This document shows positions 1 through 64,000 of a DNA stretch of 64,000 bases, piece by piece. Positions within the stretch are counted from its first letter, which is position 1, and each line of letters begins with the position of its first letter. The position numbers and the translations under genes are program-made. The notes beneath the pieces were generated by a model. The model ran no database searches and was not told the DNA's origin. It saw nothing but the letters and a program-made list of their open reading frames with translations. Source of the stretch: Chloroflexota bacterium (GTDB lineage Bacteria > Chloroflexota > Anaerolineae > Aggregatilineales > Aggregatilineaceae); contig JBBIHG010000003.1 in assembly GCA_037447125.1 (NCBI GenBank), positions 8,493 through 72,492 of the forward strand, given 5' to 3'.

Positions 1-340
1 GGGAGAGCGCGGACGCCTGCCCTTCGCCCGCGGTCCGCTGGAACGCACTCCACGCGCCGCCGAAGACATTATCGAGAGCAGCGCGGAGCCGATAGCCGCC
101 GACTCGCCGGGTGCGCCGGGCGAGCGCGGACGCCTGCCCTTCGTCCGCAGTCCGCTGGAACGCGCCCCGCGCGACGCTGAAGAGATTGCCGAGAGCGGCG
201 CTGAGCCGAAAGCCGCCGGGTCGCCGGGAGAGCGCGGACGCCCCCCCTTTGCGCGCAGCCCGTTGGAACGCACTCCACGCGACGCCGAAGAGATTGCCGA
301 GAGCGGCGCTGAGCCGCAAGCCGCCGGGTCGCCGGAGGCG
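1..340 (+). repeat. In-frame tandem repeat inside the ftsK linker (units start ~1, 118, 226; 117/108 nt = 39/36 aa)
   Basis: GGGAGAGCGCGGACGCC restarts at 1, 118 (GGGCGAGCGCGGACGCC) and 226. Translated units read GERGRLPF.R.PLER.PR.AE.I.ES.AEP.AA.SPG. Unit lengths are multiples of 3, so this is coding repeat, not CRISPR. Confidence 0.85.
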
Positions 341-2713
341 CCAACCGGGCGATTGCGCCCCTTCCTGGAACGGGGAGCGCCGCCGCCCGCCGGCCCGGTC
401 GAGCCGCGCCGCGCGCCCTCTGAACCCGCTCCGATCACGCCGCCCGCACGGGACGAGGAACGTCATCCAGAGCGCCATTCCGAGCGCGGCGGGATGGGCG
501 ATGCGGCTGCTGCTGCAGGCGCATTGGGGGCGGCGGCTCTGTTGGGTCGCGCCCTGAGTCGCGACCAGTCGGGCGATGACAAGCCGGTGCGCGCCCCCCT
601 GCCAGACGAGAGCGCCCCCACTGACAAGGCTACCCTGCGCGCCCCGCTGCACGGCGCGATCCCTCCCCCCACGCCGCGCGAGGGTGAGCCGCACCTGCGC
701 CGCGAGATGCCCGTGGCGGCGGACGAAGCACCCACGAGCGAGGGCGCGCCGCCGGATGAGGCGCAGCTCCCCTTCACCGAGCGGATGGCGCGTCCGGCGC
801 ACCCCGAACTGCTGCGCCGCCGCGAGCAGTTGGAGGGACGGGGCCCGCGACCTGTGCCCGGCGTGCCCCTGCCAGAGCCGAAGCCGCCCGCCGGCGACCC
901 CACCCCTACCCGCCGCGCCGAGCCGCTGCCGGAGACAGTGCTGGAGCCAGAACCCGATCCCGGCCCGACCAAAACGCCGGACCCGGCGCATCTCGCCGAT
1001 TCGCAGCCCACCACACCGGCTCTCCGCGACACAGCCAAAGCCGGGCAGCCCACGGCAGAGCGCACCGCGCCGCCGGTTATGCGCCGCCCCGCGCCACCCC
1101 CCCAGCCTCCGCCGCGATCCGCGGGGCCGGTGGCGGTCGCCGGCACCGGCAGCAGCGCGCCAGAGCGTCGCGCCGCCGCGCCCGCCCCCCGCCAGATTGC
1201 CTACGAGCTGCCCGATTTCCACAAGCTGCTCAAGCGGGGCGAAGAGCGGCGCGTCAACGATGATGTGCTGCTCGAGAAGGCGCGAGTCATCGAGGATACG
1301 CTGGCCAGCTTCAGCGCGCCGGGCAAGGTCGTCGAGGTCAACCCCGGCCCGGTCATCACCCAGTTCGGCATCGAGCCGGACTACCTGATCACGCGCAGCG
1401 GCAAGAAGCAGCGCGTCAAGGTGGGGGCCATTGCCCGCCTGGACGCCGACCTGGCCCTGGCCCTGGCCGCCAAGTCGATCCGCATTGAAGCGCCGGTGCC
1501 GGGCAAGAGCATGGTCGGCATCGAGGTGCCCAACAACGAGGTGGCCCTGGTCAGCCTGCTGGACATCATGGAAGCGCCGGAGTTCACGCGCATTGAGTCC
1601 CGGCTGCGCCTGGCCCTGGGGCTGGGCGTGGACGGAACGCCGGTCGCCGCCGACCTGACGGCCATGCCGCACCTGCTCATCGCCGGCACAACCGGCTCCG
1701 GCAAGTCGGTGTGCGTCAACGCCATCATCGCCTGTCTGCTGTTGCAGAACACGCCGGACGACGTGCAGTTCATCATGGTAGACCCCAAGCGTGTCGAGCT
1801 GACCAGCTATAACGGCATTCCGCACCTGGTCGCGCCGGTCGTCGTAGACCTGGAGCGGATTGTTGGAGTGTTGCAGTGGGTGCAGCGCGAGATGGAGTCG
1901 CGCTACCACAAGTTTGCGGCCATCGGCGCGCGCAACATCCTCGACTACAACAAGAAGATCGGCCCCGACCAGCGGCGGATGCCTTACTACGTGGTGGTCA
2001 TTGACGAACTGGCCGACCTGATGATGCTGGCTCCTGACGAGACGGAGCGATTGCTGGCCCGCCTGGCGCAGATGGCCCGTGCGACCGGCATTCACCTGAT
2101 CATCAGCACGCAGCGGCCTAGCGTGGACATCATCACCGGGCTGATCAAGGCCAACTTCCCGGCGCGCATCGCCTTCATGGTCGCCTCGTCGGTAGACTCG
2201 CGGGTCATCCTCGACCAGCCGGGCGCGGAGAAGCTGCTGGGGCGCGGCGACATGCTCTTCCAGTCGCCGGACGCCGCCGCGCCGCAGCGGATGCAGGGCG
2301 TCTACGTTTCCGACGAGGAGATCACGCGCATCACCAGCTTCTGGCGCACGCAGCTTGTGCAGAAGGCCGGCTCCGATGGTCTGGCCTTGCCGGGCCGCGA
2401 GATCGCGCTCGGCGCCGAGGAAGGGCGCGGAGCGCGCGTGGGCCGCCGCGCCAGCCAGCCGCCCGCCCAGCAGGCGGCGCTGTGGGATACGGAAGAGATC
2501 AGCGACGCGGACGGCGACGGCGAGGACGATCTGTACGACCAGGCGGTTGAGCTGGTGCAGAGCCTGCGCAAGGCGTCCATCTCGCTGCTGCAGCGCCAGT
2601 TGCGCATCGGCTACACGCGCGCGGCGCGGCTGATTGACCGCATGGAGGAGGATGGCATCATCGGCCCGGCGCAGGAGGGCAGCAAGCCCCGCGAGGTGAT
2701 CAAGTACGATTGA
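2..2713 (+). CDS. ftsK: DNA translocase FtsK/SpoIIIE, 5'-partial (continues upstream of the window)
   Basis: The frame is open from the window edge with no stop before the tracked TTG at 263. A Pro/Ala-rich linker precedes the motor domain: Walker A 'LLIAGTTGSGKSVCVN', 'YYVVVIDELADLMM', 'GIHLIISTQRPSVD'. C-terminal gamma wHTH 'SISLLQRQLRIGYTRAARLIDRMEEDGIIG'. Confidence 0.93.
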   Translation, partial: GERGRLPFARGPLERTPRAAEDIIESSAEPIAADSPGAPGERGRLPFVRSPLERAPRDAEEIAESGAEPKAAGSPGERGRPPFARSPLERTPRDAEEIAESGAEPQAAGSPEAPTGRLRPFLERGAPPPAGPVEPRRAPSEPAPITPPARDEERHPERHSERGGMGDAAAAAGALGAAALLGRALSRDQSGDDKPVRAPLPDESAPTDKATLRAPLHGAIPPPTPREGEPHLRREMPVAADEAPTSEGAPPDEAQLPFTERMARPAHPELLRRREQLEGRGPRPVPGVPLPEPKPPAGDPTPTRRAEPLPETVLEPEPDPGPTKTPDPAHLADSQPTTPALRDTAKAGQPTAERTAPPVMRRPAPPPQPPPRSAGPVAVAGTGSSAPERRAAAPAPRQIAYELPDFHKLLKRGEERRVNDDVLLEKARVIEDTLASFSAPGKVVEVNPGPVITQFGIEPDYLITRSGKKQRVKVGAIARLDADLALALAAKSIRIEAPVPGKSMVGIEVPNNEVALVSLLDIMEAPEFTRIESRLRLALGLGVDGTPVAADLTAMPHLLIAGTTGSGKSVCVNAIIACLLLQNTPDDVQFIMVDPKRVELTSYNGIPHLVAPVVVDLERIVGVLQWVQREMESRYHKFAAIGARNILDYNKKIGPDQRRMPYYVVVIDELADLMMLAPDETERLLARLAQMARATGIHLIISTQRPSVDIITGLIKANFPARIAFMVASSVDSRVILDQPGAEKLLGRGDMLFQSPDAAAPQRMQGVYVSDEEITRITSFWRTQLVQKAGSDGLALPGREIALGAEEGRGARVGRRASQPPAQQAALWDTEEISDADGDGEDDLYDQAVELVQSLRKASISLLQRQLRIGYTRAARLIDRMEEDGIIGPAQEGSKPREVIKYD

Positions 2714-2828
2714 GTGGTCAGTCGGGAGTCATGGGTCTGGAGTTCGGGGACTGGTGCCAGATTCCAGACTCGTAATCTCCTATCATGTAACCGCAGGCGT
2801 TTCCCATCAGGTTGAACTGAGAACCAGG

Positions 2829-3719
2829 ATGAGCATTCCTCAACCCTTTCCGTACCAGGGAAGCAAAAGGAAGATCGCGGATACCATCATCGCGCAGCTT
2901 CCCGATGATGTGAATACTCTGATTGAGCCTTTCGCTGGTTCAGCGGCCATCTCGGTGGCGGCAGCGACCAAAGCGAAGGCTCAGCATTTCGTGCTCAACG
3001 ACGTGAACGCTCCCCTGATGGCCCTTTGGAACGAGATCATCAACCAGCCTGATTGGCTGGCTACTCAGTACGAGCACCTGTGGACTGCCCAGAGAGGCCG
3101 GGAGAAAGAATACTACTTCACCATCAGAGATGAGTTCAACCGGACTCACCAGCCCCACCATCTACTCTATTTGCTCGCCAGGTGTGTGAAAGCATCCATT
3201 CGCTACAACACGGATGGCGATTTCAACCAAGGCCCGGACAACAGAAGAAGAGGCATGCATCCTGTTACCATGCGCCGGAACATTCTGGCTACCTCGCAAC
3301 TTCTGAAAGGCAAGACAACCGTTCACGCGCTTGACTATCGGGAAATCATCTACGAAGCGCGCCCTCTCGATGTGATTTACATGGATCCGCCTTATCAAGG
3401 GGTGTGCAAGAAACAAGACCCGCGTTATCTGCAAAGCCTGTCGTTCGAGTCGTTTGTCGCCTCTCTGCACGCGCTCAATCTAAGAAATATATCCTACATT
3501 GTCAGCTACGACGGGCGAACAGGCACCAAAACCTATGGTGAGACGCTCCCCAAATCGCTTGATTTGAGGCACCTTGAGATCGAAGTGGGGAGATCGTCCC
3601 AAGAGACGCTTCTGGGACGCAACAAGATAACCTTTGAGTCTTTGTACCTGTCTCCGGCCCTGTGTGCCCGTCTCGAAGGCCGGCCCACCCCTTTGCGCCA
3701 GATGGCGCTATGGGCTTGA
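2829..3719 (+). CDS. D12-class (Dam-like) N6-adenine DNA methyltransferase
   Basis: 'FPYQGSKRKIA' N-terminal motif, 'EPFAGSAA' AdoMet motif, catalytic 'IYMDPPYQG'. ATG at 2829 (MSIPQPF) is preferred over the tracked 2754 start. Low-GC pocket (27/60 G+C at 3481-3540). Confidence 0.85.
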   Translation: MSIPQPFPYQGSKRKIADTIIAQLPDDVNTLIEPFAGSAAISVAAATKAKAQHFVLNDVNAPLMALWNEIINQPDWLATQYEHLWTAQRGREKEYYFTIRDEFNRTHQPHHLLYLLARCVKASIRYNTDGDFNQGPDNRRRGMHPVTMRRNILATSQLLKGKTTVHALDYREIIYEARPLDVIYMDPPYQGVCKKQDPRYLQSLSFESFVASLHALNLRNISYIVSYDGRTGTKTYGETLPKSLDLRHLEIEVGRSSQETLLGRNKITFESLYLSPALCARLEGRPTPLRQMALWA

Positions 3720-3723
3720 GAGC

Positions 3724-4596
3724 ATGACCGCACAAGACCTTCCCTCAGAGTTTCTGGAATTCTTGAGCAGCATCAGTAGCAAGCGCCCGCGCACTGTCAT
3801 CGAGCATATTCTCAGGCACGGCTACATAACCACCGAAGAACTCAAAGAACGCTATGGCTATAACCATCCCCCACGAGCCGCTCGTGATGTCCGCGAACAG
3901 GGAGTCCCGCTGGTCACCTTTCGGGTCGTGGGGAGTGATGGGCGGCAAATCGCCGCTTATCGGCTTGGCGATCCCGCTGAAGCCAGAATGGATAAGCTTG
4001 GCGGACGCAAGAACATTCCCAAACACCTCAAGAAGGAGCTTGTGACGATCAGTGGCTCCCAGTGTGCCATCTGCCTTGAAGACTACGCGGCCAGTTATCT
4101 TCAGGTTGACCATCGCATTCCGTACCAAGTCAGTGGGGAGCAGAGTTCTACACGTCTTGTTGACGACTACATGTTGCTCTGTGGGTCATGCAATCGGGCG
4201 AAATCGTGGGTCTGTGAGCACTGTGAGAACTGGCAAACCCTGAAGTCGCGTGAAGTCTGTGCGTCCTGCTATTGGGCATACCCGGACTCATATGACCATG
4301 TGGCGATGCGACCTATCCGCAGACTGGAAATTGTGTGGTCACAAGGCGAAGAGCTGACCTTCGACGAACTTAAGAGACGCGCCGAACTCTGCGAAGAAAC
4401 CTTGCAGCAGTACATCAAGGCTGTTCTGGCTCGCCATCTAGGGCACGAGCAACGCACGAACGACCTGCAAGACCGGCCCTGGCCCCATGCGCCTGCTGCT
4501 GCGCGAACCCTACGACACCGGCGCGCGCGCGTGGCCCAGTTCGACTGGACGCACGCGGCCCCGCAGTGCGACGCGGCGCTGCTCAGCGGACGATGA
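3724..4596 (+). CDS. HNH-family endonuclease with N-terminal wHTH-like region and extra Cys clusters; putative restriction partner of the 2829 methylase
   Basis: ATG at 3724 lies 4 nt after the methylase stop. HNH core 'QVDHRIPYQ...LLCGSCNRAKS' with CxxC pairs (CAIC, CGSC, CEHC, CASC). The last ~45 codons (after ~4460) are high-GC, look non-native, and overlap the convergent gene by 14 nt. Confidence 0.7.
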   Translation: MTAQDLPSEFLEFLSSISSKRPRTVIEHILRHGYITTEELKERYGYNHPPRAARDVREQGVPLVTFRVVGSDGRQIAAYRLGDPAEARMDKLGGRKNIPKHLKKELVTISGSQCAICLEDYAASYLQVDHRIPYQVSGEQSSTRLVDDYMLLCGSCNRAKSWVCEHCENWQTLKSREVCASCYWAYPDSYDHVAMRPIRRLEIVWSQGEELTFDELKRRAELCEETLQQYIKAVLARHLGHEQRTNDLQDRPWPHAPAAARTLRHRRARVAQFDWTHAAPQCDAALLSGR

Positions 4597-5020
4597 GCCA
4601 CACGCCGACGAACAGCACGACGATGCCGATCAGGCGTTGCGCGTCGAGGTGATGGACTTCGGTGCCCAGCAGCCCGAAGTGATCGAGCACCACGCCCAGG
4701 ACGAGCTGCCCGGCGACGATGAGCGTCACCGTCGGCGCGACGCCGACGCGCGGGATGGTGTAGCTGACCGCGCTGAGGATGACCAGCCCCATCAGCCCCA
4801 CCCCCAGTGTGTACCAGGGCACGCTGCGAAACTCGCCCAGGCGACCACCGCCACGCAGCAGCAACGGCACGGTCACGGCCAGCGCTCCGCCAATGTGCAC
4901 GATGAAGATGCTCTCCAGCAGCCCCAGCCGCTGCGTCATCAGGCTGGCCAGCGGTCCCTGCAAGCCCACCGCCAGCCCGCCCAGCAACCCCAACAACACC
5001 ACAATCACCAGTGTCGGCAT
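4583..5020 (-). CDS. DUF606/YdcZ-like DMT-superfamily membrane protein
   Basis: Hydrophobic ~145 aa protein starting MPTLVIVVLLGLLGG (ATG at 5020). The tracked 5185 start adds an Arg-rich non-membrane leader that is unlikely to be real. Confidence 0.6.
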   Translation of the reverse strand: MPTLVIVVLLGLLGGLAVGLQGPLASLMTQRLGLLESIFIVHIGGALAVTVPLLLRGGGRLGEFRSVPWYTLGVGLMGLVILSAVSYTIPRVGVAPTVTLIVAGQLVLGVVLDHFGLLGTEVHHLDAQRLIGIVVLFVGVWLIVR

Positions 5021-5025
5021 AATGA

Positions 5026-5616
5026 CTACACTTCTCCAGCATACAACCCGGCTAATCGTTGGACGAGACGAAGAGTCATCTGCGCGTCGCCGAGGGCGCT
5101 GTGTGTGCCTGCCGGGGCGACGCCCACCATCGCGCAGGCCGCGCTGAGTTTCTGCCAGGCGAACGACTGGCGTGCGCGGTTCCACTGGCCATGGTACTCA
5201 GCAAAACGCAGCATGGCGCAGTGCCAGGGCGCTGCCGGGAATCGCTCCAGTTGGTAGGCCGCGCAGGTCTGGTTGAGCATCCGGCGGTCGAAATCGGCAT
5301 TGTAGGCGACGATGGTCCGCTCCTTGAGCACGGCGGTCAGTTCGGTGTAGACCTCCGGGAAGGCCGGCGCGTCCCTGACCATGTCCGCCGTGATGCCGTG
5401 CACGCGGCTGGCGTCCGGCAGAATAGGCACCGTGGGCCGGACCAGGCGCACCAGTAGCGGCTCTCCCGTCTCGTCAATGACGGCGACCTGCACGATCTGG
5501 TCGCGCTGGCCCAGGCCGGTCGTCTCGGTATCCAGCACGACCAGCGGCTCCTGAAGCACCTCGTAAGCCCAGCGCAGCGCGCGGGCGCGGTAATCGGCCA
5601 ATGCTCCGCGATCCAT
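5026..5616 (-). CDS. DnaQ-like DEDDh 3'-5' exonuclease
   Basis: ExoI 'VVLDTETTGL', ExoII 'IVAYNADFDRRML', ExoIII 'HSALGDAQMT'. Confidence 0.8.
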   Translation of the reverse strand: MDRGALADYRARALRWAYEVLQEPLVVLDTETTGLGQRDQIVQVAVIDETGEPLLVRLVRPTVPILPDASRVHGITADMVRDAPAFPEVYTELTAVLKERTIVAYNADFDRRMLNQTCAAYQLERFPAAPWHCAMLRFAEYHGQWNRARQSFAWQKLSAACAMVGVAPAGTHSALGDAQMTLRLVQRLAGLYAGEV

Positions 5617-5634
5617 AGCCTGCTCTCCTGCTGC

Positions 5635-7887
5635 TCACATATCCATGGGCTTAAGGAAATCGGCGACGATGGTCTTCTGCCCGACGCCGCCGGGGAAGAG
5701 CACGTCCACCTGTTCCAGGTCGCCGCTGGCCCGCGCGCTGATGACCACGCCCTCACCGTAGCGGACATGCCAGACCAGGTCGCCGCCCTTGAAACGCGCT
5801 GCCGGCGCGGGGCGCGCGGCCTTCTCGCGCGGGCGATCTTCGACGCTCGCGCCCCGGTCCCAGCGAATGAGCGCCTGGAAGCTGTCGCGGGCCAGGTCGG
5901 CCTGCAGGCGCAGGCTAAGCGGCGAGCCTTCGCGCGCGCTTTCGGGGATGTCGTACAGGAAGCGCGAGGGCAGGTTGGCCCGGCTGTCGCCGTAGAGCGA
6001 GCGGATGGAGGCGAAGACCAGGTACAGCCGCTGCTCGGCGCGGGTGATGCCCACATAGAGCAGGCGGCGCTCCTCCTCGACAGCGCGGCGGGCTTCGTCC
6101 TTCTCCTCCGTTGAGGCAGCCGGATTGCGCTCCGGGCCAATCGAGCGGGCGTGGGGCAGGATGTTCTCCTCCAGCCCGACGATGAACACCACCGGGAACT
6201 CCAGCCCTTTGGCCGAGTGCAGGGTCATCAGGCTGGGGCGGTTCTCGTCGTCGTCGCGCGTGTCCACGTCGGAGACGAGCGACACTTCCTCCAGGAAGGT
6301 CGCCAGCGGCAGCCCGGCGTACTGTTCGGCATAGCCGCGCAGCTCCAGCACGTTCTCGATGCGGCTCTCGCCCTGCTCGGTGCGGTCGTCGAGATAGCTG
6401 AGGTAGCCGGTGTCGTTGAGCACGCGGGTCATCAGCTCGTCGGGGGCAAGCCGGTCTTTGAGCGCGCGCCACTCGGCCACCTGCGCGGCGAAGGCGGACA
6501 GCAGGTTGCGCGCCCGCCCGCTGAAGGGGCTGTCCATCTGCGCGTCGGGCAGCAGCATGAGCGCCTGCGGCGCGGTCGTGCCTAGCTGCTGCGCCCAGGT
6601 GTCGAGCGTCTCCAGCGTTTTGGTGCCGATGCCGCGCGTGGGCACGTTGATGATGCGCTGCAGGCTGATATTGTCGTCCGGGTTGTGGATCAGGCGCAGG
6701 TAGGCGATCACGTCCTTGATCTCTTTGCGTCCGAAGAAAGCCGTGGCGCCGACGACGCGGTAGGGCATGTTCGCCCGGCGGAAGCCCTCTTCCAGCGCGC
6801 GGGACTGGGCGTTGGTGCGGTACATGATGGCGAAGTCGCCCGGCGCGTACTCGCCGCTGGCGACCAGCTCGGCGATGGTCTCCACCACGAAGCGGGCCTC
6901 GTCGTCCTCGTTGTACGCCTCGTAGACATAGGCCAGCGGCCCCTGCTTGCGCGCGCTGAAGAGGGCCTTGCGCGCGCGGTCGGTGTTCTGGTCAATGACA
7001 CCCATCGCCGCGTCGAGGATTGCCTGGTGCGAGCGATAGTTCTGCTCCAGCAGGATCACCTGGGCGTCCGGGTAATCTTCGCGAAAGCGCAGCACGTTGC
7101 GGTAGTCCGCGCCGCGAAAGGCGTAGATGCTCTGGTCCGGGTCGCCAACGGCGAACAAGTTACGCCGCTCGCCGGCCAGCAGGCGCACCAGCACGTACTG
7201 GGCCATGTTCGTGTCCTGGAACTCGTCCACCAGGATGTGCTGGTAGCGCCCCCGGTAGCGGGCCAGCACGTCGGGCTGGTCGCGGAAGAGCAGGACGGTG
7301 TGCATGAGCAGATCGTCGAAGTCGCGGGCGTTGTTCTCGCGCAGCAGCTCCTCGTAGCGCAGGTAGGCGCGGCGCACCTTCTCGTCGCTGTAGTCGCGCG
7401 GCTGGTACTCGCCCGGCCCGATCAACTCGTTCTTGGCCGCCGAGACGCCATTGAGCAGGGCGCGCGGCGTCACTTTCTTGGGGTCGAAATTCAGCTCGGC
7501 GATGACCTGGCGCATGATGCTGAGCTGGTCGTCGGTGTCGAAGATCACATAGTCGCGGCTGAGCGGTGTGTAGTCCGCCTCCATACGCAGGAGGCGCGCG
7601 CAGACGGAATGGAAGGTGCCGATGCTCAGCCCATCCAACTGGCCGGAGCCGCCGAGCAGCCCGACGACGCGGTTTTCCATCTCGCGGGCGGCCTTGTTGG
7701 TGAAGGTCACGGCGACGATGTGCCAGGCGCGCACGCCCCGCTCCTGGACCAGGTAGGCGATGCGGTGGGTGAGGACGCGCGTCTTGCCGCTGCCTGGCCC
7801 GGCCAGCACGAGCACAGGGCCATCGCCCGCGCTCACCGCCTGGCGCTGCTGGGGATTCATGCCGCTGAGAATCTTCGAGGACGTCAC
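5635..7887 (-). CDS. pcrA: ATP-dependent DNA helicase, UvrD/PcrA/Rep family
   Basis: 'LNPQQRQAV'-type start, Walker A 'AGPGSGKTRVLT', 'ILVDEFQDTN', 'QNYRS', 'LMTLHSAKGLEFPVVF', 'LLYVGITRA'. Confidence 0.93.
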   Translation of the reverse strand: MTSSKILSGMNPQQRQAVSAGDGPVLVLAGPGSGKTRVLTHRIAYLVQERGVRAWHIVAVTFTNKAAREMENRVVGLLGGSGQLDGLSIGTFHSVCARLLRMEADYTPLSRDYVIFDTDDQLSIMRQVIAELNFDPKKVTPRALLNGVSAAKNELIGPGEYQPRDYSDEKVRRAYLRYEELLRENNARDFDDLLMHTVLLFRDQPDVLARYRGRYQHILVDEFQDTNMAQYVLVRLLAGERRNLFAVGDPDQSIYAFRGADYRNVLRFREDYPDAQVILLEQNYRSHQAILDAAMGVIDQNTDRARKALFSARKQGPLAYVYEAYNEDDEARFVVETIAELVASGEYAPGDFAIMYRTNAQSRALEEGFRRANMPYRVVGATAFFGRKEIKDVIAYLRLIHNPDDNISLQRIINVPTRGIGTKTLETLDTWAQQLGTTAPQALMLLPDAQMDSPFSGRARNLLSAFAAQVAEWRALKDRLAPDELMTRVLNDTGYLSYLDDRTEQGESRIENVLELRGYAEQYAGLPLATFLEEVSLVSDVDTRDDDENRPSLMTLHSAKGLEFPVVFIVGLEENILPHARSIGPERNPAASTEEKDEARRAVEEERRLLYVGITRAEQRLYLVFASIRSLYGDSRANLPSRFLYDIPESAREGSPLSLRLQADLARDSFQALIRWDRGASVEDRPREKAARPAPAARFKGGDLVWHVRYGEGVVISARASGDLEQVDVLFPGGVGQKTIVADFLKPMDM

Positions 7888-8106
7888 CCGGCCCGCTCCT
7901 ATGTTCTACTCGCCGCGGCTATTGTAGCTGGGGACAGAGGCGGTTGCCAGCCAGAATCGGCCTGGGCGTGCGTGCCAGGGTTGTTACCAAATCGCTTGCC
8001 GCAGGGGCACTGACCTCATCCCCAGCCTTGCTGCGCCCGGCTTGCCCCCTCTCCATGACGTGGCTGAGGGGGCGGCGAGGCCCGCGTCAGTGGGCCGAGC
8101 GGGGGT

Positions 8107-8136
8107 GTAGGGGCGGGTTTCGAAACCCGCCCCTAC
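8107..8136. repeat. Perfect 30-bp palindrome GTAGGGGCGGGTTTCGAAACCCGCCCCTAC (copy 1 of 2)
   Basis: An identical 30-mer recurs at 40167-40196. Both copies are intergenic. Confidence 0.9.
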
Positions 8137-8215
8137 CGGGCGCAGCAGGGCAGCGCCCCTACGTGCCCGGCGCGGTATCCGCGATTATGAAGAAGGGAAG
8201 CGTATTGCAGCTAAG

Positions 8216-8257
8216 TCCCCTCTCCGCGTGTGGAGAGAGGATTTAGGGGTGAGGTGA
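8216..8257. repeat. Imperfect GC hairpin repeat (CCCCTCTCC...GGAGAGAGG...GGGGTGAGG type)
   Basis: Same style as the hairpins at 43881-43973 and 61856-62020. Confidence 0.5.
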
Positions 8258-8351
8258 GCCCGCCCATCCGGGCCTGGGCAAGTGGTGAGCAGCCGCTAAC
8301 CAAGAGACTCCGAAAGTCTGCGCGTCTTCCGGAGTCTCCTGACTCCTCACA

Positions 8352-8510
8352 TCACTGCCTGGTCTCGGCCAGATGGCGCTGGTACGCCTTCCAGCCGGGG
8401 CACCAGCCGGTGTGCCAGCGCCACAGGCGCGCCCACCACTTGTTGGGGTTTGCTTCGGCGCGGCGGCGCAGTCCGCACGTCTCGCAGCGGAACTTCTTCG
8501 CTTCGGCCAT
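8352..8510 (-). CDS. Small Cys/Trp-rich protein (52 aa), not in the ORF track
   Basis: Hand-translated: MAEAKKFRCETCGLRRRAEANPNKWWARLWRWHTGWCPGWKAYQRHLAETRQ. A GGAG sits ~8 nt upstream of the ATG (8510). Contains a CxxC...CPGW motif. Confidence 0.5.
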   Translation of the reverse strand: MAEAKKFRCETCGLRRRAEANPNKWWARLWRWHTGWCPGWKAYQRHLAETRQ

Positions 8511-8608
8511 TGGTTGGTCTCCTCAATCCCGACTACTATCCAACAGCCTACTCCTGATCCTCGAGGGCGTCGCGTGGCGATCATCACCGCTCGCCGCGCC
8601 GAGAGGCA

Positions 8609-9478
8609 CTATGCGTCTGGCTGCCAGACGTGCGCGTAATCCTGGGCGAACTGCTTGAAGGGGATCGAAGGGCGGCCCAACACGCGCGACACGTCGGGGA
8701 CGGTCGAGGAATACGCCCCCTGGCGCATAAGCTGGTAGACGATGCGCCACCACTTGGCCACCTGGCGATCCACGCCGGCAGCGCGCAAAGCCTGCGCCGC
8801 CTCATGATCGCTGATCGGCTCGTAGACGATCGGGCGGCCCAGCACTTTGCTCAACAGTGCCGCCTGCTCGCGCGCGCTGAGCAGGTGCTCGCCCAGCGAA
8901 TAGACCCAGTTGCGGTGCCCGTCTTCGGTCAGGACGACGACGGCGACCTCGGCCACGTCGCGCAGGTCTACGCTGCTGATCTGCGCCTCGCCGAGCGGCA
9001 GGCGCAGTACCCCCCGGCGAATGCCCTCGCGCAGCGAGTCATCGGTGACGAAGTTCTGGAAGAACCAGCCAGAGCGCAGGATGGTGTAGTCCACGCCGGA
9101 CTGCATGAGGTACTGCTCGACCACCCACTGCGAGGAGAGGTAGATTTTATCCGTGCCCATCGCCGAGATGAAGACGATGTGCTCCACCCCGGCCTGGCGC
9201 GCGTAGGCGATCAGGCGGGCGATCTGCCCCTCCTGCGACTCGAAATCGCCGGGCGGCATGACCAGCAGCAGCCGGTCGGCGCTGTCGAAAACCGCCGGGT
9301 ACGTCGCCGGATCGCCATAGTCGAAGGCGGCGATCTCGGCGCTCCCCCAGTCCGGGGGCAGGGCCGCGCTCGCGTCGTCCGCCGCCGCCCGGACGCGCAC
9401 CCCGCGCCCGGCCAGCCGCCGCACGACCTCGCCGCCCACGCGCCGCGAGGCTCCCGTGACCAAGATGATGCCGCTCAC
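8609..9478 (-). CDS. NmrA-like / SDR-family NAD(P)-binding protein
   Basis: Rossmann N-terminus 'ILVTGASRRVGGEVVRRL'. About 289 aa with NmrA-like layout. Confidence 0.7.
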   Translation of the reverse strand: MSGIILVTGASRRVGGEVVRRLAGRGVRVRAAADDASAALPPDWGSAEIAAFDYGDPATYPAVFDSADRLLLVMPPGDFESQEGQIARLIAYARQAGVEHIVFISAMGTDKIYLSSQWVVEQYLMQSGVDYTILRSGWFFQNFVTDDSLREGIRRGVLRLPLGEAQISSVDLRDVAEVAVVVLTEDGHRNWVYSLGEHLLSAREQAALLSKVLGRPIVYEPISDHEAAQALRAAGVDRQVAKWWRIVYQLMRQGAYSSTVPDVSRVLGRPSIPFKQFAQDYAHVWQPDA

Positions 9479-9540
9479 CCGATCCTGCCTCCCCTGGCAG
9501 TCCTGCGCTTAGCTCTCTGAGCGTGTTTGTTAAGTCGTTC

Positions 9541-9597
9541 CCCCCGCCCCTAACCGCTCCCCTTCCCTCATTTTGGGGGAAGGGGCTGGGGAATGGG
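9541..9597. repeat. GGGGAAGGGG-type intergenic hairpin repeat (REP-B family)
   Basis: 'CTCCCCTTCCCTC ATTTT GGGGGAAGGGGCTGGGGAATGGG'. Related copies at 35472-35574, 45617-45751 and 47680-47780. Confidence 0.75.
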
Positions 9598-9699
9598 AGC
9601 TTTTACAGACACACTCTCTGTCCTCATTCTACCGCAGGCCCAACGAAAAGGGCGATCCCTTCCCTGCGGATCGCCCCACGAACTCACGAATAGGCCGCC

Positions 9700-11247
9700 C
9701 TACAGCAGCACATACAGCGCGTGCGCCGCGTCGGTTGCCCAGTTGAGCAGCGGCGTGACCAGAATCGTGCCGAAGAGCAGCACGCCCGCCGCTGAAATGG
9801 TCAGCGCCCACTTGAAGGGCGGGTCCACTGGCACCGGCTCGTCGGACGGGCTTTCTTCCATGTACATGACCTTGACGACGATCAGGTAGTAGTACAGGCC
9901 GACGATCACGTTGGCCACGCCGACCAGGGCCAGCCAGACCAGCCCGGCATCCACCGCCGCGCGGAAGAGCAAGAACTTGCCGATGAAGCCCGCCGCCGGA
10001 GGGATACCCGCCAGGCTGAGCAGGGCCAGGGTCATGGCCAGCCCCAGCCAGGGGCTGCGCCGGCTGAAGCCGGCCAGGTCGCGAATCTGCTCGCTGCCGG
10101 TTGCCCGTGTGAAGAGGATGACCACGGCGAAAGCCAGCATGTTCGACAGCACGTACATGAACATGTAGAAGGCCACCGCCGCCGCTCCGTCGCCGCTTTT
10201 GTCGGTGGAGATGGCCGCCACGCCCATCAGCACGTAGCCAGCATGGGCGATGGTCGAATAAGCCAGCAGGCGCTTGATGTTGCTCTGTACCAGAGCCAGC
10301 AGGTTGCCCAGCGTCATCGAGACGACCGACAGCACGACGGCAAGCTGCACCCACAGGGCGCTGTAGTCGGCAACCGCCTCGGCGGCGCCGAGCAGTGCGG
10401 CCGGCGGGAAGACCGCCAGCAAGAAGCGCAGCATCAGCCCGACACTGGCCGCTTTGCTGGCCGTGCTCAGCACGGCGGTGACGGACGTGGGCGCGCCCTC
10501 ATAGACATCTGGCGTCCAGAAGTGGAACGGCACGGCGCTGATCTTGAAGGCGAAGCCCGCCATAACCAGCCCCAGGGCGACGATCACCGGCGGCTCGTTG
10601 AGGCCGGTGGTGGCGACCAGGCGGCCCAACTCGTAGATGTTCGTCTTGCCGGTCAGCCCATAAACCAGCGACAGGCCGTAGAGCGTTATCGCTGAAGCGA
10701 AGGCGCCGAACAGGAAATACTTGAGGCCCGCCTCCGCGCTGGCGTCATCGTCGCGCAGGTAGCCGGCCAGCACGTACAGCGCGATCGAGAGCGTCTCCAG
10801 CGCCAGGAAGACCATGATCAGGTCGGCAGCGGCGCTGGCCAGGCTGGCCCCGATGATCGAGACAATCAGGATGGCGTAGAAATCGCCGCGCGCGCGCAGC
10901 TTGGGAATGCCCATCGTGATCAGCGCGCCGATGCCGCCCGCCAGCAAGACCATCACCCGGAAAATCTGGGTCATGTCGTCGTGGCGCACCATGCCACCAA
11001 GCACAAGCTGATCCGTCAGTTCCCCGCTTTGCGGAGGGACACCCACCAGGAAGACGATTGCCGCGATGCCCAGCAGGCCGAACCCGGCCACATAGCCAAT
11101 GTCCTGGCGCTGCGCCCGTCGCCAGATCAGGTCGAGGGCCAGCACCAGCACGGCCAGGGCCACCATCAGGAGTTCGGGTAGGATAGCGATGACGCTCGCC
11201 TGGGCGTCCGTCGAGAAGTCCAAGTCAGCCTCCCAGCATCGAAACAA
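9700..11247 (-). CDS. nuoN: NADH-quinone oxidoreductase subunit N
   Basis: 'FHFWTPDVYEGAPTSVTAVLSTASKAAS' NuoN signature; polytopic membrane protein. The start is uncertain and overlaps the nuoM stop by 23 nt. Confidence 0.88.
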   Translation of the reverse strand: MFRCWEADLDFSTDAQASVIAILPELLMVALAVLVLALDLIWRRAQRQDIGYVAGFGLLGIAAIVFLVGVPPQSGELTDQLVLGGMVRHDDMTQIFRVMVLLAGGIGALITMGIPKLRARGDFYAILIVSIIGASLASAAADLIMVFLALETLSIALYVLAGYLRDDDASAEAGLKYFLFGAFASAITLYGLSLVYGLTGKTNIYELGRLVATTGLNEPPVIVALGLVMAGFAFKISAVPFHFWTPDVYEGAPTSVTAVLSTASKAASVGLMLRFLLAVFPPAALLGAAEAVADYSALWVQLAVVLSVVSMTLGNLLALVQSNIKRLLAYSTIAHAGYVLMGVAAISTDKSGDGAAAVAFYMFMYVLSNMLAFAVVILFTRATGSEQIRDLAGFSRRSPWLGLAMTLALLSLAGIPPAAGFIGKFLLFRAAVDAGLVWLALVGVANVIVGLYYYLIVVKVMYMEESPSDEPVPVDPPFKWALTISAAGVLLFGTILVTPLLNWATDAAHALYVLL

Positions 11248-12829
11248 TCGGCCTGACGCCGGACTCGATCATCGGCGCCATCACGCGGGGATAGACGCCG
11301 AGCAAGACCAGCCAGAAGACGAGGATGATCAGCGCGACTTTGTCGTAGACAGTGATCGTCGCGATGTGTGGGAAGCGCTCGGCGTGGAACTCGCCGAAGA
11401 AGACCTGCCCCACGACGCGCAGCACGTAAGCCGCCGTGATGACGATACCCAGCGCCGCGATCATCGCGATCAGCCCGTAGTAGTTGAAGGTGCCTGTCAG
11501 CCAGTTCGGGTCCGGGTCGAAGGCCGGGCCGTTCCACAGGCCGAGGAAGATGGGGAACTCGGCGACGAACCCGCTCAGGCCGGGCATGCCCATGCTCACC
11601 AGACCGCCGATGATGAAGGCCACCGCCACCCAGGGCATTTTCTGGACGAAGCCACCCAGGCTGGGGATGTCGCGGGTGTGGGCGCGGTCGTAGACCATGC
11701 CCACGCAGGCGAAGAAGAGGGCCGTCATGATGCCGTGCGAGAACATCTGCAGGCCCGCGCCGGTCATGCCGGTGACGTTCATGGTGGCGAAGCCCATGCT
11801 CACCAGCCCCATATGGCTGACCGAGGAGAAGCCGATGACATACTTGAAATCGCGCTGGCGCATGGCGATCAGCGCGCCATAGACCACGTTGATCAGCGTC
11901 AGAAAGACGATCCAGGGCAGGTGCACGCGCGCGCCCTCGGGCATGAGTTGCACGCCGACGCGCAGCGCGGCGAACGCGCCCAGCTTCATCAGCACGCCGG
12001 CGTGGATCATCGAGACGGCGGTCGGCGCGGCCACATGACCATCCGGCGACCAGTTGTGGAACGGCCACACACCGGCCAGCACGCCGAAGCCCAGGAAGAC
12101 CAGCGGGAACCACAGCTTGGCCGTCGTCACCGCCGACCACGCTGGCGAGAACGGCGTGTCGAACGCGCCCGCTTTCATCGCCGCGTGCAGGTGCACGAAG
12201 TCGAAGCTGTAGACGCCTGTGGCGTGGCCCGCCTTGAAGTAGAGGGCCAGGATGCCGATCAGCGCCACCACCGACCCGACCAGGATGTAGAGCGTCAGCT
12301 TCATGGCCGCGTACTGGCGCGTCTGGTCCCATCCCCAGATGACGATCAGGAAGTACATGGGGAAGATGGCCAGCTCGTAGAAGAAGAACAGCACGAACAG
12401 GTCAACGGCCAGGAAGACGCCGAACACGCCCGCCACCAGCAACAGGAAGAAGGCCATGAACTCGCGCGGGCGGTCTTCGATGCCCCACGAGATGAGCACG
12501 CCGGTGAAGCCAGCGATGGCCGTCAGCAGGACCATCGGCGCGCTGATGCCATCCACGCCCAAGTGCCACGAGATGCCCACCGCCTCGATCCACTTGACAT
12601 GATCCTCGAAGGCGAAGTACAGCCCGCCGTCGCCGTTGACGGCGTTGGCCTCGTCCACGCTGTAGCCGAAGAAGACAAAGAGCGCCAGCAACAGGGTAAG
12701 GCCGGTGGACATGGCGGCGATGATCCGCGCCTGCTCTTTGGCTTCCTTCTTGAGCAGGAGGATGACCACCGCGCCGACGATCGGCGTCAGGAGGATGCCC
12801 GTCAACACACCGCTAAACGTAATGACCAT
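11225..12829 (-). CDS. nuoM: NADH-quinone oxidoreductase subunit M (divergent copy, proximal to nuoN)
   Basis: 'ISWHLGVDGISAPMVLLT' and 'FHNWSPDGHVAAPTAVSMIHAGVLMKLGAFAALR'. Confidence 0.88.
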   Translation of the reverse strand: MVITFSGVLTGILLTPIVGAVVILLLKKEAKEQARIIAAMSTGLTLLLALFVFFGYSVDEANAVNGDGGLYFAFEDHVKWIEAVGISWHLGVDGISAPMVLLTAIAGFTGVLISWGIEDRPREFMAFFLLLVAGVFGVFLAVDLFVLFFFYELAIFPMYFLIVIWGWDQTRQYAAMKLTLYILVGSVVALIGILALYFKAGHATGVYSFDFVHLHAAMKAGAFDTPFSPAWSAVTTAKLWFPLVFLGFGVLAGVWPFHNWSPDGHVAAPTAVSMIHAGVLMKLGAFAALRVGVQLMPEGARVHLPWIVFLTLINVVYGALIAMRQRDFKYVIGFSSVSHMGLVSMGFATMNVTGMTGAGLQMFSHGIMTALFFACVGMVYDRAHTRDIPSLGGFVQKMPWVAVAFIIGGLVSMGMPGLSGFVAEFPIFLGLWNGPAFDPDPNWLTGTFNYYGLIAMIAALGIVITAAYVLRVVGQVFFGEFHAERFPHIATITVYDKVALIILVFWLVLLGVYPRVMAPMIESGVRPIVSMLGG

Positions 12830-12858
12830 GCATAAGCCTCCTATGCGTGCAGGAGAGT

Positions 12859-13209
12859 CTAGGTGTCCGCATCCACGTCAGGTGGCACCAGCGGTTCGAT
12901 CAGCGCAATCAACTCCGGAATCTCGTGCTGGACAACACGCCACACCACGTCCAGGTCCACATCGTCGTATTTATGAACCAGCTGATTGCGCATGCCAATG
13001 ATGCTTCTCCAGGGTATCTCAGGGTGCATCTCCCGAAACTCCTCCGATACCCGTCGTGCCGCCTCGCCTATGATCTGAATCGAATGCACGATGGCATACT
13101 GCCTCATCGCATCCTCAGCGAGACCATCCCGGTCCACACCCTGCGCAAACTGCTGCGCCAGGCGCGCTGAGTCCAGAATGTCAAGCAGATACGCCAGATC
13201 GCGCGACAT
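12859..13209 (-). CDS. hepT: HepT (DUF86/HEPN) toxin of a type VII HepT-MntA TA pair
   Basis: Rx4HxY motif 'RNQLVHKY'. ATG at 13209 (MSRDLAYLLDIL) overlaps the mntA 3' end by 29 nt. Confidence 0.85.
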   Translation of the reverse strand: MSRDLAYLLDILDSARLAQQFAQGVDRDGLAEDAMRQYAIVHSIQIIGEAARRVSEEFREMHPEIPWRSIIGMRNQLVHKYDDVDLDVVWRVVQHEIPELIALIEPLVPPDVDADT

Positions 13210-13519
13210 AGATCGTCTTGGCCGAGCGCAGGATCGCCCGGCGACGAAGATAATTCCGACTTTCTTCAACTGCGCGTCGGTTGACCAGGTCTACCCGGCG
13301 ACCGAATACCGCCTCGACTTCCTCTTGCATGGCGATCAAGTCGTCCAGTGACCGTTCACTCCCTGGCGCGAACGTCACCAGCACATCAATGTCACTGTCC
13401 GCGCCGAAGTCATCGCGCAGCACCGAGCCAAACAGCGCCAGTTCGTCAATCTGCCAGCGGCGGCAGAAACGCTCCAGCGCCTCTGTGGGCAATGCGACGC
13501 GCGCTTCGTCCCCGGTCAC
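13181..13519 (-). CDS. mntA: MntA minimal nucleotidyltransferase antitoxin
   Basis: GSx10DxD motif 'LFGSVLRDDFGADSDIDVLV'. Starts 13 nt after the stop of the upstream nuoM paralog. Confidence 0.85.
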   Translation of the reverse strand: MTGDEARVALPTEALERFCRRWQIDELALFGSVLRDDFGADSDIDVLVTFAPGSERSLDDLIAMQEEVEAVFGRRVDLVNRRAVEESRNYLRRRAILRSAKTIYVARSGVSA

Positions 13520-13531
13520 GCTCGCCCTTCC

Positions 13532-15250
13532 TTACCCGCCCAGGAAGCGGACCACGCCATCGTTGATCACCCGCAAGACCCAGTTCGGATACAGCCCGGT
13601 GATCAGCATCAGTGCCATCAGCGGCGCCAGCGCGATCAGCTCGCGCCGCTCGATCTCCAGCGAATGCCGCGTGCGATGGTACTCGGCCCATTCCTCGTTC
13701 AGCGGGCCGTGCAGCAGCTTCTGAATCCCCTTGAGGATGTAGATGCCCGTCACCAGCAGGCCGGCCATGCTCAGCAGCACGTAGACCGGGTACGCCTTGA
13801 ACGACCCCGACACGACCAGGAACTCGCCCACAAAGCCGTTCAGCCCCGGCAGGCCCAGCGAGGCCATGCTCACGAAGATGAGCGCCGCCCCGTATACAGG
13901 CACCAGCGGCCACAGCCCGCCGAAGCGGCGCAGATCGCGCGTGTGCGCCTTGTGATAGATCGCCCCGGCCAGCAAGAACATGCCCGCGCTGCTCAGCCCG
14001 TGATTGAACATCTGCAACACCGCGCCGTTGAGCGCCAGCCGCGCATCCTGCCGGTCGGACTCGCGCAGCTCCGCCGGATAGACCTGCTCCACTGTGTCAG
14101 CCAGTTGGGTAGCAGTCATCTTCTCGTAGCCGTCAATCCCGGCCACGCCGGCCAGCAACCCATACTGGTTGTTGGCCTCGGCCCACACCGTGCCGTACAT
14201 CAGCGCGGCCACGGCCAGCCCCAGCACGACAAAGCCCATGTGATTCACCGACGAGTAGGCGACCAGCCGCTTGAAGTCGTTCTGGCCCCACGCCCCCAGC
14301 GCCCCCAGGACAATGCCCGCCATGGCCAGGAAGCCGAGAATGTCCACCAGGTTGTAGCTGAGGCTGAACAACTGCCGCTCGACGATCCACTCCTTGGGGA
14401 AAAGGGGGATGGCCAGCCGCAGGAACCCATACGCGCCCAACTTGAGCAGCACGCCGGCCAGCAGCATCGAGCCGGCGGTCGGCGCTTCGGTGTGCGCGTC
14501 GGGCAGCCAGGTGTGGAACGGCCAGGCCGGAATCTTGATCAGAAAGGCGATGGTGAAGCCGAGCAGGGCGTAATACTTGACAATGCTCACATCCACGCCC
14601 AGAATCTCGCCCCCGCGCATCAGGTAGCGCGGCCATTCCTGGAGCATCACCGGGATGTCGAAGCTCCCCACCGTCAGGCCGATGAGCTGCGTGGCCAGGA
14701 GCAAGCCCAGCGACCCGGCCATTGTGTACAGGAAGAACTTGTTGGCCGCATAGCGCCGGTTCTCGCCGCCCCACAGGTAGATCAGGAAGTACATCGGCAC
14801 CAGCCCGATCTCCCAAAAGAGGAAGAAGATCACCATGTCCAGCGCCACGAAGACGCCGAGTAGCCCTGTCTCCAGGAAGAGGAAGAGGGCCATGTGCGCC
14901 TGCACCCGGTCTTTGACCTCGAACGAGATCAGGATGGCCAGCGGGACGAGCAGGCCGGTCAGCAGGATCATGGTCGCGCTCAGGCCATCCACGCCCACGT
15001 GCCACGAGATGTTGAGCTGCGGGAACCACTGCGCCTGCGCTTCAAAGGACCATTGGCCAGCGCCGGGCGGGTTGGCGTGGACGTCGTAGAAGACGCCGAT
15101 GGCCATGACCATCACCACCAGGCTGATGACCAGCGCCGTCCAGCGCGCCAGGCGCTCGCGCCCCCGCGGGATGATGAAAACCACCGCCGCGCCGACGATC
15201 GGCAGCAGGGTCATCGTGGTCAGAAAATCGAGGGGCAGAATATCATTCAT
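13532..15250 (-). CDS. nuoM: NADH-quinone oxidoreductase subunit M, second copy (572 aa, with an internal ~50 aa insertion)
   Basis: 'ISWHVGVDGLSATMILLT' and 'FHTWLPDAHTEAPTAGSMLLAGVLLKLGAYGFLR'. Confidence 0.9.
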   Translation of the reverse strand: MNDILPLDFLTTMTLLPIVGAAVVFIIPRGRERLARWTALVISLVVMVMAIGVFYDVHANPPGAGQWSFEAQAQWFPQLNISWHVGVDGLSATMILLTGLLVPLAILISFEVKDRVQAHMALFLFLETGLLGVFVALDMVIFFLFWEIGLVPMYFLIYLWGGENRRYAANKFFLYTMAGSLGLLLATQLIGLTVGSFDIPVMLQEWPRYLMRGGEILGVDVSIVKYYALLGFTIAFLIKIPAWPFHTWLPDAHTEAPTAGSMLLAGVLLKLGAYGFLRLAIPLFPKEWIVERQLFSLSYNLVDILGFLAMAGIVLGALGAWGQNDFKRLVAYSSVNHMGFVVLGLAVAALMYGTVWAEANNQYGLLAGVAGIDGYEKMTATQLADTVEQVYPAELRESDRQDARLALNGAVLQMFNHGLSSAGMFLLAGAIYHKAHTRDLRRFGGLWPLVPVYGAALIFVSMASLGLPGLNGFVGEFLVVSGSFKAYPVYVLLSMAGLLVTGIYILKGIQKLLHGPLNEEWAEYHRTRHSLEIERRELIALAPLMALMLITGLYPNWVLRVINDGVVRFLGG

Positions 15251-15361
15251 CTGCGTGTGCTTCTCCTTCTCACCGGAGTATCACCGGCGTCGCGCGCAGG
15301 CCCCGCGCCCCGCTGCGCCAGCCAGTCAGCCGGGCGCGGGGCGGCAGGGCAGGACGCCGCG

Positions 15362-17623
<2,262 letters not shown>

Positions 17624-17646
17624 AAGCCATTCCTGCCTGTTCGTTG

Positions 17647-17681
17647 TCAGTGGTCAGTGATCAGTTCTCAGTGGTCGGTCG
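17647..17681. repeat. Short heptamer tandem repeat (TCAGTGG TCAGTGA TCAGTTC TCAGTGG TCGGTCG)
   Basis: Read directly in the nuoK-nuoL spacer. Confidence 0.6.
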
Positions 17682-17742
17682 GCGTCCGCGTGGGCGAGAC
17701 GATGCATGACCTGACCGCTGACTGCTGAAAGCTGATGACTCC

Positions 17743-18051
17743 TCACCACTTGAGCATATTCACGTCTTCGGCAATGATTGACTGGCGCTTGCGATAGATG
17801 CTGATGATCAGCGCCAGGCCGACGGCCACTTCCGCTGCCGCCACCACGAACACGAACACGGCGAACGCCTGCCCGCTGAGGTCAACCGGCGTGTTGTAGC
17901 GCCAGAAAGCGACCAGGTTGATGTTGACTGCGTTCAACATCAGCTCAATGCTCATCAAGATAGCGATGGCGTTGCGCCGCGAGAGCACGCCGAACAGGCC
18001 CGTGCTGAACAGCGCCGCCGCCACCACCAGGTACATCCACAATGGCACCAT
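17743..18051 (-). CDS. nuoK: NADH-quinone oxidoreductase subunit K
   Basis: 102 aa, three TM helices, '[17 protein letters not shown]'. Confidence 0.92.
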
Positions 18052-18086
18052 ACTCGTCCCTCGCCCCGGTCGTACCGCGCGACCGG

Positions 18087-18653
18087 CTAATCTTCGCCGC
18101 GCTCGTCTGCTTTCGCTTTGTCAGGGCTGACCAGCAAGACCGCCCCGATCAATGCCGCCATGAGCAGCACCGACGCCACCTCAAAGGGCAGCATGTATTT
18201 GTCCGGGGCCACCAGGTCCTTGCCCAGTTGGACGATGCTATCCGCTGGCACGTCCGCCGGACTCTTCTCGGTGAAGTCAGCGCTCCAGTCGTCCACGCCC
18301 AGGTCGTCCATGATCGGCGAGACGACCGACACCAGCAGCACGAAGAAAAAGGCGGCCAGCACCAGGTTGAGCGCCCACTGCCGGTTGAAGATGGCCGGGA
18401 CCTGGGTGACGCTCGGCGTGAGCATGATCGCCAGGATGATCAGGATGGCGATGGCCCCGATATAGACGACGACCTGCACACCGGCCAGGAACGGCGCGGC
18501 CAGCAGCACGAACAGCCCGGCCACGCCCAGCAGCGCCACCATCAGGTACAAACCGGCGTGAAACAGGTTGCGCGCCGAGACGACCAGCAAACCGCCACCC
18601 AGGGTGATCGCGCTCAAGATCAGGAATACAATGGACTCCGCTGTCAGTTCCAC
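18087..18653 (-). CDS. nuoJ: NADH-quinone oxidoreductase subunit J
   Basis: '[28 protein letters not shown]...[18 protein letters not shown]'. Confidence 0.9.
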
Positions 18654-18662
18654 ACGCCCCTC

Positions 18663-19856
18663 CTAGTCGCCTGCACCGGCCACCGACTCGACTGGCAGAT
18701 CGGTCCCGGCCACGCGCGCCTCGATCCGCGCCCGCTCGCGGCGTCCCCGATCGGCCAGCAGCGCCCCGATGACCACGAGCATGGCCACATTGGTCAGCAG
18801 CAGGACCAGCGTGGGCACTACGGCCTCGCCGGCGCTGTTGATCTGGTTGCTGTTGGGGATCAGCTTCCACACCAGGGCGACGACGAGCAGGTTCGCCAGC
18901 CCGACCGGCACCAGGAATTTCCAGTTGAAATCGAGCAGGTGATCAATGCGCAGGCGCGGCAGCGTCATGCGCACCCAGACCAGCACCCAATAGACGAACA
19001 GGCTCTTGATCAGCAGGTAGAAAAAGCCCAGGATGGCCACATCCTCGGCGAACGGGCCGCGCCAGCCGCCCAGGAAGAGGATCGCCGTCAGCACGCCGAC
19101 AGTGAAGGCGTGCAGGAACTCGGCCACATAGAACATGCCGAACTTCATGCCCGAATACTCGATGTGAAAGCCGGATACCAGCTCGGACTCGGCTTCGAGC
19201 AGGTCGAACGGGCCGCGCCCGATCTCGGCCTGGCTGGAGATCAGGAAGATCAGCACGGTCAGCGGCACGGCGAACACGTACCAGAGGTGCTGTTCGCGCA
19301 CGATCTCCTGCGTGCTCATCGAGCCAGAGAGCAGCACTGGCACCAGCAGGGCCAGCACCAGCGGCACCTCGTAACTGACCAGTTGGGCGACCGCGCGGAA
19401 GGCCGACAGCAGCGCGTACTTGTTGTTGCTGCCCCAACCGGCCATGATCACCGCCACCGTGCCCAGCGACCCCACCGCCAGCAGGTAGAGCACACCGATG
19501 TTCAGGTCGGTGCCGATCCACACCGCGCTGAAAGGCACCACCGCCCAGATCAACGTCACGGCCAGCACTGACAGAATCGGGGCCAGGTTGTAAACCCAGC
19601 GGTCCACGCCCTTGTTCATGATGTCTTCTTTGAGCAGGATTTTGACGGTGTCGGCCACGGTCTGGATCAGCCCGAAGGGACCCACCCGGTTCGGCCCGAC
19701 GCGGTCCTGGAAGCGCGCGGCCCACTTGCGCTCCAGCCAGATGCCCAGCAGCGTCCACAGCAGGCCAAAGACGGCGACGACGATCACCCCGATCGCCTTG
19801 GCGATGAGCACTGCCAGATCGCGCGAGAACCCAATATCCTGTAACAGACCTGTCAT
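18663..19856 (-). CDS. nuoH: NADH-quinone oxidoreductase subunit H
   Basis: '[38 protein letters not shown]'-type NuoH signature. Only 9 nt separate its stop from the nuoJ start, so nuoI is not there. Confidence 0.93.
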   Translation of the reverse strand: [397 protein letters not shown]

Positions 19857-19962
19857 GGTCGCAGTCTCCGGCGAACGTCATTCATGATTCGGCCAACGCC
19901 GCAGGCCGTTGGCACAGCAAAAAGCCGGTACGCCCCCCTGCGCATACCGACTCTCTCTCCGG

Positions 19963-20322
19963 TTATGACCAGCGCAGCGCACCTTTGCGCCAGGTATAGA
20001 CGAGCGCGACAACCAGCAAGAAGATGAAGACGGCCATCTCGAACAGGGCGAACAGCCCCAACTGGTTGTAGGCCAGCGCCCAGGGGAATAGAAAGATCAG
20101 CTCGACACTAAAGATGACGAAGACCAGGGCGAAGACATAGTACTGCGCCCGGAACTGCGTCCATGGCGAGCCGACCATCTCGACGCCGCACTCGTAAGGT
20201 TGCTGCTTGACTCGATTCGGACGCCTGGGGGCGAGGAGTTTGCCCAAAACGATCGGGGCTGCTGGGAGCGTCCAGCCCAGCGCAAAGAAGAGGCCGATAA
20301 AAATCCATTCGTTCAAATTCAT
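19963..20322 (-). CDS. nuoA: NADH-quinone oxidoreductase subunit A
   Basis: ATG at 20322 (MNLNEWIFIGLFF), 'QPYECGVE' motif, 119 aa. The tracked longer ORF to 20550 runs over an intergenic repeat. Confidence 0.9.
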   Translation of the reverse strand: MNLNEWIFIGLFFALGWTLPAAPIVLGKLLAPRRPNRVKQQPYECGVEMVGSPWTQFRAQYYVFALVFVIFSVELIFLFPWALAYNQLGLFALFEMAVFIFLLVVALVYTWRKGALRWS

Positions 20323-20513
20323 TGCAGGCTCGCCCTCCAGTGTGATCTGGATGCACCGCACGCGCACGCGCCGGGCGCAACAGCCCGCTAGTATAACAAT
20401 CAGCCAGGGGATGGGCAATTTCCGGGCGCGTCGCGCCACCATTCTAGCACACGGCCCGGTGAACACAAAACCCGTGCCAGGGGGAACGCATCCGCACTTG
20501 GGGGCGCAATGCC

Positions 20514-20614
20514 TGAACCGCAGAGGCACAGAGGACGCAGAGGAGAGCATTTTGAGGAGAATGAACTATGGAAGATTCTCTGCTTTTCTCCGCGCTCTCT
20601 GCGTCTCGGCGGTG
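20514..20614. repeat. REP-A element, copy 1 of 5 (~85-100 bp, terminal inverted repeats GAACCGCAGAGGCRCAGAGG ... CTCTGCGTCTCGGCGGT)
   Basis: Related copies at 42623-42706, 47914-47999, 49430-49512 and 56311-56397. All are intergenic. Confidence 0.85.
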
Positions 20615-20734
20615 CTGCTTTCGCATGAACATCTGGCAAACGTCCGCCTTTGGCAGATCCAAACTTCGGCAGAAAGTCGTATATTCTGGTATGTTCTGGT
20701 ATCGCATTCGTTGCAGCTTCATGGAGGACACAAA

Positions 20735-21247
20735 ATGCGCAACTTGCGTCTGGTCATGCTTGCGTTGATGGTGCTGGCCATCGCCAGCACAGCGGGCATC
20801 AGTGCGGCCTCAGGCCGGTCGTTCAAGGCCCACTTGTCGGCTGGCGAGGAAGTGCCGGCGAACGAGTCGCGAGGGCAGGGGCAGGCCAACTTCTGGCTGA
20901 GCAAGGACGGCACCGAGCTGCACTACCGGCTCATTGTCGCCAACATCGAAAACGTCGTCGCGTCTCACATTCACCTGGGTGCGGCGGGCGTGAACGGGCC
21001 GGTGGTCGCTTTCCTGTTTGGCCCGGCAGCGCCAGGGGGTGGCCGCTTCGCTGGCGTGCTCGCCGAGGGCACGATCACGGCGGCGAATCTGGTCGGTCCG
21101 CTGGCCGGGCAGCCGCTCAGCGCCCTGCTGGACGCCATCGCCGCTGGCAACACCTACGTGAACGTGCATACCAACGACGGAGTAGCGCCGGCTGGCACCG
21201 GCCCTGGTGACCTTCCCGCTGGCGAGATTCGCGGGCAGATCGGGTAG
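20735..21247 (+). CDS. Secreted CHRD-domain protein
   Basis: ATG at 20735 after GGAGGA. Signal peptide 'MRNLRLVMLALMVLAIASTAG'. 'HIHLGAAGVNGPVV' and 'YVNVHTN...PAGEIRGQI' are CHRD-type motifs. Confidence 0.75.
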   Translation: MRNLRLVMLALMVLAIASTAGISAASGRSFKAHLSAGEEVPANESRGQGQANFWLSKDGTELHYRLIVANIENVVASHIHLGAAGVNGPVVAFLFGPAAPGGGRFAGVLAEGTITAANLVGPLAGQPLSALLDAIAAGNTYVNVHTNDGVAPAGTGPGDLPAGEIRGQIG

Positions 21248-21302
21248 CCCACAGCCAGAGTCTCTCTTCCTGGCTTGCGCTCACTAGAACTCTCTCCACA
21301 CA

Positions 21303-21340
21303 CACGCCCCCACGTCGCGCGATGCGGGGGCGTCTTCTTG
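21303..21340 (+). terminator. Candidate intrinsic terminator after the CHRD gene
   Basis: ACGCCCCCA-cgtcgcgcga-TGCGGGGGCGT stem-loop followed by CTTCTT. Confidence 0.5.
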
Positions 21341-21408
21341 CCCAGACGCGCCACCCCCGCCACGCGGTATAATCGCCTCAGCGCCGACCATACCCCGACC
21401 GGAGACTG

Positions 21409-22446
21409 ATGACCCTGCACCCGCTCACCCCCGACCCCGCCGCCTGGGACGATTTCGTCGCGGCGCACCCGCGCGCACACCTCCTGCAACTGAGCGACTG
21501 GGGCGCGCTCAAGGCCGCCTTCGGCTGGACGCCCGTCCGCGTCGCCCTGGCTGACGGCGCGGGGACGCTCGTCGCCGGCGCGCAGATGTTGCTGCGCACG
21601 CTGCCGCTCCGCCTGGGGACACTCGCCTACATCCCCGCCGGGCCGCTGGTAGAGTGGGCGGACGCGGCACAGGTTCGCGCGCTGCTGGACGCGCTCGACG
21701 CCGAGGCGCGGCAGCGTGGGGCGATCCTGCTGAAGATCGAGCCAGGGCTGGGCCTGGACAACGCCGACTTCGCCCGGCTGGGCTTTCGCCCCAGCCCGCA
21801 GACGATCCAGCCGCCGCGCACCATCGTCCTCGACCTGAGCGGCGACGAGGAGGCGATCCTGGCCCGCATGAACCAGGGCACGCGCCGCAACATCCGCAAA
21901 AGCGCCCGCTTCGAGGTCGCCATCCGCCAGGGGACGCGCGCGGACGTGGCCCGCTTCAACGCGCTGCTGGCCGAGACGGGCGCGCGCGACGAATTCGGTG
22001 TGCACGCGCCCGACTACTATCAGCGCGCCTATGACCTCTTCGCCCCGGCGGGCCGCGCCGCGCTGATCCTGGGCAGCTATGGCGGGCAAGACCTGGCGGG
22101 CGTCATGGTCTTCCGGCTGGGCGAGTGGGCCTGGTACTTCTACGGCGCGTCGTCCGACCGCGAGCGGCAGCGCATGGCCTCCTACGGCGTGCAGTGGGCG
22201 GGCATCCAGTGGGCCAGGGCCGGCGGCGCGCGCTGCTACGACCTCTACGGCGTGCCCGACGCCGAGCCGGACGCCCTGGAAGCGCAGTTCGAGGCGCGCT
22301 CCGCCGGGCTGTGGGGCGTCTACCGCTTCAAGCGCGGCTGGGGCGGGCAGGTCGTGCGCGGCGCGGGAGCCTGGGACCGTGTCTACAGCCCGCCGCTCTA
22401 TGCGCTCTACCGGCTGGCCGTGCGCCTGCTGCGCCGCGCGGAGTAG
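21409..22446 (+). CDS. FemAB-family peptidoglycan interpeptide-bridge aminoacyltransferase (copy 1)
   Basis: 'HLLQLSDWGALK', 'MNQGTRRNIRKS', 'WYFYGASS...', 'WGVYRFKRGWGG' are typical of the FemX/FemAB (lipid II aminoacyltransferase) family. Confidence 0.8.
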   Translation: MTLHPLTPDPAAWDDFVAAHPRAHLLQLSDWGALKAAFGWTPVRVALADGAGTLVAGAQMLLRTLPLRLGTLAYIPAGPLVEWADAAQVRALLDALDAEARQRGAILLKIEPGLGLDNADFARLGFRPSPQTIQPPRTIVLDLSGDEEAILARMNQGTRRNIRKSARFEVAIRQGTRADVARFNALLAETGARDEFGVHAPDYYQRAYDLFAPAGRAALILGSYGGQDLAGVMVFRLGEWAWYFYGASSDRERQRMASYGVQWAGIQWARAGGARCYDLYGVPDAEPDALEAQFEARSAGLWGVYRFKRGWGGQVVRGAGAWDRVYSPPLYALYRLAVRLLRRAE

Positions 22447-22451
22447 TCCCC

Positions 22452-23570
22452 ATGCTGACCGTCACCCCGATCACCGACCGCGACGCCTGGCACGCCCTGC
22501 TGCGCCCGCTGCCCGCCGCGCACGTCTTGCAGACATGGGACTGGGGCGAGTTCAAGCGCGGCGAGACCGGCTGGTCGCCGGAGCGCCTGGCCTTCCGCGA
22601 CGAGTCCGGCGCGACGGTCGCCGCTGCCGCCGTGCTGACGCGGCGCGTCGGGCCGCTGCGCGTGATGTACGCGCCCAAAGGCCCGGCGCTGGACTGGCGC
22701 GACCCCGCCCTGGTGAGCGAAGTGCTGGCACATCTGGAGACGCTCGCCCGCCGACGCTGCGCCATCTGGCTGAAGATCGATCCGGACGCCATCGCCGGGA
22801 CGGGAGTGCCCGGCGGCGCTGACCCCGACCGCCCCCCGCGCGCCGACCTGGCGGGGCAGCGGGCGCTCGACTTGCTGCGGGCGCGCGGCTGGCGCTTCAG
22901 CGCGGCGCAGGTGCAGTTCCGCAACACGCTGACGCTCGACCTGGCGCAGAGCGAAGAGGCGCTGCTGGCGGGCATGAACCAGGGCACGCGCCGCAAAATC
23001 CGCCAGGCGAGCAAGGGGGGCGTCCGCGTGCGGCCCGCTGAGTCGCCCGGCGACTTCGAGACGCTCTACGCGCTCTACCGCGTCACCGGGCAGCGGCAGG
23101 GCTTCCTCATCCGCCCGCCGGACTATTACCGGGCGGCCTGGTCGCGCTTCATCGCGGCGGGGCTGGCGCAGGCGTTCCTGGCCGAGCACGAGGGGCGCGC
23201 CCTGGCCGGGCTGGTGCTGTTCCACTTCGGCCCCAAGGCGTGGTACTTCTATGGCATGAGTGGCAACGAGGGGCGCGAGCGGATGCCCACCTACCTGCTG
23301 CAATGGGAGGCAATCCGCTGGGCGCGGGCGCGCGGCTACGCGACCTACGACTTCTGGGGCGCGCCGGACGAATTCTGCGAGGACGCGCCGCTGTGGGGTG
23401 TCTACCGCTTCAAGGACGGCTTCGGCGGGACGGTGGTGCGGCACATCGGCGCGTGGGACTACGCGCCCTCGCGCGCGCTGTACGCGCTTTATGAGCGCGT
23501 CATGCCGCGCGTGCTGGGGGCGATGCGGCGGGGGAGAGGGGAGAAACGGCAGAGAGGGCCAGACTCATGA
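22452..23570 (+). CDS. FemAB-family aminoacyltransferase (copy 2, tandem paralog)
   Basis: ATG at 22452. 'HVLQTWDWGEFK', 'MNQGTRRKIRQA', 'WYFYGMSG', 'WGVYRFKDGFGG'. Confidence 0.8.
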   Translation: MLTVTPITDRDAWHALLRPLPAAHVLQTWDWGEFKRGETGWSPERLAFRDESGATVAAAAVLTRRVGPLRVMYAPKGPALDWRDPALVSEVLAHLETLARRRCAIWLKIDPDAIAGTGVPGGADPDRPPRADLAGQRALDLLRARGWRFSAAQVQFRNTLTLDLAQSEEALLAGMNQGTRRKIRQASKGGVRVRPAESPGDFETLYALYRVTGQRQGFLIRPPDYYRAAWSRFIAAGLAQAFLAEHEGRALAGLVLFHFGPKAWYFYGMSGNEGRERMPTYLLQWEAIRWARARGYATYDFWGAPDEFCEDAPLWGVYRFKDGFGGTVVRHIGAWDYAPSRALYALYERVMPRVLGAMRRGRGEKRQRGPDS

Positions 23571-23724
23571 TCAAGTTGCTGGACGACGTGGCTCTGCTGG
23601 AGGATTTGCCCGAACACGACCTACAACGCGGGCAGGTGAGGACGGTGGTGGAAGAACTCGCCCCCGGCATCTTTGAGGTGGAATTCAGCGACAGCGAAGG
23701 GCGCACCTACGCCCTGCTGGCCCG
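23567..23724 (+). pseudogene. DUF4926-like small gene, 3' end replaced by an IS terminus (read-through ORF continues to 23914)
   Basis: 'MIKLLDDVALLEDLPEHDLQRGQVRTVVEELAPGIFEVEFSDSEGRTYALLA' fits the DUF4926 pattern. The sequence switches to the 78-bp IS-end repeat at 23725. The ATGA start overlaps the femAB-2 stop. Confidence 0.55.
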
Positions 23725-23802
23725 TTTTTGTTCATCCCACGATCCTACCTCATCCACGCCTCCCTTTCCTGTCCGGTTGGAGATAATCTCACTTCACTAC
23801 CT
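23725..23802 (-). mobile_element. Isolated IS terminus (78 bp), inverted copy of the IS 5' end at 32436-32513
   Basis: The reverse complement matches 32436-32513 at 74/78 positions, including the transposase ATG region. Nothing IS-like lies to its left. Confidence 0.8.
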
Positions 23803-23977
23803 AACAGATGCCATCTCAATGTTTCTCACGCTGCTGTCCGCCCCTGAACCCATTGGCTGGCGAGGGGCCAGGGGTGAGGTAAACCGGCGAGCATCTGCCA
23901 TACGTCCAGTTTAGCAAGATACGCCAGTATCAGTAGGAGTCACGCCCAATGCTGCCAGCTCGGGCTGGCCCTGGGCC

Positions 23978-26344
23978 TCAGCAGGTAATTTCCGTGAAAT
24001 ACCGTCCCTTATGAGAGACTTCCGTAACGCCGCCGGCGATCTCAAACTCGCCTCTGCAGGCGATGTTGGTCGCGGAATTGCCGATGCACACTTCAACACG
24101 ACCCGGTTCAACTACGTAGCGCATGTCGCGATCGTAGAAGGCCAGCAGACTCACCGGCAGCTCAAAGGTGATAGTCCTACGCTGACCCGGAGCCAATGTG
24201 ATGCGCTGGAATCCCTTTAGCTCCTGCACCGGGCGCGTAATACTGGATACCAGATCGCGCACGTAAAGCTGCACGACTTCGTCTCCTGCGCGATCCCCAA
24301 CGTTGGTCACGTCCACCTGGATCATGACGGTGTCACTTGCACGCACGGTCTCGGGCGTGATGCGCAGATTGGCGATCTCGAAGCGGGTATAGCTCAGCCC
24401 GTAGCCGAATGGATACAGCGGGTGCACGCTGGTATCGACGTAATGCTCTTTCCAGTGCGAGCGATTACCGGAGGGTTTGTGGTTGTAGAACAGCGGGATC
24501 TGCCCGACATGGCGCGGAAAGGTCACCGGCAGCTTGCCGCCCGGATTGACGTCACCAAAGAGCACATCGGCGACGGCGTTAGCGCCCTCCTCTCCGGGCA
24601 GCCAGGCTTCCAGAATCGCCGGCACGTGCTCCGCTGCCCAGGTGATAGTCATCGGGCGCCCGTTGATCAGGACCAGCACCACAGGCGTGCCGGTCGCCGC
24701 CACAGCGCGCAGCAGATCGTCCTGCACGCCGGGCAGGTTCAGATTGGCGCGGTCACGCGCTTCCCCACACGTGCAGTCTTCCGTCAGTCCGGCCTTGTCG
24801 CCAAGCACCAGGATTGCCACATCGGCCGCCTGGGCGAGTGCAACTGCTTCAGCGAAGCCAGCGGTGGAGTCGCCCAGCACGTCACAGCCTCTGGTATAGC
24901 GTACATCAGCCGCGGGCACGGCAGCGCGGATCGCCTCCAAGACGCTGATCATGTCCACCGGACGATCCACGACCTGGACTTCATGATCCGGCGTGGCGGT
25001 GTTGAACACGGCAAGGGTCTGGGCTTCGCGCAGAGTCTCGGTGTGGGCGGGATAGGAGTAGTCACCCATCAGGTTCCGCACCGAGTCTGCATTGGGGCCG
25101 ATCACGGCGATGCGCGCTGTCTGTTTGCACAGCGGCAGCAGGCCAGCTTCGTTCTTGAGCAGGACCATGCTCTTGCGGGCGACTTCGCGGGCCAGCGCGC
25201 GCTGCGCCGGCGTATCAAAAACCTCGATGACACGCTGCTCGTCAACATAGGGCTGCTCAAACAGACCCAGCCGGAACTTGAACGCCAGCACGCGCGACAC
25301 CGCCGCATCCACGAGCGCGATATCGATCTGCCCGCTCTCCAACCCGGCCTTCAACGGACTGCCGAAACAATCGGTGCTGGGCAGTTCGACCTCAATGCCG
25401 GCTTGCAGGGCCAACGCTGCCGCTTCAGTCTTGCCAGCGACGACGCGATGGTAGCCGGCGAGCATGTCCACCGTGAAGTAGTCTGACACAATCAGCCCGT
25501 CAAAACCGAGCTGCTCACGCAGCAGTGAGCGAAGCAGGGTGACCGAGCCGCCGCATGGCACTCCGTCCATCTCGTGATAGGCGTTCATGATCGACGCCAG
25601 GCCCGCTTCGCGTATGGCCGCCTCGAAGGGGCGCACGAAGACCTCGCGCAGCTCGCGATCCGGCAGGGATACCGGGGCCCAGTTGCGCCCGCCTTCGCTC
25701 ATGCCGTGGCCCACGAAGTGCTTGGCGGTGGCGACGATCCCTTCGGCCCATGACGGGCCCTGCAGCCCCTGGATGAAGGCTGAGCCAAGCCTTCCTGCCA
25801 GGTAGGGGTCCTCGCCGAAGGTCTCCTCGATGCGTCCCCACCGCGGATCGCGGGTGATGTCCAGCACGGGAGCCAGCGCCTGGTGACCGCCGACGGCGCG
25901 CATCTGCGTGCGGATCACTTCGCCCATCGCCTCCGTGATCGCTACGTCCCAGGTGCTCGCCACCCCAATCGCCTGCGGGAAGACGGTCGCCCCCTGGGCC
26001 ATGTAGCCACTGCAGCATTCTTCATGCACTATTGCCGGAATGCCCAGGCGTGTGCGCGTGACCAGAAACCGTTGGGCCGCATTGGCGACGGCTGCGCTTT
26101 GGGCTGGAGGCAGGTTGGTTGACCCGCCGATACGCGTGATCTGCCCAATGCCATACTTCAGCCGGGCTTGGGCGCGCGTTTCTGAGAAGTCCATACCTTC
26201 CAGCACTTCAAAAGCCCAGGCACTGCCCAGCTGAGCGAGTTTCTCGTCCACCGTCATCTGCGCCAACAGGTCGCGGACTCGCGCATCGATGGACTGAGAC
26301 GCATCGCGGTAGAGGCCGCGGGTTGCGGTTCGGGTGTCTGCCAT
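23978..26344 (-). CDS. Glycoside hydrolase family 3 (beta-glucosidase/beta-xylosidase type)
   Basis: ATG at 26344 (MADTRTA). 'MTVDEKLAQL', 'GIPAIVHEE', 'ITRDPRWGRIEETFGEDPYL', 'LIVSDY' (nucleophile Asp region), C-terminal FnIII-like domain. Confidence 0.88.
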   Translation of the reverse strand: MADTRTATRGLYRDASQSIDARVRDLLAQMTVDEKLAQLGSAWAFEVLEGMDFSETRAQARLKYGIGQITRIGGSTNLPPAQSAAVANAAQRFLVTRTRLGIPAIVHEECCSGYMAQGATVFPQAIGVASTWDVAITEAMGEVIRTQMRAVGGHQALAPVLDITRDPRWGRIEETFGEDPYLAGRLGSAFIQGLQGPSWAEGIVATAKHFVGHGMSEGGRNWAPVSLPDRELREVFVRPFEAAIREAGLASIMNAYHEMDGVPCGGSVTLLRSLLREQLGFDGLIVSDYFTVDMLAGYHRVVAGKTEAAALALQAGIEVELPSTDCFGSPLKAGLESGQIDIALVDAAVSRVLAFKFRLGLFEQPYVDEQRVIEVFDTPAQRALAREVARKSMVLLKNEAGLLPLCKQTARIAVIGPNADSVRNLMGDYSYPAHTETLREAQTLAVFNTATPDHEVQVVDRPVDMISVLEAIRAAVPAADVRYTRGCDVLGDSTAGFAEAVALAQAADVAILVLGDKAGLTEDCTCGEARDRANLNLPGVQDDLLRAVAATGTPVVLVLINGRPMTITWAAEHVPAILEAWLPGEEGANAVADVLFGDVNPGGKLPVTFPRHVGQIPLFYNHKPSGNRSHWKEHYVDTSVHPLYPFGYGLSYTRFEIANLRITPETVRASDTVMIQVDVTNVGDRAGDEVVQLYVRDLVSSITRPVQELKGFQRITLAPGQRRTITFELPVSLLAFYDRDMRYVVEPGRVEVCIGNSATNIACRGEFEIAGGVTEVSHKGRYFTEITC

Positions 26345-26469
26345 CCAAAAGACTCCTGCTGAAAATCGGCCACTCAAAGAACGGCGTGCTGCAAACCGGG
26401 CAAGCGCCGGACCACCAACAAGTCGTGCAGGGCGCTTGACATTGGTCAGGAGTCATTATAGACTGATTT

Positions 26470-26483
26470 TGATAACGTTTGCA
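26470..26483. promoter_or_regulatory. Candidate LacI-family operator TGATAACGTTTGCA
   Basis: Near-palindrome of the TGnAAACGnTTnCA type, 126 nt upstream of the GH3 start. Its reverse complement matches the 26611 site at 13/14 positions. Confidence 0.5.
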
Positions 26484-26610
26484 ATAGGGTTGCCTGGAAA
26501 CAGCGCGATTCTGTCCGCAGGGCCTGCCGTAAGGCCGGGTCTTCGGGCGAAGACCAAGAGCAGAGGGCGGGCCGGCGGTCTGAATAGGCGACGTCTCTTG
26601 GGGGCGATTC

Positions 26611-26624
26611 TGCAAACGTTGTCA
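26611..26624. promoter_or_regulatory. Candidate LacI-family operator TGCAAACGTTGTCA
   Basis: Lies 6 nt upstream of the lacI-family ATG. Partner site at 26470. Confidence 0.5.
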
Positions 26625-26629
26625 AAGAG

Positions 26630-27673
26630 ATGCCTGCTGTGAACAACGACAAGAAGCTCCCCAGTATCACCATTGTGGATGTCGCCCGCGAGGCCGGCGT
26701 GTCGTACTCGACTGTCTCACGCGTTGTGAACAACTACGAGTACGTCAAGCCCGAAACCCGCGAGAAGGTCCTCAATGCCACGATGCGTCTGGGGTACGTC
26801 GTGAATCAGCCGGCGCGCAGTCTGCGCGGGGGACGCTCGCAAGTCGTCGGGCTGCTGGTCCCCGATGTCGGCAACAGCTACATCGGGGCGATCATCCGGG
26901 GCATTGACGCCGAGCTCGCCGCCAACCAGTACGACCTCATGCTCTACACCACTCACCGGCAGAAGACCCGTGAATCGACCTACGTCGCGACGATCACCCG
27001 CGGGCTGGCCGATGGTCTGCTCCTGCTGCTGCCGACAAATGTGGAAGCCTATCTGGCCACGCTCCAGCAGCGGCAGTTCCCGCATGTGCTGATCGATTAC
27101 CAGCATGTCGCGAACGACCTGACTTCGACGGTGCAGGCGACCAACTGGCAGGGAGCCTATGAGGCGACCCGCTATTTGATCGCGCTGGGTCACCGACGGA
27201 TCGCCTACATCATTGGGCTGAAAGAGATGCAGTGTGCGCTGGACCGGCTGCAGGGGTACGGTGACGCACTTGCCGCGCACGGCATCCCCTACGATCCGGA
27301 ACTGGTTTATCCCGGCGACTTCTTCCGCCCGCAGGGGTATGAAGCCGCCCAAAGGTTCCTGGCTTTGCCCCGGCCTCCCACCGCTGTGTTCGCCGCGAAT
27401 GACAGCTCCGCGTTTGGTGTGATGGAGGCGGTGACTCGTCTGGGACTGCGTGTGCCAGACGACGTGTCGGTGATCGGGTTTGACGACACCATCGAGGCCC
27501 AGCAGGTCCATCCCGGGCTGACCACCGTGCGCCAGCCACTCGAAGAGATGGGGCGGGTGGCGGCGCGGATTCTGCTCAGACGGCTGGACAATCCTGATCT
27601 ACCGGGGGAGCGCGTTGAGCTCCCGACCACACTGGTCGAGCGCGACTCGTGTAGGCCACCTCGTCCCCAATAG
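26630..27673 (+). CDS. LacI-family transcriptional regulator
   Basis: HTH 'TIVDVAREAGVSYSTVSRVVNN' followed by a periplasmic-binding-fold sugar sensor domain. Confidence 0.9.
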   Translation: MPAVNNDKKLPSITIVDVAREAGVSYSTVSRVVNNYEYVKPETREKVLNATMRLGYVVNQPARSLRGGRSQVVGLLVPDVGNSYIGAIIRGIDAELAANQYDLMLYTTHRQKTRESTYVATITRGLADGLLLLLPTNVEAYLATLQQRQFPHVLIDYQHVANDLTSTVQATNWQGAYEATRYLIALGHRRIAYIIGLKEMQCALDRLQGYGDALAAHGIPYDPELVYPGDFFRPQGYEAAQRFLALPRPPTAVFAANDSSAFGVMEAVTRLGLRVPDDVSVIGFDDTIEAQQVHPGLTTVRQPLEEMGRVAARILLRRLDNPDLPGERVELPTTLVERDSCRPPRPQ

Positions 27674-27750
27674 CGCGTTTTTTGTGTGTACGGCTCTGGC
27701 GCAATCAGGCCGGAGCATAAAGACCCAAGTAGCTATCCAAGGAGAATATC

Positions 27751-29028
27751 ATGAGAGTCTTGCGCAGTGTTCTGGTTCTGGCCCTGGTGTTGGGCGTAGT
27801 GGGCGGCATGGCGGGCCTCAAGCCCACTGCCGCGCAGTCCACCGTCACCATCAACTGGTGGCATATTCAGGAGGCGTTGCAAGGTGGCGATTTCTGGGCT
27901 GAGGTGGCGGCTGAGTACGAAGCCTTGCACCCCAATGTCAACATCGAGATCACTTTCCTGGAGAACGAGGCGTTCAAGAGCCAGATCGTGACCGTGATGC
28001 AGGCCGAACAACCCCCGGATCTGTTCCAGAGCTGGGGCGGCGGCGTGCTGTGGAACTATGCGAATGCCGGCCTGGTGCGCGACATTTCCGCCGAACTGAA
28101 GGGCGAATGGTACGACTCATTCGCGATGCCTGCCGCGGTTGAGATGTTCGGGCAGAATGGCGAATACTACGGCGTCCCCTGGGACTGGGGTGCGGTTGGC
28201 TTCTTCTACAACAAGGCCCTGTTCGCGCAGGCGGGCCTCGATCCCGAGAATCCCCCCACCACCTGGACGGACTTCCTCGACGCAGTGCGGGCCCTGAAGG
28301 ATTCCGGCACCATCCCGATCGCGCTGGGTGAAGGCGACCGGTGGCCGGGCCACTTCTGGTTTGTCTATCTGGCGCTCCGTATTGGCGGCGCTGAGGCATT
28401 CCTGAACGCCTACAACCGTGAAGGGTCGTTCGCTGATGAGGCGTTTGTTCAGGCAGGCGAAAGGCTGGCGGAACTGGCCGCCCTGCAGCCCTTCCAAGAG
28501 GGGTTCATGGGCATGGGCTACGGGGACCAGGCCCGTCTGGTCGGCGATGGCCTGGCCGCCATGGAGCTGATGGGACAGTGGGCGCCCGGCGCGCAGGTTA
28601 GCAACAGCGAGCAGGGTGGCATCGGCGAGGATCTGGGCTTCTTCCCCTTCCCAATGGTTGAAGGCGGAGTGGGCGATCCGACCGACATCCTGGGTGGTGG
28701 CAATGGGTTTGTCGTCGGCAAGAACGCGCCAGATGAGACCATTGACTTCCTGAAGTACCTCACCAGCGAAGGGGTTCAGGAGCGCACGTTCTTCGCCATT
28801 CCGGTGGTCGCCGCCGCGACAGATGTCCTGGCTGATGATCCGATCTTGACCAAGATCCTCGAGATGCGCGACAACGCGAACTACGCCCAGTTGTACTACG
28901 ATCAGTTCTTGCCCCCGTCGGTTGCCCAGGCGGTGCTCGACGCAGTGCAGGGTCTATTGGCTGGCGAGCTTTCGCCTGAAGAGGCCGCTATGTATATTGA
29001 GGATGAAGCCTCGCTTGCGCTTGACTGA
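27751..29028 (+). CDS. ABC transporter extracellular sugar-binding protein (family 1)
   Basis: Signal/anchor 'MRVLRSVLVLALVLGVVGG' with an AAGGAG RBS. Typical SBP_bac_1 layout ahead of two permease genes. Confidence 0.85.
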   Translation: MRVLRSVLVLALVLGVVGGMAGLKPTAAQSTVTINWWHIQEALQGGDFWAEVAAEYEALHPNVNIEITFLENEAFKSQIVTVMQAEQPPDLFQSWGGGVLWNYANAGLVRDISAELKGEWYDSFAMPAAVEMFGQNGEYYGVPWDWGAVGFFYNKALFAQAGLDPENPPTTWTDFLDAVRALKDSGTIPIALGEGDRWPGHFWFVYLALRIGGAEAFLNAYNREGSFADEAFVQAGERLAELAALQPFQEGFMGMGYGDQARLVGDGLAAMELMGQWAPGAQVSNSEQGGIGEDLGFFPFPMVEGGVGDPTDILGGGNGFVVGKNAPDETIDFLKYLTSEGVQERTFFAIPVVAAATDVLADDPILTKILEMRDNANYAQLYYDQFLPPSVAQAVLDAVQGLLAGELSPEEAAMYIEDEASLALD

Positions 29029-29140
29029 GCGATAAGGCCCGAAGGTGTGGGGCTGCCGTCCGTCCACCAGCGGCTGCCCCCACGCCTTCTATTCAGCAGA
29101 TGCTCAACACGTTCGTGACAGCCGTATAAGGGATGCCGCT

Positions 29141-30118
29141 ATGTCTGCCAAAACCAATACGCTGCTACGAGGTTGGGTTGCTGCGCAGTGTGAGCGTGCG
29201 CGTCGAAATCTCGATAAGCTGATCCTGATCCCCCTCTTTGTGCTGCCGGGGATGATTCTGTTCTTCACTTTTGTGTTGATGCCGGTGGCGCAGTCGGCCC
29301 GCTACAGCCTGTACGAGTGGGATGGTTTTGGCACACCCAGCAACTTTGCGGAACTCAGGGGCGACGATCAGATCCCGCTGGGGAACTACGAGAAGCTGTT
29401 CAATCACGGGGACTTTCGCACGGCCCTCCGTAACAGCTCGCTGCTGATGCTGCTCTCGTTGGCGGTCCAATTGCCGATCGCGCTGATCCTGGCTCTACTG
29501 GTCGGGCGAGGAGACCTGCCAGGCCGCACGTTCTTCCGGGGGCTGCTGTTCGTCCCCTATGTGTTCTCGGAGATTATCGCCGCGATCATCTGGCAGTACG
29601 TGCTGCGCGGCAACGCTGAGGGTCCAGCCAACCAGTTGTTCGCCTCCTTCATTCCTAACTTCGGGGCGGTCGATTGGCTCGGTGACAGGCAGTACGTGAT
29701 GTATGCCATCTTCGCCGTCCTCACCTGGAAGTACTTCGGCTTCTACATGATCCTGTATATGGCAGGTTTGCAGGGCGTGCCCAAAGACCTCGAAGAAGCC
29801 GGGCGCGTCGACGGGGCCAACTGGCTCCAGGTGCTGCGCTGGATCACCCTGCCGATGATGGGCAACACGTTGCGCCTGACAGTGTTCCTCTCGGTGCTGG
29901 GATCATTTCAGCAGTTCGTGGTCGTCCAGGTGCTGACCCGCGGCGGCAACCCGTTCAACGAGGGCCACGTGATCGCCACGTATCTTTTCAAGTTCGGGTT
30001 CAAACGCTTCGATATGGGCTATGGCAGTGCGGTGGCAGTGGTGCTGTTTTTAATCTGTCTGGCCTTCTCTATCGGATACCAGCGCATGGTGATGCAGCGC
30101 GACTACCAGGATCTGTAG
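29141..30118 (+). CDS. Carbohydrate ABC transporter permease (MalF/UgpA type)
   Basis: ATG at 29141. EAA loop 'EEAGRVDGANWLQVLRWITLP'. Confidence 0.85.
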   Translation: MSAKTNTLLRGWVAAQCERARRNLDKLILIPLFVLPGMILFFTFVLMPVAQSARYSLYEWDGFGTPSNFAELRGDDQIPLGNYEKLFNHGDFRTALRNSSLLMLLSLAVQLPIALILALLVGRGDLPGRTFFRGLLFVPYVFSEIIAAIIWQYVLRGNAEGPANQLFASFIPNFGAVDWLGDRQYVMYAIFAVLTWKYFGFYMILYMAGLQGVPKDLEEAGRVDGANWLQVLRWITLPMMGNTLRLTVFLSVLGSFQQFVVVQVLTRGGNPFNEGHVIATYLFKFGFKRFDMGYGSAVAVVLFLICLAFSIGYQRMVMQRDYQDL

Positions 30119-30140
30119 CGGTTCCATAGAGGGAAACTCG

Positions 30141-31022
30141 ATGCAAACTACCTATCCAGCGCCCGCCACTCCCACACGGCGGCCGATCCGTTGGGACCGA
30201 GCGAGTTCGATCGCGCTGAAGTACGCCGTCCTGATCGCGCTGAGCATCGTGGTCACTATGCCGGTCGCGACGGCGGTGTTGGGGGGGATGCGGACCAACG
30301 GCGAATTTCTGGCCCGTCCCATCGATCTGCCGCGGCAGGGCATCCAGTGGGAAAACTACACCAGCATTCTCGAAGACGGCAAGTTCTGGCGGGCCGCCAA
30401 AAACAGCGTAGTGATTACGGTTGGCGTTGCCAGCATCAACATCACCCTCGCCAGCATGCTGGCCTTTGCCCTCAGCCGCGTGAAGTTCGCTGGGCGCAGC
30501 CTGTTGTTCAATATCATCTCGTTTGGTCTGTTGTTCCCGCTGGTCGTGGCGATCCTGCCCCTGTTCATCCAACTGCGCGCGCTGGGCCTGCTGAACTCGG
30601 TGTGGGGGATCATTCTGCCGATGGCTGCGTTCGGGCTGCCGAGCAGTGTGGTGATTCTGCGCGGCTTCTTCATGGCGATTCCCAAAGAACTCGAAGACGC
30701 CGCTTACATCGACGGGGCCACAGTCTTTGGGTTCTTCTTCTATATCCTGCTGCCAATCTCGCGACCGGCCCTGTCGGCGGTGATGACTATCAATATTGTG
30801 GCGGCGTGGAACGAGTACTTTCTGCCCCTGCTGGTGGTTGGGCCGTCTGAGGAGGCGTGGCCGCTGCCGCTGGGCATCATGCAGTTCCAGGGACAATACG
30901 GCACCGACTGGGCACGTGTGATGGCCTACGTCACCATCCTGATCATTCCGGCTGTGGTGTTCTACCTCTTCACCGAAAAGCTGATTGTCACCGGGCTGAC
31001 CGGCGGCGAGCTGAAAGGCTGA
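30141..31022 (+). CDS. Carbohydrate ABC transporter permease (MalG/UgpE type)
   Basis: EAA loop 'EDAAYIDGATVFGFFFYILLP'; six predicted TM segments. Confidence 0.85.
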   Translation: MQTTYPAPATPTRRPIRWDRASSIALKYAVLIALSIVVTMPVATAVLGGMRTNGEFLARPIDLPRQGIQWENYTSILEDGKFWRAAKNSVVITVGVASINITLASMLAFALSRVKFAGRSLLFNIISFGLLFPLVVAILPLFIQLRALGLLNSVWGIILPMAAFGLPSSVVILRGFFMAIPKELEDAAYIDGATVFGFFFYILLPISRPALSAVMTINIVAAWNEYFLPLLVVGPSEEAWPLPLGIMQFQGQYGTDWARVMAYVTILIIPAVVFYLFTEKLIVTGLTGGELKG

Positions 31023-31130
31023 GCGCGGTTTCGCACATCCCTGCCCGGTGAGCGCTGGCAGATGGGCCCGCTGGCCCGGTGCAGTTGGCCACTTTGGGAT
31101 ATCCTCACTACTCTAGGGAGAGCCACGATC

Positions 31131-32393
31131 ATGCGCAAACCTCTCAACGTCGTCTTGCTTGGCACGCTGATCGGTGTGCTGGCCGCTGCCGCGCTGCCTG
31201 CCCGAGCGCAGGGTGAGCATCGTCCCGCCCCTGTGCCACCGGACACCGGCGCGTTCTTCACTGGCGAATACCGCAATATGCTCGCAGAATGGGGCCTGAG
31301 TGAGGGTGAGATTCAGTCGCGCATTGAGGCCGTGTGGAACCAGCTCTTTTACGGTGATGAGCACACCGAGCGCGTGTATTACCCGGTCGGCGACGACATG
31401 GCCTATATCCTCGATACGGGACATGGCGACGTGCGCACCGAGGGCCAGTCCTACGGGATGATGATCGCGGTGCAGCTCGACAAGCAGGACGAGTTCAACC
31501 GCATCTGGAAGTGGACCAAGACGTACATGTATAACACTAGCGGGGCGTACCGGGGCTATTTCGCGTGGCACTGCAGGCCCGATGGCTCAAAGATCAACGA
31601 CAATCCCGCCTCAGATGGCGAACAGTGGTTTGTGATGGCGTTGTTCTTTGCCGCCGGGCGCTGGGGCAATGGCGAGGGTATCTTCAACTATGAGGCGGAA
31701 GCGAACGCGATCCTGTATACCATGCTGCACACCGCCGACGATCCACTGGCCATGGCGACCAATATGTTCGACGCCGAGACCAAACAGGTCGTGTTTGTGC
31801 CGTCCAAGAACCGTGATGGGCGCTTCACCAATCCTTCGTATCACCTGCCGCACTATTATGAGCTGTGGGCGCGGTGGGCTGCGCAAGATAACGCCTTCTG
31901 GCCCGCCGCCGCCGCCGCCAGCCGGGCCTTCTGGCGCAGGACGGCGCATCCGGAAACCGGACTGATGCCCAACTACGCGACCTTTGACGGCGCGCCGCAG
32001 TATTCGGCAGATTACGGGCAGTTCTTCTATGCTGACTCGTGGCGCAACGGCATGAATGTTGCGGTAGATTATGCTTGGTTCGCCGCGGATCCCTGGCAGA
32101 TCGAGCAGAGCAACCGGCTGCAAGCGTTCTTTGCAGCGCAGGGCATCCAGACGTATTCGGACAAGTGGCGCATCGACGGCAGCGAGTCTCTCACGCCCTG
32201 GCATTCCGAAGGACTCGTCGCCACCAACGCCGCCGCGAGCCTCGCCGCCAGCGAGCCGGTAGCCTGGGATTTCATCGCAGAATTCTGGAACACGCCGCTG
32301 CCTACCGGTAAATGGCGCTATTACAGCGGGCTGTTGTATCTGCTGAGCCTGCTGCACCTGAGCGGCGAGTTCAGGATCTACGCACCCCAATGA
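31131..32393 (+). CDS. Secreted glycoside hydrolase family 8 (Rex-like exo-oligoxylanase type)
   Basis: ATG at 31131 with a signal peptide. 'DVRTEGQSYGMMIAVQ', 'GYFAWHCRPDG', 'PASDGEQWFVMALFFAAGRWG' match remembered GH8 blocks. Confidence 0.75.
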   Translation: MRKPLNVVLLGTLIGVLAAAALPARAQGEHRPAPVPPDTGAFFTGEYRNMLAEWGLSEGEIQSRIEAVWNQLFYGDEHTERVYYPVGDDMAYILDTGHGDVRTEGQSYGMMIAVQLDKQDEFNRIWKWTKTYMYNTSGAYRGYFAWHCRPDGSKINDNPASDGEQWFVMALFFAAGRWGNGEGIFNYEAEANAILYTMLHTADDPLAMATNMFDAETKQVVFVPSKNRDGRFTNPSYHLPHYYELWARWAAQDNAFWPAAAAASRAFWRRTAHPETGLMPNYATFDGAPQYSADYGQFFYADSWRNGMNVAVDYAWFAADPWQIEQSNRLQAFFAAQGIQTYSDKWRIDGSESLTPWHSEGLVATNAAASLAASEPVAWDFIAEFWNTPLPTGKWRYYSGLLYLLSLLHLSGEFRIYAPQ

Positions 32394-32435
32394 AAGCGGG
32401 CTTCGTCTGGCCTCACAACCGTCTCCTGCTTTGAC

Positions 32436-32753
32436 AGGTAGTGAAGTGAGATTATCTCCAACCGGACAGGAAAGGGAGGCGTGAATGAGGTAGGATTGTG
32501 GTATGAACACAAACACACCTACCACTACACGACCTCCGTTGGCAACTTTAGCATGTGTCAATCAGCGGTGCGAATGGTACGGGCAAGCAGGGCAGCACCA
32601 TCTGACCGTGCGCAAGACCTATGGAAAGGATGGGATTCGGTACTTGCGCTGTCGAGCGTGCGGGAGCGAGTTCAGTGAGCGAAAGAACACAGCGCTGTGG
32701 AACACCTCACGCCCAATACCTCCGCTATCGAGCGGCGCAATGGCACAGCGCGC
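32436..32753 (+). mobile_element. Degraded IS (IS1-family-like) 5' end with transposase fragments
   Basis: Terminus AGGTAGTGAAGTGAGATTATCTCC. ATG at 32503 encodes a zinc-ribbon N-terminus 'CVNQRCEWYGQAG...RYLRCRACGSEFSERKNT'. After a frame change only a short 'NTSAIERRNGTAR' block remains (32715-32753). Confidence 0.7.
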
Positions 32754-33041
32754 TACATCTTCGAGGAATGGTATCGCTTCCAGGGCAGCGATGTAGTGGT
32801 GTGCGGCAAGACGGGCACCGCCCAGACCGGCGGCGCAGGCACCAAGCCCCAGGCCTGGTTCGTGGCTTTTGCCCCCCAGGATGACCCCGAGATCGCGATT
32901 GTGGCGACGGTGGAGAACTCGTGCGAAGGGTCCGAGGTCGCCGCGCCAATTGTGCGCCGCATTGTCGAGGATTACTACGGGATGCTCCACTCCGAATGGC
33001 CGCCGCTGTGGGTGTCGGGCTGCATCCCGCTGGGCGAGTAG
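32754..33041 (+). pseudogene. C-terminal remnant of a class B penicillin-binding protein (transpeptidase)
   Basis: 'VVVCGKTGTAQ' (KTG motif) and 'AWFVAFAPQDDPEIAIVATVENSCEGSEVAAPIVRRI'. It is fused in frame to the transposase fragment. No N-terminal PBP sequence lies upstream. Confidence 0.75.
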
Positions 33042-33255
33042 GCGGTCTGGGCTGCTCGCTGCCGATCTCGATCTTCGCGTGCTGTCGTGCCGTGGGATGG
33101 TCGGCAGGGCGACATCTTGTTACGGTAATCTCTTGATATGGCCACGTTAGTCTCGTGAGCGTCCTGATCGACTCAGGCCCGATCATTTGTCGTGGCAGGT
33201 TTTCACAGGATTGTGTTCCGCAGGTCAGCTACGGGGAACGAGACAATCACGAAAG

Positions 33256-33283
33256 TTGCTGAATCGTTCATTTGTTCTATAAT
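33256..33283 (+). promoter_or_regulatory. Candidate sigma70-type promoter for the 33315 methylase
   Basis: TTGCTG, 16 nt spacer, then TATAAT (33278-33283), 32 nt upstream of the ATG. Confidence 0.45.
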
Positions 33284-33314
33284 CGAGTGTAATCAAGTCT
33301 AATCGGGGAAGCGC

Positions 33315-34619
33315 ATGATTGACTCAACGGCGACTTCTGCCGGCGCTAATCAGATTCAAGAGACAGACCGGGGGATACACGACTGGTATCGCTTCGTCCT
33401 GTCTTTTCCCCCCCATCTAGTCCGGCGTTATCTGGACGATTTTGATGCCAAATCTGGACAAACTGTTCTTGATCCATTCTGTGGTACAGGTACGACGCTC
33501 GTTGAAGCCCGCAAGCTAGGCTTCGCTTGCACTGGGATCGAAGCCAACCCAATGGCCTATTTTGCCTGTAAGGTGAAGACGCAGTGGAACATATCCCTGG
33601 AGGATTTCGAACAACACAGCCAGGAGATCGCCAGGCAAACTAGCGCCATCTTGAGCGCACATGGTTTTGACTACAGCGACCTGCCACTGTTCGCCAAGCC
33701 CGATACAACAGCGAGCAATCTTCGCCATCTGAGTCATGAACGAGCGGGACTGCTGCTGTCCGGTTCGATAAGCCCTCGCCCACTTCATCGTGCGCTGGTC
33801 TTGCTCGATCTGATCCGTGCCAGTGCAAAGCCCTGGTCATGTCATCAAGAACTGGCATTTGCGGCCACATTAGTCGCCGACGCAAGCAATCTGAAGTTCG
33901 GGCCAGAGGTTGGAGTCAACCGAAAGCCGAGGGAAGATGCTGACGTGGTGGGCTGTTGGATGGGGCGAGTGAGGCAAATGGCTGCCGATCTGCGTGCACT
34001 ACCTGACCGATCACACCGACCTGTAACTGTCTTTCATGGCGATGCACGGGATGCGTTCCCTTTCGAGAAAAACAGCGTTGACTTTGTGATCACTTCTCCT
34101 CCATATCCTAATGAGAAGGACTATACGCGCACTACTCGCCTGGAAAGTGTCGTGCTTGGCTTTATCAACTCACGACAAGAACTTCAGGCTGTCAAAAAGA
34201 AGCTGCTACGGAGTAACACACGGAACGTGTATGTTGACGATCAGGATGATCGCTGGGTACAGCAATTCGCATCTATTCGGCAACTAGCCGGTCAGATAGA
34301 AGCGAGGCGTTTGGAACTGGGCAAGACTTCGGGGTTTGAGAGGCTGTATCACCGTGTCGTACGCCTTTACTTTGGAGGGATGTATCGCCACCTTGAGGCC
34401 GTGAAGCATGTGCTCAGGCCTGGTGCGCTATGTGCCTATGTGGTGGGAGACCAGGAATCCTACTTTCGGATCACGATCCGAACCGGGCAACTACTCGCCG
34501 AAATCGCTGAGCATTGCGGATACAAGATTGAGCGCATCGATCTCTGGCGCACACGTCCGGCGACTGCAACAGGTTGTCAGATTCGCGAGGAGGTAGTTAT
34601 ATTGCGCTGGCTGGGTTGA
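33315..34619 (+). CDS. N4/N6 DNA methyltransferase (motif I before SPPY, long intervening region)
   Basis: 'VLDPFCGTGTTLVEARKLG' (AdoMet) and 'DFVITSPPYPNEKDY' (catalytic). Low GC (28/60 at 34081-34140). Confidence 0.8.
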   Translation: MIDSTATSAGANQIQETDRGIHDWYRFVLSFPPHLVRRYLDDFDAKSGQTVLDPFCGTGTTLVEARKLGFACTGIEANPMAYFACKVKTQWNISLEDFEQHSQEIARQTSAILSAHGFDYSDLPLFAKPDTTASNLRHLSHERAGLLLSGSISPRPLHRALVLLDLIRASAKPWSCHQELAFAATLVADASNLKFGPEVGVNRKPREDADVVGCWMGRVRQMAADLRALPDRSHRPVTVFHGDARDAFPFEKNSVDFVITSPPYPNEKDYTRTTRLESVVLGFINSRQELQAVKKKLLRSNTRNVYVDDQDDRWVQQFASIRQLAGQIEARRLELGKTSGFERLYHRVVRLYFGGMYRHLEAVKHVLRPGALCAYVVGDQESYFRITIRTGQLLAEIAEHCGYKIERIDLWRTRPATATGCQIREEVVILRWLG

Positions 34620-35390
34620 TCACGTGGCATCACGAAACAGCCGGTACCGTTTGTAAGAGCGCGTCTGGAGTTTGAGAGGATCAGAAGTCGCTGTGAATTC
34701 CACAAAGACCATTGACCCATCATCCAGCACCTTGACGCCTAAAGGGCGCACAGCTAGCCCAGGGTACTCCTGTTCAGCGTAGGCAACCATTGAGGATATC
34801 TGAACTCGATTGAGTTGATCTTTCAAACTCGCGGGCTTAGCTTCAATAGGTATACAGAACCATTGCCCATCTGTATTGACCCCAAGATAGAGATCGTCCA
34901 CTTCTATCTGCCCCATGTCTCGCACATAGGCCCTGAGATGGGATTGGAGATGGTATACGGTCAGGCTGGTGAAGATATCAACCAGGCGATTGTAGCGGAT
35001 CTGAACCAGCACACTTTGCTCGTCGCCTTTTGCGAACATGAGCACAATTTCGGGAATCGCATTGGGGATATCCGTGATCTCCAGTTCCAGGGGCACGGCA
35101 AGTTCCACAGGAATATCCAGCCTGACCAGGGTGTATTTCCCTTTGCCCTCGCCTCTGATGACCCAGTTTCCATGCCTCACCATTTCTGGCGGGAAGTCCC
35201 GCCTTCCAGAACGATAAGAATAGATAATATCGGGAATATTCTTGATATGTAACTCTTCTGCTATCTGATCAAGGAAACCCTTGTCAAAGGGTAATACCTC
35301 GGCTTCAAGGCCGTATTGCAGCGTCAGGCGTTTGAAGACTGCCAGAATCACTTCATCGTAACGTGAGAGACCTTCTACTTCATTTTCCAC
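34620..35390 (-). CDS. Putative PD-(D/E)XK type II restriction endonuclease, convergent with and abutting the methylase
   Basis: GTG at 35390 preceded by GGAGAGG. Candidate catalytic 'IEVDDLYLG...CIPIEAKP' (D...E-x-K). Its stop directly adjoins the methylase stop. The tracked N-terminal extension to 35651 covers a REP-B hairpin. Confidence 0.55.
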   Translation of the reverse strand: MENEVEGLSRYDEVILAVFKRLTLQYGLEAEVLPFDKGFLDQIAEELHIKNIPDIIYSYRSGRRDFPPEMVRHGNWVIRGEGKGKYTLVRLDIPVELAVPLELEITDIPNAIPEIVLMFAKGDEQSVLVQIRYNRLVDIFTSLTVYHLQSHLRAYVRDMGQIEVDDLYLGVNTDGQWFCIPIEAKPASLKDQLNRVQISSMVAYAEQEYPGLAVRPLGVKVLDDGSMVFVEFTATSDPLKLQTRSYKRYRLFRDAT

Positions 35391-35471
35391 AGGCAACCTC
35401 TCCTTGCACTCTCTGCAACCTCGGAGTATAGAGGCTGTTATGAACTTTGGCAGGCGGGTAGCTCCCGTGCT

Positions 35472-35574
35472 TGCCCCCCCATCCTCGGTCCTTCCCCCGC
35501 AAGGGGGGAAGGAAGAAGCCCGCCCTGGCCCCTTCCCTCCGCTTGCGTGGGGGAAGGGGTCGGGGGATGGGGGG
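35472..35574. repeat. REP-B double hairpin (CCTTCCCCCGCAAGGGGGGAAGG; CCCCTTCCCTCCGCTTGCGTGGGGGAAGGGG)
   Basis: Read directly. Same family as 9541, 45617 and 47680. Confidence 0.8.
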
Positions 35575-35779
35575 CGTCTACCCGGCAGAAGTGCATAACA
35601 CGCTCTAGGGCCTTTTGCCAACCAGTACCACTGCCATTCTTTTCGTATCATTCCGTCGTGACAGAAGTAACTATCCGCACCTTGCCCCTCATGTTATGCT
35701 GCATGGATTAGGCGTCTTTACAATTGTTAGGTACAGGTAAGCCATAGGACGCTCGCCATTGTTGTTGGGGAGAATTGCC

Positions 35780-37405
35780 TTGACCACGACCTCTGTGGAT
35801 GTGCTGGTCATCGGCGGCGGCGCGACCGGAGCCGCCGCCCTCTATGATCTGGCGCGGCGCGGCGTGCGCGCCCTGCTGGTAGACCAGCTCGACTTCACCA
35901 CTGGCACATCGGGGCGCTACCACGGCCTGCTCCATTCCGGCGGGCGCTACGCCGGGCATGACCTGGAGACCGCCCACGAGTGCATCGTCGAGAACCGGGT
36001 GCTGCGCCGCATCGTCCCCTTCGCCGTGGAGGACACGGGCGGGCTGTTCGTCGCCACGCCCGCCGACCCCGCCGATTTCCCCGCCCGCTGGCTGGACGGC
36101 TGCGCCAAAGCAGGCATTCCCACCGAGCCGCTGAGCGCGGCCCAGGCCCGCGCCGAAGAACCCGCGCTGACGCCGGCCATCACCGCCGTCTACCGCGTGC
36201 CGGATGGCTCGGTGGACTCCTTCGATATGATTCACGGCTTTGTCGAGGCGGCGCGCTCTCTAGGGAGCGACGCCTGGATCTACCAGCAGGTGACCGCGCT
36301 GCTGCGCGAAGGCGACGCCGTGGTCGGCGCGACGCTGCACGACACGCGCACCGGCGAGCAGCGCACAGTCCACGCCGCCTGTGTGCTCAACGCGACCGGC
36401 CCCTGGGCGGGAGTCGTGGCGCGGCTGGCCGGGCTGGAGGTGAGCGTCAAGTTCGACCGGGGCGCGATGGTCGCCATGAACACGCGCTGGGTCAACACCA
36501 TCGTCAACCGCCTGCGCCCTGCCTCCGACGGCGACATCCTGGTGCCGGTGGGCACGGTCTGCGTGCTGGGCACCACCTCCGTACACACCGCCTCACCCGA
36601 CGATTATCGCGTCGAAGCGTGGGAAGTCAGCAAGATTCTGGCCGAGGCCGATGTCGTCGTGCCGGGCATCCGCCACGGGCGGGCGCTGCGCGCCTGGGCG
36701 GGCGTGCGCCCACTCTACGAGCCGCCCCAGGCCGGCAACAACAAGGCGCAGGGCCGCGAGGTGGCGCGCACCTTCTCCGTGCTGGATCACGCCGCGCTGG
36801 ATGGCGTGCGCGGCCTGGTGACCGTCACCGGCGGCAAGCTGACCACCTGCCGCCTGATGGCCGAAAAAGCGGTGGACGCTGCCTGCGCGCAGCTTGGCAT
36901 CAGCGCGCCCTGCACCACCGCTGACGAAGTGCTGCCCATCCCTGCCGCCACAGCCGGGCGTTATCACCGCCTGGATCATCGCCTGCACAAGCTGGAGCAC
37001 GGCGAAATGCCCGGCGAATTGATCTGCGAGTGCGAGCTGGTCACCCGCCCGCAACTGGAAGCGGCCATCGCCGCCTACGGCGACCAGCCAGTCGCCCTGG
37101 ACGACCTGCGCCGCGATCTGCGCCTGGGCATGGGGCCGTGCCAGGCGGGTTTTTGCAGCGTGCGCGCGGCGGGCATTCTGCAGGCGGTCAAGGGCCAGGC
37201 CAGCGCCGAGGCGACGGCGGCCCTGAGCGCGTTCGTGGACGAGCGTTTTCGCGGCGTGCGGCCCCTGCTGTGGGGCCACCAACTGCGCCAGCTTTACCTC
37301 GACGAGCTGATCTACCGGCGCACGCTCGGCCTTGACCGGCTGCCCGGCGAAGGCGTCCCCCAGGCGACAGCCGCCACGCCGGACGAGGAGGCTGCCCATG
37401 GCTGA
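35780..37405 (+). CDS. glpA: Anaerobic glycerol-3-phosphate dehydrogenase subunit A
   Basis: FAD fold 'VDVLVIGGGATGAAALYDLARRG', 'GTSGRYHGLLHSGGRY', C-terminal BFD-like 'ICECELVT' Cys motif. The start is uncertain (TTG at 35780 or 35759). Confidence 0.85.
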   Translation: MTTTSVDVLVIGGGATGAAALYDLARRGVRALLVDQLDFTTGTSGRYHGLLHSGGRYAGHDLETAHECIVENRVLRRIVPFAVEDTGGLFVATPADPADFPARWLDGCAKAGIPTEPLSAAQARAEEPALTPAITAVYRVPDGSVDSFDMIHGFVEAARSLGSDAWIYQQVTALLREGDAVVGATLHDTRTGEQRTVHAACVLNATGPWAGVVARLAGLEVSVKFDRGAMVAMNTRWVNTIVNRLRPASDGDILVPVGTVCVLGTTSVHTASPDDYRVEAWEVSKILAEADVVVPGIRHGRALRAWAGVRPLYEPPQAGNNKAQGREVARTFSVLDHAALDGVRGLVTVTGGKLTTCRLMAEKAVDAACAQLGISAPCTTADEVLPIPAATAGRYHRLDHRLHKLEHGEMPGELICECELVTRPQLEAAIAAYGDQPVALDDLRRDLRLGMGPCQAGFCSVRAAGILQAVKGQASAEATAALSAFVDERFRGVRPLLWGHQLRQLYLDELIYRRTLGLDRLPGEGVPQATAATPDEEAAHG

Positions 37406-38714
37406 GAAACGCAAAGCGGGCCGCTGCACCATAGACTCCCACGCGGGGCGGGGCAGCGATGTGATCGTCATCGGGGCGGGGCTGGCCGGGCTGCTGGCGG
37501 CGGTTCATGCCGTCAAAGCCGGGGCGCGCGTCCGCCTGATCGCCAGCGGCTGGGGCCAGCAGATCGTCAGCCCCGGCTGGATCAGCGTGTACGACCGCGC
37601 CGCCGCCGACGTGATCGCCGAGGTGCGCAGCTATGCTGCGCTGCACCCGGATCACCCCTATGCCCTGGCCGGGCTGGATGCGCTGGTCTGCGCGCTGGAC
37701 CTCTTCCAGGACATCGCCGAGGAAATCGGCGAGCCGTTCGTCATGCGCCCCAGGGACGGGCACAACCTGCGCCTGGCGACCATGCTCGGCGCGATTCAGA
37801 CGCCGCTGCTCGCCCCGCAGGGCATCGCCGCCGGCGATCTTACAGAGCCTGGGGGGCCACTGCTGATCGCTGGCTTCGCCGGCTGGCGCGACTTCTACCC
37901 GGCGCTGGTCGCCGGCAACCTGAGCGCGCAGGGCATCGCCGCGCGCGCGCTGACGGTGACTCTGCCCGCCGGGCGCGGGTCGTGGGACGACTGGCCCGCC
38001 GATCTTGCCCGCCGCTTCGATGACTCTGCTTTCCGCACGGCAGTGCTGCGCCAGATTCAGCCACAGGTCAAGGAGGCAGTCAAGGTCGGCTTCCCGGCGG
38101 TGCTGGGCATGGAGGGGCACGCCGAGGTGCTGCGCGAGTTCGAGGCGGGCCTGGGCCGCCCGGTCTTCGAGATTCCCACCCTGCCGCCCAGCCCGGCGGG
38201 GACGCGGCTGAGCAACGGCATCCGCCGCTGGCTGCTGCGTCACCGGGCGCGGGTGCAGGTCGGGCACCCGGTCGTGCGCGGGATCGTCGCGGACGGGCGC
38301 TGCACTGGCGTCGAAGTCGGCGCGCTGGGCCACGCCAACCCGTTCTACGCCGATGCTTTCGTCCTGGCGACGGGCGGGCTGTACAACGGCGGCATCCAGA
38401 GCGACGAGACGGGCCGCCTATGGGAGCCGGTCTTCGGCCTCCCCGTCAGCGGGCCGGAGGGCGAGGGCCGCGAGGCGTGGTACGGCGAGCGGTTGCTGGC
38501 TGGGCGCGGCCATGCCATTCACCGCCATACCGGGCTGCGCGTCAACGCGCAGATGCAGCCGCTGGATGCTGAGGGCGCGCCCGTGCTGGAGAACGTCTTC
38601 GCCGCCGGGCACCTGCTGGCGGGCTTCAACCCGCTGACCGACGGCTGCGCCGAGGGCGTGGCCCTGGCGACGGCCTACAAAGCCGTGAGCGCGGCGCTGG
38701 CGGCGCGGGCGTGA
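37398..38714 (+). CDS. glpB: Anaerobic glycerol-3-phosphate dehydrogenase subunit B
   Basis: ATG at 37398 overlaps the glpA stop. 'DVIVIGAGLAGLLAA'. Position between glpA and glpC. Confidence 0.8.
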   Translation: MAEKRKAGRCTIDSHAGRGSDVIVIGAGLAGLLAAVHAVKAGARVRLIASGWGQQIVSPGWISVYDRAAADVIAEVRSYAALHPDHPYALAGLDALVCALDLFQDIAEEIGEPFVMRPRDGHNLRLATMLGAIQTPLLAPQGIAAGDLTEPGGPLLIAGFAGWRDFYPALVAGNLSAQGIAARALTVTLPAGRGSWDDWPADLARRFDDSAFRTAVLRQIQPQVKEAVKVGFPAVLGMEGHAEVLREFEAGLGRPVFEIPTLPPSPAGTRLSNGIRRWLLRHRARVQVGHPVVRGIVADGRCTGVEVGALGHANPFYADAFVLATGGLYNGGIQSDETGRLWEPVFGLPVSGPEGEGREAWYGERLLAGRGHAIHRHTGLRVNAQMQPLDAEGAPVLENVFAAGHLLAGFNPLTDGCAEGVALATAYKAVSAALAARA

Positions 38715-38836
38715 GGGTTTGCCCAGGAAACGAAAAAGCCCTCGCGGGCTTCGAAGGCGTGTGCCTTCCACCTCCAGGTGACTGGATTGACAGTAGTATA
38801 GCACGATCAACGTACTCACGCAGTTGGCGGAATCTC

Positions 38837-40150
38837 ATGGCTGACCATTCTATCTCCCTGATTGACCTGACTCCCTTCACGGCAGACCACTGCCTGAAGT
38901 GCAACATCTGCGCGTCAGCCTGCCCCGTCGCGCCGGTGACGCCGCTCTTCCCTGGCCCAAAGACGGTCGGCCCGCAGGCGCAGCGCCTGCGGCTGCCGGG
39001 CGAGCCGTCGCCGGATCATTCTGTTGACTACTGCTCCGGCTGCGGCATCTGCACGCTGGTCTGCCCGCACGGCGTGAAGGTCATGGAGATTAACACGCAG
39101 GCCAAGGCGGTCATGACCCAGACGCTCGGCATGTCGCCGCGCAACTGGTTCCTCAGCCGCAACGAGCTATGGGGCCGCCTGGGGACGCCGTTCGCGCCGC
39201 TGGCTAACTTCGGCGTGCGCAATCACTGGCTGCGCCTGATCGTCGAGAAGACGTTCAAGGTGTCGGCGCGCGGGCCGCTGCCCGGCTGGGCCGGCTACAC
39301 CTTCCGCGGTTGGTGGAAGCGCGAGTTGAAGCGGCGCCCGCGCCCGCAGCCCGCTTCCGACGCCGGGCGCGTGGTCTACTTCCACGGCTGCTCAACCAAT
39401 ACCTACGAGCCGCACATCGGCAAGCTGGCCGTGGCCGTGCTGGAGCACATCGGGCTGCACGTGGAAATTCCTCCGCAGACGTGCTGCGGGCTGCCCGCCC
39501 AGTCCAATGGGGACTTCACAGCGGCGCGGCGCTACGCGCGCACCAACATCGAGGCGCTGGTCGAGTACGCGCGGCGGGGCATCCCCATCGTCGGCACGTC
39601 GGCGAGCTGCATCACGGCCATCAAGGGCGACTATCACCACGTGCTGGGCCTGGACGACGAGGACGCGCTGCTGGTCGCAGCCAACACCTACGACTTCATG
39701 GAATTCCTGGCCAAACTGTGCCATGAAGGTCGTTTGCCGCTCGATTTTCGGCCCATTGAGGCGGAGCTGCCCTACCACGCGCCATGCCAGCTCAAAGCGC
39801 ACGGCATGGGCCGCCCGGCGCTGGACGTGCTCGACCTGATTCCGGGGCTGCGCTGTTGGGAGATTGACGCCGACTGCTGCGGCATCGCCGGGACGTATGG
39901 CTACAAGGCGGAGAAGCGCGAGATCGCCGAGGCGGTGGGCCGGCCCATCGCCGAGCAGGTGAGGGCGGCGGGGGCCACGCTGGTTGTCTGCGACACAGAG
40001 ACGTGCCGCTGGCAGATCACCTCGCTGGCGGGGGCCAAGACGGTGCACCCGGTCGAGTTGGTGGCGCTGGCTTACGGCCTGACGGTGGATCGCTACACGC
40101 CGCCGCTGCGGGCGGGCGAGTTGGCTCGCGCTGCGGTAGGCGGACTGTAA
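38837..40150 (+). CDS. glpC: Anaerobic glycerol-3-phosphate dehydrogenase subunit C (Fe-S / CCG domains)
   Basis: ATG at 38837. 'CLKCNICASACP' and 'CSGCGICTLVCP' ferredoxin motifs, plus CCG-type Cys motifs ('TCCGLP', 'DCCGIAG'). Confidence 0.85.
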   Translation: MADHSISLIDLTPFTADHCLKCNICASACPVAPVTPLFPGPKTVGPQAQRLRLPGEPSPDHSVDYCSGCGICTLVCPHGVKVMEINTQAKAVMTQTLGMSPRNWFLSRNELWGRLGTPFAPLANFGVRNHWLRLIVEKTFKVSARGPLPGWAGYTFRGWWKRELKRRPRPQPASDAGRVVYFHGCSTNTYEPHIGKLAVAVLEHIGLHVEIPPQTCCGLPAQSNGDFTAARRYARTNIEALVEYARRGIPIVGTSASCITAIKGDYHHVLGLDDEDALLVAANTYDFMEFLAKLCHEGRLPLDFRPIEAELPYHAPCQLKAHGMGRPALDVLDLIPGLRCWEIDADCCGIAGTYGYKAEKREIAEAVGRPIAEQVRAAGATLVVCDTETCRWQITSLAGAKTVHPVELVALAYGLTVDRYTPPLRAGELARAAVGGL

Positions 40151-40166
40151 CCACATCGGTGGTTCT

Positions 40167-40196
40167 GTAGGGGCGGGTTTCGAAACCCGCCCCTAC
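40167..40196. repeat. Perfect 30-bp palindrome GTAGGGGCGGGTTTCGAAACCCGCCCCTAC (copy 2 of 2)
   Basis: Identical to 8107-8136. Lies 17 nt after the glpC stop, so it may act as a terminator hairpin. Confidence 0.9.
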
Positions 40197-40213
40197 CTAC
40201 GTTCCAGGAACTA

Positions 40214-40390
40214 TCAGCCCTCGCCCGCGTCACCATTCGGCCCAGCCAATTCGCGGTGCAGCACCCACTTGACCGACCAGTAGCCGTCAAAATAGTCCGG
40301 GCAGGCTGTGCTGCTCACTTCGTCGAAGCAGCGCAAGGGGCGCTCGCCCAGGGCGGCGCGCAGGGCGTCGGGAGTCAGGCGGTCGGGCAT
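40214..40390 (-). CDS. Possible small ORF (58 aa), unknown function
   Basis: Hand-translated MPDRLTPDALRAALGERPLRCFDEVSSTACPDYFDGYWSVKWVLHRELAGPNGDAGEG. An AGGGGG precedes the ATG. Weak support only. Confidence 0.3.
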   Translation of the reverse strand: MPDRLTPDALRAALGERPLRCFDEVSSTACPDYFDGYWSVKWVLHRELAGPNGDAGEG

Positions 40391-40625
40391 GGGAACCCCC
40401 TAAGGGAGCAAACCAGCGATGAGCGATTCAGTACAAACGCCGAAGCGTGGGTCTGCCTGAAACCGGATGATCCGCCTCAGTATAATACCCGCAAAGCGTC
40501 CGTTACCGCGCAGCCCACGCAATATAGACGGATTGCTGCCCATTTAGTTGTGCGCGCGGCCTCCACGCCGTACAATGCGGTCTACAAGTCCAGGCGATCC
40601 GGCCTGCTCCTGGAGAAAACCGCTG

Positions 40626-41138
40626 ATGACCGATCCGTTTCTGTGGACGCCCTGGCGAATGCCCTATCTGCGCGGCGAAGATCGCGCCCACTACGAGGGC
40701 TGCGTGTTTTGCATCAAGGGAGCGGGGGGCCAGGCAGAGGCCGAGGCCGACGCGCGCGAGTACGTGATCGCCCGCTCAACTCACGTCTTCGTGGCGCTGA
40801 ACATGTACCCATATAACAACGGACACCTGCTGATCATCCCCTACGCGCACGTGCCGTCGCTGGAGAATTTGCCGGCGGAGGTGCTGACCGACCTGATGCT
40901 GACCACGAACAAGGCGCTGGCCGCGCTGCGCGCCGTCTACAACCCGCACGCTTTCAACATTGGGGCCAACATCGGGGCGAGCGCCGGGGCGGGCATCCCC
41001 GACCATTTCCATGTGCACATCGTGCCGCGCTGGGAGGCGGACACGAACACCATGACCGTCATCAGCGGGACGCGCGTCATCCCGGAGCTGCTCAGCGACA
41101 CCTACGCCAGGCTGCGCGCCGCCTGGCCGGGCGACTGA
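40626..41138 (+). CDS. HIT-family nucleotide hydrolase/transferase
   Basis: Histidine triad 'HFHVHIVPR'. ATG at 40626 (MTDPFLW). Confidence 0.85.
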   Translation: MTDPFLWTPWRMPYLRGEDRAHYEGCVFCIKGAGGQAEAEADAREYVIARSTHVFVALNMYPYNNGHLLIIPYAHVPSLENLPAEVLTDLMLTTNKALAALRAVYNPHAFNIGANIGASAGAGIPDHFHVHIVPRWEADTNTMTVISGTRVIPELLSDTYARLRAAWPGD

Positions 41139-41208
41139 GCGCGCTGCAATCGCCAGCTACTTTTCCTGGATCAACGCTCAATACTTGATGATGAAAGGAT
41201 AGGATTTC

Positions 41209-42426
41209 ATGCCCGCGAACGATAAATCTCCCCGTGATGCCGTCATTCTCGGCGGCGCGCGGCTACCCCAGGGGAAGCTGCTGGGCGCGCTGACGCCGTT
41301 CACCGCCGTGCAGCTTGGCCAGATGGCTGCGCGCGCGGCCCTTGAGCGCAGTGGCGCGGACCCGGTAGACATTGACGAGGTGATCCTCGGCCAGGTCGTG
41401 CCAGCGGGATCGGGTCAGGCCGTCCCGCGCCAGGTGTCCCTCGGCGTGGGCGTTCCCCCACATGTCGGCGGCCTGCTGATCAACAAGATTTGCGGCAGCA
41501 GCCTGAAAGCGGTCATGCTGGCGGCGGGCCTGATCCGCGCCGGCGACGGCGACCTCTACCTGACCGGCGGCGTCGAGAGCATGACCAACGCGCCGTTCAT
41601 GGACCTCAAGGGGCGCGTCGGGCACAAGTACGGGCATTTCGAGATGGTGGACGCGGTGATGTGGGATGGGCTGTGGGATCACATCGCCGGCTGGATCATG
41701 GGCGAGGCGGCGGAGTTCATCGCCCAGGAGTTCGAGATCACCCGCCAGCAGTTGGACGAGTTCGCCGTGCGCAGCCACCAACTGGCCCACGAGGCGACTG
41801 AAGCCGGGCGCTTCGCCCAGGAGATCGTGCCAGTCGAGCTGCCAGGGCGTAAGGGCCAGGTGACCCTCTTCGACCGCGACGAGTCGATCCGCCCGGACAC
41901 GACGCTCGAGGCGCTGGCCAGGTTGCGCCCGGCCTTCCGCGACGATGGGATCGTCACAGCGGGCAACTCCCCCGGCCTCAACGATGGGGCAGCGGCGCTG
42001 GTCGTCGCCAGCCGCGAGTACGCCGAAGCGCACGGCCACCAGCCGCTGGCGCGCATCGCCGGCTACGGGCAGGCGGCAGTCGAGCCGAAATGGCTCTTCG
42101 CCGCGCCGATCAAGGCCATGCCGCGCGCGCTGGCGCGGGCGGGCTGGACGATGGCCGATGTAGACCTGGTCGAGCTGAACGAGGCGTTCGCGGCACAGGT
42201 GCTGGCCGACCTGAAGGGGCTGGCGCGCGACGGGCACGCGATCCCGCTGGAGAAGCTGAACGTCAACGGCGGGGCGATTGCCATCGGCCACCCGATCGGG
42301 GCGTCGGGGGCGCGGGTGCTGGTCACGCTGATGCACGCCCTGCAGCAGCGCGGGCTGAAGCGCGGGCTGGCCGGTCTGTGCCTGGGCGGCGGAGAGGCAG
42401 TGGCGATGGCGGTGGAGTTGGAGTGA
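41209..42426 (+). CDS. Acetyl-CoA C-acetyltransferase (thiolase II)
   Basis: 'NKICGSSLKAV' (active Cys), 'NVNGGAIAIGHPIGASGARVL', 'GLCLGGGEAVAM'. Confidence 0.92.
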   Translation: MPANDKSPRDAVILGGARLPQGKLLGALTPFTAVQLGQMAARAALERSGADPVDIDEVILGQVVPAGSGQAVPRQVSLGVGVPPHVGGLLINKICGSSLKAVMLAAGLIRAGDGDLYLTGGVESMTNAPFMDLKGRVGHKYGHFEMVDAVMWDGLWDHIAGWIMGEAAEFIAQEFEITRQQLDEFAVRSHQLAHEATEAGRFAQEIVPVELPGRKGQVTLFDRDESIRPDTTLEALARLRPAFRDDGIVTAGNSPGLNDGAAALVVASREYAEAHGHQPLARIAGYGQAAVEPKWLFAAPIKAMPRALARAGWTMADVDLVELNEAFAAQVLADLKGLARDGHAIPLEKLNVNGGAIAIGHPIGASGARVLVTLMHALQQRGLKRGLAGLCLGGGEAVAMAVELE

Positions 42427-42622
42427 GCGCGCTGGTGCCACACCCGCGCCGGACCTGGCCGGGGTGCGGTCGCGGGGCGTGCTGGCGCCCGTTGGACGCT
42501 TGCAAGACCTATCAGGCAGTAGGAGCGTCGCTCTGCCGCGCCCAGGTGAGAATTATACTGCAAACCGGCCTGGCGAACCGCCGCCGCCAGGCCGGGTGTA
42601 TCTGGATTTTCGGGAGAAAGCC

Positions 42623-42706
42623 TCACCGCAGAGGCACAGAGATCGCGGAGAAAAGCGGACAATCTCTACGGTACTTCTCTGTGTCCTCGGCGTCTCTGCG
42701 GTTCAG
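42623..42706. repeat. REP-A element, copy 2
   Basis: CACCGCAGAGGCACAGAGATCGCGGAGAA ... CTCTGTGTCCTCGGCGTCTCTGCGGTTCAG. Confidence 0.8.
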
Positions 42707-43701
42707 CGTTTCTCGCCCCCCAATGCAGATGCCCCTTCGAGCCGCTCCACGGCGCGCAAGCGGGCGCTGCGGCTGCGCGGGTTGGCAGCGATCTCCTCAG
42801 CGGAGGGCCGCTCGGGCTTGCGCGTGACCAGGCGGATGCGCGCCACATGCCCACAGGTGCAGACCGGCTGGCGCGGCGGACACAGGCAGCCGGCTGCCTC
42901 GGTCTTGAACGTTTGCTTGACGATGCGATCTTCCAGGCTGTGGAAGCTGATCACCGCCAGCCGTCCACCGGGGCGCAGCAGATCAAGGGCGACCGGCAGG
43001 GCGCGCTCGACCGCGCCCAGTTCGTCATTGACGGCGATGCGCAACGCCTGAAAGGTGCGCGTCGCCGGGTGTATCTTCTCGCGCGGGCCGCGCTGGGCGC
43101 CAGCCACGACCTCGGCAAGCTGGCGGGTGGTGCTCAGCGGGCGCGCGGCGACAATCGCGCGGGCGATGCGCCGGGCGTTGCGCTCCTCCCCATAGCGGAA
43201 CAGGACCTCGGCCAGCGCCTCGGCGTCCCACGTGTTGACGAGGTCGGCGGCGGTCGGCCCGCCCGCTGACGGGTCGAAGCGCATGTCGAGCGGCCCCGCG
43301 CTCATGAAGGCGAAGCCGCGCGCCGGGTCGTCCACCTGCATCGAAGACAGGCCGAGGTCGAGCAAAATCCCGTCCACGCCCTGTCCCCCATCGCCCACCG
43401 TCTCCAGCCAGGCCGGGACCAGCGTCCCCATCTGCTCGTAGCTGGCGTGGCGCAGCGCCACCCGTCCCTCGAACGGGGCCAGCCGGGCGCGCGCCAGGGC
43501 CAGGGCCGCCGGGTCGCGATCCAGCCCCAACAGGCGAGCATCCGGCGCAGCAGCCAGGATCGCCGCCGCGTGCCCGCCCGCGCCGACGGTGCCATCCACG
43601 AAGCGCCCTGCCAGGCGCTCACTGACGCGCAGCGCGGCGAGCACGGCCTCCACCAGCACGGGAATGTGGGGAGCGTCAGGGTGGGTCATGGTGACTGTCA
43701 T
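42703..43701 (-). CDS. rsmH: 16S rRNA (cytosine1402-N4)-methyltransferase
   Basis: 'HIPVLVEAV', 'DGTVGAGGHA', 'DGILLDLGLSSMQVD', 'ISFHSLEDRIVK'. ATG at 43701 or 43689. No dcw genes follow it. Confidence 0.9.
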   Translation of the reverse strand: MTVTMTHPDAPHIPVLVEAVLAALRVSERLAGRFVDGTVGAGGHAAAILAAAPDARLLGLDRDPAALALARARLAPFEGRVALRHASYEQMGTLVPAWLETVGDGGQGVDGILLDLGLSSMQVDDPARGFAFMSAGPLDMRFDPSAGGPTAADLVNTWDAEALAEVLFRYGEERNARRIARAIVAARPLSTTRQLAEVVAGAQRGPREKIHPATRTFQALRIAVNDELGAVERALPVALDLLRPGGRLAVISFHSLEDRIVKQTFKTEAAGCLCPPRQPVCTCGHVARIRLVTRKPERPSAEEIAANPRSRSARLRAVERLEGASALGGEKR

Positions 43702-43766
43702 AGCCGCCAGGGACGACGGATCACAGTGTAGACGACCTGGCGGGCGGCGGCAAGAGTGTAAACAGA

Positions 43767-43798
43767 GACTTCCGAAGTTTTTGAAAACTTCGGAAGTC
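43767..43798. repeat. Perfect palindrome GACTTCCGAAGTTTT-TG-AAAACTTCGGAAGTC upstream of rsmH
   Basis: 15-bp arms with a 2-nt centre. The arm core resembles the hairpin at 59332-59362 (GACTCCCGAAGT). Confidence 0.7.
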
Positions 43799-43880
43799 TT
43801 GTTCTGCGCGGCGGCCCTCCCCGGCAAGACTTTCAGGGACGGGCAGCAGCGCAAAAGCCATGATGATGACGTCTGATTGA

Positions 43881-43973
43881 CCTCACCCCCTGGCCTCGCT
43901 GCGCTCGGCCTTTCCCCCTCTCCGTTGCGAAGAGGGGGAAGCGAGGCGCGTTAGCGCCAAGCGGGGGTGGGGC
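43881..43973. repeat. GC hairpin repeat (TTCCCCCTCTCCGTTGCGAAGAGGGGGAA)
   Basis: Read directly. Intergenic between rsmH and the WD40 gene. Confidence 0.6.
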
Positions 43974-44015
43974 AAATCAGGGCGTATCGCCTACGCCCCT
44001 GTCCCTCTTGCCCGC

Positions 44016-45458
44016 CTAGCGTGGCACGTCCCAGAGGATTACAGCCGCGTCGTCCGACGCAGAAGCGATCAGCGTCCCATCCGGGCTGAAGGCGACGCCA
44101 TTCACCCAGTCCGTGTGGCCGGAGAGCATCGCCAGCCCGGCAAAGGAGCCATCACCGTCCGCCTGCCAGACGCGCACCGTCGAATCGTCGCTGCCGGAAG
44201 CGATCAGCGTCCCATCCGGGCTGAAGGCCACCGCATTGACGTAGTCTGTATGGCCGGACAGCTCAGCGACGGCTTCGCCCGAAGCAGCTTTCCACACGCG
44301 CACGAGGCTGTCGTCGCTGCCGGTGACAAGCAGCGCACCGTCCGGGCTAAACGCCACTGAACTCACCCAGTCCGGGTGCTCGATGTTGAGCAGTTCTCCC
44401 CCCGTCGCCGCATCCCACACGCGCGCGCTGTAGTCATCGCTGGCCGTGGCCAGCCGGGTTCCATCCGGGCTGAAGGCCACCCCTCTCACCGTGGACGTAT
44501 GTCCCTCAAGCGTGGCGAGTGGATCGCCTGTGGCCGCATCCCACACTTTGACCAGCATATCACTGCTGCTGGAAGCAAGGCGCGTGCCATCCGGGCTGAA
44601 GACTACGCTGTAGACATAACCGTCGTGCGCTTCGACGGCCAGCAACTCGATGCCAGCAGCCGCGTCCCACACGCGCACCACGCCGTCATCGCAAGCCGAG
44701 GCCAACACCGTCCCGTCGGGGTGATAGGCGACGCTGTTGACGTAGTCGGGGTGTTGCATGGCAAGCAACTCCGCGCCGCTGGCAACATCCCACACGCGCA
44801 CGGTCCCGTCATCACTGGTGGAGGCCACCTGCGCCCCATCCGGACTGAAAGCCACTGCATTGACCCAACTCTCGTGGCCACGCAGGGCCGCGCGCCAGGG
44901 AGATGTGTACTGGACGGTTGCGGCGACGCCCAGGATATTCGCTTCGAACTGCGCCATCTCCCCGGCAGAGGCGACGGCCACCACCGCCACCGTGTTGCCG
45001 TCGCCAACGTCTACAGCGATCACCAGGACATCACCCACTTCCAGGCTGAGCGAAGCGCGCGCTGCGGGCCGGTCCCCGACGATGACGCTCTCCGGCACGG
45101 GCATTGCGTCAATGTCGCCGGAGCCGATCGACTCAGCTACGGCCGTCACAACGCCCTCCGGACTCGTGTCTGGCAATTCGTAGACCATCATGCCGATAGT
45201 CGCCGGCTCCATGACCAGCACACCAACCACCCCTGGCGGCACCGTATCTTCCTCCAGGGCCGCCTCGTCGTTGGTGAGGACAACCATGCCCTGATCCTCG
45301 ACCACGACCCATCCAGCGGGATAGGAGAAGGTCAGATGACCGCTGGGCGAGGCGTACTGTTTGTTGCGCGGCAACTGGGCGTGTGCTACCAGCGGCGCAA
45401 GGGCCAGGATCAGGATGACCAGAAGTGCGCCGCCATGCGCTAAGCGAATCCGATGCAT
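44016..45458 (-). CDS. Secreted/anchored WD40-repeat protein
   Basis: ATG at 45458 after GAGGAGG, with a signal-like N-terminus. About 7 repeats of 'V..VAFSPDG..LAS.SDD..VRVWD'. Confidence 0.8.
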   Translation of the reverse strand: MHRIRLAHGGALLVILILALAPLVAHAQLPRNKQYASPSGHLTFSYPAGWVVVEDQGMVVLTNDEAALEEDTVPPGVVGVLVMEPATIGMMVYELPDTSPEGVVTAVAESIGSGDIDAMPVPESVIVGDRPAARASLSLEVGDVLVIAVDVGDGNTVAVVAVASAGEMAQFEANILGVAATVQYTSPWRAALRGHESWVNAVAFSPDGAQVASTSDDGTVRVWDVASGAELLAMQHPDYVNSVAYHPDGTVLASACDDGVVRVWDAAAGIELLAVEAHDGYVYSVVFSPDGTRLASSSSDMLVKVWDAATGDPLATLEGHTSTVRGVAFSPDGTRLATASDDYSARVWDAATGGELLNIEHPDWVSSVAFSPDGALLVTGSDDSLVRVWKAASGEAVAELSGHTDYVNAVAFSPDGTLIASGSDDSTVRVWQADGDGSFAGLAMLSGHTDWVNGVAFSPDGTLIASASDDAAVILWDVPR

Positions 45459-45616
45459 GATCTGCCTCCTCAAGAGCACAGCGTGCGCCCCATGCCCACG
45501 CCTGATACGCGCGATCCACAGCCCGGACCGGGCGGCGACCGTGTTCTCATTGTACCATGTTTGCCGCCACACCCCGCCGCAGCGACAAGGCAGGGGTGCA
45601 TTTCACGAAAGTTCAT

Positions 45617-45751
45617 ACCCCCCATCCCTCGTCACCTGCGGTGACGTCTCCCTTCCCCCACAGCGTGGGGAAGGGAAAAAGCAACCAGCCACAGACGCTC
45701 TGACTCCTCCTTTACCTCCTCGTGGGGGAAAGGAGGCTGGGAGGATAGGGG
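45617..45751. repeat. REP-B hairpin cluster
   Basis: CTCCCTTCCCCCACAGCGTGGGGAAGGGA and CCTCCTTTACCTCCTCGTGGGGGAAAGGAGG. Confidence 0.7.
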
Positions 45752-45912
45752 GACCCGGCGCATCGTGAATTAATCTGAAATGCACCCACAAGGCAGGCGA
45801 AGCATGGGGCGAGCATCTGGCAGATCGTGGCTCAGATTGCGTATACTACCCCCTGTGCTGCCGGCTGCTGCGCGCTGTTCGCTGACAGCCTGTCTGTTGT
45901 CGAGGGAGTGAG

Positions 45913-47256
45913 GTGGTCACAAGACTCATGCTGGGGCTGCTCGTCTGTGGGATCGCGCTGGGGGCAGTGCCGCTCAGCGCCCAGGCCCAGGCCGACTACG
46001 ACCCGACGATTCTGCTCTTCACCTGCGACCGGACGGAAGTCACGCTGGACGAGCTGGAATCCGGCGAGGGAGAGGCAACACTGGCCTGGCATATCGCCCA
46101 TGTTGCCGACGGACAGCGCGTCGCCCTGCATACCTACCAGGGCCGGGCCTGGGTGCCCATCGAGACGCCCCAGCCTCTGCCCCCCGTCGGGGAGCTGACT
46201 GTCCCGCTGGCTGCGCCGGGCAACTTCGGGCCGCTCACTTTTCGCGTCAGCGTCGTGGATCGAGCGGATGCCATCCTCGACGAGCGCGCGGTGATCATCC
46301 CCTTCGATGGGCAATGGCTGGACGCGCTCGAACCGGCCATCGAGTCGTTCACCACGCCCGCGCAAAGCCTGCCCGCCGCCGTGCTGGCTTCCGGCGGGGC
46401 GCGCGTGGAAGTGACCTGGGCGGTGCGCGACCGCCACCCGCTGACGGCCATCACCTTCAGCCAGGTCTTCGCTGACGGGGCGACGCAGAACATCGAGCTG
46501 CCGCGCGCCCACCTCTGGATTCCGTCGCGCGGGACAGGCGTCGTAGCGCCCGTGATACCCCCTACCGGCAGCGAGGCGCGCCTACGCCTGGCGCTCGTCC
46601 ACGTCATCAGCGGCGAAGTGCTCGACGAGGCGCTGATCACCCTGCCGGTCATTGGCATGGCCATGCCGCCCACGCCCGCGCCCACCGGCGAGATCACGGC
46701 CACGCCGCCCGATGCGCCCCCCGGCCCCCGCGACCTGGTCATCCTGACCGAGTGTGGCGACGGGCCGCCAGGCCAGCCCGCGCGCACCTGGGCCGATGGG
46801 CCGGGCATCCCCTCGCCGGACGGGCTGCGCCTGGCCTATAGCGCCAACCCGGTCGGCGCGGCCCAACTGATCGTTGCCAACGCCGACGGCTCCGGGCAGA
46901 TCGCCGTCCCCGCGCCAGACGCCAGCCTGCCGCTGGGCCTCCGCCCGCGCTGGTCGCCAGACAGTCAGCGCATCGCCTTTGCCAACCTCACCCTGTCGCC
47001 ACCGGGCGGCACGATCTACGTGGTCAAGGCGGACGGCACCGATCTGCGCCGCATCGCCAGCTACGTCGGCACCTTTGATGACCTGAGCTGGTCTGACGAC
47101 GGGCAGCAGCTTTTCTATACCAGCGGCGAACTGACTGGCTCCGGCGACAGCTTGCAGATCGTGAAGTACCAGGTCTACGCGATCACGCCGGACGGGCTGG
47201 GCAGCCCGTCAGTCTATGCTGAAGGATGTGGGGTGTACCAGCGGGCCGGGCCGTAG
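45913..47256 (+). CDS. Secreted protein with C-terminal TolB-like (PD40) beta-propeller repeats
   Basis: Signal peptide 'LGLLVCGIALGAVPLSAQA'. 'SPDGLRLAYSAN...LIVANADGSG' and 'WSPDSQRIAFAN...IYVVKADGTDLRRI'. The start is either GTG 45913 or ATG 45928. Confidence 0.65.
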   Translation: MVTRLMLGLLVCGIALGAVPLSAQAQADYDPTILLFTCDRTEVTLDELESGEGEATLAWHIAHVADGQRVALHTYQGRAWVPIETPQPLPPVGELTVPLAAPGNFGPLTFRVSVVDRADAILDERAVIIPFDGQWLDALEPAIESFTTPAQSLPAAVLASGGARVEVTWAVRDRHPLTAITFSQVFADGATQNIELPRAHLWIPSRGTGVVAPVIPPTGSEARLRLALVHVISGEVLDEALITLPVIGMAMPPTPAPTGEITATPPDAPPGPRDLVILTECGDGPPGQPARTWADGPGIPSPDGLRLAYSANPVGAAQLIVANADGSGQIAVPAPDASLPLGLRPRWSPDSQRIAFANLTLSPPGGTIYVVKADGTDLRRIASYVGTFDDLSWSDDGQQLFYTSGELTGSGDSLQIVKYQVYAITPDGLGSPSVYAEGCGVYQRAGP

Positions 47257-47360
47257 GGCGAACAGCAGATCGCCATCAACGAACACCGGGGTGCTCAACA
47301 AAAACAGGTCACACCTGTGACCCGTTTCTGCTGGTTGGATGGCAACCGATGCCGACCGCG

Positions 47361-47477
47361 CTAGCCCTGGCGCTGCTTGTGCTTCGGGTTGGCCGAGCAC
47401 ATGACATACAGGCGGCCCTGGCGGCGCACGAAATAGCACTTGTCGCACATCTTGCGCACCGAAGAACGTACCTTCAT
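47361..47477 (-). CDS. rpmJ: 50S ribosomal protein L36
   Basis: [38 protein letters not shown] (38 aa, Zn-ribbon CxxC...C...H form) with a GGAGGTG RBS. It stands alone, not in an infA-rpsM context. Confidence 0.9.
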
Positions 47478-47679
47478 GACAACACCTCCCCTTGCCGGGC
47501 TTGCCGCCACTACCCCGCAACAACGGCGCGCACCGGTTGGGGATAGGCGAATGGGCGTCTGGTTGAACGCTCCGGCGCCGCCCTCCCAGGGCAGCGCGCC
47601 CTCATTATAAACCATTCCGCGCCAAAATCCAGACCGATTCGGCGGAGGGAGTTCACGAACAAGTTGTTGGCGAGCTTAT

Positions 47680-47780
47680 CCCCCCATCCCCGGCCCTTCC
47701 CCCACCAGGGGGGAAGGGAGAAAAGCGGCGGGCATGCTCCCCTTCCCTCCGCGCGGGGGAAGGGGCTGGGGGATGGGGGG
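47680..47780. repeat. REP-B double hairpin
   Basis: CCCTTCCCCCACCAGGGGGGAAGGG and CTCCCCTTCCCTCCGCGCGGGGGAAGGGGCTGGGGGATGGGGGG. Confidence 0.8.
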
Positions 47781-47913
47781 CAAGCCGAGCGTAGCGAGGC
47801 TGGGGGTGAGGCTAAGCCAGAGCGCGGCAGCGCAGGTCCCGACCTGACAAGTCGTTCGCGAGCCCCGGAGGAGGAGGCGGAGGTGGCTTGCGGACTTGTG
47901 AAGTGAGACCCTC

Positions 47914-47999
47914 TGAATCGCAAAGACGCAGAGAACGCGGAGGAGGACTATAAGGCAGACTCTCGCTCTTCACTGCGCCCTCTGCGCCTCTGCGGTGAC
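47914..47999. repeat. REP-A element, copy 3 (more diverged)
   Basis: GAATCGCAAAGACGCAGAGAACGCGGAGGAGG ... CACTGCGCCCTCTGCGCCTCTGCGGTGAC. Confidence 0.7.
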
Positions 48000-48194
48000 A
48001 CTTTGCCTCAACACCGGACGCACATGTGGCCAAAGCGAGCGTAGTGGATACACAGGGTTGCCGGCGGTGATGCGCCGCGCGCCGCTAATTCGCCGCGCTG
48101 CCCAACGCGCGGTAGACTTGGTCGCAGCGCAAACCGCTCCGCAAGGGTGAGCGAACGCGGGCGTTGAAGCTTCGCGTTCGCTCTGAGACACTGG

Positions 48195-49397
48195 TTGACC
48201 AAACACATGCCAAGCTCGCACTACGTGACCAATACCATCAGCGCCGCGCACAACCTGACCATCGAGATCGGCCCCGCCGTCTGGCGGCTGATCAACGGCG
48301 CGCGCCCTGCCGCTGACACGGCCCCCACCCTGCTCGAAGCGCACCCCGATGGCCTCAGCTACGCGCCGGCCTTCGCCCGCGCCCGCCAGCTCCCGCCGGG
48401 GAGATGGCTGGCCCCCGCCGCAGTCGCCCGCGTGGTCGTCGGCTGGGCGCCAGAGTATCAGAGCTGGCACCTGGGGCTGCTGCTCAACGAGGCGGACAAT
48501 GCGGCGGCAGAGCCGCGCTGGTGCGGGCTGGCAAGCTGGCCCCAGGGCGAAGCAGCCGAGCACGAGGCGGACGCCCGCCACGCGGCTCAGGCGCTGGCCC
48601 GGCTGCTGGACCGTCCGCTGCACGTCGTCGCGCCGCCCAGGTCCGCGCCGATCGCCACCCGCCTGCCCCCGGCTGCGCGTCCCCTGGTTGGGGCGGCCCC
48701 CCCGCCCCAGCCCGCGCCCGCCGGCATCGCCCTGTGCGAGCCGCCTTTCACCTTCGAGGGCTGGGCCTTCGTGGCGCGGCGGACGCGCTTCGCCTGGAAG
48801 CGGCGGGGACGTTGGGTGCTGGGCAGGCTGCTGCGCGCGCTGTTTCTCATTGTGCTGGCCGTGGGCTTCACGCTGCTGGCCAGCGGCACCATGGAAAGCG
48901 GCCTGGCCGAAGTCAAGCCGACCTGGCTGCCCATTCTGGGACTGGCTGTCGGGGTAGCTTTCCTGGTGGCGGCGCTGCGCGCGTTCTGGCAGATGATCAC
49001 CACCACCGACGTGGTGCTGGACGTCAAGAAACGCGAGGTGCGCGCGCGGAGCCGTTTCACGGGCAGCACGCGCTGGCGCCTGCCGTTCGAGCAGACGAGC
49101 TACGTGCTGCTGACCCACACCCCTCCTCGCCCCCTGGGACGCAAGGGCAAAGACGGACCGATGCGCGTGGCCCAGGATGTGTGGGTGCATCTCGCCGGCG
49201 GCGACCGCTTCTGGCAGGTGGTGGATCTGGGCCGCGTCGAGGGCGTCTCGCGGCAGTGGGAAGCGGCCCGCGCTGCCCTCAAGCAGCCCGGACGCCGCCC
49301 GATTCGGCTGGCCGATCTCGACAGTCCGGCGCACCAGGTCGCGCTGCACATGGCGCGCATCCTGGAGACGGATGTCTGGCTGGACGTGCGCAAGTGA
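48195..49397 (+). CDS. Hypothetical membrane protein (two central TM helices)
   Basis: Coding-like composition; TM pair 'WVLGRLLRALFLIVLAVGFTLLA' and 'WLPILGLAVGVAFLVAALRAF'. I recognise no family. Start at TTG 48195 or ATG 48207. Confidence 0.5.
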   Translation: MTKHMPSSHYVTNTISAAHNLTIEIGPAVWRLINGARPAADTAPTLLEAHPDGLSYAPAFARARQLPPGRWLAPAAVARVVVGWAPEYQSWHLGLLLNEADNAAAEPRWCGLASWPQGEAAEHEADARHAAQALARLLDRPLHVVAPPRSAPIATRLPPAARPLVGAAPPPQPAPAGIALCEPPFTFEGWAFVARRTRFAWKRRGRWVLGRLLRALFLIVLAVGFTLLASGTMESGLAEVKPTWLPILGLAVGVAFLVAALRAFWQMITTTDVVLDVKKREVRARSRFTGSTRWRLPFEQTSYVLLTHTPPRPLGRKGKDGPMRVAQDVWVHLAGGDRFWQVVDLGRVEGVSRQWEAARAALKQPGRRPIRLADLDSPAHQVALHMARILETDVWLDVRK

Positions 49398-49429
49398 GGG
49401 GCGTGCATATCAGTGCCGGGGCGAGGCTG

Positions 49430-49512
49430 CGCCGCAGAGGCCGGCAGGCGCGGCGAAGAGTCAGCAGCCCTCATTAGCTCTTCTCTGCGGCCTCCGCGTC
49501 TCTGCGGTTCAG
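49430..49512. repeat. REP-A element, copy 4
   Basis: GCGCCGCAGAGGCCGGCAGGCGCGGCGAAGAG ... CTCTTCTCTGCGGCCTCCGCGTCTCTGCGGTTCAG. Confidence 0.75.
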
Positions 49513-49623
49513 AGAAACTCGCCTCCGAATCCGTATGCGCCCGCAAGGTGGCCCTGATTGGCACCTGCCCACCGCGCATGGTACCATTCGACTAGATGCG
49601 CCCCTGGCCAGCGAGAGACGACG

Positions 49624-50151
49624 ATGTCTGACGCATTTTCGGGTCGCCTGGACAGCCGGCAGACCACTCGCCTGGTCCTGCTGGCCATCATCCTGCTGAC
49701 GGTTCCCTGTTATTGCCTGGGCGCGGTGCTGCTCGCCTATGCCCCCGCGGACAGGGGCAGGACCCCCCTCCCGACCGATCCGACGCTGGGCGGGGCCACG
49801 GCCTCTCCCGGCGTGCCGACCTACACGCCGTTCCTCACCGCCACCTACACACCCTACCGACCGCCGCTCCAGCCGACGCCGCCCCAGCTCTTCCTGCCGA
49901 CGAACACGCCCTTTATCATGCCGGCCACATGGACGCCAATTCCCACCTGGACGCCCTTCCCGACGATCACCACCGCGCCCACGCTGACGCTGCCGCCGTC
50001 ACCGACGTCCCCGCCGCCGACCGTCGCCCCGAAGATCACGCCGCAGCCAACCAACACACTAGCTCCAACCGACGTTCTGCCGCCGCCTACCGATCCGCCG
50101 ACGGACTCGCCGCTGCCCTCCCCCACCCAGGAGAGCCTGGGAGGGAACTGA
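49624..50151 (+). CDS. Membrane-anchored Pro/Thr-rich low-complexity protein
   Basis: ATG at 49624. One TM helix 'LVLLAIILLTVPCYCLGAVLLAY', then P/T-rich repeats (TPFPTITTAPTLTLPPSPTSPPPT). Confidence 0.5.
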   Translation: MSDAFSGRLDSRQTTRLVLLAIILLTVPCYCLGAVLLAYAPADRGRTPLPTDPTLGGATASPGVPTYTPFLTATYTPYRPPLQPTPPQLFLPTNTPFIMPATWTPIPTWTPFPTITTAPTLTLPPSPTSPPPTVAPKITPQPTNTLAPTDVLPPPTDPPTDSPLPSPTQESLGGN

Positions 50152-50189
50152 TGCGCCGGATCACGCCACGATAGGATACGCACGAGTCA

Positions 50190-51272
50190 ATGCCATTAGA
50201 CCTCCAGGAACATTTGCGGGCGCTGTGCACTGCGCCAGGACCGTCCGGCCACGAGGGGCCGGTTCGCGCTGTGATTCACGACGCCTGGGCTGGGCGCGCT
50301 GACGACCTGCGGGCCGACGCCCTCGGCACCCTGATCGCGGTGAAGCGGGGCAGCGGGCCGGAGCCGCGCCGCAAGATCATGCTCTGCGCGCACATGGACG
50401 AGATCGGCCTGATCGTCGCCGAAGTGCGCGAGGGCTTCATTCGCACCGCACCCCTGGGTGGCATTGACTACCGCGCCCTGCTCACCCAGCCGGTGCTGGT
50501 CCATGGCCGCCGGACGCTCAAGGGCCTCTTCGGCGCCGCGCCGCCGCACATGGCCCGCAGCCGCGACAGGTACCCCACTCCCGATGACCTGTGGGTGGAC
50601 GTGGGTCTGCCCGCCGACGAAGTCAGCGCGCTGGTGCGCGTGGGCGACATCATCACCCTGGACGCGCCTGCCGTGCCGCTCAAAGGCGATCACCTGGCCG
50701 CCAAGTCGCTCGACAACCGCCTGGCCGTCGCCGTGGTAACACTCTGCCTGGACGAGCTAAGTCGCCGCGATCACGCCTGGGACGTGGTGGGCGTGGCGGC
50801 GGTGCAGGAGGAAGTCGGCAGCTACGGCGCGCTGGCCGCGGCTTACCAGATCGCGCCGGACATCGCCATCGCCATTGACGGCTCGTGGGGCGTGCAGAAG
50901 GGCGTCGGCGACGACGAAGGCTTCGCCCTGGGCGACGGGCCGACCATCGCCCGCGGCCCCAACTTTCACCCGCTGCTGGTCAAGGCCCTGCACGCCGCCG
51001 CTGATGACCTGGAGATCGAGGTGCAGATCGAGCCGACGCCCGGCCACAGCGGCACCGATGCCTGGGAGATTCAAGTCAGTCGCGAGGGCGTCCCCACCGG
51101 GCTGATCGGCGTGCCCATGCGCAACATGCACACGCCGTCGGAGATCGTCAACCTGCGCGATGTGACGCGCGCCGGGCGGCTGCTGGCGGTCTTCATCGCC
51201 GGGCTGGCGCCGGACTTTCTGGACTCCCTCGCCTGGCCCGAAGCGAGCGCCCCCAAGGAGCGTGACGCATGA
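50190..51272 (+). CDS. M42-family metallo-aminopeptidase (FrvX/YsdC/TET type), paralog 1
   Basis: 'GPSGHEGPVR', 'MLCAHMDEIGLIV', 'KSLDNRLAV', 'VQEEVGSYGA', 'IGVPMRNMHTPSE'. Confidence 0.85.
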   Translation: MPLDLQEHLRALCTAPGPSGHEGPVRAVIHDAWAGRADDLRADALGTLIAVKRGSGPEPRRKIMLCAHMDEIGLIVAEVREGFIRTAPLGGIDYRALLTQPVLVHGRRTLKGLFGAAPPHMARSRDRYPTPDDLWVDVGLPADEVSALVRVGDIITLDAPAVPLKGDHLAAKSLDNRLAVAVVTLCLDELSRRDHAWDVVGVAAVQEEVGSYGALAAAYQIAPDIAIAIDGSWGVQKGVGDDEGFALGDGPTIARGPNFHPLLVKALHAAADDLEIEVQIEPTPGHSGTDAWEIQVSREGVPTGLIGVPMRNMHTPSEIVNLRDVTRAGRLLAVFIAGLAPDFLDSLAWPEASAPKERDA

Positions 51273-52309
51273 TGGACGTGCTGCGCGAGCTATGCGAGGC
51301 AGTTGGCATCTCCGGCGACGAGGGCGAAGTCCGCGCGCTGGTGCTCAAGCACATCCGGGATCATGTCGAGGACATCCGTATTGACGCGCTGGGCAGCGCG
51401 CTCGCCGTCAAGCGCGGCACTGGCGCGGTCAAGTTGCGCGTCATGGCCGCCGCGCATATGGACGAAGTGGGCATGATGGTCATGGGCTTCGACAGCGACG
51501 GCACCATCCGCTTCAGCGCGGTCGGCGGGCTGGACGCGCGCATCCTGCCGGGGACGCGCGTGCTCGTCGGCCCGGACAGGATTCCGGGCGTCATCGGCTG
51601 GCCGCCGCTGCACCTCAACAAGAGCCAGGACACCGTGCCCATTGACCGGCTGCGCATTGACATCGGCCTGACCAGCCGCGAAGCCGCCCAGAAAGCCCTC
51701 AAGCCCGGCGATTCCATCGCCTTCGCCAGCACGTTCGAGGTGCTGGGGCCGACCGTGCGCGGCAAGGCGCTCGACGACCGCGCCGGCTGCGCCTCGCTGA
51801 TACATCTGGTGCAGGGCGATCCGTTCCCCTTCGACCTGCACGTAGCCTTCACCGTGCAGGAGGAGGTTGGGCTGCGCGGGGCGCGGGCCGCCGCCGGCCG
51901 CATCCGGCCCGACGCGGCCTTCGCCCTGGAGACGACCGCCTGCCACGACCTGCCGCAAGACCCCGACGAGCCGGACCAGACGACGATCACCCGGCTGAGC
52001 GGCGGCCCGGCGATCACAGTGATGGATCGCTCGATGGTCAGCGACCCGCGCCTGGTGCGCCACCTAGTGCGTGCCGCTGAGGCGGCGGGCATCCCCCACC
52101 AGTTCCGCTCGCCGCAGCACGCCGGCGGCACCGACGCGGGAGCTATTCACAAGACAGGTGTGGGCGTGCCGAGCGTGGTGGTGGCCAACCCCTGCCGCTA
52201 CATTCACGGGCCGTATGCGATCATGAGCATCGCCGACTGGGAGCACCAGGCGGCATTGCTGCGCGCGGCGTGGGAAACGCTGGACGAGGATGTGCTCGCG
52301 CGCCCCTGA
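51269..52309 (+). CDS. M42-family metallo-aminopeptidase, paralog 2
   Basis: 'GISGDEGEVR', 'MAAAHMDEVGMMV', 'KALDDRAGC', 'VQEEVGLRGA', 'CRYIHGP'. The ATGA start overlaps the paralog 1 stop. Confidence 0.85.
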   Translation: MMDVLRELCEAVGISGDEGEVRALVLKHIRDHVEDIRIDALGSALAVKRGTGAVKLRVMAAAHMDEVGMMVMGFDSDGTIRFSAVGGLDARILPGTRVLVGPDRIPGVIGWPPLHLNKSQDTVPIDRLRIDIGLTSREAAQKALKPGDSIAFASTFEVLGPTVRGKALDDRAGCASLIHLVQGDPFPFDLHVAFTVQEEVGLRGARAAAGRIRPDAAFALETTACHDLPQDPDEPDQTTITRLSGGPAITVMDRSMVSDPRLVRHLVRAAEAAGIPHQFRSPQHAGGTDAGAIHKTGVGVPSVVVANPCRYIHGPYAIMSIADWEHQAALLRAAWETLDEDVLARP

Positions 52310-52340
52310 CAGGGGGCGACAGACTTTGGGAGGGACAACC

Positions 52341-52940
52341 ATGAGCGAGACGCAGGTCAAGTCAGAGACGCCCGTCTACCAGCTCAAGGTGACGCTGAAC
52401 GACAGCAAGCCACCCATCTGGCGGCGGTTGCTGGTGCCCGGCGACATCACCCTGGCATATCTTCATCATCTCATTCAGGCCGCCTTCGGGTGGTATGACT
52501 ATCACCTGCACCAGTTCATCGTGCGAGAGCAGTACTACAGCCAGCCGTCCTTCGAACTGGACGAGTATATGGCCAGAGTGGGGGATGAAAGACGCATCCG
52601 GCTCGACCGCCTGGTTCCTGGCGAGAAATTCAAATTCCGCTACGAGTACGACTTTGGTGATAGCTGGTTGCATGACATCCTGGTCGAAAAAATCCTGCCG
52701 CCCGATCCCCAGCGCACGCTGCCTGCATGCATCAAAGGCAGGCGCGCCTGCCCGCCGGAGGACGTCGGCGGCATTTGGGGCTATTATGGCTTTCTGGAAG
52801 CGCTCCAGGACCCCAATCACCCTGAACATGACGATTATCTGGAGTGGATTGGCGGAGAGTGGGATGCGGAGGCGTTCGATCTGAATGAGGTCAACGAGCG
52901 GCTGCAAACCGCCTGGAAAAGATTGAAACGGCATCGTTAA
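52341..52940 (+). CDS. pRiA4b ORF-3-like family protein
   Basis: 'YQLKVTLNDSKPPIWRRLLVPGDITLAYLHHLIQAAFGWYDYHLHQF' and 'ACPPEDVGGIWGYYGFLEAL' are characteristic of that family. Lower GC than its neighbours. Confidence 0.75.
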   Translation: MSETQVKSETPVYQLKVTLNDSKPPIWRRLLVPGDITLAYLHHLIQAAFGWYDYHLHQFIVREQYYSQPSFELDEYMARVGDERRIRLDRLVPGEKFKFRYEYDFGDSWLHDILVEKILPPDPQRTLPACIKGRRACPPEDVGGIWGYYGFLEALQDPNHPEHDDYLEWIGGEWDAEAFDLNEVNERLQTAWKRLKRHR

Positions 52941-52966
52941 GCACTGCGCCCGCCCTGCTGCATGAA

Positions 52967-53977
52967 GTGAGGATGACTCCTGTGGAAACCCTGATCAAAA
53001 CCCTGGCCGAAGCCTGGGGGCCGCCCGGCTATGAGCACCACATCCGCGACCTGATCCGCGCCGAAGTCGCCAATGCCGCCGATGAGATCACCGTGGACGC
53101 GCTCGGCAACCTGATCTGCCGCGTGGGGGACGGCCCCCGGCGCGTGCTGGTCGCCGCGCATATGGACGAGATCGGCCTGATCGTCAGCCACATAGACCGG
53201 CAGGGCTACGCGCGCTTCGCCAGCATCGGGGCGCTCTTCCCGGCGACGCTGCTCGGCGCGCGCGTGCGCTTCGAAAACGGGACCATCGGCACCATCGGCG
53301 TCGAGCACCAGTTCAGCAAGCGGCGCGAGCTGCCCGACCTGCCGGGGTTCTACCTGGACATCAGCACCGGCGCAGACAGCAACGCGCCTGTCGGCGTGGG
53401 CGACCCTGGCGCGTTCGTGGGCGAGGTCTTCCGGCGCGGCGAGCGCATCATCGGCAAGAGCCTCGACAACCGGCTGGGCTGCGCCGTGCAGATCGAGGCG
53501 CTGCGCCGCGTCAAGGAGACGGGGGCGCCGCACAGCGTCTACTTCGTCTTCAGCGTGCAGGAGGAAGTCGGCGCGCGCGGGGCCGGGCCGGCGGCCTACG
53601 GCGTGGAGCCGCACCTGGCGCTCGTCGTGGACGTAACTCCCTGCGGCGACCAGCCCCATGGCAAGGAGATGGCCATCCGGCTGGGCGGCGGCCCGGCGAT
53701 CAAGATGCGCGACGAGGGGCTGATCGTGCCGCCGGCGGTGCGCGACCTGCTCATCGCGCGCGCCGAAGAGGCGGGCATCCCCTACCAGCTCGAAGTGCTG
53801 ACCGGCGGCGGCTCGGACGGGCGCACGATTCAGGCGGTGCGGGCGGGCGTCCCCACCGGGGCGATCTCGCTGCCGCTGCGCTACGTACACACGCCCAGCG
53901 AGACGGCGAACATGGGCGACGTGCGCGCGGCGGTGGACTTGCTGGCGGCGGTGCTGGTGGGGGAGATTGCGCTATAA
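52967..53977 (+). CDS. M42-family metallo-aminopeptidase, paralog 3
   Basis: 'WGPPGYEHHIR', 'LVAAHMDEIGLIV', 'KSLDNRLGC', 'VQEEVGARGA', 'LPLRYVHTPSE'. Start at GTG 52967 or ATG 52973. Confidence 0.85.
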   Translation: MRMTPVETLIKTLAEAWGPPGYEHHIRDLIRAEVANAADEITVDALGNLICRVGDGPRRVLVAAHMDEIGLIVSHIDRQGYARFASIGALFPATLLGARVRFENGTIGTIGVEHQFSKRRELPDLPGFYLDISTGADSNAPVGVGDPGAFVGEVFRRGERIIGKSLDNRLGCAVQIEALRRVKETGAPHSVYFVFSVQEEVGARGAGPAAYGVEPHLALVVDVTPCGDQPHGKEMAIRLGGGPAIKMRDEGLIVPPAVRDLLIARAEEAGIPYQLEVLTGGGSDGRTIQAVRAGVPTGAISLPLRYVHTPSETANMGDVRAAVDLLAAVLVGEIAL

Positions 53978-54009
53978 TGCCTGAAATCCGTTGAGTCCCG
54001 GAGTTGGGC

Positions 54010-55089
54010 ATGGTGCCGCCTGTTCAGCAATCGTTATTCGTAACCCGACAGGCCAGGCGATATAACGTCCCATTTCCCTCCACCCGCTATCAGGGGAGCA
54101 AACTCAAGCTGGCGGAGTGGATATGGGCGAACGTTGAGGACCTGGAATTCGATACTGTCTTGGATCTGTTTGGCGGGACAGGCTGTGTCAGCCACTTATT
54201 CAAGACGGCTGGTAAGCGCGTCATCTACAACGATATCCTGCGGTTCAACTGGACTATCGGCCTGGCCCTAATCGAAAACAGGGATGCGCGCTTAACGCCA
54301 GCGGATATCGAACTGGTGCTTGAGCGACATCCCGGCATCAACTACCCCGATTTCATCCAGCGAACGTTCAGCGGCATCTACTTCACTGACAGCGAGAACG
54401 CCTGGCTGGATCGCGTTGTTTACAACATAGATCATTTGTTGACCGATCCGTTCAAGCAGGCTTTGGCGCGCTTTGCGGTGTATCAGGCTTGTATCGTCAA
54501 GCGTCCCTACAACCTCTTTCATCGCGCTAACCTGTACATGCGCCAGGCCAGAGTCCAGCGATCCTTTGGCAATAAGACGACATGGGATACACCTTTTGAA
54601 GTCCATTTTCGCGCTTTTGCCACCGAAGCCAACGCAGCCGTGTTTGACAACGCGCGCAACAATCGGGCTATTTGTGGCGATGCGCTCGAAGCACCTGTTG
54701 ACGTGGATCTGGTTTATATTGACCCGCCCTATGTGAACCACAGAGGCGTAGGGGTGGACTATCTGGATTTTTACCATTTTCTCGAAGGGCTTACGCTGTA
54801 TGATGAGTGGCAACAGCGCATTGACTACAGCACCAAGCACCGGCGGTTGCAGCGTTTGGAGTCACCCTGGACTAGACCCGGCACCATCCTGGCGGCTTTT
54901 GAGGCAGTGATTGCCCGTTATCGCAAGAGCATTCTGGTTGTCTCCTATCGCAACGATGGCATACCATCCCAAGATGCGCTTATAGAGGTGCTCAAGCGAT
55001 ACAAGAGCAATGTCTTTGAGGCCAATAAGCGCCAGAAGTACGTCTTGTCTAAACGCGATTCAGCCGAGCTGCTCCTAATTGCACTGTAG
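54010..55089 (+). CDS. D12-class (Dam/M.EcoRV-like) N6-adenine DNA methyltransferase
   Basis: 'RYQGSKLKLAEWI', 'LDLFGGTGCVS', 'LVYIDPPYVN'. Low GC (31/60 at 54181-54240, versus 43/60 at 53521-53580). Confidence 0.85.
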   Translation: MVPPVQQSLFVTRQARRYNVPFPSTRYQGSKLKLAEWIWANVEDLEFDTVLDLFGGTGCVSHLFKTAGKRVIYNDILRFNWTIGLALIENRDARLTPADIELVLERHPGINYPDFIQRTFSGIYFTDSENAWLDRVVYNIDHLLTDPFKQALARFAVYQACIVKRPYNLFHRANLYMRQARVQRSFGNKTTWDTPFEVHFRAFATEANAAVFDNARNNRAICGDALEAPVDVDLVYIDPPYVNHRGVGVDYLDFYHFLEGLTLYDEWQQRIDYSTKHRRLQRLESPWTRPGTILAAFEAVIARYRKSILVVSYRNDGIPSQDALIEVLKRYKSNVFEANKRQKYVLSKRDSAELLLIAL

Positions 55090-55113
55090 CCGCACTGTGG
55101 TGAGCCGAAGCAG

Positions 55114-55626
55114 ATGGCTTCTCAAGATGCATTCCGCGACTCCTTGGTCTCCTACTTTGGCAGGTTGCGTGAGCGGGTGACAACAGAGACGGGGGATTGG
55201 ACGGTAAAAGGATTCATTGACGTTTACCAGCGCATCTACACGATCACGCTGGACACCAAAGTGCTGTCCAAAGCACTTGAGTTGTTGATGTTTCCAGCGT
55301 TGGTCGAGTTTGCTCAGGCAAACGGCTACCAGATGGTGTTGGCCCGCCAACAAAACCAATATCCCGACATCAGTTGGCTAGCTCCCGATGGCGCCAAATA
55401 TGCGCTAGACATCAAGTCCACATATCGTAGAGTGGTGGATCGCCAGGGGAGGTCCAAGGTCAACGGGATGACGTTAGGGACGTACACAGGCTACTTCAGG
55501 GCGCGAGAAAGTGCCTCAATCACCACCTTTCCCTACCAGGACTATGCCAAGCATTATGTGCTCGGCGTAATCTACTCTCAGATCAAGGGCCTTGATGAGC
55601 GGCGTGTCTATGACATCGGCCAACTG
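55114..55626 (+). pseudogene. EcoRV-family restriction endonuclease, C-terminally truncated (ORF tail to 55722 is antisense of hepT)
   Basis: 'LDTKVLSKALELL', 'QQNQYPDISWLAPDGAKYALDIKSTY' and 'FPYQDYAKHYVLGVIYSQ' parallel R.EcoRV 'SDTKVLSTIFELF', 'QQNHYPDFTLYKPSEPNKKIAIDIKTTY' and 'YPFDQYIAHWIIGYVYTR' (recalled from memory). Similarity ends near aa 171 of an expected ~245. Confidence 0.7.
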
Positions 55627-55888
55627 CCACCAGGTCAACGCGGTCATACTCGTGGATCAGCTTGCTGCGCATTCCCGCGATCTGCTGCCAGGGTATCTCA
55701 GGGTGGCTGGCTCGAAAAGTGATTGAGGTGCGCCGGACAGCTTCACCAATGACCTCGATGCGCCGGATCACAGCGTCCTGGGTCTTGATATCCTGCTCAA
55801 AGGCAGCCTGATCCATGCCCTGCACGAAGGTCTGGATCATCTGTGCACTTTGCAGCATATCGAGCAGGTAGACCAGATCACGCTGCAT
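55583..55888 (-). pseudogene. hepT: HepT (DUF86/HEPN) toxin, second copy, apparently missing its C-terminal helix
   Basis: 'RSKLIHEY' Rx4HxY motif. Colinear with the 12859 copy up to 'DRVDLVAV' (down to ~55622). The remaining 12 codons are antisense of the endonuclease ORF. Confidence 0.65.
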
Positions 55889-56201
55889 ACACCACCCGCG
55901 CTGACTGCAAGATAGCCTTGCGCAGAAGATAATTCGGGTCGCGCTCGATGACCCGGCGATAGAGCAAATCTACCCGGCGGCCCAACAGCGCCTCCAGTTC
56001 GCGGCGCATTGCCTGGCGGTCGGGAACGGGATCGGCATCTGGCGCGAAAGTCACCAGCACGTCCACGTCGCTTTGCGGCCCGAAATTGCTGCGCAGCACC
56101 GAGCCAAATAGCGCCAGTTCGATGATGTTCCATCGCCGGCAGAACGCCGCAATGCCCTCCATCGGCAGATCAATCGGCAGCCGGTCTTGCGTCTTGCTCA
56201 T
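55878..56201 (-). CDS. mntA: MntA minimal nucleotidyltransferase antitoxin, second copy
   Basis: ATG at 56201 (MSKTQDRLP). 'LFGSVLRSNFGPQSDVDVLV'. Overlaps the hepT start by 11 nt. The tracked 311-aa ORF is an artefactual extension. Confidence 0.85.
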   Translation of the reverse strand: MSKTQDRLPIDLPMEGIAAFCRRWNIIELALFGSVLRSNFGPQSDVDVLVTFAPDADPVPDRQAMRRELEALLGRRVDLLYRRVIERDPNYLLRKAILQSARVVYAA

Positions 56202-56310
56202 CTCTGTCGCCCAATCACTCTCCTTCTTTGAGCGCCTATTATCCCCCAAACGCGGCGGAGAGAAAACCATCAGTTCAACAGGGTGTATCTCACGGTAGGG
56301 ACGAGATTCC

Positions 56311-56397
56311 TGAACCGCAGAGGCGCAGAGGACGCGGAGAAGAACTGGAACCTCTCGATACTTACTTTTCTCTGCGCTCTCTGCGTCTCGGCGGTGA
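56311..56397. repeat. REP-A element, copy 5
   Basis: TGAACCGCAGAGGCGCAGAGGACGCGGAGAAG ... TTCTCTGCGCTCTCTGCGTCTCGGCGGTGATC. Confidence 0.85.
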
Positions 56398-56494
56398 TCT
56401 CTTTCAGAAGATGAAATGCGCCCATTCAACACAAACCGCCCCCGCGCGAGTCCCTTCGCACGGGGGCGGTGCTTTGCCGCTAACTGCCGCCAGC

Positions 56495-58294
56495 CTAGGC
56501 CAGCGTCAGCGCCTTGCTCGCCACGAGGCGCGTCGCCAGGTCGGCGAAAGCCAGCACCGGCTGCGGCCCCAGGTCTTCGCCGGAGCGCAGCCGCACGCTG
56601 ACCGTGCTCGACGCCGCGTCGCGGTCGCCGACGACCAGCATCCAGGGAATCTTCTGCTGCGTCGCCGCGCGAATCTTGCCCCCAACGCGCCCGTTGGAGT
56701 CGTCCACCTGCACGCGCAGGCCCTTGCTGTGCAGGATGTTCGCCACGTCCTGGGCGTAGGCAATGTGCCGGTCGGCCACCGGGATCAGCGCGACCTGTAG
56801 CGGGGCCAGCCACGCCGGGAACGCGCCGGCGTAGTGCTCGATCAGCACGGCGACGAAGCGCTCCATGCTGCCGTACAGCGCGCGGTGGATCATGATCGGC
56901 TGGTGGCGCTCGTTGTCCTCGCCGACGTATTCCAGCTCGAAGCGCGCCGGCAGGTTATAGTCCACCTGCACGGTGCTGATCTGCCACTCGCGCTTGAGCG
57001 CATCACGGATGATGAAGTCCAGCTTGGGGCCATAGAAGGCCGCCTCGCCCTCCTCCACCGTGAAGTTCAGCCCCCGCCTGGTCGCCGCGGCGATGATCGC
57101 TTTGGCCGCCTGCTCCCAGACTTCGTCGCTGCCCACGTATTTGTCGCTCTGCGGGTCGCGGACGCCCACCCGCGCCCGGTAGTCGGTCAGCCCCAGGCTG
57201 CGGAAGATGAACTCCACCAGGTCCACCACGCCCAGGAACTCGTCCTCAAGCTGCTCCGGCGTGCAGAAGATATGGGCGTCGTCCTGGGTGAAGCCGCGCA
57301 CACGGGTCAGGCCGTGCAGCTCGCCCGATTTCTCGTAGCGGTAGACCGTGCCGAACTCAGCCATGCGCACCGGCAGGTCGCGATACGAATGCAGGTCGTC
57401 CTTATAGACGTGGATGTGGTGCGGGCAGTTCATCGGCTTGAGCATGAACAGGTCACCCTCCACCTCGAAGGGCGAGTACTGGCTGTCCTTGTAGTACGGG
57501 TAGTGCCCGCTCTTCTCGTAGAGGGCCACGCGCGCGATATGCGGCGTGATGACCGGCTCGTAGCCGCGCTCGATCTGCACCTCGCGCAGGAAGCGCTCCA
57601 GCAGGTCGCGCAGGATCGCGCCGTTGGGCTTCCACAGCGGCAGACCCTTGCCCACCAGTTGGTTGAAGGTGAACAGGCCAAGTTGCTGGCCGAGCGCGCG
57701 GTGATCGCGCTTGCGGGCTTCTTCGAGCAGGGCCAGGTACTCCTCAAGCTGCTCCGCCGTCTCCCAGGCCGTGCCGTAGATGCGGGTGAGCATCTCGCGG
57801 TTCTCGTCGCCGCGCCAGTAAGCGCCCGCCGGCGCTTTGAAGGTGATGCTCAGCGCGTCCGGGTTGATCTCGCGCGTGTTGGCCACATGCGGTCCCCGGC
57901 ACAGGTCTTCGAACGTGTCCTGCGTGTACGTGCTGATCACCACCGCTTCGTCGGTTTTCTCGCCGTACTCGTCCACGCCGCCACGCTCCAGCCCGTCAAT
58001 CAGCTCGATCTTGTACGGCTGGTCGTGGAACAGGACGCGCGCCTCACTGGCGCTGACCTCCTTGCGAACGAAGTCGTGCCCTTCGCGGATGATGGCGCGC
58101 ATCCGCGCCTCGATCTCGGCCAGGTCTTCATCGGTCAACGGGCGCGGCAGGTCGAAGTCATAGTAGAAGCCGTCTTCGATGGGCGGGCCGATGGCGATCT
58201 TGGCCTGGGGGAACTTCTCCAGTACGGCCTGAGCCATGACGTGCGCCGTGGAATGGCGGATGCGGTAGAGCTTGCTGTCTTGATAGCGTTTCAT
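56495..58294 (-). CDS. thrS: Threonine--tRNA ligase lacking the N-terminal TGS domain (599 aa)
   Basis: ATG at 58294 after AGGAGAA. 'RIRHSTAHVMAQAV' (editing-domain HxxxH) at residues 11-24. Class II motifs 'FRDLPVRMAEFGTVYRYE', 'GLTRVRGFTQDDAHIF', 'ERFVAVLIEH'. Anticodon-binding C-terminus. Confidence 0.92.
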   Translation of the reverse strand: MKRYQDSKLYRIRHSTAHVMAQAVLEKFPQAKIAIGPPIEDGFYYDFDLPRPLTDEDLAEIEARMRAIIREGHDFVRKEVSASEARVLFHDQPYKIELIDGLERGGVDEYGEKTDEAVVISTYTQDTFEDLCRGPHVANTREINPDALSITFKAPAGAYWRGDENREMLTRIYGTAWETAEQLEEYLALLEEARKRDHRALGQQLGLFTFNQLVGKGLPLWKPNGAILRDLLERFLREVQIERGYEPVITPHIARVALYEKSGHYPYYKDSQYSPFEVEGDLFMLKPMNCPHHIHVYKDDLHSYRDLPVRMAEFGTVYRYEKSGELHGLTRVRGFTQDDAHIFCTPEQLEDEFLGVVDLVEFIFRSLGLTDYRARVGVRDPQSDKYVGSDEVWEQAAKAIIAAATRRGLNFTVEEGEAAFYGPKLDFIIRDALKREWQISTVQVDYNLPARFELEYVGEDNERHQPIMIHRALYGSMERFVAVLIEHYAGAFPAWLAPLQVALIPVADRHIAYAQDVANILHSKGLRVQVDDSNGRVGGKIRAATQQKIPWMLVVGDRDAASSTVSVRLRSGEDLGPQPVLAFADLATRLVASKALTLA

Positions 58295-58432
58295 GAGCTT
58301 GTCGGTCTTCTCCTGTTGGCTTGCGTCGCTGCTGCGGGCGGGCGCACGAGTCACGGTCCGGCGGCGCCGTCCTACAACACCAGTCACACGGCAGATTGTC
58401 ACGTGCAGGGGGAACGAGCAGAGCTGCTCTGC

Positions 58433-58480
58433 GCTGATCCCCGCTGCCGGCGCAACGCAGCGCGCCCGGCAGGGATCAGC
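58433..58480 (-). other. Long GC hairpin in the spacer between the unknown ORF and thrS
   Basis: GCTGATCCCCGCTGCCGGCGC-aacgcagc-GCGCCCGGCAGGGATCAGC (plus-strand reading). No U-tract follows it. Confidence 0.5.
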
Positions 58481-58560
58481 ACAGAAGGTCCCTACCCAGA
58501 GCGCCCGGCAGTCGTGCGCGTTCCAGTCTCAGTAGGGAGTTCGGTCATAGGGCGCTTCTT

Positions 58561-58908
58561 TCAGCCAGGCAGCAGCCCGGCCTCGCTGGCGAACTCGACG
58601 AAGACGTTTTCGAAGACGCCGAGCACCATCAGGTTGTCCACCACATCTTCGATGACATCCGGCGTCAGCTTTTCGACGATGACGTGCGGCGTCTCCAGCG
58701 CCAGAAACTGCATCGGGGCCAACGCGCCGTCGTGCTGGCGGGCGACATCCAGACTGAGCTGCATCTCCTGCTGGAGATGCGGCAGGGTGACGAAATGGGC
58801 CTGCCACAGCCTGCTGTCTTCCATCTCCACCAGAACATCGGCGCTGTCGTTGAGCGGGTCGAACCCGACCTGAGGCTCAGGCTCAATCCATACGCGTTTG
58901 ACGAACAC
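58561..58908 (-). CDS. Hypothetical protein (115 aa from GTG 58908; 125 aa if TTG 58938)
   Basis: GC3-rich, coding-like frame. AAGGA lies 8 nt before the GTG. It is the first ORF after the T-box terminator. I recognise no family. Confidence 0.55.
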   Translation of the reverse strand: MFVKRVWIEPEPQVGFDPLNDSADVLVEMEDSRLWQAHFVTLPHLQQEMQLSLDVARQHDGALAPMQFLALETPHVIVEKLTPDVIEDVVDNLMVLGVFENVFVEFASEAGLLPG

Positions 58909-58970
58909 GGCTCTGATCCTTACTAACTCATCCTCCAAACTCCTACCACCATACTACACCGATAACGCCC

Positions 58971-59264
58971 CAAAAATGAAGACCCCCGCCCAAAGTTGGG
59001 GCGAGGGTCAAGATCCTCCACGCGGTTCCACCCAAGTTCGACAGGGCGCGGCGCAGGGCGGCGCGCTGTCCTCATGGCGGCTGCTAACGGGGCCAACCGG
59101 CGTCGCTTACTGGGCGCTCAGGGCGCTGTTAGGCAGCGCGCTCACGGGGGGTTTTCCTGGCTCGCCGGATGAGCGGACTCCCAGTCGCGGTCCGCTCTCC
59201 CTGGAACCGGGGATGAGCCAGTACTCGTCCCGATCCACACGTTGGAGGGTATGCGCTTGGCTGT
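58971..59264 (-). promoter_or_regulatory. T-box riboswitch leader (tRNA-sensing transcription attenuator), probable Thr specifier
   Basis: Minus strand shows 'GACGAGTA' (specifier-loop 5' side), 'AGGGAGAGC' AG-bulge, 'GAGCCAG-GAAAACCC' (specifier loop 3' side) and the T-box sequence 'AACTTGGGTGGAACCGCG' (59021-59038). An 11-bp terminator GACCCTCGCCC/GGGCGGGGGTC plus TTCATTTTT follows, and its 5' arm can pair alternatively with the T-box. Confidence 0.75.
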
Positions 59265-59269
59265 TGTAC

Positions 59270-59298
59270 AGGATACTGGAGGGTGCGGTCGCTGTCAA
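59270..59298 (-). promoter_or_regulatory. Sigma70-type promoter driving the T-box leader
   Basis: Minus strand TTGACA (59298-59293), 17 nt spacer, TATCCT (59275-59270). Confidence 0.6.
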
Positions 59299-59331
59299 GG
59301 CTCAGGGGGCGCGGCTCGCCGCCCGGACGCA

Positions 59332-59362
59332 ACTTCGGGAGTCCTTGCGGGACTCCCGAAGT
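59332..59362. repeat. Perfect 13-bp-arm hairpin ACTTCGGGAGTCC-ttgcg-GGACTCCCGAAGT downstream of the 59415 gene
   Basis: Read directly. The arm is related to the 43767 palindrome. No U-run follows, so terminator function is uncertain. Confidence 0.65.
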
Positions 59363-59414
59363 CCGTCATCACACGCACTCGCCATCCCCGCCGGGCGACA
59401 ACGCCCTGCCCGTC

Positions 59415-61643
59415 CTACGGCGTGTCGTTGTACACGCGGTAGCTGAGCCAGACCGTCTCGCCGCTGCGGTTATCTACGCGGATCACCGCGCGCCGCCCCT
59501 CGGGAATGGTCATGCCGAAGACGGCGCCGGGCTGCACCTTGTCGGTGCCGACGCCCACCGTGTTATTGATGACAGCAGGCGTCAGCATGTCGTAGTGCAC
59601 GTTCTCGTAGGTCACGCCAGACAACTGGCCGATCTGCGCGCCGTTGAGCATGGCGATGTTGTAGCCATCCCAGAAGAAGTCGGGCGTGCCGCCGAACATG
59701 TCCCACTGCGTGTTCGGCCCAAGCTGGATGTTGATCTGGTTGGCCAGCAGCGGATAGTCCACGCGGTAAGGAACATTGAACAGATTGTTGCCCTCGTTCA
59801 GCTCGGCCACCTCATTGTTCAGGTCGGCCACGACCGCCACCTGGAAGACTCCGGTGCCCATCAGCGTGCCGCTGAGCTGCACGGGCAGGCTCTGCCCGCC
59901 AGCCAGCCCTTCCACGAACGCCGACGTATAAACTGCGCCCGGCTCCCAGGTGGCCGCTACCGCGAAGCGACCCGCCGCGCCGCCGCCAGCATTGCGCACA
60001 GTCACGGTGGCCGTGAACGGCCTGTTGGGAATTGGCTGGGAGGGATTGAGCACCACTGAATCGATGACAATATCCGGCTCAGGGGGCAGCGCCGGCGTGG
60101 GCGAGAGCGCCGGGATGGGCGTGGGCGGCGACTGCACGACGGAGACCTGGTTGAGGTCGCCCAGGACCCTGGTGTACTCGGTACGCACCCAGCCGAAGCC
60201 GTCCTTGTACTCGATGACCAGCCAGCCATAGTCGGCGGAAGCACCCAGGACGCGGAAGCGCTCGCCGGCCTTGATCTGCCCAATCTGGTCGAAGTTGAAC
60301 CCTGGCCCATTGCGCACGTTGAGCACGTTGGCCGTCACCTCGATCCACACGCCTTCCAGGACCTCGGTCGGCGCAGCCGTCGGCTGCTCTGGCGCGACGG
60401 TAGGCTCGGGGGCCACCGGCTCTGGCAACAGACCAGCCTGGTCCAGGCCCAGCCGCTCCGTATCATCAAAGCGGGCGAGAACCCTGGAGCCACCGCGCGA
60501 CTCCACCCGGTAGACGACGCCCAGACGCGCCAGGTCGCCATTGCCGAAGTCCGTCGGGCGCACTACTCCTTGCACCAGGCTGCGCGCGTTGCCTCCAAGC
60601 AGCGCCGCGCGCAGTCCCGCTGGCGTGACGCCACCCTCGATCATCGCCGCGCGCAGGACCCACACCGCGTCGTAGGCGGCCACCGCCAGCGGATCCGGCA
60701 CTTGGCCGAAGGCGACCACATAATCGCGCAGGAAGATGCGCCCGGCAGGCAGCGCATCGGCGTAGGACCACGAGTCGAAGCCGAGCATGCCATCGCCCAG
60801 GCGGACGGGCACCACGCCCGACCGGACCGCTGCCTCCGCGTGGCGGTAGGCGAAGACGCCGCCCCACCCTGCCTCGCGCAGCGCGCCCAGCAGCGCCGCC
60901 GCGTCCTCCGGCGCGCCCCACATCACCACCGCATCCGGGTTAATCTCCAGCAGGCGCGGGGCCTCGTCCAGCAGAGCGCTGCCGCCCGGAATCTGGATGA
61001 TCTCAGACGGCGACCGATCCTCCGCGCGGAGCGTCACCTCAAAATCCATCAGCGCCTCAGTGAACTCGACTTCCGTCTGGACGAGGGCGAAAGTGGCGAT
61101 GCCCAGATCGGTCATCAGGTACCTGGCGATGGCGTTGCTCATCACGCGCTCCGGCGCGCGGGTGCGAAAGATGACATTGGCCGTGTCCACGTCGGTCATG
61201 GCGTTCTGCGTCGCCGGCGTGAAGACAGGCAGTCCCGTCGCGGCCAGCGCGGCGATGGTGTCCGGCGTGATCTGGGCGTTCGTATCGGGGCCAAGCAGCG
61301 CGCCAACTCCCTGCTCAGTCAGTTCGGCCAGCGCGCCCGGCAGGGACTCGACCGTCGGCGCCTGCTCAAGCGCCACCAGTTCCAGTTGGACGGTCGCCCC
61401 GCCCGCCGCGCGCACGCCCCCGACCGAGTTAATCTGGTCAATGGCTAGCTGCGCGCCGTTGGCCGTGGCGCTGCCCAGCGGGCCGAGATAGCCGATACGG
61501 AAGACGCTGGCCTGGGCCGCAGGCGCAGCCTGGGTCAGCGGCGCGACCAGCCCCATCACCAGCAGCATCACCAGGGCCAGCCCGGCGACACGCCAGCGCC
61601 GGGTTCTGCTATGAGCCATCGCAAGCTTCTGCACCTTCATCAC
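59415..61643 (-). CDS. Secreted multidomain protein: type I periplasmic-binding (LivK-like) domain + SH3b + CARDB-like + C-terminal beta domain
   Basis: Signal peptide. 'FRIGYLGPLGSATANGAQLAIDQINSVGGV' (Leu/Ile/Val-binding fold). 'VRNGPGFNFDQIGQIKAGERFRVLG...GWLVIEY.DGFGWV' (SH3b). 'PNRPFTATVTVRNAGGGAAG' (CARDB-like). Confidence 0.7.
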   Translation of the reverse strand: MMKVQKLAMAHSRTRRWRVAGLALVMLLVMGLVAPLTQAAPAAQASVFRIGYLGPLGSATANGAQLAIDQINSVGGVRAAGGATVQLELVALEQAPTVESLPGALAELTEQGVGALLGPDTNAQITPDTIAALAATGLPVFTPATQNAMTDVDTANVIFRTRAPERVMSNAIARYLMTDLGIATFALVQTEVEFTEALMDFEVTLRAEDRSPSEIIQIPGGSALLDEAPRLLEINPDAVVMWGAPEDAAALLGALREAGWGGVFAYRHAEAAVRSGVVPVRLGDGMLGFDSWSYADALPAGRIFLRDYVVAFGQVPDPLAVAAYDAVWVLRAAMIEGGVTPAGLRAALLGGNARSLVQGVVRPTDFGNGDLARLGVVYRVESRGGSRVLARFDDTERLGLDQAGLLPEPVAPEPTVAPEQPTAAPTEVLEGVWIEVTANVLNVRNGPGFNFDQIGQIKAGERFRVLGASADYGWLVIEYKDGFGWVRTEYTRVLGDLNQVSVVQSPPTPIPALSPTPALPPEPDIVIDSVVLNPSQPIPNRPFTATVTVRNAGGGAAGRFAVAATWEPGAVYTSAFVEGLAGGQSLPVQLSGTLMGTGVFQVAVVADLNNEVAELNEGNNLFNVPYRVDYPLLANQINIQLGPNTQWDMFGGTPDFFWDGYNIAMLNGAQIGQLSGVTYENVHYDMLTPAVINNTVGVGTDKVQPGAVFGMTIPEGRRAVIRVDNRSGETVWLSYRVYNDTP

Positions 61644-61855
61644 GAGTCCTCCTCAAGACAGCAATCCGTGCCGGCCTGTGCAACGTCGGCCCGCATCCGG
61701 TGGCGATCCCGGCGAGCGTTACCCTATCTGGCTCCCTATTATAGTCAAGCCTGGATTTTCGGATACCAGGCTGCTGGGCGGGGTGCGGGCAAGACCTGTC
61801 AGGCGGCAGGCCATGCCCCGGTTACCTCAGAGCGTGTACGCTAAGCTGGTTCTTT

Positions 61856-62020
61856 CTCCCCTCATCCCCCGACCCCTTCTCCCTCCAGAGGGAGAAGGGG
61901 CGGACAGGCCCGGGGTTTCCCCTCGCCCCGCTGAGGGAGAGGGGTGCAGGGGTGAGGGGGTTTCCATACACACTCTCACCCCCGCTCGGCCCACTGACGC
62001 GGGTCGAGGCTGGGGGTGAG
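61856..62020. repeat. GC hairpin repeat cluster (CCCCTTCTCCCTCCAGAGGGAGAAGGGG; CCCCTCGCCCCGCTGAGGGAGAGGGG)
   Basis: Read directly. Intergenic, upstream of rpsA. Confidence 0.7.
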
Positions 62021-62318
62021 GTCAATGGCCCCGCGAAAAGCGAGCGCCTGACAACCTTTGCCGCGCCGCGCTCGCCACCCTTGACGGTGCTCCAAACCAT
62101 ACAATTAGCTGCTTGTTCAGCCCACCCTGTCAGGGTATACTAGGAAATGGCGCACGCAGTGGGACACCGCGCAGGTGACCCTCTGCCTTTCATCCGTGTA
62201 CGTTTCATGTAGGGTGGCGGACAGCCCCTCCGCCGGCAGACACGCTGTCACACGACCCGGCTGACGGCGCAGGCTCCCGCTCACCAAACCAACTTCAAAC
62301 CTAAGGTGGTAGCATAGT

Positions 62319-63770
62319 ATGGACTTCGAGGAAAACAAGCAGCCAACTCCCCTAGAGCAAGAGCCGGTTGACTCTGGTCCCGAAGGGGGCATGGACGAGA
62401 GCTTCGCGCAGATGCTGGAGGCCTCGTTCGACTACGAGCCGCCACACCGGGGCGAGATCCGCGATGCCATCATCTTGCAGATCGAGCCCAACGAGATCAT
62501 CGTGGACATGGGCGCCAAGCAGGACGGCATTGTCACCGCCCAGGACCTGGAACGGCTCCCCAGCGCGTACCGCAAGTCGCTGCAGGTCGGCCAGAAGGTG
62601 CCGGTCTACGTGCTCAACCCGCGCGACGTGGACGGCAACCTGATCGTCTCGATCAACATGGGCCTCCAGCAATATGACTGGGACGAAGCCCGCGCGTTGA
62701 TGGACAGAGACGAGGTCGTGGAGGTCACCATGACCGGCCACAACCGGGGCGGCGTGCTCGTCCGCTGGAGATCGTTGGAGGGCTTCATTCCCTCGTCGCA
62801 CCTGGTCACGGTCAGCGCCGGCCTGCAGGGCAACGAGCGTCGCGAAGCGCTCAACAGCCTGGTCAATCGTTCGGTGGGTGTCAAGGTGATCGAGGTCGAT
62901 CAGGATCGCCGGCGCCTTATCTTCTCCGAGCGCGAAGCCCAGCGCGAGTGGCGCGCCCAGCAGAAGGCGCGACTGCTGGCCACGCTCAATGAGGGCGATA
63001 TCGTGCGCGGCACCGTCACCGGGCTGCGCGACTTCGGCGCCTTCGTCAACCTGGGCGGCGCTGATGGCCTGATCCACGTCAGCGAGCTGGCCTGGCACCG
63101 CGTGGATCACCCGCGCGACGTGCTCAAGATCGGCGATGAGATCGAGGTCTACGTCCTGAGCCTGGACCGCAACACCAACCGCATCGCCCTCAGCCGCAAG
63201 CGCCTGCTATCCGACCCATGGGACGACGCCCTGGAACGCTACCATGAGGGCATGTTCGTCGAAGGGACGGTGACCAATGTCGTGGACTTCGGCGCCTTCA
63301 TCGCCCTCGACGACGGGCTGGAGGGCCTGCTGCATCTGAGCGAGATGGGCGACGGCACGCTCAAAGAACCGCATAGCTACGTCAAGAAGGGCGACCGCCT
63401 GCAACTGCGCATCAGCCGCCTGGAGCCGGACCAGCGCCGCGTCGGGTTCACGCAGCGTTGGGGCATCGAGCAGGAAGAGCCGCTCGCGCCGCCGGAAGAC
63501 GCGCCCGCCGCCGATGCGCTGGAAGAGGTGGGGGTCGAAGAAGCACCCGCTGAGGCGGAGACGGACGCGCCGGAAGACGCGCCCGCGCCCGCCGCCGATG
63601 CGCTGGAAGAGGTGGGGATCGAAGAAGCACCCGCTGAGGCGGAGACGGACGCGCCGGAAGACGCGCCCGCCGCCGATGCGCTGGAAGAGGCGGGGGTCGA
63701 AGAAGCACCCGCTGAAGCGGAGACGGACGCGCCGGAAGACGCGCCCGCGCCCGCCGCCGACATGCTGTAG
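62319..63770 (+). CDS. rpsA: 30S ribosomal protein S1 with an acidic repeat tail
   Basis: Four S1 domains (for example 'GDIVRGTVTGLRDFGAFVNLGGADGLIHVSELAW' and 'GMFVEGTVTNVVDFGAFIALDDGLEGLLHLSEM'), then the repeat tail. Confidence 0.9.
   Translation: MDFEENKQPTPLEQEPVDSGPEGGMDESFAQMLEASFDYEPPHRGEIRDAIILQIEPNEIIVDMGAKQDGIVTAQDLERLPSAYRKSLQVGQKVPVYVLNPRDVDGNLIVSINMGLQQYDWDEARALMDRDEVVEVTMTGHNRGGVLVRWRSLEGFIPSSHLVTVSAGLQGNERREALNSLVNRSVGVKVIEVDQDRRRLIFSEREAQREWRAQQKARLLATLNEGDIVRGTVTGLRDFGAFVNLGGADGLIHVSELAWHRVDHPRDVLKIGDEIEVYVLSLDRNTNRIALSRKRLLSDPWDDALERYHEGMFVEGTVTNVVDFGAFIALDDGLEGLLHLSEMGDGTLKEPHSYVKKGDRLQLRISRLEPDQRRVGFTQRWGIEQEEPLAPPEDAPAADALEEVGVEEAPAEAETDAPEDAPAPAADALEEVGIEEAPAEAETDAPEDAPAADALEEAGVEEAPAEAETDAPEDAPAPAADML
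63495..63770 (+). repeat. In-frame 78/84-nt tandem repeat (26-28 aa, EDAPA(PA)ADALEEVGVEEAPAEAETDAP) in the S1 C-terminus
   Basis: GAAGACGCGCCCGC restarts at 63495, 63573, 63657 and 63735. A decayed copy continues past the TAG stop. Confidence 0.85.
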
Positions 63771-63939
63771 GACTCGGCTGAAGACGCGCCGGAGGACGCG
63801 CCCGACACCGCCCTGAAGGACTGAGATCAACACGCCCACTGGCGTGCGCCCTATGCCCCACAGTCCCCGGCCAACCGCCGCTACGGTTGGGAAGGGATGG
63901 TTTGTGTCTCGCCTCCTGTGAATAAATGATCAAATGAGT

Positions 63940-63968
63940 TTGACAAAAGCGAGCGCCCTCGCTATAAT
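63940..63968 (+). promoter_or_regulatory. Consensus sigma70 promoter TTGACA-17-TATAAT at the window edge
   Basis: TTGACA at 63940-63945, a 17 nt spacer, TATAAT at 63963-63968. The transcript lies beyond the window. Confidence 0.6.
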
Positions 63969-64000
63969 GCTGCCAACTATGGGAAGGGGGGCGCGCTGCG

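Follow-up and report, generated by a model that had tools for sequence, protein, structure and literature searches.

The membrane-arm nuo cluster at 9700-20322 on the minus strand of the window (the whole 64,000-nucleotide stretch of DNA analysed, from a bacterium of the Anaerolineae) is very probably the membrane-arm operon of an Anaerolineae-form 2M complex I, the Q-module of which is encoded separately on contig C25 of the same genome. The assignment draws on gene content, subunit identity, phylogeny, helix length and a split layout that is conserved among relatives. A 2M-type architecture had been proposed in a preliminary description of the sequence; it is supported by the placement of both M proteins in the NuoM clade and by ∼30 extra residues inside the lateral helix (HL) of NuoL. 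The locus is ordinary for Anaerolineae, a class for which the split two-NuoM complex I layout has already been described. It adds an example in which both halves are located, in a group that is abundant in digesters and sediments and whose energy conservation is poorly known.

Gene order and content of the membrane-arm locus

Open reading frames together with Pfam and NCBIfam scans assign every gene of the cluster to a family and give the order nuoA-H-J-K-L-M-[MntA/HepT]-M-N, all on the minus strand and as previously described. The start of nuoA (19963..20322, 120 aa) is placed at an ATG where homology begins and which has GGAGGG upstream, the longest ORF extending to 20550. A gap of 106 nt separates it from nuoH (18663..19856, 397 aa; PF00146, 376 bits), and nuoJ (18087..18653, 188 aa) lies only 9 nt past nuoH with no intervening nuoI; both distances had been given exactly. 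These genes are followed by nuoK (17743..18051, 102 aa; identified by the family scans), nuoL (15362..17623, 753 aa; TIGR01974, 583 bits) and, adjoining nuoL, nuoM copy 1 (13532..15250, 572 aa; TIGR01972, 483 bits). The second nuoM (copy 2; 11225..12829, 534 aa; TIGR01972, 450 bits) adjoins nuoN (9700..11247, 515 aa; TIGR01770, 383 bits), the product of which falls in the NuoN clade with 100/100 support. The cluster is flanked downstream by an NmrA-like gene and UvrD, and upstream by CHRD and FemAB genes.

The two nuoM genes are separated by mntA (13181..13519; PF01909, NF047752), encoding a nucleotidyltransferase antitoxin, and by hepT (PF01934, 101 bits), encoding a HEPN RNase toxin. The hepT ORF of 136 aa spans 12859..13269, but its start is probably M21, which gives 12859..13209. 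This pair, absent or different in most relatives, was inserted secondarily into the M1-M2 spacer and varies between lineages. Genes nuoB, C, D, E, F, G and I are all missing from the 9700-20322 cluster according to both the ORF listing and the family scans, as the preliminary description had stated.

Two NuoM copies of unequal conservation

Searches by tblastn and by family find exactly three antiporter-like gene sets in the genome, namely L, M, M and N at the studied locus (contig C3), L, M and N in a complete canonical 14-gene nuo operon (contig C1), and MrpA/D in a genuine Mrp cluster (contig C25, 20-25 kb). Both NuoM proteins of the locus carry the W.PD.H..APT motif by which they were first recognized as paralogs. 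In the NuoM/NuoN/NuoL phylogeny that had been suggested as a check, they join the genome's canonical NuoM and E. coli NuoM in one NuoM clade (100/100 support), separate from NuoN, NuoL/MrpA and MrpD.

Copy 1 groups with canonical NuoM and keeps the glutamate of TM5, the lysines of TM7 and TM8 and the glutamate of TM12. Copy 2 represents a divergent NuoM lineage, on a long branch that is sister to all other NuoM. Its Leu251 (codon 12077-12079) occupies the TM7 lysine position, the counterpart of K234 in E. coli NuoM, where this lysine is regarded as essential. The TM7 lysine is missing in all 134 copy-2 sequences (Leu in 132, Thr in 2), and the canonical relay set is complete in copy 1 only; no mention of this loss in copy 2 was found in the accessible text of the literature. 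The other residues of copy 2 are retained almost without exception: Glu-TM5 in 134/134, Lys-TM8 in 130/134, two histidines in 134/134 and 132/134, and Glu-TM12 in 133/134. Copy 2 further has a lineage-specific His276 on TM8 (codon 12002-12004), at a position that is His in 46/46 copy-2 sequences and Leu in 43/43 other NuoM. His276 may substitute for the TM7 lysine that was lost.

NuoL and its lateral helix

The AF2 model of NuoL (pLDDT 83.8) reaches Foldseek TM-scores of at least 0.8, normalised to target length, against solved NuoL, ND5 and NdhF chains; the best sequence match in the PDB is cyanobacterial NdhF1, at 34% identity. In this model, DSSP places HL at residues 630-725 (15449..15736, minus strand), with a continuous helix at 646-725 where the equivalent part of E. 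coli NuoL has 51 residues, and TM16 comes after it at residues 730-752. A stretch of HL at residues 661-697 (15533..15643, minus strand), with ∼32 residues missing from E. coli NuoL, is a tandem duplicate of an 'ID..IDG' unit. Residues 386-413 (16385..16468, minus strand) form a His/Asp-rich loop of 28 aa that the model leaves disordered and that the canonical C1 NuoL has as well. The duplicated IDG motif and the His/Asp-rich insert, both pointed out earlier, are thus real features of the protein.

The claim of an enlarged NuoL with a lengthened helix holds, with a shift of emphasis. Alignment and model agree that ∼30 extra residues lie inside HL, but most of the additional length lies outside it: NuoL has a net gain of 140 aa over E. 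coli NuoL, with only ∼32 inserted residues within the lateral helix, the other inserts being 36 aa at 516-551, the 28-aa His-rich loop, 15 aa at 210-224 and smaller ones. Nor is the long helix diagnostic of the 2M type in this class. All 16 of 16 sister clusters with one M gene have it, as does NuoL of the C1 one-M operon (AF2 helix 650-760), and HL length failed to discriminate 2M from 1M over 40 class clusters. A second NuoM and a long helix, taken together as the 2M signature in the preliminary description, are both present here; as the long helix is found in one-M clusters too, it argues less strongly for a fourth pump than was assumed and is no proof of one on its own.

What the extra NuoM may mean

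It is possible, although we propose it only tentatively, that the extra NuoM of Anaerolineae is not simply a fourth standard pump and that the long helix and the extra subunit are evolutionarily separable. The first part builds on copy 2 being an old NuoM lineage in which TM7 Lys→Leu and TM8 Leu→His are both ∼100% lineage-specific, the second on the ∼30-residue lengthening of HL being common to one-NuoM sister clusters. If so, the textbook inference that a long helix plus a second NuoM equals 5 H+/2e− would fail for the class, and gating or relay in copy 2 might be different. A long clamp helix without a second NuoM, and a second NuoM with a universal loss of the TM7 lysine, mostly to leucine, paired with TM8 Leu-to-His, are useful comparative results that caution against deriving pump number or stoichiometry directly from gene content. 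They further single out particular residues for mutation when a purified 2M enzyme becomes available.

An unlikely alternative takes copy 2 to be non-pumping, a structural or relay spacer, so that a complex with four antiporter-like subunits would have an H+/2e− ratio no higher than ordinary complex I. The substitution of the TM7 lysine in every copy-2 sequence, the long branch sister to all other NuoM, and an HL length that does not follow the number of M genes can be read in this way. However, the remaining proton-relay residues hardly vary, which argues for selection on proton chemistry, and the invariant TM8 histidine is a candidate stand-in for the lost lysine.

A quinone-reducing module encoded elsewhere

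According to the preliminary description, the cluster is stripped of every peripheral-arm gene. This is correct for the locus but not for the enzyme, given a dedicated nuoB-nuoCD-nuoI cassette on C25 (1318-4664), which came out of the suggested genome-wide search for nuoB, C, D, I and E, F, G along with the full 14-gene operon on C1. The cassette rules out loss of the peripheral arm. It consists of a second nuoB (1318-2043), a fused nuoCD (2140-3984) that unites PF00329 and PF00346 within one 614-aa protein, and nuoI (4008-4664), with 2×[4Fe-4S]. The N2 motifs CCAIEM, GACA and PGCPP are present in these proteins. The C-terminus of the C25 NuoCD is NuoD-type and cysteine-free, with no [NiFe] site; its identification as a group-4 hydrogenase large subunit is rejected on the Complex1_49kDa match (286 bits), the GPQHP..HG motif and the cysteine-free 'GEVDR' end. 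Elsewhere in the genome, two further Oxidored_q6 matches, on C11 and C33, belong to ORFs 281 and 340 aa long and look like hydrogenase small subunits.

NuoEFG genes are found neither in the window cluster nor within 3-4 kb around the B-CD-I cassettes. NuoE/F/G-like genes of the genome are confined to the C1 operon and to a formate dehydrogenase locus on C64. The latter were considered as the missing N-module, a role that is possible but unsupported, the locus being that of a selenocysteine formate dehydrogenase with no nuo neighbours.

The split layout is shared by relatives. The order A-H-J-K-L-M-M-N without B, C, D and I, or the contig-covered part thereof, is found in 20 of 21 related MAG loci, the remaining one being distant and arranged differently. 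In an even sample of 81 genomes of the class, copy-2 NuoM orthologues occur in 19, and in 18 of these a fused nuoCD orthologue lies ∼30 kb off or on a different contig. In the lone exception, genome G018, C, D, H and I are contiguous with L-M-M-N, in unfused form. The nuoCD loci inspected, of which 10 belong to 2M genomes and the other 3 to one-M genomes, are without exception isolated nuoB-nuoCD-nuoI cassettes (13/13); the fused-nuoCD type of cassette is also present in genomes of the class with the one-M version. It is by co-occurrence that the C25 cassette is putatively paired with the C3 membrane arm.

These data bear on the very unlikely alternative of a membrane arm that has no Q-module of its own and pairs with the NuoB, C, D and I (plus E, F and G) of C1, in which case three- and four-pump arms would alternate on one peripheral arm. 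Such sharing would fit a locus devoid of peripheral genes, a genome with one complete canonical operon and a canonical NuoL that likewise has a long HL. Against it stand the separate cassette itself, the presence of a fused nuoCD orthologue alongside copy 2 in nearly all the class genomes that have it, and the contiguity of C, D, H and I with L-M-M-N in the exceptional genome; moreover, the locus has its own NuoA/H/J/K, just 35-50% identical to the C1 copies, which speaks for an interface of their own. A cation/proton antiporter of the Mrp type, independent of redox chemistry and made of Nuo membrane subunits, suggested by a locus that encodes membrane subunits alone and by the homology of its antiporter-like subunits to MrpA/MrpD, is extremely improbable, given that NuoH and NuoA, which form the quinone chamber and the NuoB/D docking surface and have no part in Mrp, are kept and conserved, that the phylogeny places L, M and N in Nuo rather than Mrp clades, that the locus lacks an MrpA-G set, that a genuine Mrp cluster exists on C25 and that the B-CD-I cassette co-occurs with the cluster.

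Proposed 2M assembly

In the split 2M complex I that we favour, the membrane arm would comprise not three but four antiporter-like subunits, arranged L-M1-M2-N, and the quinone-reducing module would be made of the products of C25 nuoB, fused nuoCD and nuoI, with no dedicated NuoEFG. NuoB, NuoCD and NuoI would dock onto NuoH/A/J/K, and electrons from the donor, for which ferredoxin or NuoEFG from the other operon are candidates, would pass through clusters N6a/b and N2 to menaquinone. A charge signal would then run along the central polar axis via N, M2, M1 and L, with the lateral helix of NuoL, ∼30 residues (∼45 Å) longer than in E. coli, strapping all four. M2 may act as a re-wired module, deprived of the TM7 lysine, keeping Glu-TM5, Lys-TM8, the two histidines and Glu-TM12, and having gained the TM8 histidine. 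Purified preparations and solved structures of 2M complexes do not exist so far (none was found in the PDB), and we therefore infer the assembly of four pumps in one complex, as we do the electron donor and the proton stoichiometry.

Comparison with known systems

Separation of nuoB/C/D/I from the membrane operon is the published Chloroflexi arrangement, according to PMC7117926, which cites Chadwick 2018. The closest likeness is with the Chloroflexi 2M complex of the Anaerolinea thermophila type (Chadwick, Hemp, Fischer & Orphan 2018, ISME J 12:2668), as set out in that paper: there, as here, nuoL and nuoN enclose two NuoM-clade genes (nuoL-M-M-N), nuoB, C, D and I lie away from the membrane operon and include a nuoC-nuoD fusion, neither piece contains nuoEFG, and the NuoL lateral helix is lengthened. 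The locus differs by the HepT/MntA pair between its nuoM genes. In Chloroflexus aggregans, where the 2M cluster is Cagg_1620-1631 and both nuo gene sets of the organism are reported to be transcribed (PMC8004040), the second nuoM also lies between nuoM and nuoN, nuoEFG are missing and a complete 14-gene operon exists besides. There, however, B, C and D are contiguous with the membrane genes (nuoABCDHJKLMMN), whereas here they are on another contig with C and D fused; the contiguous, unfused form of G018 resembles that of C. aggregans.

In the 2M complex of Nitrospira (Chadwick 2018; PMC9040806 and PMC6606698), an extra NuoM is likewise accompanied by an insertion of similar length in the NuoL lateral helix, 26 aa as against ∼30-32 aa here, but Nitrospira belongs to another phylum and the origin is described as convergent in the title of Chadwick 2018. 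Finally, the 11-subunit NDH-1 enzymes without NuoEFG (cyanobacterial NDH-1 and the Fpo type) also combine a Q-module with a membrane arm and have no NADH-oxidising module; their antiporter-like subunits number three and their donors are known (ferredoxin, F420H2), whereas four such subunits are encoded here.

A membrane-arm cluster with two NuoM proteins

Ten co-oriented genes occupy positions 9700–20322 of the window on the minus strand (ORF listing), with identities that are unambiguous in Pfam and NCBIfam scans: nuoA (19963–20322, with GGAGGG ahead of its ATG), nuoH (18663–19856), nuoJ (18087–18653), nuoK (17743–18051), nuoL (15362–17623, 753 aa), a first nuoM named M1 (13532–15250, 572 aa), mntA (13181–13519), hepT (12859–13209), a second nuoM named M2 (11225–12829, 534 aa) and nuoN (9700–11247). 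Gaps of 9 nt between nuoH and nuoJ and of 106 nt between nuoA and nuoH leave no room there for nuoB–G or nuoI. The neighbours are unrelated, namely NmrA-like and UvrD genes on one side, and CHRD-domain and FemAB genes on the other. The membrane-only gene order, the two nuoM genes and the gaps reported in the preliminary description are borne out in every particular.

Both nuoM genes encode true NuoM and not NuoN or Mrp subunits, the point on which a refutation had been staked beforehand. In a maximum-likelihood phylogeny covering L, M, N and Mrp subunits, they share one clade with NuoM of E. coli and NuoM of the canonical operon on contig C1 of the source genome (support 100/100), apart from NuoN, NuoL/MrpA and MrpD, a placement upheld in a 63-row tree. 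Within NuoM, M1 has the single M of related one-M clusters as its sister, and M2 makes up a separate clade on a long branch, sister to the rest of NuoM. Together with the lateral-helix alignment described below, this tree makes the 2M-type reading of the cluster (second NuoM and longer NuoL lateral helix) real and correctly interpreted.

The M1–M2 spacer (12830–13531) is filled by mntA and hepT on the operon strand. Among relatives (L010–L029) this spacer exists in four states: without insert (∼210–260 nt; L010, L011, L013, L016 and L018), with mntA alone (L012, L015 and L025), with the full pair, or with a different mntA/hepT pair, ∼49–60% identical (L026). This variability marks the insert as a secondary, labile element that does not belong to the respiratory enzyme. 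The source genome carries at least five other HepT/MntA-like loci.

The NuoL lateral helix and other insertions

Alignment with E. coli NuoL places ∼32 of 155 inserted residues at NuoL 661–697, a tandem repeat of an ‘ID..IDG’ unit within the lateral helix. In an AlphaFold2 model (86-sequence alignment, pLDDT 83.8), short helices (630–644) precede a continuous 80-residue helix (646–725) and TM16 (730–752). The matching E. coli stretch has 51 residues, so that the extension amounts to ∼29–30 residues, or ∼45 Å at 1.5 Å per residue. The extra segment with the duplicated IDG motif thus lies inside the helix, as proposed. Foldseek upheld the NuoL fold; neither Foldseek nor sequence search found a PDB entry with >34% identity, and hence no 2M structure for comparison.

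Attributing the enlargement of NuoL to a longer helix is correct for these ∼32 residues only, the rest lying elsewhere: in a 36-aa insert at 516–551, a 28-aa His/Asp-rich loop at 386–413 and smaller inserts. The 36-aa insert (window 15971–16078, KGWVVWWNKRRWSVDYKLMQEPITRRDKLSANQMEA), conserved in this NuoL family, is modelled as short helices ahead of the following TM helix (pLDDT ≥90). The His/Asp-rich insert noticed earlier is present (window 16385–16468, GEHNAHERGHGHDHHEDPDG...); it exceeds the E. coli loop by 28 aa, is disordered in the model and may be a metal-binding site. Consensus sequences of two alignments (A1 and A2) keep a His-rich stretch at this loop in both Anaerolineae NuoL families.

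Residue changes in M2

An alignment with E. coli NuoM shows that M1 retains E144, K234, K265, H322, H348 and E407, and that M2 has Leu251 at the K234 position in TM7; a HMMER comparison with Paracoccus NuoM puts Leu251 in the same column. Among 134 M2 sequences (120 database homologues with 58–90% identity plus those of class genomes), this position is Leu in 132, Thr in two and Lys in none. Near-invariance of the other relay residues, namely the glutamates of TM5 (134/134) and TM12 (133/134), the TM8 lysine (130/134) and the two relay histidines (134/134 and 132/134), argues that M2 still handles protons. A screen for lineage-specific charged residues retrieved His276 in TM8, six residues ahead of the TM8 lysine, in 46/46 M2 proteins, at a column that is Leu in 43/43 other NuoM. 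His276 is a candidate stand-in for the lost TM7 lysine. M2 is a non-standard NuoM with a re-wired input side.

The peripheral arm at a second locus

The cluster had been described as stripped of every peripheral-arm gene, which holds at the locus; the genes of the ‘missing’ arm sit elsewhere in the assembly (3.77 Mb, 170 contigs, 98.8% complete), in which the window spans C3:8493–72492. Searches for them (tblastn with window proteins, and family searches) found three further loci. Contig C1 carries a complete 14-gene nuoA–N operon (240.3–257.2 kb). Contig C25 starts with an isolated set of nuoB (1318–2043), fused nuoC–nuoD (2140–3984; PF00329 and PF00346 within one 614-aa protein) and nuoI (4008–4664, two 4Fe–4S motifs), with a Mrp cluster at 20–25 kb. 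Cluster N2 motifs (CCAIEM, GACA and PGCPP) and a cysteine-free, NuoD-type C-terminus in the cassette proteins rule out a hydrogenase and identify them as a quinone module. Outside the C1 operon, NuoE/F/G-like genes are found only on contig C64, in what is probably a locus for a selenocysteine NAD-linked formate dehydrogenase. The enzyme is thus split over two loci, without a dedicated NADH module.

On C64 (213–5377; L086), the NuoE-like and NuoF-like genes precede that for a NuoG/FdhA-type molybdopterin protein, which is interrupted by an in-frame TGA (3653–3655; context ...CARL-TGA-HSSTVAGL). The canonical NuoJ ORF on C1 (∼430–480 aa; L009:8057–9508, minus strand) has a DUF4397 domain inserted past its N-terminal Oxidored_q3 part.

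Conservation in Anaerolineae

The order A-H-J-K-L-M-M-N, or the part covered by the contig, recurs in 20 of 21 related MAG loci (NuoL identity 70–96%), none of the 20 containing B, C, D or I; the remaining locus is distant (36% identity) and arranged differently. Taxonomic labels of these relatives are Anaerolineae, Aggregatilineaceae or Thermoflexus. Of 81 evenly sampled class genomes, 19 have an M2 orthologue, each time adjoining an M1, and 18 of these 19 encode a fused nuoCD, either on another contig or, in G013 and G060, at a distance of ∼30 kb on the same one. All 13 nuoCD loci retrieved are isolated nuoB–nuoCD–nuoI cassettes, the surrounding 3–4 kb being free of further nuo genes. The exception, G018 (contig C794; L037 and L082), has unfused nuoC and nuoD contiguous with nuoH, nuoI, nuoJ ... 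L-M-M-N, so that both layouts occur within Anaerolineae.

The long helix without a second NuoM

Split nuoL-M-N clusters with a single NuoM (G054, G007, G021, G035 and others; L048–L063 and L083–L085) share the separate nuoB–nuoCD–nuoI cassette type and carry the long lateral helix, at a frequency in the class about equal to that of the two-M form. In a set of 40 nuoL-M(-M)-N clusters retrieved from the class, the stretch between the Y.DE.Y motif and the C-terminus measures 103–118 residues in 17/17 two-M clusters (16 retrieved plus the window), ≥103 in 16/16 one-M sister clusters, 107–114 in a canonical-operon subclade (G012, G036 and C1 of the source genome) and 77–79 in four other canonical operons. 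The E. coli value is 73, and two canonical operons gave no match to the motif. NuoL from the one-M operon on C1 (762 aa; C1 243381–245669; L009:5352–7640, minus strand) equals window NuoL in Y.DE.Y-to-QTG spacing (∼80 residues), with one long helix (650–760) in its AlphaFold2 model. Its lateral helix is ∼30 residues longer than that of E. coli, through its own duplicated unit (VDWRFLHD/VDKQIIDR).

In a tree of the NuoL core, the one-M clusters fall, with weak support, among two-M clusters. Either M2 was lost and the long helix retained, or helix lengthening came first. Occurring also in one-M clusters, the long helix would fit a fourth pump without proving one.

Comparison with known 2M complexes

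Two comparative findings reach further than the accessible literature: a long helix in clusters with a single M, and the pairing of a K-to-L with an L-to-H change in M2. Structure or biochemistry is needed for their interpretation. The layout of the window is one already published for its class, and a separately encoded peripheral arm is an established trait of the Anaerolineae version. PMC7117926 summarises the work of Chadwick et al. (2018) on 2M complex I and includes nuoM1 and nuoM2 of Anaerolinea thermophila in a tree of its own nuoM genes. PMC8004040 describes a contiguous 2M version beside a 14-gene operon in Chloroflexus aggregans, both gene sets being reported as transcribed; the unfused contiguous layout of G018 resembles that of Chloroflexus. 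Finally, the 26-aa insertion in the NuoL helix of Nitrospira 2M complex I, as cited in PMC9040806, is similar in length to the extension in window NuoL.

Follow-up and report, generated by a model that had tools for sequence, protein, structure and literature searches.

The nuo operon in a 64-kb stretch of DNA from the metagenome-assembled genome (MAG) of a Chloroflexota bacterium of the class Anaerolineae (the whole stretch analysed here, referred to as the window) contains a gene pair for a HepT/MntA toxin-antitoxin (TA) module, located between its two nuoM genes. We consider it probable, at roughly 0.7, that this cassette is an old, vertically inherited module that persists as a selfish passenger in an insertion-tolerant spacer and is not a working part of respiration. 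The TA family is a known one and the setting is unusual, as the pair is a new member inside a respiratory operon. In our literature search, no TA module was described within a nuo operon, and a survey of HEPN proteins mentions embedding for R-M operons only (PMC3710099).

The nuo cluster and the embedded pair are all encoded on the minus strand of the window, in the order nuoA, nuoH (18663–19856), nuoJ, nuoK, nuoL, nuoM1, mntA, hepT, nuoM2, and nuoN, in agreement with the co-orientation reported in the preliminary description. The nuoL gene (15362–17623) encodes an enlarged protein of 753 amino acids (aa; TIGR01974, 583 bits), and is followed by nuoM1 (13532–15250; 572 aa), the NuoM paralog located upstream in the 2M-type operon (PF00361; TIGR01972, 482.7 bits versus a cut-off of 263.8). 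The spacer between the nuoM1 stop codon and the GTG start codon of mntA (13520–13531) contains a purine-rich, SD-like GGAAGGG, an arrangement also seen in congeners; the gap is as short as previously described, but measures 12 nt instead of 13. The mntA gene (13181–13519) encodes a minimal nucleotidyltransferase antitoxin of 112 aa (PF01909) and lies upstream of the toxin gene, with which it overlaps by 29 nt. The latter, hepT (12859–13209), starts with ATG and encodes a HEPN RNase toxin of 116 aa (PF01934). The hepT stop codon is separated from the ATG of nuoM2 by the 29 nt noted before (12830–12858), and an anti-SD/SD hairpin (CUCUCCU-N8-AGGAGG) is found directly before this start codon. The downstream paralog nuoM2 (11225–12829; 534 aa; TIGR01972, 449.7 bits) overlaps at its end with nuoN (9700–11247; TIGR01770, 383 bits) by 23 nt.

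In Pfam profile searches, MntA matched PF01909 (E 2e-17, 63.8 bits) and HepT matched PF01934 (E 2e-29, 102.1 bits versus a cut-off of 23.5), and MntA also matched PDC-S09 of PADLOC (E 2e-24). The translation of mntA contains the catalytic motif G31-S32-x10-D43-x-D45 (13385–13429), and HepT contains the motif R74-x4-H79-x-Y81 (RNQLVHKY; 12967–12990), which in the model system comprises the RNase site and the tyrosine that is AMPylated. With both Pfam domains and both motifs present, the pair is intact, as originally proposed. It shows the features that define class I HEPN/MNT (type VII HepT/MntA) systems (Yao et al., 2020; PMC7641770): a HEPN toxin of PF01934 or PF08780 (here PF01934) with RX4HXY, a PF01909 protein with GSX10DXD, neighbouring genes, and the MNT gene upstream. 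As both proteins score 45 bits against the NCBIfam models MntA_antitoxin (NF047752) and HepT_toxin (NF047751), below the curated cut-off of 60, the pair is best regarded as a distant family member and not as an NCBIfam equivalog of the characterised proteins. The match of HepT to S. oneidensis HepT (PDB 5yep/6m6u) is weak (E about 1e-3) and extends across the active-site helix only. Among the copies at the nuoM1-nuoM2 junction, RX4HXY is kept in five of five intact HepT proteins and GSX10DXD in 11 of 12 MntA proteins, the exception (G036) having the motif deleted.

Besides the copy at the nuo junction, the genome of the window encodes five other HepT-like copies, one of these within the window. 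A second MntA/HepT pair (55583–56276, minus strand) is located downstream of thrS (56495–58402). Its HepT of 101 aa retains RSKLIHEY, has an aberrant C-terminus, and covers only positions 1–102 of the 120 in the profile; the gene overlaps a convergent open reading frame (55114–55722, plus strand) located after a DPPY-type DNA methylase gene (54004–55089, plus strand). The end of this toxin may have been clipped by an R-M insertion.

The identities of the nuo subunits were confirmed by NCBIfam and Pfam, and both nuoM genes exceed the TIGR01972 cut-off of NCBIfam. The two NuoM paralogs are about 31–42% identical to each other, nuoBCDI are absent from the cluster, and a canonical nuoM is also present on another contig of the same genome. 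For Chloroflexi, a 2M-type complex I is outlined in PMC7117926 (citing Chadwick et al., 2018), in which the gene order is nuoL-M-M-N and nuoBCDI are encoded elsewhere. We surveyed 121 genomes of the order with a fused query consisting of the C-terminus of nuoM1 and the N-terminus of nuoM2, and found the 2M arrangement to be common to the whole order sampled. As the two nuoM genes are adjacent throughout this sample, the duplication long predates the cassette. The proposed tie between the cassette and the junction created by the nuoM duplication did not hold up, since the duplication is the order-wide 2M architecture, and an origin of the cassette as a by-product of the duplication was ruled out. 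Three further features of the nuoM genes were observed. Within NuoM1, a hydrophilic insertion of ~55 residues (residues ~350–405), conserved in the family orthologs, splits the Pfam match in two. At one locus (L147, G035:C9) both nuoM1 and nuoM2 read as frameshifted, reflecting either decay or long-read assembly errors, and at another (L123, G033:C8) nuoM2 encodes 617 aa, with about 237 nt inserted between reference residues 67 and 71.

In all 42 genomes of the family, nuoM1 and nuoM2 were identified and the sequence separating them was inspected. Intact pairs are present in five genomes, an intact mntA with a destroyed hepT in six (plus three partial cases), and scars containing cassette ends only in four, while the spacer is empty (17–128 nt) in about 20. 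The cassette or its remnants occur at this junction in the genus of the window (g1; nine of nine genomes) and in genera g7, g27, g8, and g28. Within g1, the window and G002 contain the intact pair; between these two, MntA is 87.5%, HepT 83%, and nuoM1 87% identical. Three congeners combine an intact mntA with a destroyed hepT, through an internal deletion in G008 and through replacement of the hepT core by a repeat element, with identical breakpoints, in G006 and G003. The remaining four carry scars in which the last ~20 codons of mntA are fused to the nuoM1 stop, together with the start of hepT (MSRDLAYLLD); the 3′ end of hepT (...PPDVDADT and the stop codon) is kept in three of the four. A pair in one genome and mntA only in another is found in g7 (G046 and G014, respectively), g27 (G038 and G037), and g28 (G039 and G040). 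A third g27 genome (G036) has an mntA without the DxD site and hepT fragments, and g8 (G015) has the end of mntA and a hepT stub. The comparison with the nuo clusters of relatives, which the preliminary description had called for, thus contradicts a recent, strain-specific insertion, as the cassette is older than at least four genera.

A REP/MITE-like element (..GGCAATACGCCCCTAC..GCAGAGCAGCGCCCCTAC..) was observed at the junction of four g1 loci: L089 (G006), L092 (G003), L091 (G007), and L095 (G001). It has replaced the hepT core, with identical breakpoints, in several congeners whose positions on the nuo tree are not sister to each other. A related element ('CCTCACCCC...CCCCCTCTCC') is present in the same spacer in g27 and g5.

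The MntA tree groups the junction copies of g1, g7, and g27 in a starred clade that consists of junction copies only (98/89). A tree of NuoM2 only left the relations between genera unresolved, so a concatenated NuoM1+M2+N tree was used, which places g1, g7, g8, and g27 in one starred clade (99/97), together with the cassette-free genera g6, g10, and g25. The simplest reading of these trees would be one insertion at the base of the g1/g7/g8/g27 host clade, after which the cassette would have been passed on vertically and lost completely from three genera. The g28 genomes fall outside this host clade, and their junction copies group with non-junction paralogs (99/90) in an MntA tree of which the deep backbone is poorly supported. 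As monophyly of all junction MntA copies is nevertheless not rejected (AU test, p 0.29), the number of independent insertions is uncertain. Within g1, the state of the cassette and the nuo gene tree disagree, and the hepT-replacement allele is common to genomes that are not sisters. Because intact copies are nested among decayed ones on the nuo tree, this conflict points to recombination between congeners or recurrent deletion at a GGGCG microhomology (nuoM1 end/mntA). Signs of mobility were not seen at the junction: there was no target-site duplication, recombinase, or conserved flank common to different cassettes.

Both genes of the cassette appear to be under strong constraint. Within g1, dN/dS is about 0.08 for mntA, compared to 0.15 for nuoM1 and 0.11 for nuoM2, and the hepT copies of the window and G002 give a value of 0.077. 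The orphan mntA genes of G003 and G006 must have diverged after the loss of hepT, since both genomes share the same hepT-replacement breakpoints; their dN/dS of 0.125 (at dS 0.23) therefore shows that the orphan antitoxin is still constrained. As purifying selection continues in genomes without hepT, this suggests an independent function for the orphan mntA, for example the neutralisation of paralogous HepT toxins.

The order of decay is asymmetric. On a conservative count, hepT was destroyed and mntA kept in at least seven independent cases (two g1 alleles, g7, g27, g28, g8, and g32), whereas the reverse, loss of mntA with hepT kept, was never seen at the junctions of the 42 family genomes (one-sided sign test, about 0.008). 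Such a one-directional pattern argues that HepT is really toxic without MntA, and we regard it as the best evidence in this analysis that the module works. The cassette of the window is probably an old, vertically inherited and active HepT/MntA module.

TA modules usually carry their own autoregulated promoter. A scan with an E. coli-type consensus, which is weak evidence in a Chloroflexota genome, gave neither a sigma-70-like promoter nor an intrinsic-terminator-like site on the minus strand inside 12830–13531. The sole sigma-70-like match on the operon strand lies upstream of nuoA (20390–20418, minus strand; TTGCCC-17-TATACT with an extended TG) and is a consensus match only. As there is no room for own signals at either edge of the cassette, its transcripts most likely come from read-through of the nuo promoter or start at a promoter concealed within nuoM1. 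Moreover, nuoM2 and nuoN are intact and constrained, so that transcription must cross the cassette or start within it. The GC3 of the cassette (0.67–0.69) is lower than that of the nuo genes (0.88–0.92; genome median 0.80) and resembles that of the other TA copies in the genome, which would fit low-expression cargo.

The anti-SD/SD hairpin before nuoM2 forms in the MFE fold, with the 91-nt region being no more stable than shuffled sequences (z 0.52). The CUCC...GGAGG arrangement recurs across the family (loci L088–L126), and its presence even in the outgroup genus g11 suggests that initiation of nuoM2 translation is regulated or coupled. Since cassette-free genera, among them g11, also have it, the hairpin predates the cassette, and the cassette was rejected as its source. 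We also rejected the idea of a relay reading frame, in which hepT remnants would be kept in frame so that terminating ribosomes open the nuoM2 hairpin; three of the seven decayed g1 alleles are in frame from the hepT ATG to the original stop, which is chance level.

In the survey of the order, most nuoM1-nuoM2 spacers are shorter than 150 nt, and several hold other cargo. A genome of g32 (G052) carries an MntA of a different lineage ('...FCRQHHIRKLSL...') that starts 9 nt after the nuoM1 stop and has no HepT, and in total at least three MntA lineages are found in this spacer: that of the window, a second, and a third. At a further locus (L134; G046:C454, first 600 nt, minus strand), a second copy of nuoM1 (76% identical) is followed by hicA (PF07927, 46.5 bits), a hicB-like gene, the anti-SD hairpin, and the start of nuoM2. 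Either this is another 2M operon, or the contig comes from a related organism that was binned together with G046 (the contamination of the bin is 6%). Larger spacers in other families (L141, L143, L144, L145, L142, and L129) contain genes for GYD (PF08734), Methyltransf_24, and DUF2283 (two genera) proteins, as well as, in two genomes of a single genus, a secreted protein of ~255–262 aa that matches no Pfam family. The nuoL-nuoM1 spacer served as a control; it measures 3–227 nt in 22 family genomes and contains no gene in any of them. We tentatively entertain, at less than even odds, the idea that the nuoM1-nuoM2 spacer of 2M-type operons in this Anaerolineae order is a dedicated, promoter-less landing slot that small TA cassettes have entered repeatedly, and in which orphan MntA has been domesticated, for example to neutralise HepT toxins that are paralogous or incoming; its cargo would then comprise at least three MntA/HepT lineages, HicAB, and DUF2283-type genes. 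If true, such cassettes would have a mode of insertion into operon spacers that has so far gone unrecognised.

The history that we favour can be outlined as follows. The module would have inserted long ago in the spacer between the nuoM paralogs of an essential-looking operon, in the common ancestor of a clade comprising at least four genera, and would have been inherited vertically with the operon since. By analogy with the model system, free HepT is predicted to cut mRNA, and MntA to counteract it through oligo-AMPylation of Tyr81 within RX4HXY. In this insertion-tolerant spacer the cassette would act as a selfish passenger of the addiction type, eroding only from within, because deletions reaching either nuoM gene are expected to be selected against. 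Decay would start with deletion of hepT or its overwriting by the repeat element, continue with loss of mntA, and end in scars of the cassette ends.

A different view, put forward in the preliminary description, is that placement inside nuo couples HepT/MntA dosage to how strongly the respiratory complex is expressed, or makes the duplicated nuoM locus more stable; the cassette would then be a functional, regulatory component of the operon. In favour of this, the arrangement is long-lived, both genes have a dN/dS of about 0.08, the gaps of 12 and 29 nt leave no room for own signals, and orphan mntA (G003/G006) is under purifying selection (0.125); strong constraint on both genes and on the orphan antitoxin would fit a host-beneficial role as well. 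Nevertheless, the operon of most relatives is intact while the toxin, or even the complete cassette, is missing: the intact pair is present in only five of 42 family genomes, hepT has been destroyed at least seven times, and the whole cassette is gone from several genera, whereas nuoM1, nuoM2, and nuoN remain intact and constrained. Recombination between the nuoM genes poses no threat that needs policing, as the paralogs are only about 31–42% identical, and the occupation of the same spacer elsewhere by HicAB, other MntA lineages, DUF2283, and GYD also speaks against a conserved respiratory role. We therefore consider adaptive coupling or stabilisation of the locus unlikely.

An alternative is that the HepT/MntA cassette is mobile and that each genus-level occurrence goes back to its own, fairly recent capture at a favoured insertion site, with no single ancient insertion. 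At least three MntA lineages and HicAB at one junction, the grouping of the g28 junction copies with non-junction paralogs (99/90), and a cassette GC3 that differs from the flanking nuo genes are in line with this, as are close homologs away from nuo (HepT 61–62%, MntA partner 61–67% identical) in G009:C9 and in L024, a locus from a Chloroflexota MAG outside the family sample. Yet the junction-only MntA clade of g1, g7, and g27 matches the starred host clade, all nine g1 genomes carry the cassette or scars with homologous end sequences, the low GC3 is shared by every TA copy of the window genome, and neither a target-site duplication nor a recombinase was seen. As a general account, repeated recent capture is improbable; we accept it for g28, G052, and the HicAB case, and not for the lineage of the window itself. 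More improbable by far is a recent, strain-specific insertion with its own promoter and terminator, insulated from nuo. TA modules being usually autoregulated, a promoter could lie inside the 3′ end of nuoM1, and the GC3 of the cassette is below that of its neighbours; however, a pair with 83–87% identity occupies the same position in G002, the nuoM1 of which is itself 87% identical, remnants are found throughout the genus and beyond it, the scan gave no terminator-like site between hepT and nuoM2, and nuoM2 and nuoN must still be expressed.

On the reading as an old selfish passenger, the junction provides a natural time series: one cassette at one site can be followed from the intact pair through each stage down to the scar, with the toxin always lost first and the antitoxin still constrained afterwards. 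It indicates that selfish cargo can survive for long periods in a spacer of an operon under strong selection. If co-transcription with nuo is true, the junction would offer a clean system to study what a TA module does when it is unable to regulate its own transcription. For the annotation of 2M-type complex I operons, it serves as a caution that the two nuoM genes are not always adjacent.

Compared to known systems, the pair resembles the S. oneidensis-type HepT/MntA in its PF01934 HEPN protein with RX4HXY and PF01909 MNT protein with GSX10DXD, in the antitoxin gene that lies upstream of the toxin gene and overlaps it, and in the small size of the proteins (112 and 116 aa here). It differs in being only distantly similar in sequence, in having only 12 nt between mntA and the preceding gene as space for its own promoter, and in its location inside a respiratory operon with which it has been inherited across genera. 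The operon corresponds to the 2M type as described in PMC7117926 (citing Chadwick et al., 2018) in its nuoA-H-J-K-L-M-M-N order, its two divergent NuoM paralogs, and its enlarged NuoL (753 aa), but where the arrangement given in that source has adjacent nuoM genes, those of the window and of part of the family are split by a TA cassette or its remains.

The decay at the junction recalls the "anti-addiction" idea, reportedly advanced by Saavedra De Bast and colleagues in 2008, by which chromosomal addiction modules are said to decay toxin first and to leave orphan antitoxins. In line with this, the antitoxin outlives the toxin in every informative case here, and the orphan antitoxin is under purifying selection. 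A difference is that MntA is an enzyme and not a labile binder, and the classical stability-difference logic of addiction may for this reason not apply.

Follow-up and report, generated by a model that had tools for sequence, protein, structure and literature searches.

This locus, in a 64,000-nt stretch of Chloroflexota DNA that was analysed at its full length and is called the window below, raises the question of how a complete sugar operon came to lie between two inverted pieces of an insertion sequence (IS). The original prediction had proposed either a decayed composite transposon or IS-mediated capture and rearrangement. We read the locus, with a probability of about 0.55, as the fossil of an IS-associated genome rearrangement in an Anaerolineae (Chloroflexota) genome, and it is an ordinary scar of mobile-element activity rather than a working transposon or a new kind of one. 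The features on which this reading draws were as follows.

23567-23723, plus strand: DUF4926 gene, 3'-truncated (PF16277, E 6e-20, profile positions 1-48 of 57)
23724-23801, minus strand: left remnant, assigned by sequence to the IS1 family, IS nt 1-78 only
23802-23977, no strand: spacer from the IS terminus to the GH3 stop codon (repeat search and comparison with L089)
23978-26344, minus strand: GH3 beta-xylosidase / alpha-L-arabinosidase-like enzyme (Pfam Glyco_hydro_3 N- and C-terminal domains, Fn3-like)
26630-27673, plus strand: LacI-family regulator (Pfam LacI and Peripla_BP_3)
27751-29028, plus strand: ABC transporter solute-binding protein (Pfam SBP_bac_1)
29141-30118, plus strand: ABC permease 1 (Pfam BPD_transp_1), 325 aa as called, the gene call coming from the comparison with relatives and the ORF starting at 29045
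30141-31022, plus strand: ABC permease 2 (Pfam BPD_transp_1)
31131-32393, plus strand: GH8 (Pfam Glyco_hydro_8; PDB matches to Rex enzymes)
32437-32752, plus strand: right putative IS1-family remnant, 316 nt, internally deleted and predicted to be non-autonomous
32503-32796, plus strand: 97-aa ORF, transposase N-terminus with a CxxxxC...CxxC zinc ribbon, out of frame past the internal deletion
32753-33041, plus strand: stranded 3' fragment of a PBP2 (mrdA-type) transpeptidase, last ~96 codons (Pfam Transpeptidase E 1e-12; TIGR03423 E 9e-18)
33093-38483, no strand: right-hand backbone of DNA methyltransferase (MTase), unknown ORF, glpA and glpB (89.4-91.4% nt identity to L095)

A repeat search ranked the bracketing pair first among the window's inverted repeats in both length and quality (23724-23802 against 32436-32514, 79 nt, 95% complementary, separated by 8633 nt), the runner-up being 61 nt long at 80%. 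Alignment with three copies from elsewhere placed the element start at GGTAGTG, the common 'A' before it being flanking DNA, and the element-derived repeat is therefore the reverse complement of 23724-23801 against 32437-32514; the predicted length of 78 nt and four mismatches held, with the coordinates shifted. Homology ended 12 nt past the transposase ATG (32503), in keeping with the prediction that the repeat runs into the first transposase codons, and it covers the left end of what is probably an IS1-family element: inverted repeat, 5' leader and first four codons. Both remnants preserve this same left end, pointing to the cargo as had been proposed (the left remnant terminates at 23801), and the outer parts are absent from both. 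Within the window the terminus GGTAGTGAAGTGAG had no further occurrence, and the 23-mer terminus GGTAGTGAAGTGAGATTATCTCC had two sites at three or fewer mismatches, namely the two IS ends, with a match in 0/100 shuffles. The 78-mer does not behave as a common non-IS repeat, the possibility that the original prediction had set against itself, as the IS end sequence gave 0 exact matches in 185,579 species genomes or in JGI metagenomes.

The identification of the repeat as an IS end was confirmed through full-length relatives, which are ~1.19 kb long with a single transposase of 364-371 aa. Four of five scored 24.8-31.2 bits against Pfam DDE_Tnp_IS1 (PF03400), above its gathering score of 24.1, and the conceptual translation of L006 scored 26.5 bits; these scores belong to the full-length relatives only, the window copies having no DDE region. 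NCBIfam NF033558 (transpos_IS1) was the top-scoring family (39-65 bits, E 8.5e-10 to 8e-18), but the relatives did not reach its curated cut-off of 100 bits, which argues for a distant IS1 lineage. The complete relative L177 (1188 bp) carries ~20-bp inverted repeats beginning GGTAGT at both ends, of which each window copy retains the left one alone. Directly inside the left end lies a predicted zinc-finger DNA-binding region, with cysteines C18-x4-C23 and C50-x2-C53 in the ORF 32503-32796; C50 and C53 were invariant across the aligned homologues, and the C18/C23 pair was kept in most, not all. Judged by these profiles and motifs, the element is assigned to the IS1 family as a distant lineage. 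Single-ORF IS1 elements of this type are classed by ISfinder in the ISMhu11-like subgroup.

The right remnant comprises the left inverted repeat, the leader, zinc-ribbon codons, a deletion junction at ~32706/32707 and then TPNTSAIERRNGTAR codons, with the IERRN block at about 32727-32741; its last ~300 nt, right inverted repeat included, are missing. Defined against L006 and L177, the internal deletion is ~606 bp long and takes out the HTH and DDE core. The junction, CTGTGGAACACC joined to TCACGCCCAATACC, is common to the right copy and L001, which are 94.6% identical over 316 nt and differ in their flanks; the derivative is thereby shared with GCA_034433135.1, where it occupies a different locus, adjoining a Wzy_C/TPR gene. 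One junction at two unrelated loci of two assemblies implies spread of the derivative after the deletion. The original prediction had described the right copy as eroded to a zinc ribbon and an IERRN block; both pieces are present, but erosion in place is contradicted by the identical junction elsewhere, and the right copy is by its predicted coding content a non-autonomous internal-deletion derivative.

The enclosed genes are those predicted, a GH3, a LacI regulator, an ABC transporter and a GH8, as shown by Pfam and NCBIfam matches. The GH3 is 788 aa as called in L087, with an ORF extending to 26377, and its top NCBIfam match, NF052329, reached 799 bits, under the cut-off of 1050. Against solved structures, the GH8 matched the reducing-end xylose-releasing enzymes Rex8A (6srd, E 5.8e-124) and BhRex of B. 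halodurans (1wu4, E 1.6e-113) far better than an endo-xylanase (1h12, E 2e-48) or CelA (1cem, E 1.5e-21), and its homologues in JGI are named 'oligosaccharide reducing-end xylanase'. Its predicted protein is thus nearest to the reducing-end xylose-releasing exo-oligoxylanases and not to GH8 endoglucanases or endoxylanases, and of the xylo- or gluco-oligosaccharides first suggested as substrates the former are favoured and the latter are not. All six cargo ORFs were full length relative to homologues, and the operon itself looks functional. The intermediate composition that had been noted was also found, with a cargo GC of 0.59-0.63 and GC3 of 0.75-0.80 against 0.85-0.92 in the neighbouring core genes. 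The homologous operon in L089, however, shows the same lowering more weakly (GC3 0.79-0.83 against 0.81-0.88 in its own flanks), and the compositional case for horizontal acquisition is therefore weak.

Comparison with relatives placed both limits of the window-specific DNA. On the left, nuo-FemAB1-FemAB2 was collinear at ~91% nt identity up to 23534-23723 in L007, L008, L009, L013 and L039. Beyond FemAB2, with or without DUF4926, five related species carry a conserved block of 9-10 kb (blockD; L007, L008, L013, L039 and the more distant L014), which is absent from the whole window although this extends 40 kb beyond the breakpoint. The left junction is thus a derived synteny break, and a simple insertion of 8.6 kb does not account for it. 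The close relatives do not have the operon block at this position, and its location here is therefore derived. As to a sugar operon at the same position without IS ends, the close relatives had no such block there. The left copy has, as proposed, been reduced to 78 bp and has removed the end of the DUF4926 gene, which retains 52 codons and has lost ~17 by alignment with the intact L013 and L039 genes, homology ending at 23723.

On the right, the IS remnant is fused to a PBP fragment, again as predicted: the ~300-bp PBP2 piece, of core-gene-like GC3 (0.85), continues in frame from the IERRN block, ends at 33041 and is 91% identical to L097 over 32891-33053, with divergence beyond. Homology to the sister genome picks up again at 33093 (L095, of the same assembly as L007), where backbone common to the closest related species begins; the relatives' contigs end short of linking blockD or PBP2 to MTase-glpA.

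The operon itself was found in three other contexts among relatives. That of L089 is 87% identical over 23954-32393, beginning inside the spacer (which holds a REP-like imperfect palindrome at 23834-23874), has the same internal gene order and orientation, and is flanked by a glycosyltransferase gene on one side and MFS/haem genes on the other; its surroundings in L091 and L092 are different again. No gene called as an IS lies beside the operon in any of the three, and in a blastn of L089 against the whole window neither the IS remnants nor the N-terminal ORF had a match. The operon identity of 87% is slightly under the core identity to sister species (88-91%) and would also fit vertical inheritance with relocation.

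The IS bodies are broken internally, the left one at nt 78 and the right one at nt 316 of the derivative, and each outer junction joins IS interior to gene interior, the truncated DUF4926 gene on one side and the orphan PBP2 3' fragment on the other. These are illegitimate, non-transposase joins and not transposition joints, and the left one coincides with the lineage-specific synteny breakpoint. No outer end or target-site duplication therefore survives to show composite movement. IS-associated relocation of the operon is supported, and this part of the original prediction stood; composite movement was left without a surviving outer end or target-site duplication. In the rearrangement that we favour, the operon would already have been IS-flanked beforehand, and another Anaerolineae lineage may have been its source; at least one deletion or rearrangement whose endpoints fell within the two IS copies would then have stripped the outer IS halves and neighbouring DNA, so that the operon came to lie with FemAB/DUF4926 on one side and MTase-glpA on the other. 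With no outer ends and no transposase, the structure is immobile now.

It could be envisaged that two inverted IS1-family copies captured the operon as a composite transposon, which moved here through its outer (right) ends and then lost its outer halves and adjacent host DNA in two later deletions. Tn1681 is such an IS1-based inverted-repeat composite, and the geometry is suggestive, since two inverted copies (23724-23801 and 32437-32752) flank the cargo with the same IS end facing it; the cargo is intact, in a derived position and unlike its flanks in composition, and the same operon lies in differing contexts among relatives. We nevertheless consider this history improbable. Neither an outer end, a right inverted repeat nor a target-site duplication is left, both copies being cut internally, and the window holds no convincing third inverted-repeat-like copy (sole extra match 60996-61015, 3 mismatches); the illegitimate outer joins described above also count against it. 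The right copy is a derivative that lacks a transposase, and the window as a whole contains no intact gene for one. Left and right copies differ at 4/78 nt and the left and L001 copies at 3/78; a copy from another genome is at least as close to each of the two as they are to one another. Furthermore, a second IS-operon-IS unit was not found at another location or in another genome, neither in the relatives compared (L089, L091 and L092) nor in exact IS-end scans of two collections (0 matches). Less probable still is the extended proposal that the locus is what remains of a genuine IS1-family composite by which a whole operon for importing and hydrolysing xylo-oligosaccharides passed from one Anaerolineae genome to another, partly via a non-autonomous derivative mobilised in trans; if true, Chloroflexota would offer a case of a carbohydrate-utilisation module spread by an IS.

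IS1 forms cointegrates, and an intramolecular replicative transposition, in which an IS beside the operon attacked its far side, was duplicated in inverted orientation and inverted the 8.6 kb, with the outer parts decaying later, would by Shapiro-model reasoning give two inverted copies with the same end inward, as in the window, as well as new junctions and broken synteny. Such a duplicative inversion is nonetheless unlikely: a divergence of 5% separates the copies, of which one is a derivative without the DDE core, and inversion alone explains neither the missing blockD nor the truncated IS bodies nor the orphan PBP2 fragment. The order and orientation shared with L089 inside the operon speak against it too, although a whole-segment inversion would leave these unchanged. 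A chimeric contig, misjoined at repeated IS or REP sequences so that the bracket exists in no one genome, is very improbable. In its favour, the sequence comes from a metagenome-assembled genome, REP/MITE-like repeats are plentiful in the region, and the Logan assembly has breaks at 23899 and, within the IS end, at 32465. Yet a mis-join at a repeat would yield an entire repeat with the wrong flanks, not IS bodies that are cut internally and continue in frame into gene fragments. L087, a second public assembly, is 100% identical over 13,978 nt across all junctions, and the Logan contig L088 independently covers the join of operon and right IS end, stopping exactly 30 nt (k-1) into that end as expected of an assembly meeting a repeat; all three assemblies may share the same or overlapping read sets.

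The rearrangement thus favoured matters little beyond annotation. The ORFs 23567-23914, 32503-32796 and 32697-33041 are artefacts made up of fused gene fragments and should not be annotated as genes. The locus also documents an undescribed, rare lineage, putatively of the IS1 family, in Anaerolineae together with a deletion derivative that has spread, and it places a xylo-oligosaccharide operon at a lineage-specific rearrangement junction. Accessory sugar loci of this kind shift position among closely related uncultured Chloroflexota.

Like single-ORF IS1 elements, the full-length relatives have a zinc ribbon at the N-terminus, then a helix-turn-helix and DDE core, an IERxN motif close to the last catalytic residue, a length of ~1.19 kb and a match to DDE_Tnp_IS1, and their terminal inverted repeats begin with GGTAGT/GGTAAT, as do those of E. 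coli IS1. In contrast to the insA/insB' frameshift pair of E. coli IS1 they carry one ORF, and the window remnants are without the DDE core. The right copy resembles MITE-like, internally deleted IS derivatives in its ~606-bp deletion, whose junction is the same at two unrelated loci, each in a different assembly; at an estimated length of at least 580 bp it is at the long end for a MITE, and neither copy is complete, the one in the window being truncated at 32752 and that of L001 ending at a contig end. Tn9 is an IS1 composite with direct IS1 copies and Tn1681 one with inverted copies. The window likewise has two copies, putatively of the IS1 family, around a selectable cargo, inverted as in Tn1681, but both are truncated without outer ends, transposase and target duplication are lacking, and there is no evidence of the unit elsewhere. 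Among sugar loci, the nearest parallels are the intracellular xylo-oligosaccharide clusters built on an ABC importer plus a GH8 Rex, as in B. halodurans (Rex), Paenibacillus (Rex8A) and Bifidobacterium (AXH), which share a LacI regulator, a solute-binding protein, two permeases and exo-acting hydrolases, the window GH8 being nearest to the solved Rex enzymes. The partner enzyme in the window is a GH3 and not a GH43 or GH120. In the Bifidobacterium AXH clusters import is followed by intracellular hydrolysis (PMC7688211), and the window operon would probably work in the same manner.

The strongest inverted repeat returned by a repeat search of the window has its arms at 23724-23802 and 32436-32514 (79 nt at 95% identity, with 8633 nt between them). 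Copies in other assemblies, once aligned, place the start of the element at GGTAGTG; 78 nt of each arm are therefore element-derived, and 23724-23801, reverse-complemented, differs from 32437-32514 at 4 positions. The features discussed here are as follows.

23724-23801, minus strand: left copy, IS1-family remnant
Between the two remnants: six intact cargo genes, encoding GH3 (minus strand), LacI, a solute-binding protein, two permeases and GH8
32437-32752, plus strand: right copy, IS1-family remnant
From 32753: 3' end (~96 codons) of a PBP2-type transpeptidase gene
Within 33093-38483: DNA methyltransferase, unknown ORF, glpA and glpB, matched by the sister contig L095

Homology between the two copies stops 12 nt past the ATG at 32503, and at both inner junctions the operon flank abuts GGTAGTGAAGTG. 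With up to 3 mismatches allowed, the terminal 23-mer was located at just these two window sites (0 matches in 100 shuffles); no convincing third IS-terminus-like sequence was found in the window, the sole other match lying at 60996-61015 (3 mismatches). Exact scans of species-representative genomes for ATTATCTCCAACCGGACAGGAA and of JGI metagenomes for the 29-mer terminus each gave 0 matches, and so yielded neither an intact close copy of the element nor a right end or a further composite.

The ORF from 32503 encodes a CxxxxC...CxxC zinc ribbon and had 99 homologues at E <= 1e-3 among 5.8 billion proteins, some of them named IS1-family transposase by JGI. Its 69-aa N-terminus, used as a protein-search query, retrieved only short ORFs (<=121 aa); an exhaustive HMMER search yielded 382 representatives, among which were proteins of full length (354-371 aa). 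Four of the five full-length proteins passed the Pfam DDE_Tnp_IS1 gathering score, and their best NCBIfam match was transpos_IS1, but below its curated cut-off. One of these proteins is encoded on a Logan contig, L177 (1-1188), that apparently consists of a complete 1188-bp IS1-family element and nothing else; its inverted repeats are ~20 bp (GGTAGTTAGATGAGATTATC and GGTAGTTCCATGAGATTATC), and the stop codon of its only ORF, a 371-aa transposase, lies within the right inverted repeat. On the strength of these family matches and of the complete L177 element, the ends in the window belong to a distant IS1-family element with a single ORF. This lineage and its deletion derivative are previously undescribed, and L177 offers a handy reference for the lineage. 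A common non-IS repeat was ruled out by the presence of only two copies in 64 kb, the transposase start within the repeat and the IS1-family homologues. The original observation is confirmed: the operon is intact, and the IS1-family ends that lie in inverted orientation on either side of it are genuine.

The right copy is 94.6% identical over 316 nt to a copy in L001, a contig of GCA_034433135.1, whose left flank differs from that of the window (a Wzy_C/TPR gene). Both have the same internal deletion, joining ...ALWNT to TPNTSAIERRN..., with ~606 bp (HTH and DDE core) gone relative to L177 and L006. The different left flanks place the deletion before the separation of the two copies, and the derivative has spread as a non-autonomous element. 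The right copy had been described as eroded to a zinc ribbon and a short IERRN block; the deletion junction common to L001 rules out in-situ erosion as the source of the internal gap. The truncation at 32752, however, did arise in situ, since L001 runs on for at least 96 nt beyond the matching point and full-length proteins extend about 95 residues after IERRN. The left copy retains IS nt 1-78 only and is joined at 23723/23724 to a shortened DUF4926 gene: compared with the full versions in L013 and L039, the final 17 codons are missing. Both copies are internally truncated at non-transposase joins. The PBP2 fragment next to the right copy has a GC3 of 0.85 and a core-like codon composition, and its 91% identity to contig L097 extends to 33053, beyond which L097 continues with another gene. 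Its native context is only weakly indicated, because in a metagenome search L097 (1.4 kb, 0.93x coverage) was the one near relative of the fragment, with all others at <=60% identity.

FemAB2 was scanned for in one genome per GTDB species, and the matches were MAGs of Anaerolineae and Aggregatilineales. The order nuo-FemAB1-FemAB2 is collinear with the window, at about 89-91% nt identity, in its closest relatives (L007, L008, L009, L013 and L039). Homology on the left ends at ~23534 in relatives without DUF4926; in L013 and L039, which have it, homology reaches 23723. A block of about 9-10 kb comes next and is conserved in five loci (L007, L008, L013, L039 and L014, the last a more distant relative), with nothing of it found within the 64-kb window; Pfam matched just Hypoth_Ymh and Response_reg among its ORFs in L013. 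Because the block is common to these five loci and has no counterpart in the window, its adjacency to FemAB2 is ancestral and the window arrangement derived, with the breakpoint falling exactly at the internal IS join; the left join is a derived synteny breakpoint. Absence of the block from the entire window also ruled out a simple 8.6-kb insertion. The short stretch between FemAB2 and the block (locus coordinates about 11090-13000) is different in each of L007, L008, L013 and L039, with DUF4926 downstream of FemAB2 in L013 and L039 only and a Hypoth_Ymh gene in L013. The site seems to be a small hotspot of variation even where no IS is present.

On the right, L095, which like L007 comes from GCA_018056405.1, matches 33093-38483 at 89-91% nt, and upstream of the equivalent of 33093 it holds only REP/MITE-like repeats before the contig ends. 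As left homology ends at 23723 and right homology resumes at 33093, the window-specific DNA is 23724-33092. This mosaic consists of the operon between the left and right IS pieces, followed by an orphan PBP2 piece, and at least three of its junctions are illegitimate. Within the right-hand region, 33315-35651 is a low-GC convergent pair (GC3 0.54-0.56), in which a DNA methyltransferase faces a 343-aa ORF without family match, probably a restriction-modification module; the sister genome has the pair too (89% nt), with a 256-aa call for the partner ORF.

Other repeats and insertions were noted in the window. A REP/MITE-like G-rich element (...GGGGAAGGGGCTGGGGGATGGG...) at 35440-35605 is inserted relative to L095, with related copies at 47660-47782, 9556-9597, L095:1-277 and L089:5041-5168, the last inside the GH3-LacI intergenic region of that contig; such repeats terminate several contigs of relatives. 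A CHRD-domain ORF (20650-21210, region 20472-21354) is missing from all close relatives, which show a 68-bp gap there; the dispersed repeat at its borders, CTGAACCGCAGAGGCACAGAGGACGCAGAGGAG, has more copies near 42605-42706, 47901-48004, 49476-49541 and 56298-56396. A perfect 30-nt palindrome, GTAGGGGCGGGTTTCGAAACCCGCCCCTAC, lies at 8107-8136 and 40167-40196. At least seven repeats of period ~126 nt at 44031-44886, within a minus-strand ORF (44016-45572), look typical of a beta-propeller repeat protein, and ORFs at the window ends contain tandem repeats at 1-351 (period ~117 nt) and 63490-63772 (~81 nt).

Assembly chimerism is an unlikely source of this arrangement in view of the kind of joins seen and of their identical form in another assembly, GCA_964399365.1, one contig of which matches window 21131-35108 at 100% identity. 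A Logan contig, L088, corresponds to 23899-32465 and ends exactly 30 nt (k-1) inside the right IS end, as a repeat would predict. We infer that an IS-flanked operon was fixed here through at least one deletion or rearrangement with its endpoints within the IS copies. It is possible that a true composite transposon carried the operon, and the inverted geometry of the ends would fit this. However, both copies lack their outer ends, no target duplication is left, there is no transposase, and a second instance of the IS-operon-IS unit was not found. Moreover, the copies differ from each other at 4/78 positions, against 3-4/78 from a copy in another genome, and so are no closer mutually. Duplicative inversion would also produce the inverted geometry seen. 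The original interpretation is partly supported. The structure is best read as an ordinary scar of IS-mediated rearrangement.

The operon itself is found elsewhere. A JGI contig, L089, carries the six genes at 87% nt identity (GH8 93% aa), with homology limited to window 23954-32393 and, as neighbours, a glycosyltransferase gene and MFS/haem-biosynthesis genes; the IS remnants had no match in L089. Neighbours differ again in L091 and L092, and the genomic context of the operon thus varies among relatives. Alignment of the L089 flanks with 23802-23953 and 32394-32436 revealed no ancestral flank remnants beyond the gene cluster. The GC3 of the cargo (0.75-0.80) is below that of adjacent core genes (0.85-0.92). 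Horizontal acquisition is plausible rather than demonstrated, since L089 has this offset too, if smaller, and sister species differ in their core nearly as much as the 87% nt identity implies. Among solved structures, the best matches of the GH8 are reducing-end xylose-releasing exo-oligoxylanases (Rex8A 6srd, E 5.8e-124; 1wu4, E 1.6e-113), and the nearest model for the GH3 is a beta-xylosidase/arabinosidase. By analogy with the arabinoxylan-oligosaccharide clusters of Bifidobacterium (PMC7688211), which serve as the comparison for this module, the cargo probably imports xylo-oligosaccharides and hydrolyses them intracellularly.

Follow-up and report, generated by a model that had tools for sequence, protein, structure and literature searches.

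The stretch between the third of a row of M42 peptidase genes (M42c) and thrS in a Chloroflexota bacterium holds the genes of two addiction modules, a type II restriction-modification (R-M) system and a toxin-antitoxin (TA) system of type VII, HepT/MntA, and raises the question of how both toxic genes came to lose their 3′ ends at one point while both protective genes remained whole. The original prediction, made from the 64,000 nucleotides analyzed here (the window), was that a single deletion removed the two toxic C-termini together. We consider it very probable that an ancestral intact pair of modules suffered one illegitimate deletion of ~545 bp between two ACTG tetranucleotides, striking the endonuclease gene (R) and hepT at once, and that a Phd-PIN pair was lost in a separate event. 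The features of the locus are as follows, with R′ and HepT′ denoting the shortened genes and products.

53906..53976, plus strand: 3′ end of M42c, the single remaining copy of the cassette target in the window
53977..56425: the entire variable island, where the empty site (L022 3585-3612; L031) has 28 bp
54010..55089, plus strand: M, a D12-class N6-adenine DNA methyltransferase (Pfam PF02086), full length, 359 aa
55114..55626, plus strand: R′, the 5′ 513 bp of an EcoRV-family endonuclease gene, codons 1-171 of 290; the ORF extends to 55722
55623..55626: putative deletion junction, ACTG common to both parental sequences
55622..55888, minus strand: 5′ part of hepT, codons 1-89 of 114; the ORF stop at 55583-55585 is reached through R antisense
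55878..56201, minus strand: mntA, nucleotidyltransferase antitoxin (Pfam PF01909), full length, 107 aa
56202..56269, minus strand: conserved stretch upstream of mntA, the final TA-unit DNA common to relatives
56270..56425: replacement segment, with a dispersed ~100-nt hairpin repeat inside, at about 56286-56410
56435..56470, minus strand: thrS terminator hairpin, by alignment the invariant right border of the hotspot in every state

The limits of the island are set by alignment to the empty site, where window position 53976 corresponds to L022 3584 and position 56426 to L022 3613. Its GC content is 0.549 overall (0.53-0.62 along it) versus 0.649 for the whole window, 0.71 for the M42 gene and 0.66 for thrS, in agreement with the low-GC pocket described earlier. 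A promoter scan of the island performed no better than on shuffled sequence.

The R′ ORF (55114-55722, plus strand, 202 aa) matches the Pfam Endonuc-EcoRV family (PF09233) with an E value of 1.8e-53 and 181.9 bits (cut-off 25), its residues 22-171 aligning to profile positions 2-151 of 244, and it matches the solved EcoRV structure (1EO3) with an E value of 1e-17, residues 25-171 corresponding to EcoRV 14-156 of 245. The QQN minor-groove loop is kept in the latter alignment (QQNQYPD paired with QQNHYPD), as is the PD…DIK catalytic motif (EcoRV D74, D90, and K92; ALDIKST paired with AIDIKTT), which bears out the EcoRV likeness first proposed. The similarity does stop at residue 171 as was claimed; the expected full length of ~245 aa was too short, since intact close relatives have 290 aa, leaving 119 residues missing. 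Residues 1-171 are 98% identical to one such relative (P0002, 290 aa), and residues 172-202 are hepT antisense, again as anticipated. Intact P0002 aligns to R.EcoRV over residues 14-243 (E 3.6e-34), and the part missing from R′ aligns to EcoRV 157-243 and includes the recognition loop GSGNTRNIGS (GSGNTTNIGS in EcoRV). R′ is thus without the recognition loop (EcoRV 182-188, GSGNTTN), whose absence had been foreseen, and without the C-terminal half, ~40% of the fold. No remnant of R residues 172-290 was found anywhere in the window.

The HepT′ ORF (55583-55888, minus strand) encodes 101 aa and matches the Pfam HepT-like family (PF01934; E 2.6e-21, 76 bits, cut-off 23.5), residues 11-89 aligning to profile positions 1-102 of 120; a paralog at 12859-13209 covers positions 1-118. 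Intact HepT has 114 aa and is 90-97% identical to HepT′ over residues 1-89, so that 25 residues are missing, within the range of 25-30 given in the original prediction. HepT′ retains the RX4HXY catalytic/AMPylation motif, whose R74, H79, and Y81 are invariant in the family alignment, and lacks the conserved W90, part of a C-terminal segment that is itself conserved. A structure model of an intact HepT (P0122; pLDDT 90.7) places the last long helix at residues 86-107; with homology ending at residue 89, 18 of its 22 residues are gone and the helical bundle of HepT′ is incomplete. The top structural matches of the intact model are HEPN toxins of HEPN/MNT pairs. A phmmer search of intact HepT against PDB sequences gave no match, and a profile of 34 HepT relatives matches PDB 6M6U_B (E 2e-8). 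Against the NCBIfam NF047751 equivalog model (cut-off 60 bits), HepT′ scores 32.3 and intact P0122 42.3, both below the cut-off; HepT′ is a family-level relative only.

The neighboring mntA shares 11 bp with the start of hepT. Its product matches PF01909 (E 1.7e-13, 51.2 bits, cut-off 21), carries the GSX10DXD motif (FGSVLRSNFGPQSDVDV in the translation) and has the same length, 107 aa, as in L013, L014, and L034; it scores 40.1 bits against the NF047752 equivalog model, below the cut-off of 60.

The methylase is likewise complete, so that the earlier description of both protective partners as full length holds. M matches PF02086 over residues 29-273 (E 4e-17), its 359 aa equal the length of almost all members listed in its 90% cluster, and its gene is 98% identical in DNA to the L001 M gene. 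Its translation contains a SAM-binding DLFGGTG (FxGxG) and a catalytic IDPPY (DPPY). With 16.9 bits against TIGR00571 (Dam subfamily; cut-off 114.85), M is therefore not a Dam orthologue, and in a tblastn search of plasmids every hit was a generic “DNA adenine methylase” with less than 41% identity, providing no link to characterized M.EcoRV. M now stands as a solitary methylase that probably still methylates GATATC. The two GATATC sites earlier noted inside M (54232 and 54304) are present, with a third, unmentioned before, at 55787 inside hepT′; the window as a whole has 9 sites versus 7.1 expected, that is, no avoidance. A regulatory role for the sites within M was considered and is unsupported, because one of the two is conserved in close relatives and the other is not, and a more distant M gene has none.

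At the junction, R homology stops at 55626 and hepT homology begins at ~55622-55623, so the two truncated genes meet with zero spacer, as had been noticed, and the R′ and HepT′ ORFs overlap by 140 bp. In a base-level alignment of the R side to L001, L016, and L017 and of the hepT side to L013, L014, and L016, the edges share ACTG (55623-55626), with 6 of 7 matches when extended to 55629; every comparator, L034 included, places both breakpoints at the same positions. By our own estimate, an overlap of at least 4 bp occurs by chance at ~1.6% of random junctions. Relative to the intact state there is one gap (545 bp when L016 is the reference, 546 bp with L034), which comprises R codons 172-290, a spacer of ~102 bp with a repeat copy, and hepT codons 90-114. 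The retained parts of R and hepT have no extra stop codons or frameshifts and dN/dS values of 0.05-0.33, which suggests an event that happened recently when measured against the split from these relatives.

Comparison of the same gap across related Chloroflexota assemblies revealed five states.

State 1: empty site (L022, L031)
State 2: R-M only (L001)
State 3: HepT-MntA plus Phd-PIN, or TA-only (L013)
State 4: all intact, M42c-M-R (290 aa) convergent with HepT (114 aa)-MntA (L016, L017+L023, L018, L034)
State 5: eroded, truncated R and hepT with full-length M and mntA (the window)

The search for an intact syntenic version proposed in the original prediction thus succeeded, and in that state the R and hepT stop codons lie about 102 bp apart. 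An apparent second in-frame lesion of R in L018 (a “280-aa R”) is explained by a stretch of Ns in that scaffold. Beyond mntA on its right, the match to L013, L016, and L034 stops at 56267-56270. In that place relatives have the third copy of the repeat together with Phd-PIN, or else Phd together with a gene of 391 aa; in the window Phd-PIN is missing from beyond mntA and the hairpin repeat occupies the position. The R-M DNA of the window is closest to that of R-M-only L001 (98%), and its thrS flank to TA-only L013 (94.8%); no comparator genome is a direct parent of the window.

These comparisons suggest the following history. The ancestor would have had the arrangement of L016, L017, L018, and L034, in which an R-M unit had presumably inserted beside a resident TA unit, so that M and then R faced mntA and then hepT, with R and hepT innermost and convergent and the Phd-PIN pair past mntA. 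A single deletion between ACTG tetranucleotides would then have removed the recognition half of R, the spacer with its repeat copy and the end of hepT, most of the last core helix, leaving M and mntA whole. A second, independent rearrangement may have taken out Phd-PIN and the last repeat copy and left the hairpin repeat in their place. The core of the earlier single-deletion account stands, and it is refined in that the spacer repeat was also removed and Phd-PIN was lost to the right of mntA. Judged from sequence, a single-step origin of the double truncation is the supported reading. Because the gap covers both toxic C-termini and spares M and mntA, R′ and HepT′ are most likely inactive and their protective partners untouched. 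To our knowledge, the only deletions of an addiction module that its host survives are those that remove the toxic half and keep the antidote. Whether this “disarmament” was selected or the deletion merely tolerated is something that sequence alone does not discriminate.

The closest competitor, which we regard as unlikely, is acquisition in one step: an L013-like, TA-only recipient would have imported R-M DNA by homologous crossover in M42 and an illegitimate ACTG join in hepT. R would then never have been complete in this lineage, and the hepT end would have been lost at the same moment. The R-M DNA is indeed far closer to its L001 counterpart than the M42 gene beside it is (dS 0.044-0.050 versus 0.167), and the TA-only affinity of the thrS flank also fits. 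A short microhomology at one end, as seen here, is typical of homology-facilitated illegitimate recombination. The term appears in PMC6382021. An import of this kind and an in-situ deletion leave identical scars, an observation that counts against the main account. However, intact R-M and HepT/MntA stand side by side in four assemblies, which shows that an intermediate with everything in place can survive and is common, and a later in-situ deletion needs no special assumption.

A deletion in place also accounts for the locus better than a succession of events, in which R and hepT were truncated or inactivated separately and the DNA between them lost afterwards. The island has been rearranged at least once more, when Phd-PIN was lost, and shortened R genes are frequent in the family (190, 210, 220, and 232 aa on long contigs). 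This course is nonetheless improbable, given one clean junction with microhomology, retained parts free of additional lesions, and a window in which the missing ends of R and hepT and the spacer repeat have left no pieces behind.

Slightly more improbable still is that both products are natural functional variants, R′ a regulatory or dominant-negative fragment and HepT′ a still-active or still-regulated RNase. Besides the catalytic residues kept in HepT′, four samples keep a second, independent HepT with a length of 89 aa, and an independent, unrelated R in L024 and L025 stops at residue 172, one codon from the R′ endpoint; short forms are conceivably useful, which also counts against the main account. 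Yet about 250 HepT relatives are 110-119 aa long and conserve the C-terminal helix, almost all R relatives span 280-300 aa, R′ lacks the whole recognition loop with about 40% of its fold, and the tail of each ORF is merely antisense of the other gene.

An assembly chimera joining reads of an R-M-only strain to those of a TA-only strain is very improbable: different states of the locus do co-occur as strains in metagenomes and Logan contigs often break at repeat copies, but the junction lies on four contigs (1.75, 20-50, 57.6, and 88.4 kb), whose sources are NCBI assemblies and, for SRR11582151, Logan; these were produced by at least two different assemblers and are 100% identical wherever comparable, and a 4-bp overlap is too short to mislead a k-mer assembler.

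In a Thermoflexus-related lineage, the gap itself appears to act as a hotspot where small addiction modules accumulate. Duplications of the M42c 3′ end, ~70 bp long, border both the R-M unit and the TA unit, and in related genomes a copy follows each cassette; L001-L004 and L013 have two copies, L016-L018 and L034 three, and the window one, the upstream copy, its downstream copies being gone. Compared with the empty L022, L001 has an insert of ~2.1 kb that consists of M and R, contains no mobility gene and is flanked by a direct target duplication of 68-71 bp. The same 20-nt motif (CCCCCACAGATCGAGTCTGC) adjoins the repeat in both units, lying at the end of each unit and ahead of its repeat copy; it is absent from the window, and in the loci retrieved for comparison it was found only beside repeat copies. 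Scans of the collections with a 38-nt repeat pattern returned six loci in total, two of them empty sites, and no new cassette types. The hairpin repeat of the replacement segment (56270..56425; minimum free energy -54.2 kcal/mol, z -4.6) has further copies at 20501-20614, 42623-42719, 47913-47998, and 49476-49521. The sole hit of an Rfam scan of 53500-57000 was a sub-threshold plant miRNA match on this repeat, dismissed as chance. We tentatively hypothesize that the gap serves as a serial insertion site for unlike addiction modules through a common mechanism with no integrase within the unit, excision and re-entry proceeding via the repeats or a recombinase in trans; the two deletions in the window would have removed both downstream repeats and frozen a disarmed island.

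The kinds of event proposed here are already known, namely loss of R to leave a solitary methylase, toxin pseudogenization and microhomology-mediated deletion, and the locus is a textbook-style example of ordinary gene decay that reveals no new mechanism. With the E. coli EcoRV system, the intact relative P0002 shares the QQN loop, PD…DIK and GSGNT(T/R)NIGS, and the partner is likewise a D12 (Dam-like) adenine methylase; GATATC is the presumed specificity. The window genes are in tandem, M then R with 24 bp between, whereas those of E. coli EcoRV are divergent. Relative to the E. coli enzyme (PDB 1EO3/1AZ0), the window copy ends at the equivalent of residue 156, and the intact relatives, 290 aa long, are extended by an acidic tail of about 45 aa.

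The HepT/MntA pair of Shewanella oneidensis (SO_3166/SO_3165; 5YEP, 6M6U; PMC7641770) has the same order of overlapping genes, mntA then hepT, and the same RX4HXY and GSX10DXD motifs. In contrast to that pair, the window hepT lacks most of its last helix, and both window proteins fall below the NCBIfam equivalog cut-offs, as does even the intact relative.

Solitary methyltransferases arise by loss of the R gene, and R-M systems are seen as toxin-antitoxin-like addiction modules (review PMC3874152). The window, with M kept and R destroyed, follows the loss route that post-segregational killing allows, and provides what is probably a solitary GATATC methylase; the difference is that the lesion would also inactivate the toxic component of another addiction module, unrelated to the first. 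The natural series seen at this single site (empty, R-M only, TA only, both intact, both disarmed) is unusually complete, and the locus offers a base-resolution route for shedding addiction modules, a deletion between convergent toxic genes with both antidotes kept. R-M units that insert with long target duplication were described by Furuta, Abe and Kobayashi (2010; PMC2853133) as inserts with R and M, of less than 20 kb, flanked by a target duplication that exceeds 30 bp and can be aligned to an empty site. All three features are found in L001 compared with L022, and the window itself keeps the upstream copy only. Unlike in those insertions, a TA unit is bounded likewise at the same target and the 20-nt motif beside the repeat is common to both units, and these shared cassette-like borders are the part that may lead somewhere new.

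Between the third gene of the M42 aminopeptidase array and thrS lies a 2.45-kb island with a GC content of 0.549, against 0.71 in the peptidase gene and 0.649 in the whole window, which agrees with the low-GC pocket of the original prediction. The island and its flanks comprise:

52967-53977, + strand, third gene of the M42 aminopeptidase array (left flank)
54010-55089, + strand, D12-class adenine methyltransferase (M), 359 aa; Pfam E 4e-17, FGGTG and DPPY motifs
55114-55722, + strand, R' (shortened EcoRV-family ORF), 202 aa; Pfam Endonuc-EcoRV E 1.8e-53
55583-55888, - strand, HepT' (shortened HepT ORF), 101 aa, convergent with R'; HepT-like profile
55878-56201, - strand, mntA, 107 aa; GSX10DXD motif
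56495-58294, - strand, thrS (right flank)

M and mntA are both whole, as they had first looked, and M is a D12 methylase, not a Dam orthologue. The two GATATC sites previously listed were confirmed, and a third lies within hepT' (55787). Inside the M42 array, a PRiA4_ORF3-family gene (52290-52940; Pfam E 5.7e-72) has a GC content of 0.57-0.60, below its surroundings, and is 76-80% identical to relatives, against 88-93% for neighbouring genes.

Alignments identify R' as a fragment of an EcoRV-family enzyme. Its Pfam match covers only residues 22-171 (profile positions 2-151 of 244), and residues 14-156 of the 245 in solved EcoRV align with R' residues 25-171 (E 1e-17), with the QQN loop and PD...DIK conserved; both matches thus end near residue 171, where similarity had been said to stop. 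A database search with the ORF returned one identical 202-aa protein, and the relatives 280-300 aa long number in the hundreds. P0002, an intact relative of 290 aa, is 98% identical to R' across residues 1-171 and aligns with EcoRV over 14-243, placing GSGNTRNIGS opposite the EcoRV recognition loop GSGNTTNIGS in the stretch absent from the window. R' therefore lacks 119 residues, including the base-reading loop: it has the family profile and catalytic motif, and neither the recognition loop nor the complete length. The predicted shortening holds, while the expected length of about 245 residues gives way to 290. Further truncated EcoRV-family members, of 210, 220 and 232 aa, occur on long contigs.

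A search with HepT' returned relatives of 114 aa that are 90-97% identical over residues 1-89, so HepT' is short of 25 residues, within the loss of 25-30 first proposed; its HepT-like match spans residues 11-89 (profile positions 1-102 of 120). Across 34 aligned relatives the lost stretch (W90, then D-I-P-x-L-I...P-L-x-P-P) is conserved. In a high-confidence model of intact HepT (pLDDT 90.7) it falls within the final long helix, which spans residues 86-107, a core helix of which HepT' lacks 18 of 22 residues. The top structural matches of the model are HEPN toxins of HEPN/MNT pairs (7AE2, 7BXO and 6M6U; probability about 1, TM about 0.64), and the family profile matches Shewanella HepT (E 2e-8). 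HepT' retains the RX4HXY residues R74, H79 and Y81; this motif is the RNase site, and MntA polyadenylylates its tyrosine in Shewanella (PMC7641770). Pfam assigns HepT' and MntA to the HEPN/MNT families; neither reaches its NCBIfam equivalog threshold, and the intact relative does not either. A second, intact pair lies at 12859-13519 on the - strand (HepT 116 aa, MntA 112 aa), its HepT 54% identical to P0122, an intact relative of the shortened copy.

The shortened ends abut, as originally described. R homology ends at 55626, a position reached against every comparator (the following CA also match), and hepT homology starts on the opposite strand at 55622-55623, with matches beginning at 55623 against every comparator; past the junction each ORF reads on, antisense, through its neighbour, with a 140-bp overlap between them. 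Because the R-side and hepT-side homologies overlap at 55623-55626, a single ACTG in the window corresponds to two in intact loci. The missing DNA amounts to 545 bp against L016 and 546 bp against L034, both intact loci; in L034 it comprises 360 bp of R, a 103-bp spacer and 83 bp of hepT (shared ACTG counted), and no traces of these lost pieces were found in the window. A 4-bp overlap, expected by our own calculation at about 1.6% of random junctions, is consistent with an illegitimate, microhomology-mediated deletion. Since the retained parts of R' and hepT' carry no extra stops or frameshifts and show low dN/dS against relatives (0.17-0.33 and 0.05-0.09, respectively), the lesion is young relative to the divergence of these genomes.

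Fetched contigs encoding relatives of R' or HepT' show this chromosomal site in five states. In the empty state (L022, Anaerolineae bacterium CHL4, and L031) the peptidase stop codon is followed by 28 bp and the thrS terminator. L001-L004 carry R-M only, and L013, L019 and L035-L042 carry HepT-MntA and Phd-PIN without R-M. The intact version sought at syntenic loci was found in L016, L017+L023 (Thermoflexus sp. BE2012_66_11), L018 and L034, where M-R (290 aa) faces HepT (114 aa)-MntA convergently, with Phd and either PIN or a 391-aa gene beyond. The window state recurs identically in L011 (GCA_034433135.1) and L012 (Logan assembly of SRR11582151).

In loci with R-M only and in intact loci, a 68-78-bp direct copy of the M42 peptidase 3' end follows every unit; this sequence is present once in the empty site, twice in R-M-only loci and three times in intact loci. 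Copies were located at:

window, 53906-53976
L001 (R-M only), 8793-8864 and 10905-10975
L016 (intact), 8017-8090, 5914-5984 and 5078-5150
L034 (intact), 1371-1448 and 564-607

Against the empty L022, L001 holds a ~2.1-kb insert with M and R and a target duplication far longer than 30 bp, which makes it an 'insertion with long target duplication' as defined in the literature (PMC2853133). This insert contains no mobility gene, and related islands with repeat-bounded units contain no integrase or transposase. The HepT-MntA unit is bounded by repeats in the same manner, and a 20-nt motif common to both units, CCCCCACAGATCG(A/C)GTCTGC, stands immediately left of the repeat copy. The window lacks this motif and has the upstream repeat copy only, so inter-repeat recombination can no longer remove the remaining island. 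The R-M DNA of the window (54010-55626) is about 98% identical to L001 8897-10513, and its dS (0.044-0.050) is far below that of the adjacent peptidase gene (0.167; 93.6% identical, thrS 92%), which means that the R-M unit was exchanged between lineages after the flanks diverged. The Logan contigs L005-L010, with intact R-M, all stop ~61 bp past the R stop codon, exactly at the start of the repeat copy, where the direct repeat broke the assembly. A closely related HepT-MntA pair (HepT 97% identical) in L014 (9150-10053) and L015 has M42 peptidase remnants on both sides, with Band_7/NfeD genes to one side and a LysM gene to the other; either this unit moved with its repeats or the genome was rearranged.

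Right of mntA there is a second lesion, where homology to relatives ends at 56267-56270 and restarts at 56426-56429, directly before the thrS terminator hairpin (56435-56470). Relatives hold about 1.0-1.9 kb there (window 56268-56428 against L035 878-1906, L013 8593-9617 and L016 3269-5181), made up of a peptidase-3'-end repeat copy and Phd-PIN or Phd with the 391-aa gene. The Phd antitoxin with its PIN toxin or 391-aa protein is wholly missing from the window, which has 156-161 bp, mostly a long, nearly perfect and strongly folding hairpin (-54 kcal/mol, z -4.6). It is one member of a dispersed family of palindromic repeats of ~100 nt that look MITE- or REP-like, and the window contains four or more further members:

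window, 56286-56410 (where relatives hold Phd-PIN)
window, 20501-20614, 42623-42719, 47913-47998 and 49476-49521
L016, 12466-12563

As the fullest state comprises three addiction modules, the loss of Phd-PIN and the cutting of both toxic genes would leave this lineage with two antidotes only.

The simplest account, and in our judgement a probable one, is a single deletion between the convergent toxic genes, which would have been tolerated since neither antidote was lost. The facts of the original observation were all borne out, and its single-deletion interpretation is supported with refinements. An improbable alternative is a one-step origin, in which a TA-only genome took up the R-M unit and the join on its right-hand side formed illegitimately within hepT; the resulting scar would match that of an in-place deletion, and mosaic identities hint at this route, R-M being nearest L001 and thrS nearest L013. 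That R' and HepT' are functional short forms is unlikely, and two oddities keep it in view: P0025 (L024 and L025, 4001-4573), from an unrelated EcoRV-family gene (68% identical, other genomic context), is cut at residue 172, a single codon away from the window breakpoint, and P0166 (L027-L030), an 89-aa HepT beside its MntA, persists in four samples and ends (…HEYEGVDCGA) at the same place as the HepT' homology. Separate events in R and hepT, whose homologies meet at one junction, are likewise unlikely. An assembly error, named at the outset as a possible refutation, is unlikely to lie behind the junction, which is not an artefact, since four contigs carry it (NCBI-deposited assemblies and Logan) and a 4-bp overlap cannot yield a k-mer misjoin.

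Beyond the single deletion, the cassette hotspot most merits a further look, with its repeat-plus-motif borders common to the R-M and TA units. Solitary methylases left behind when R is lost are familiar, as are decaying toxin genes and microhomology deletions. R-M systems have already been viewed as toxin-antitoxin-like addiction modules (PMC3874152). The window locus adds a new, very clean example of processes already known, and does not represent a new kind of system.
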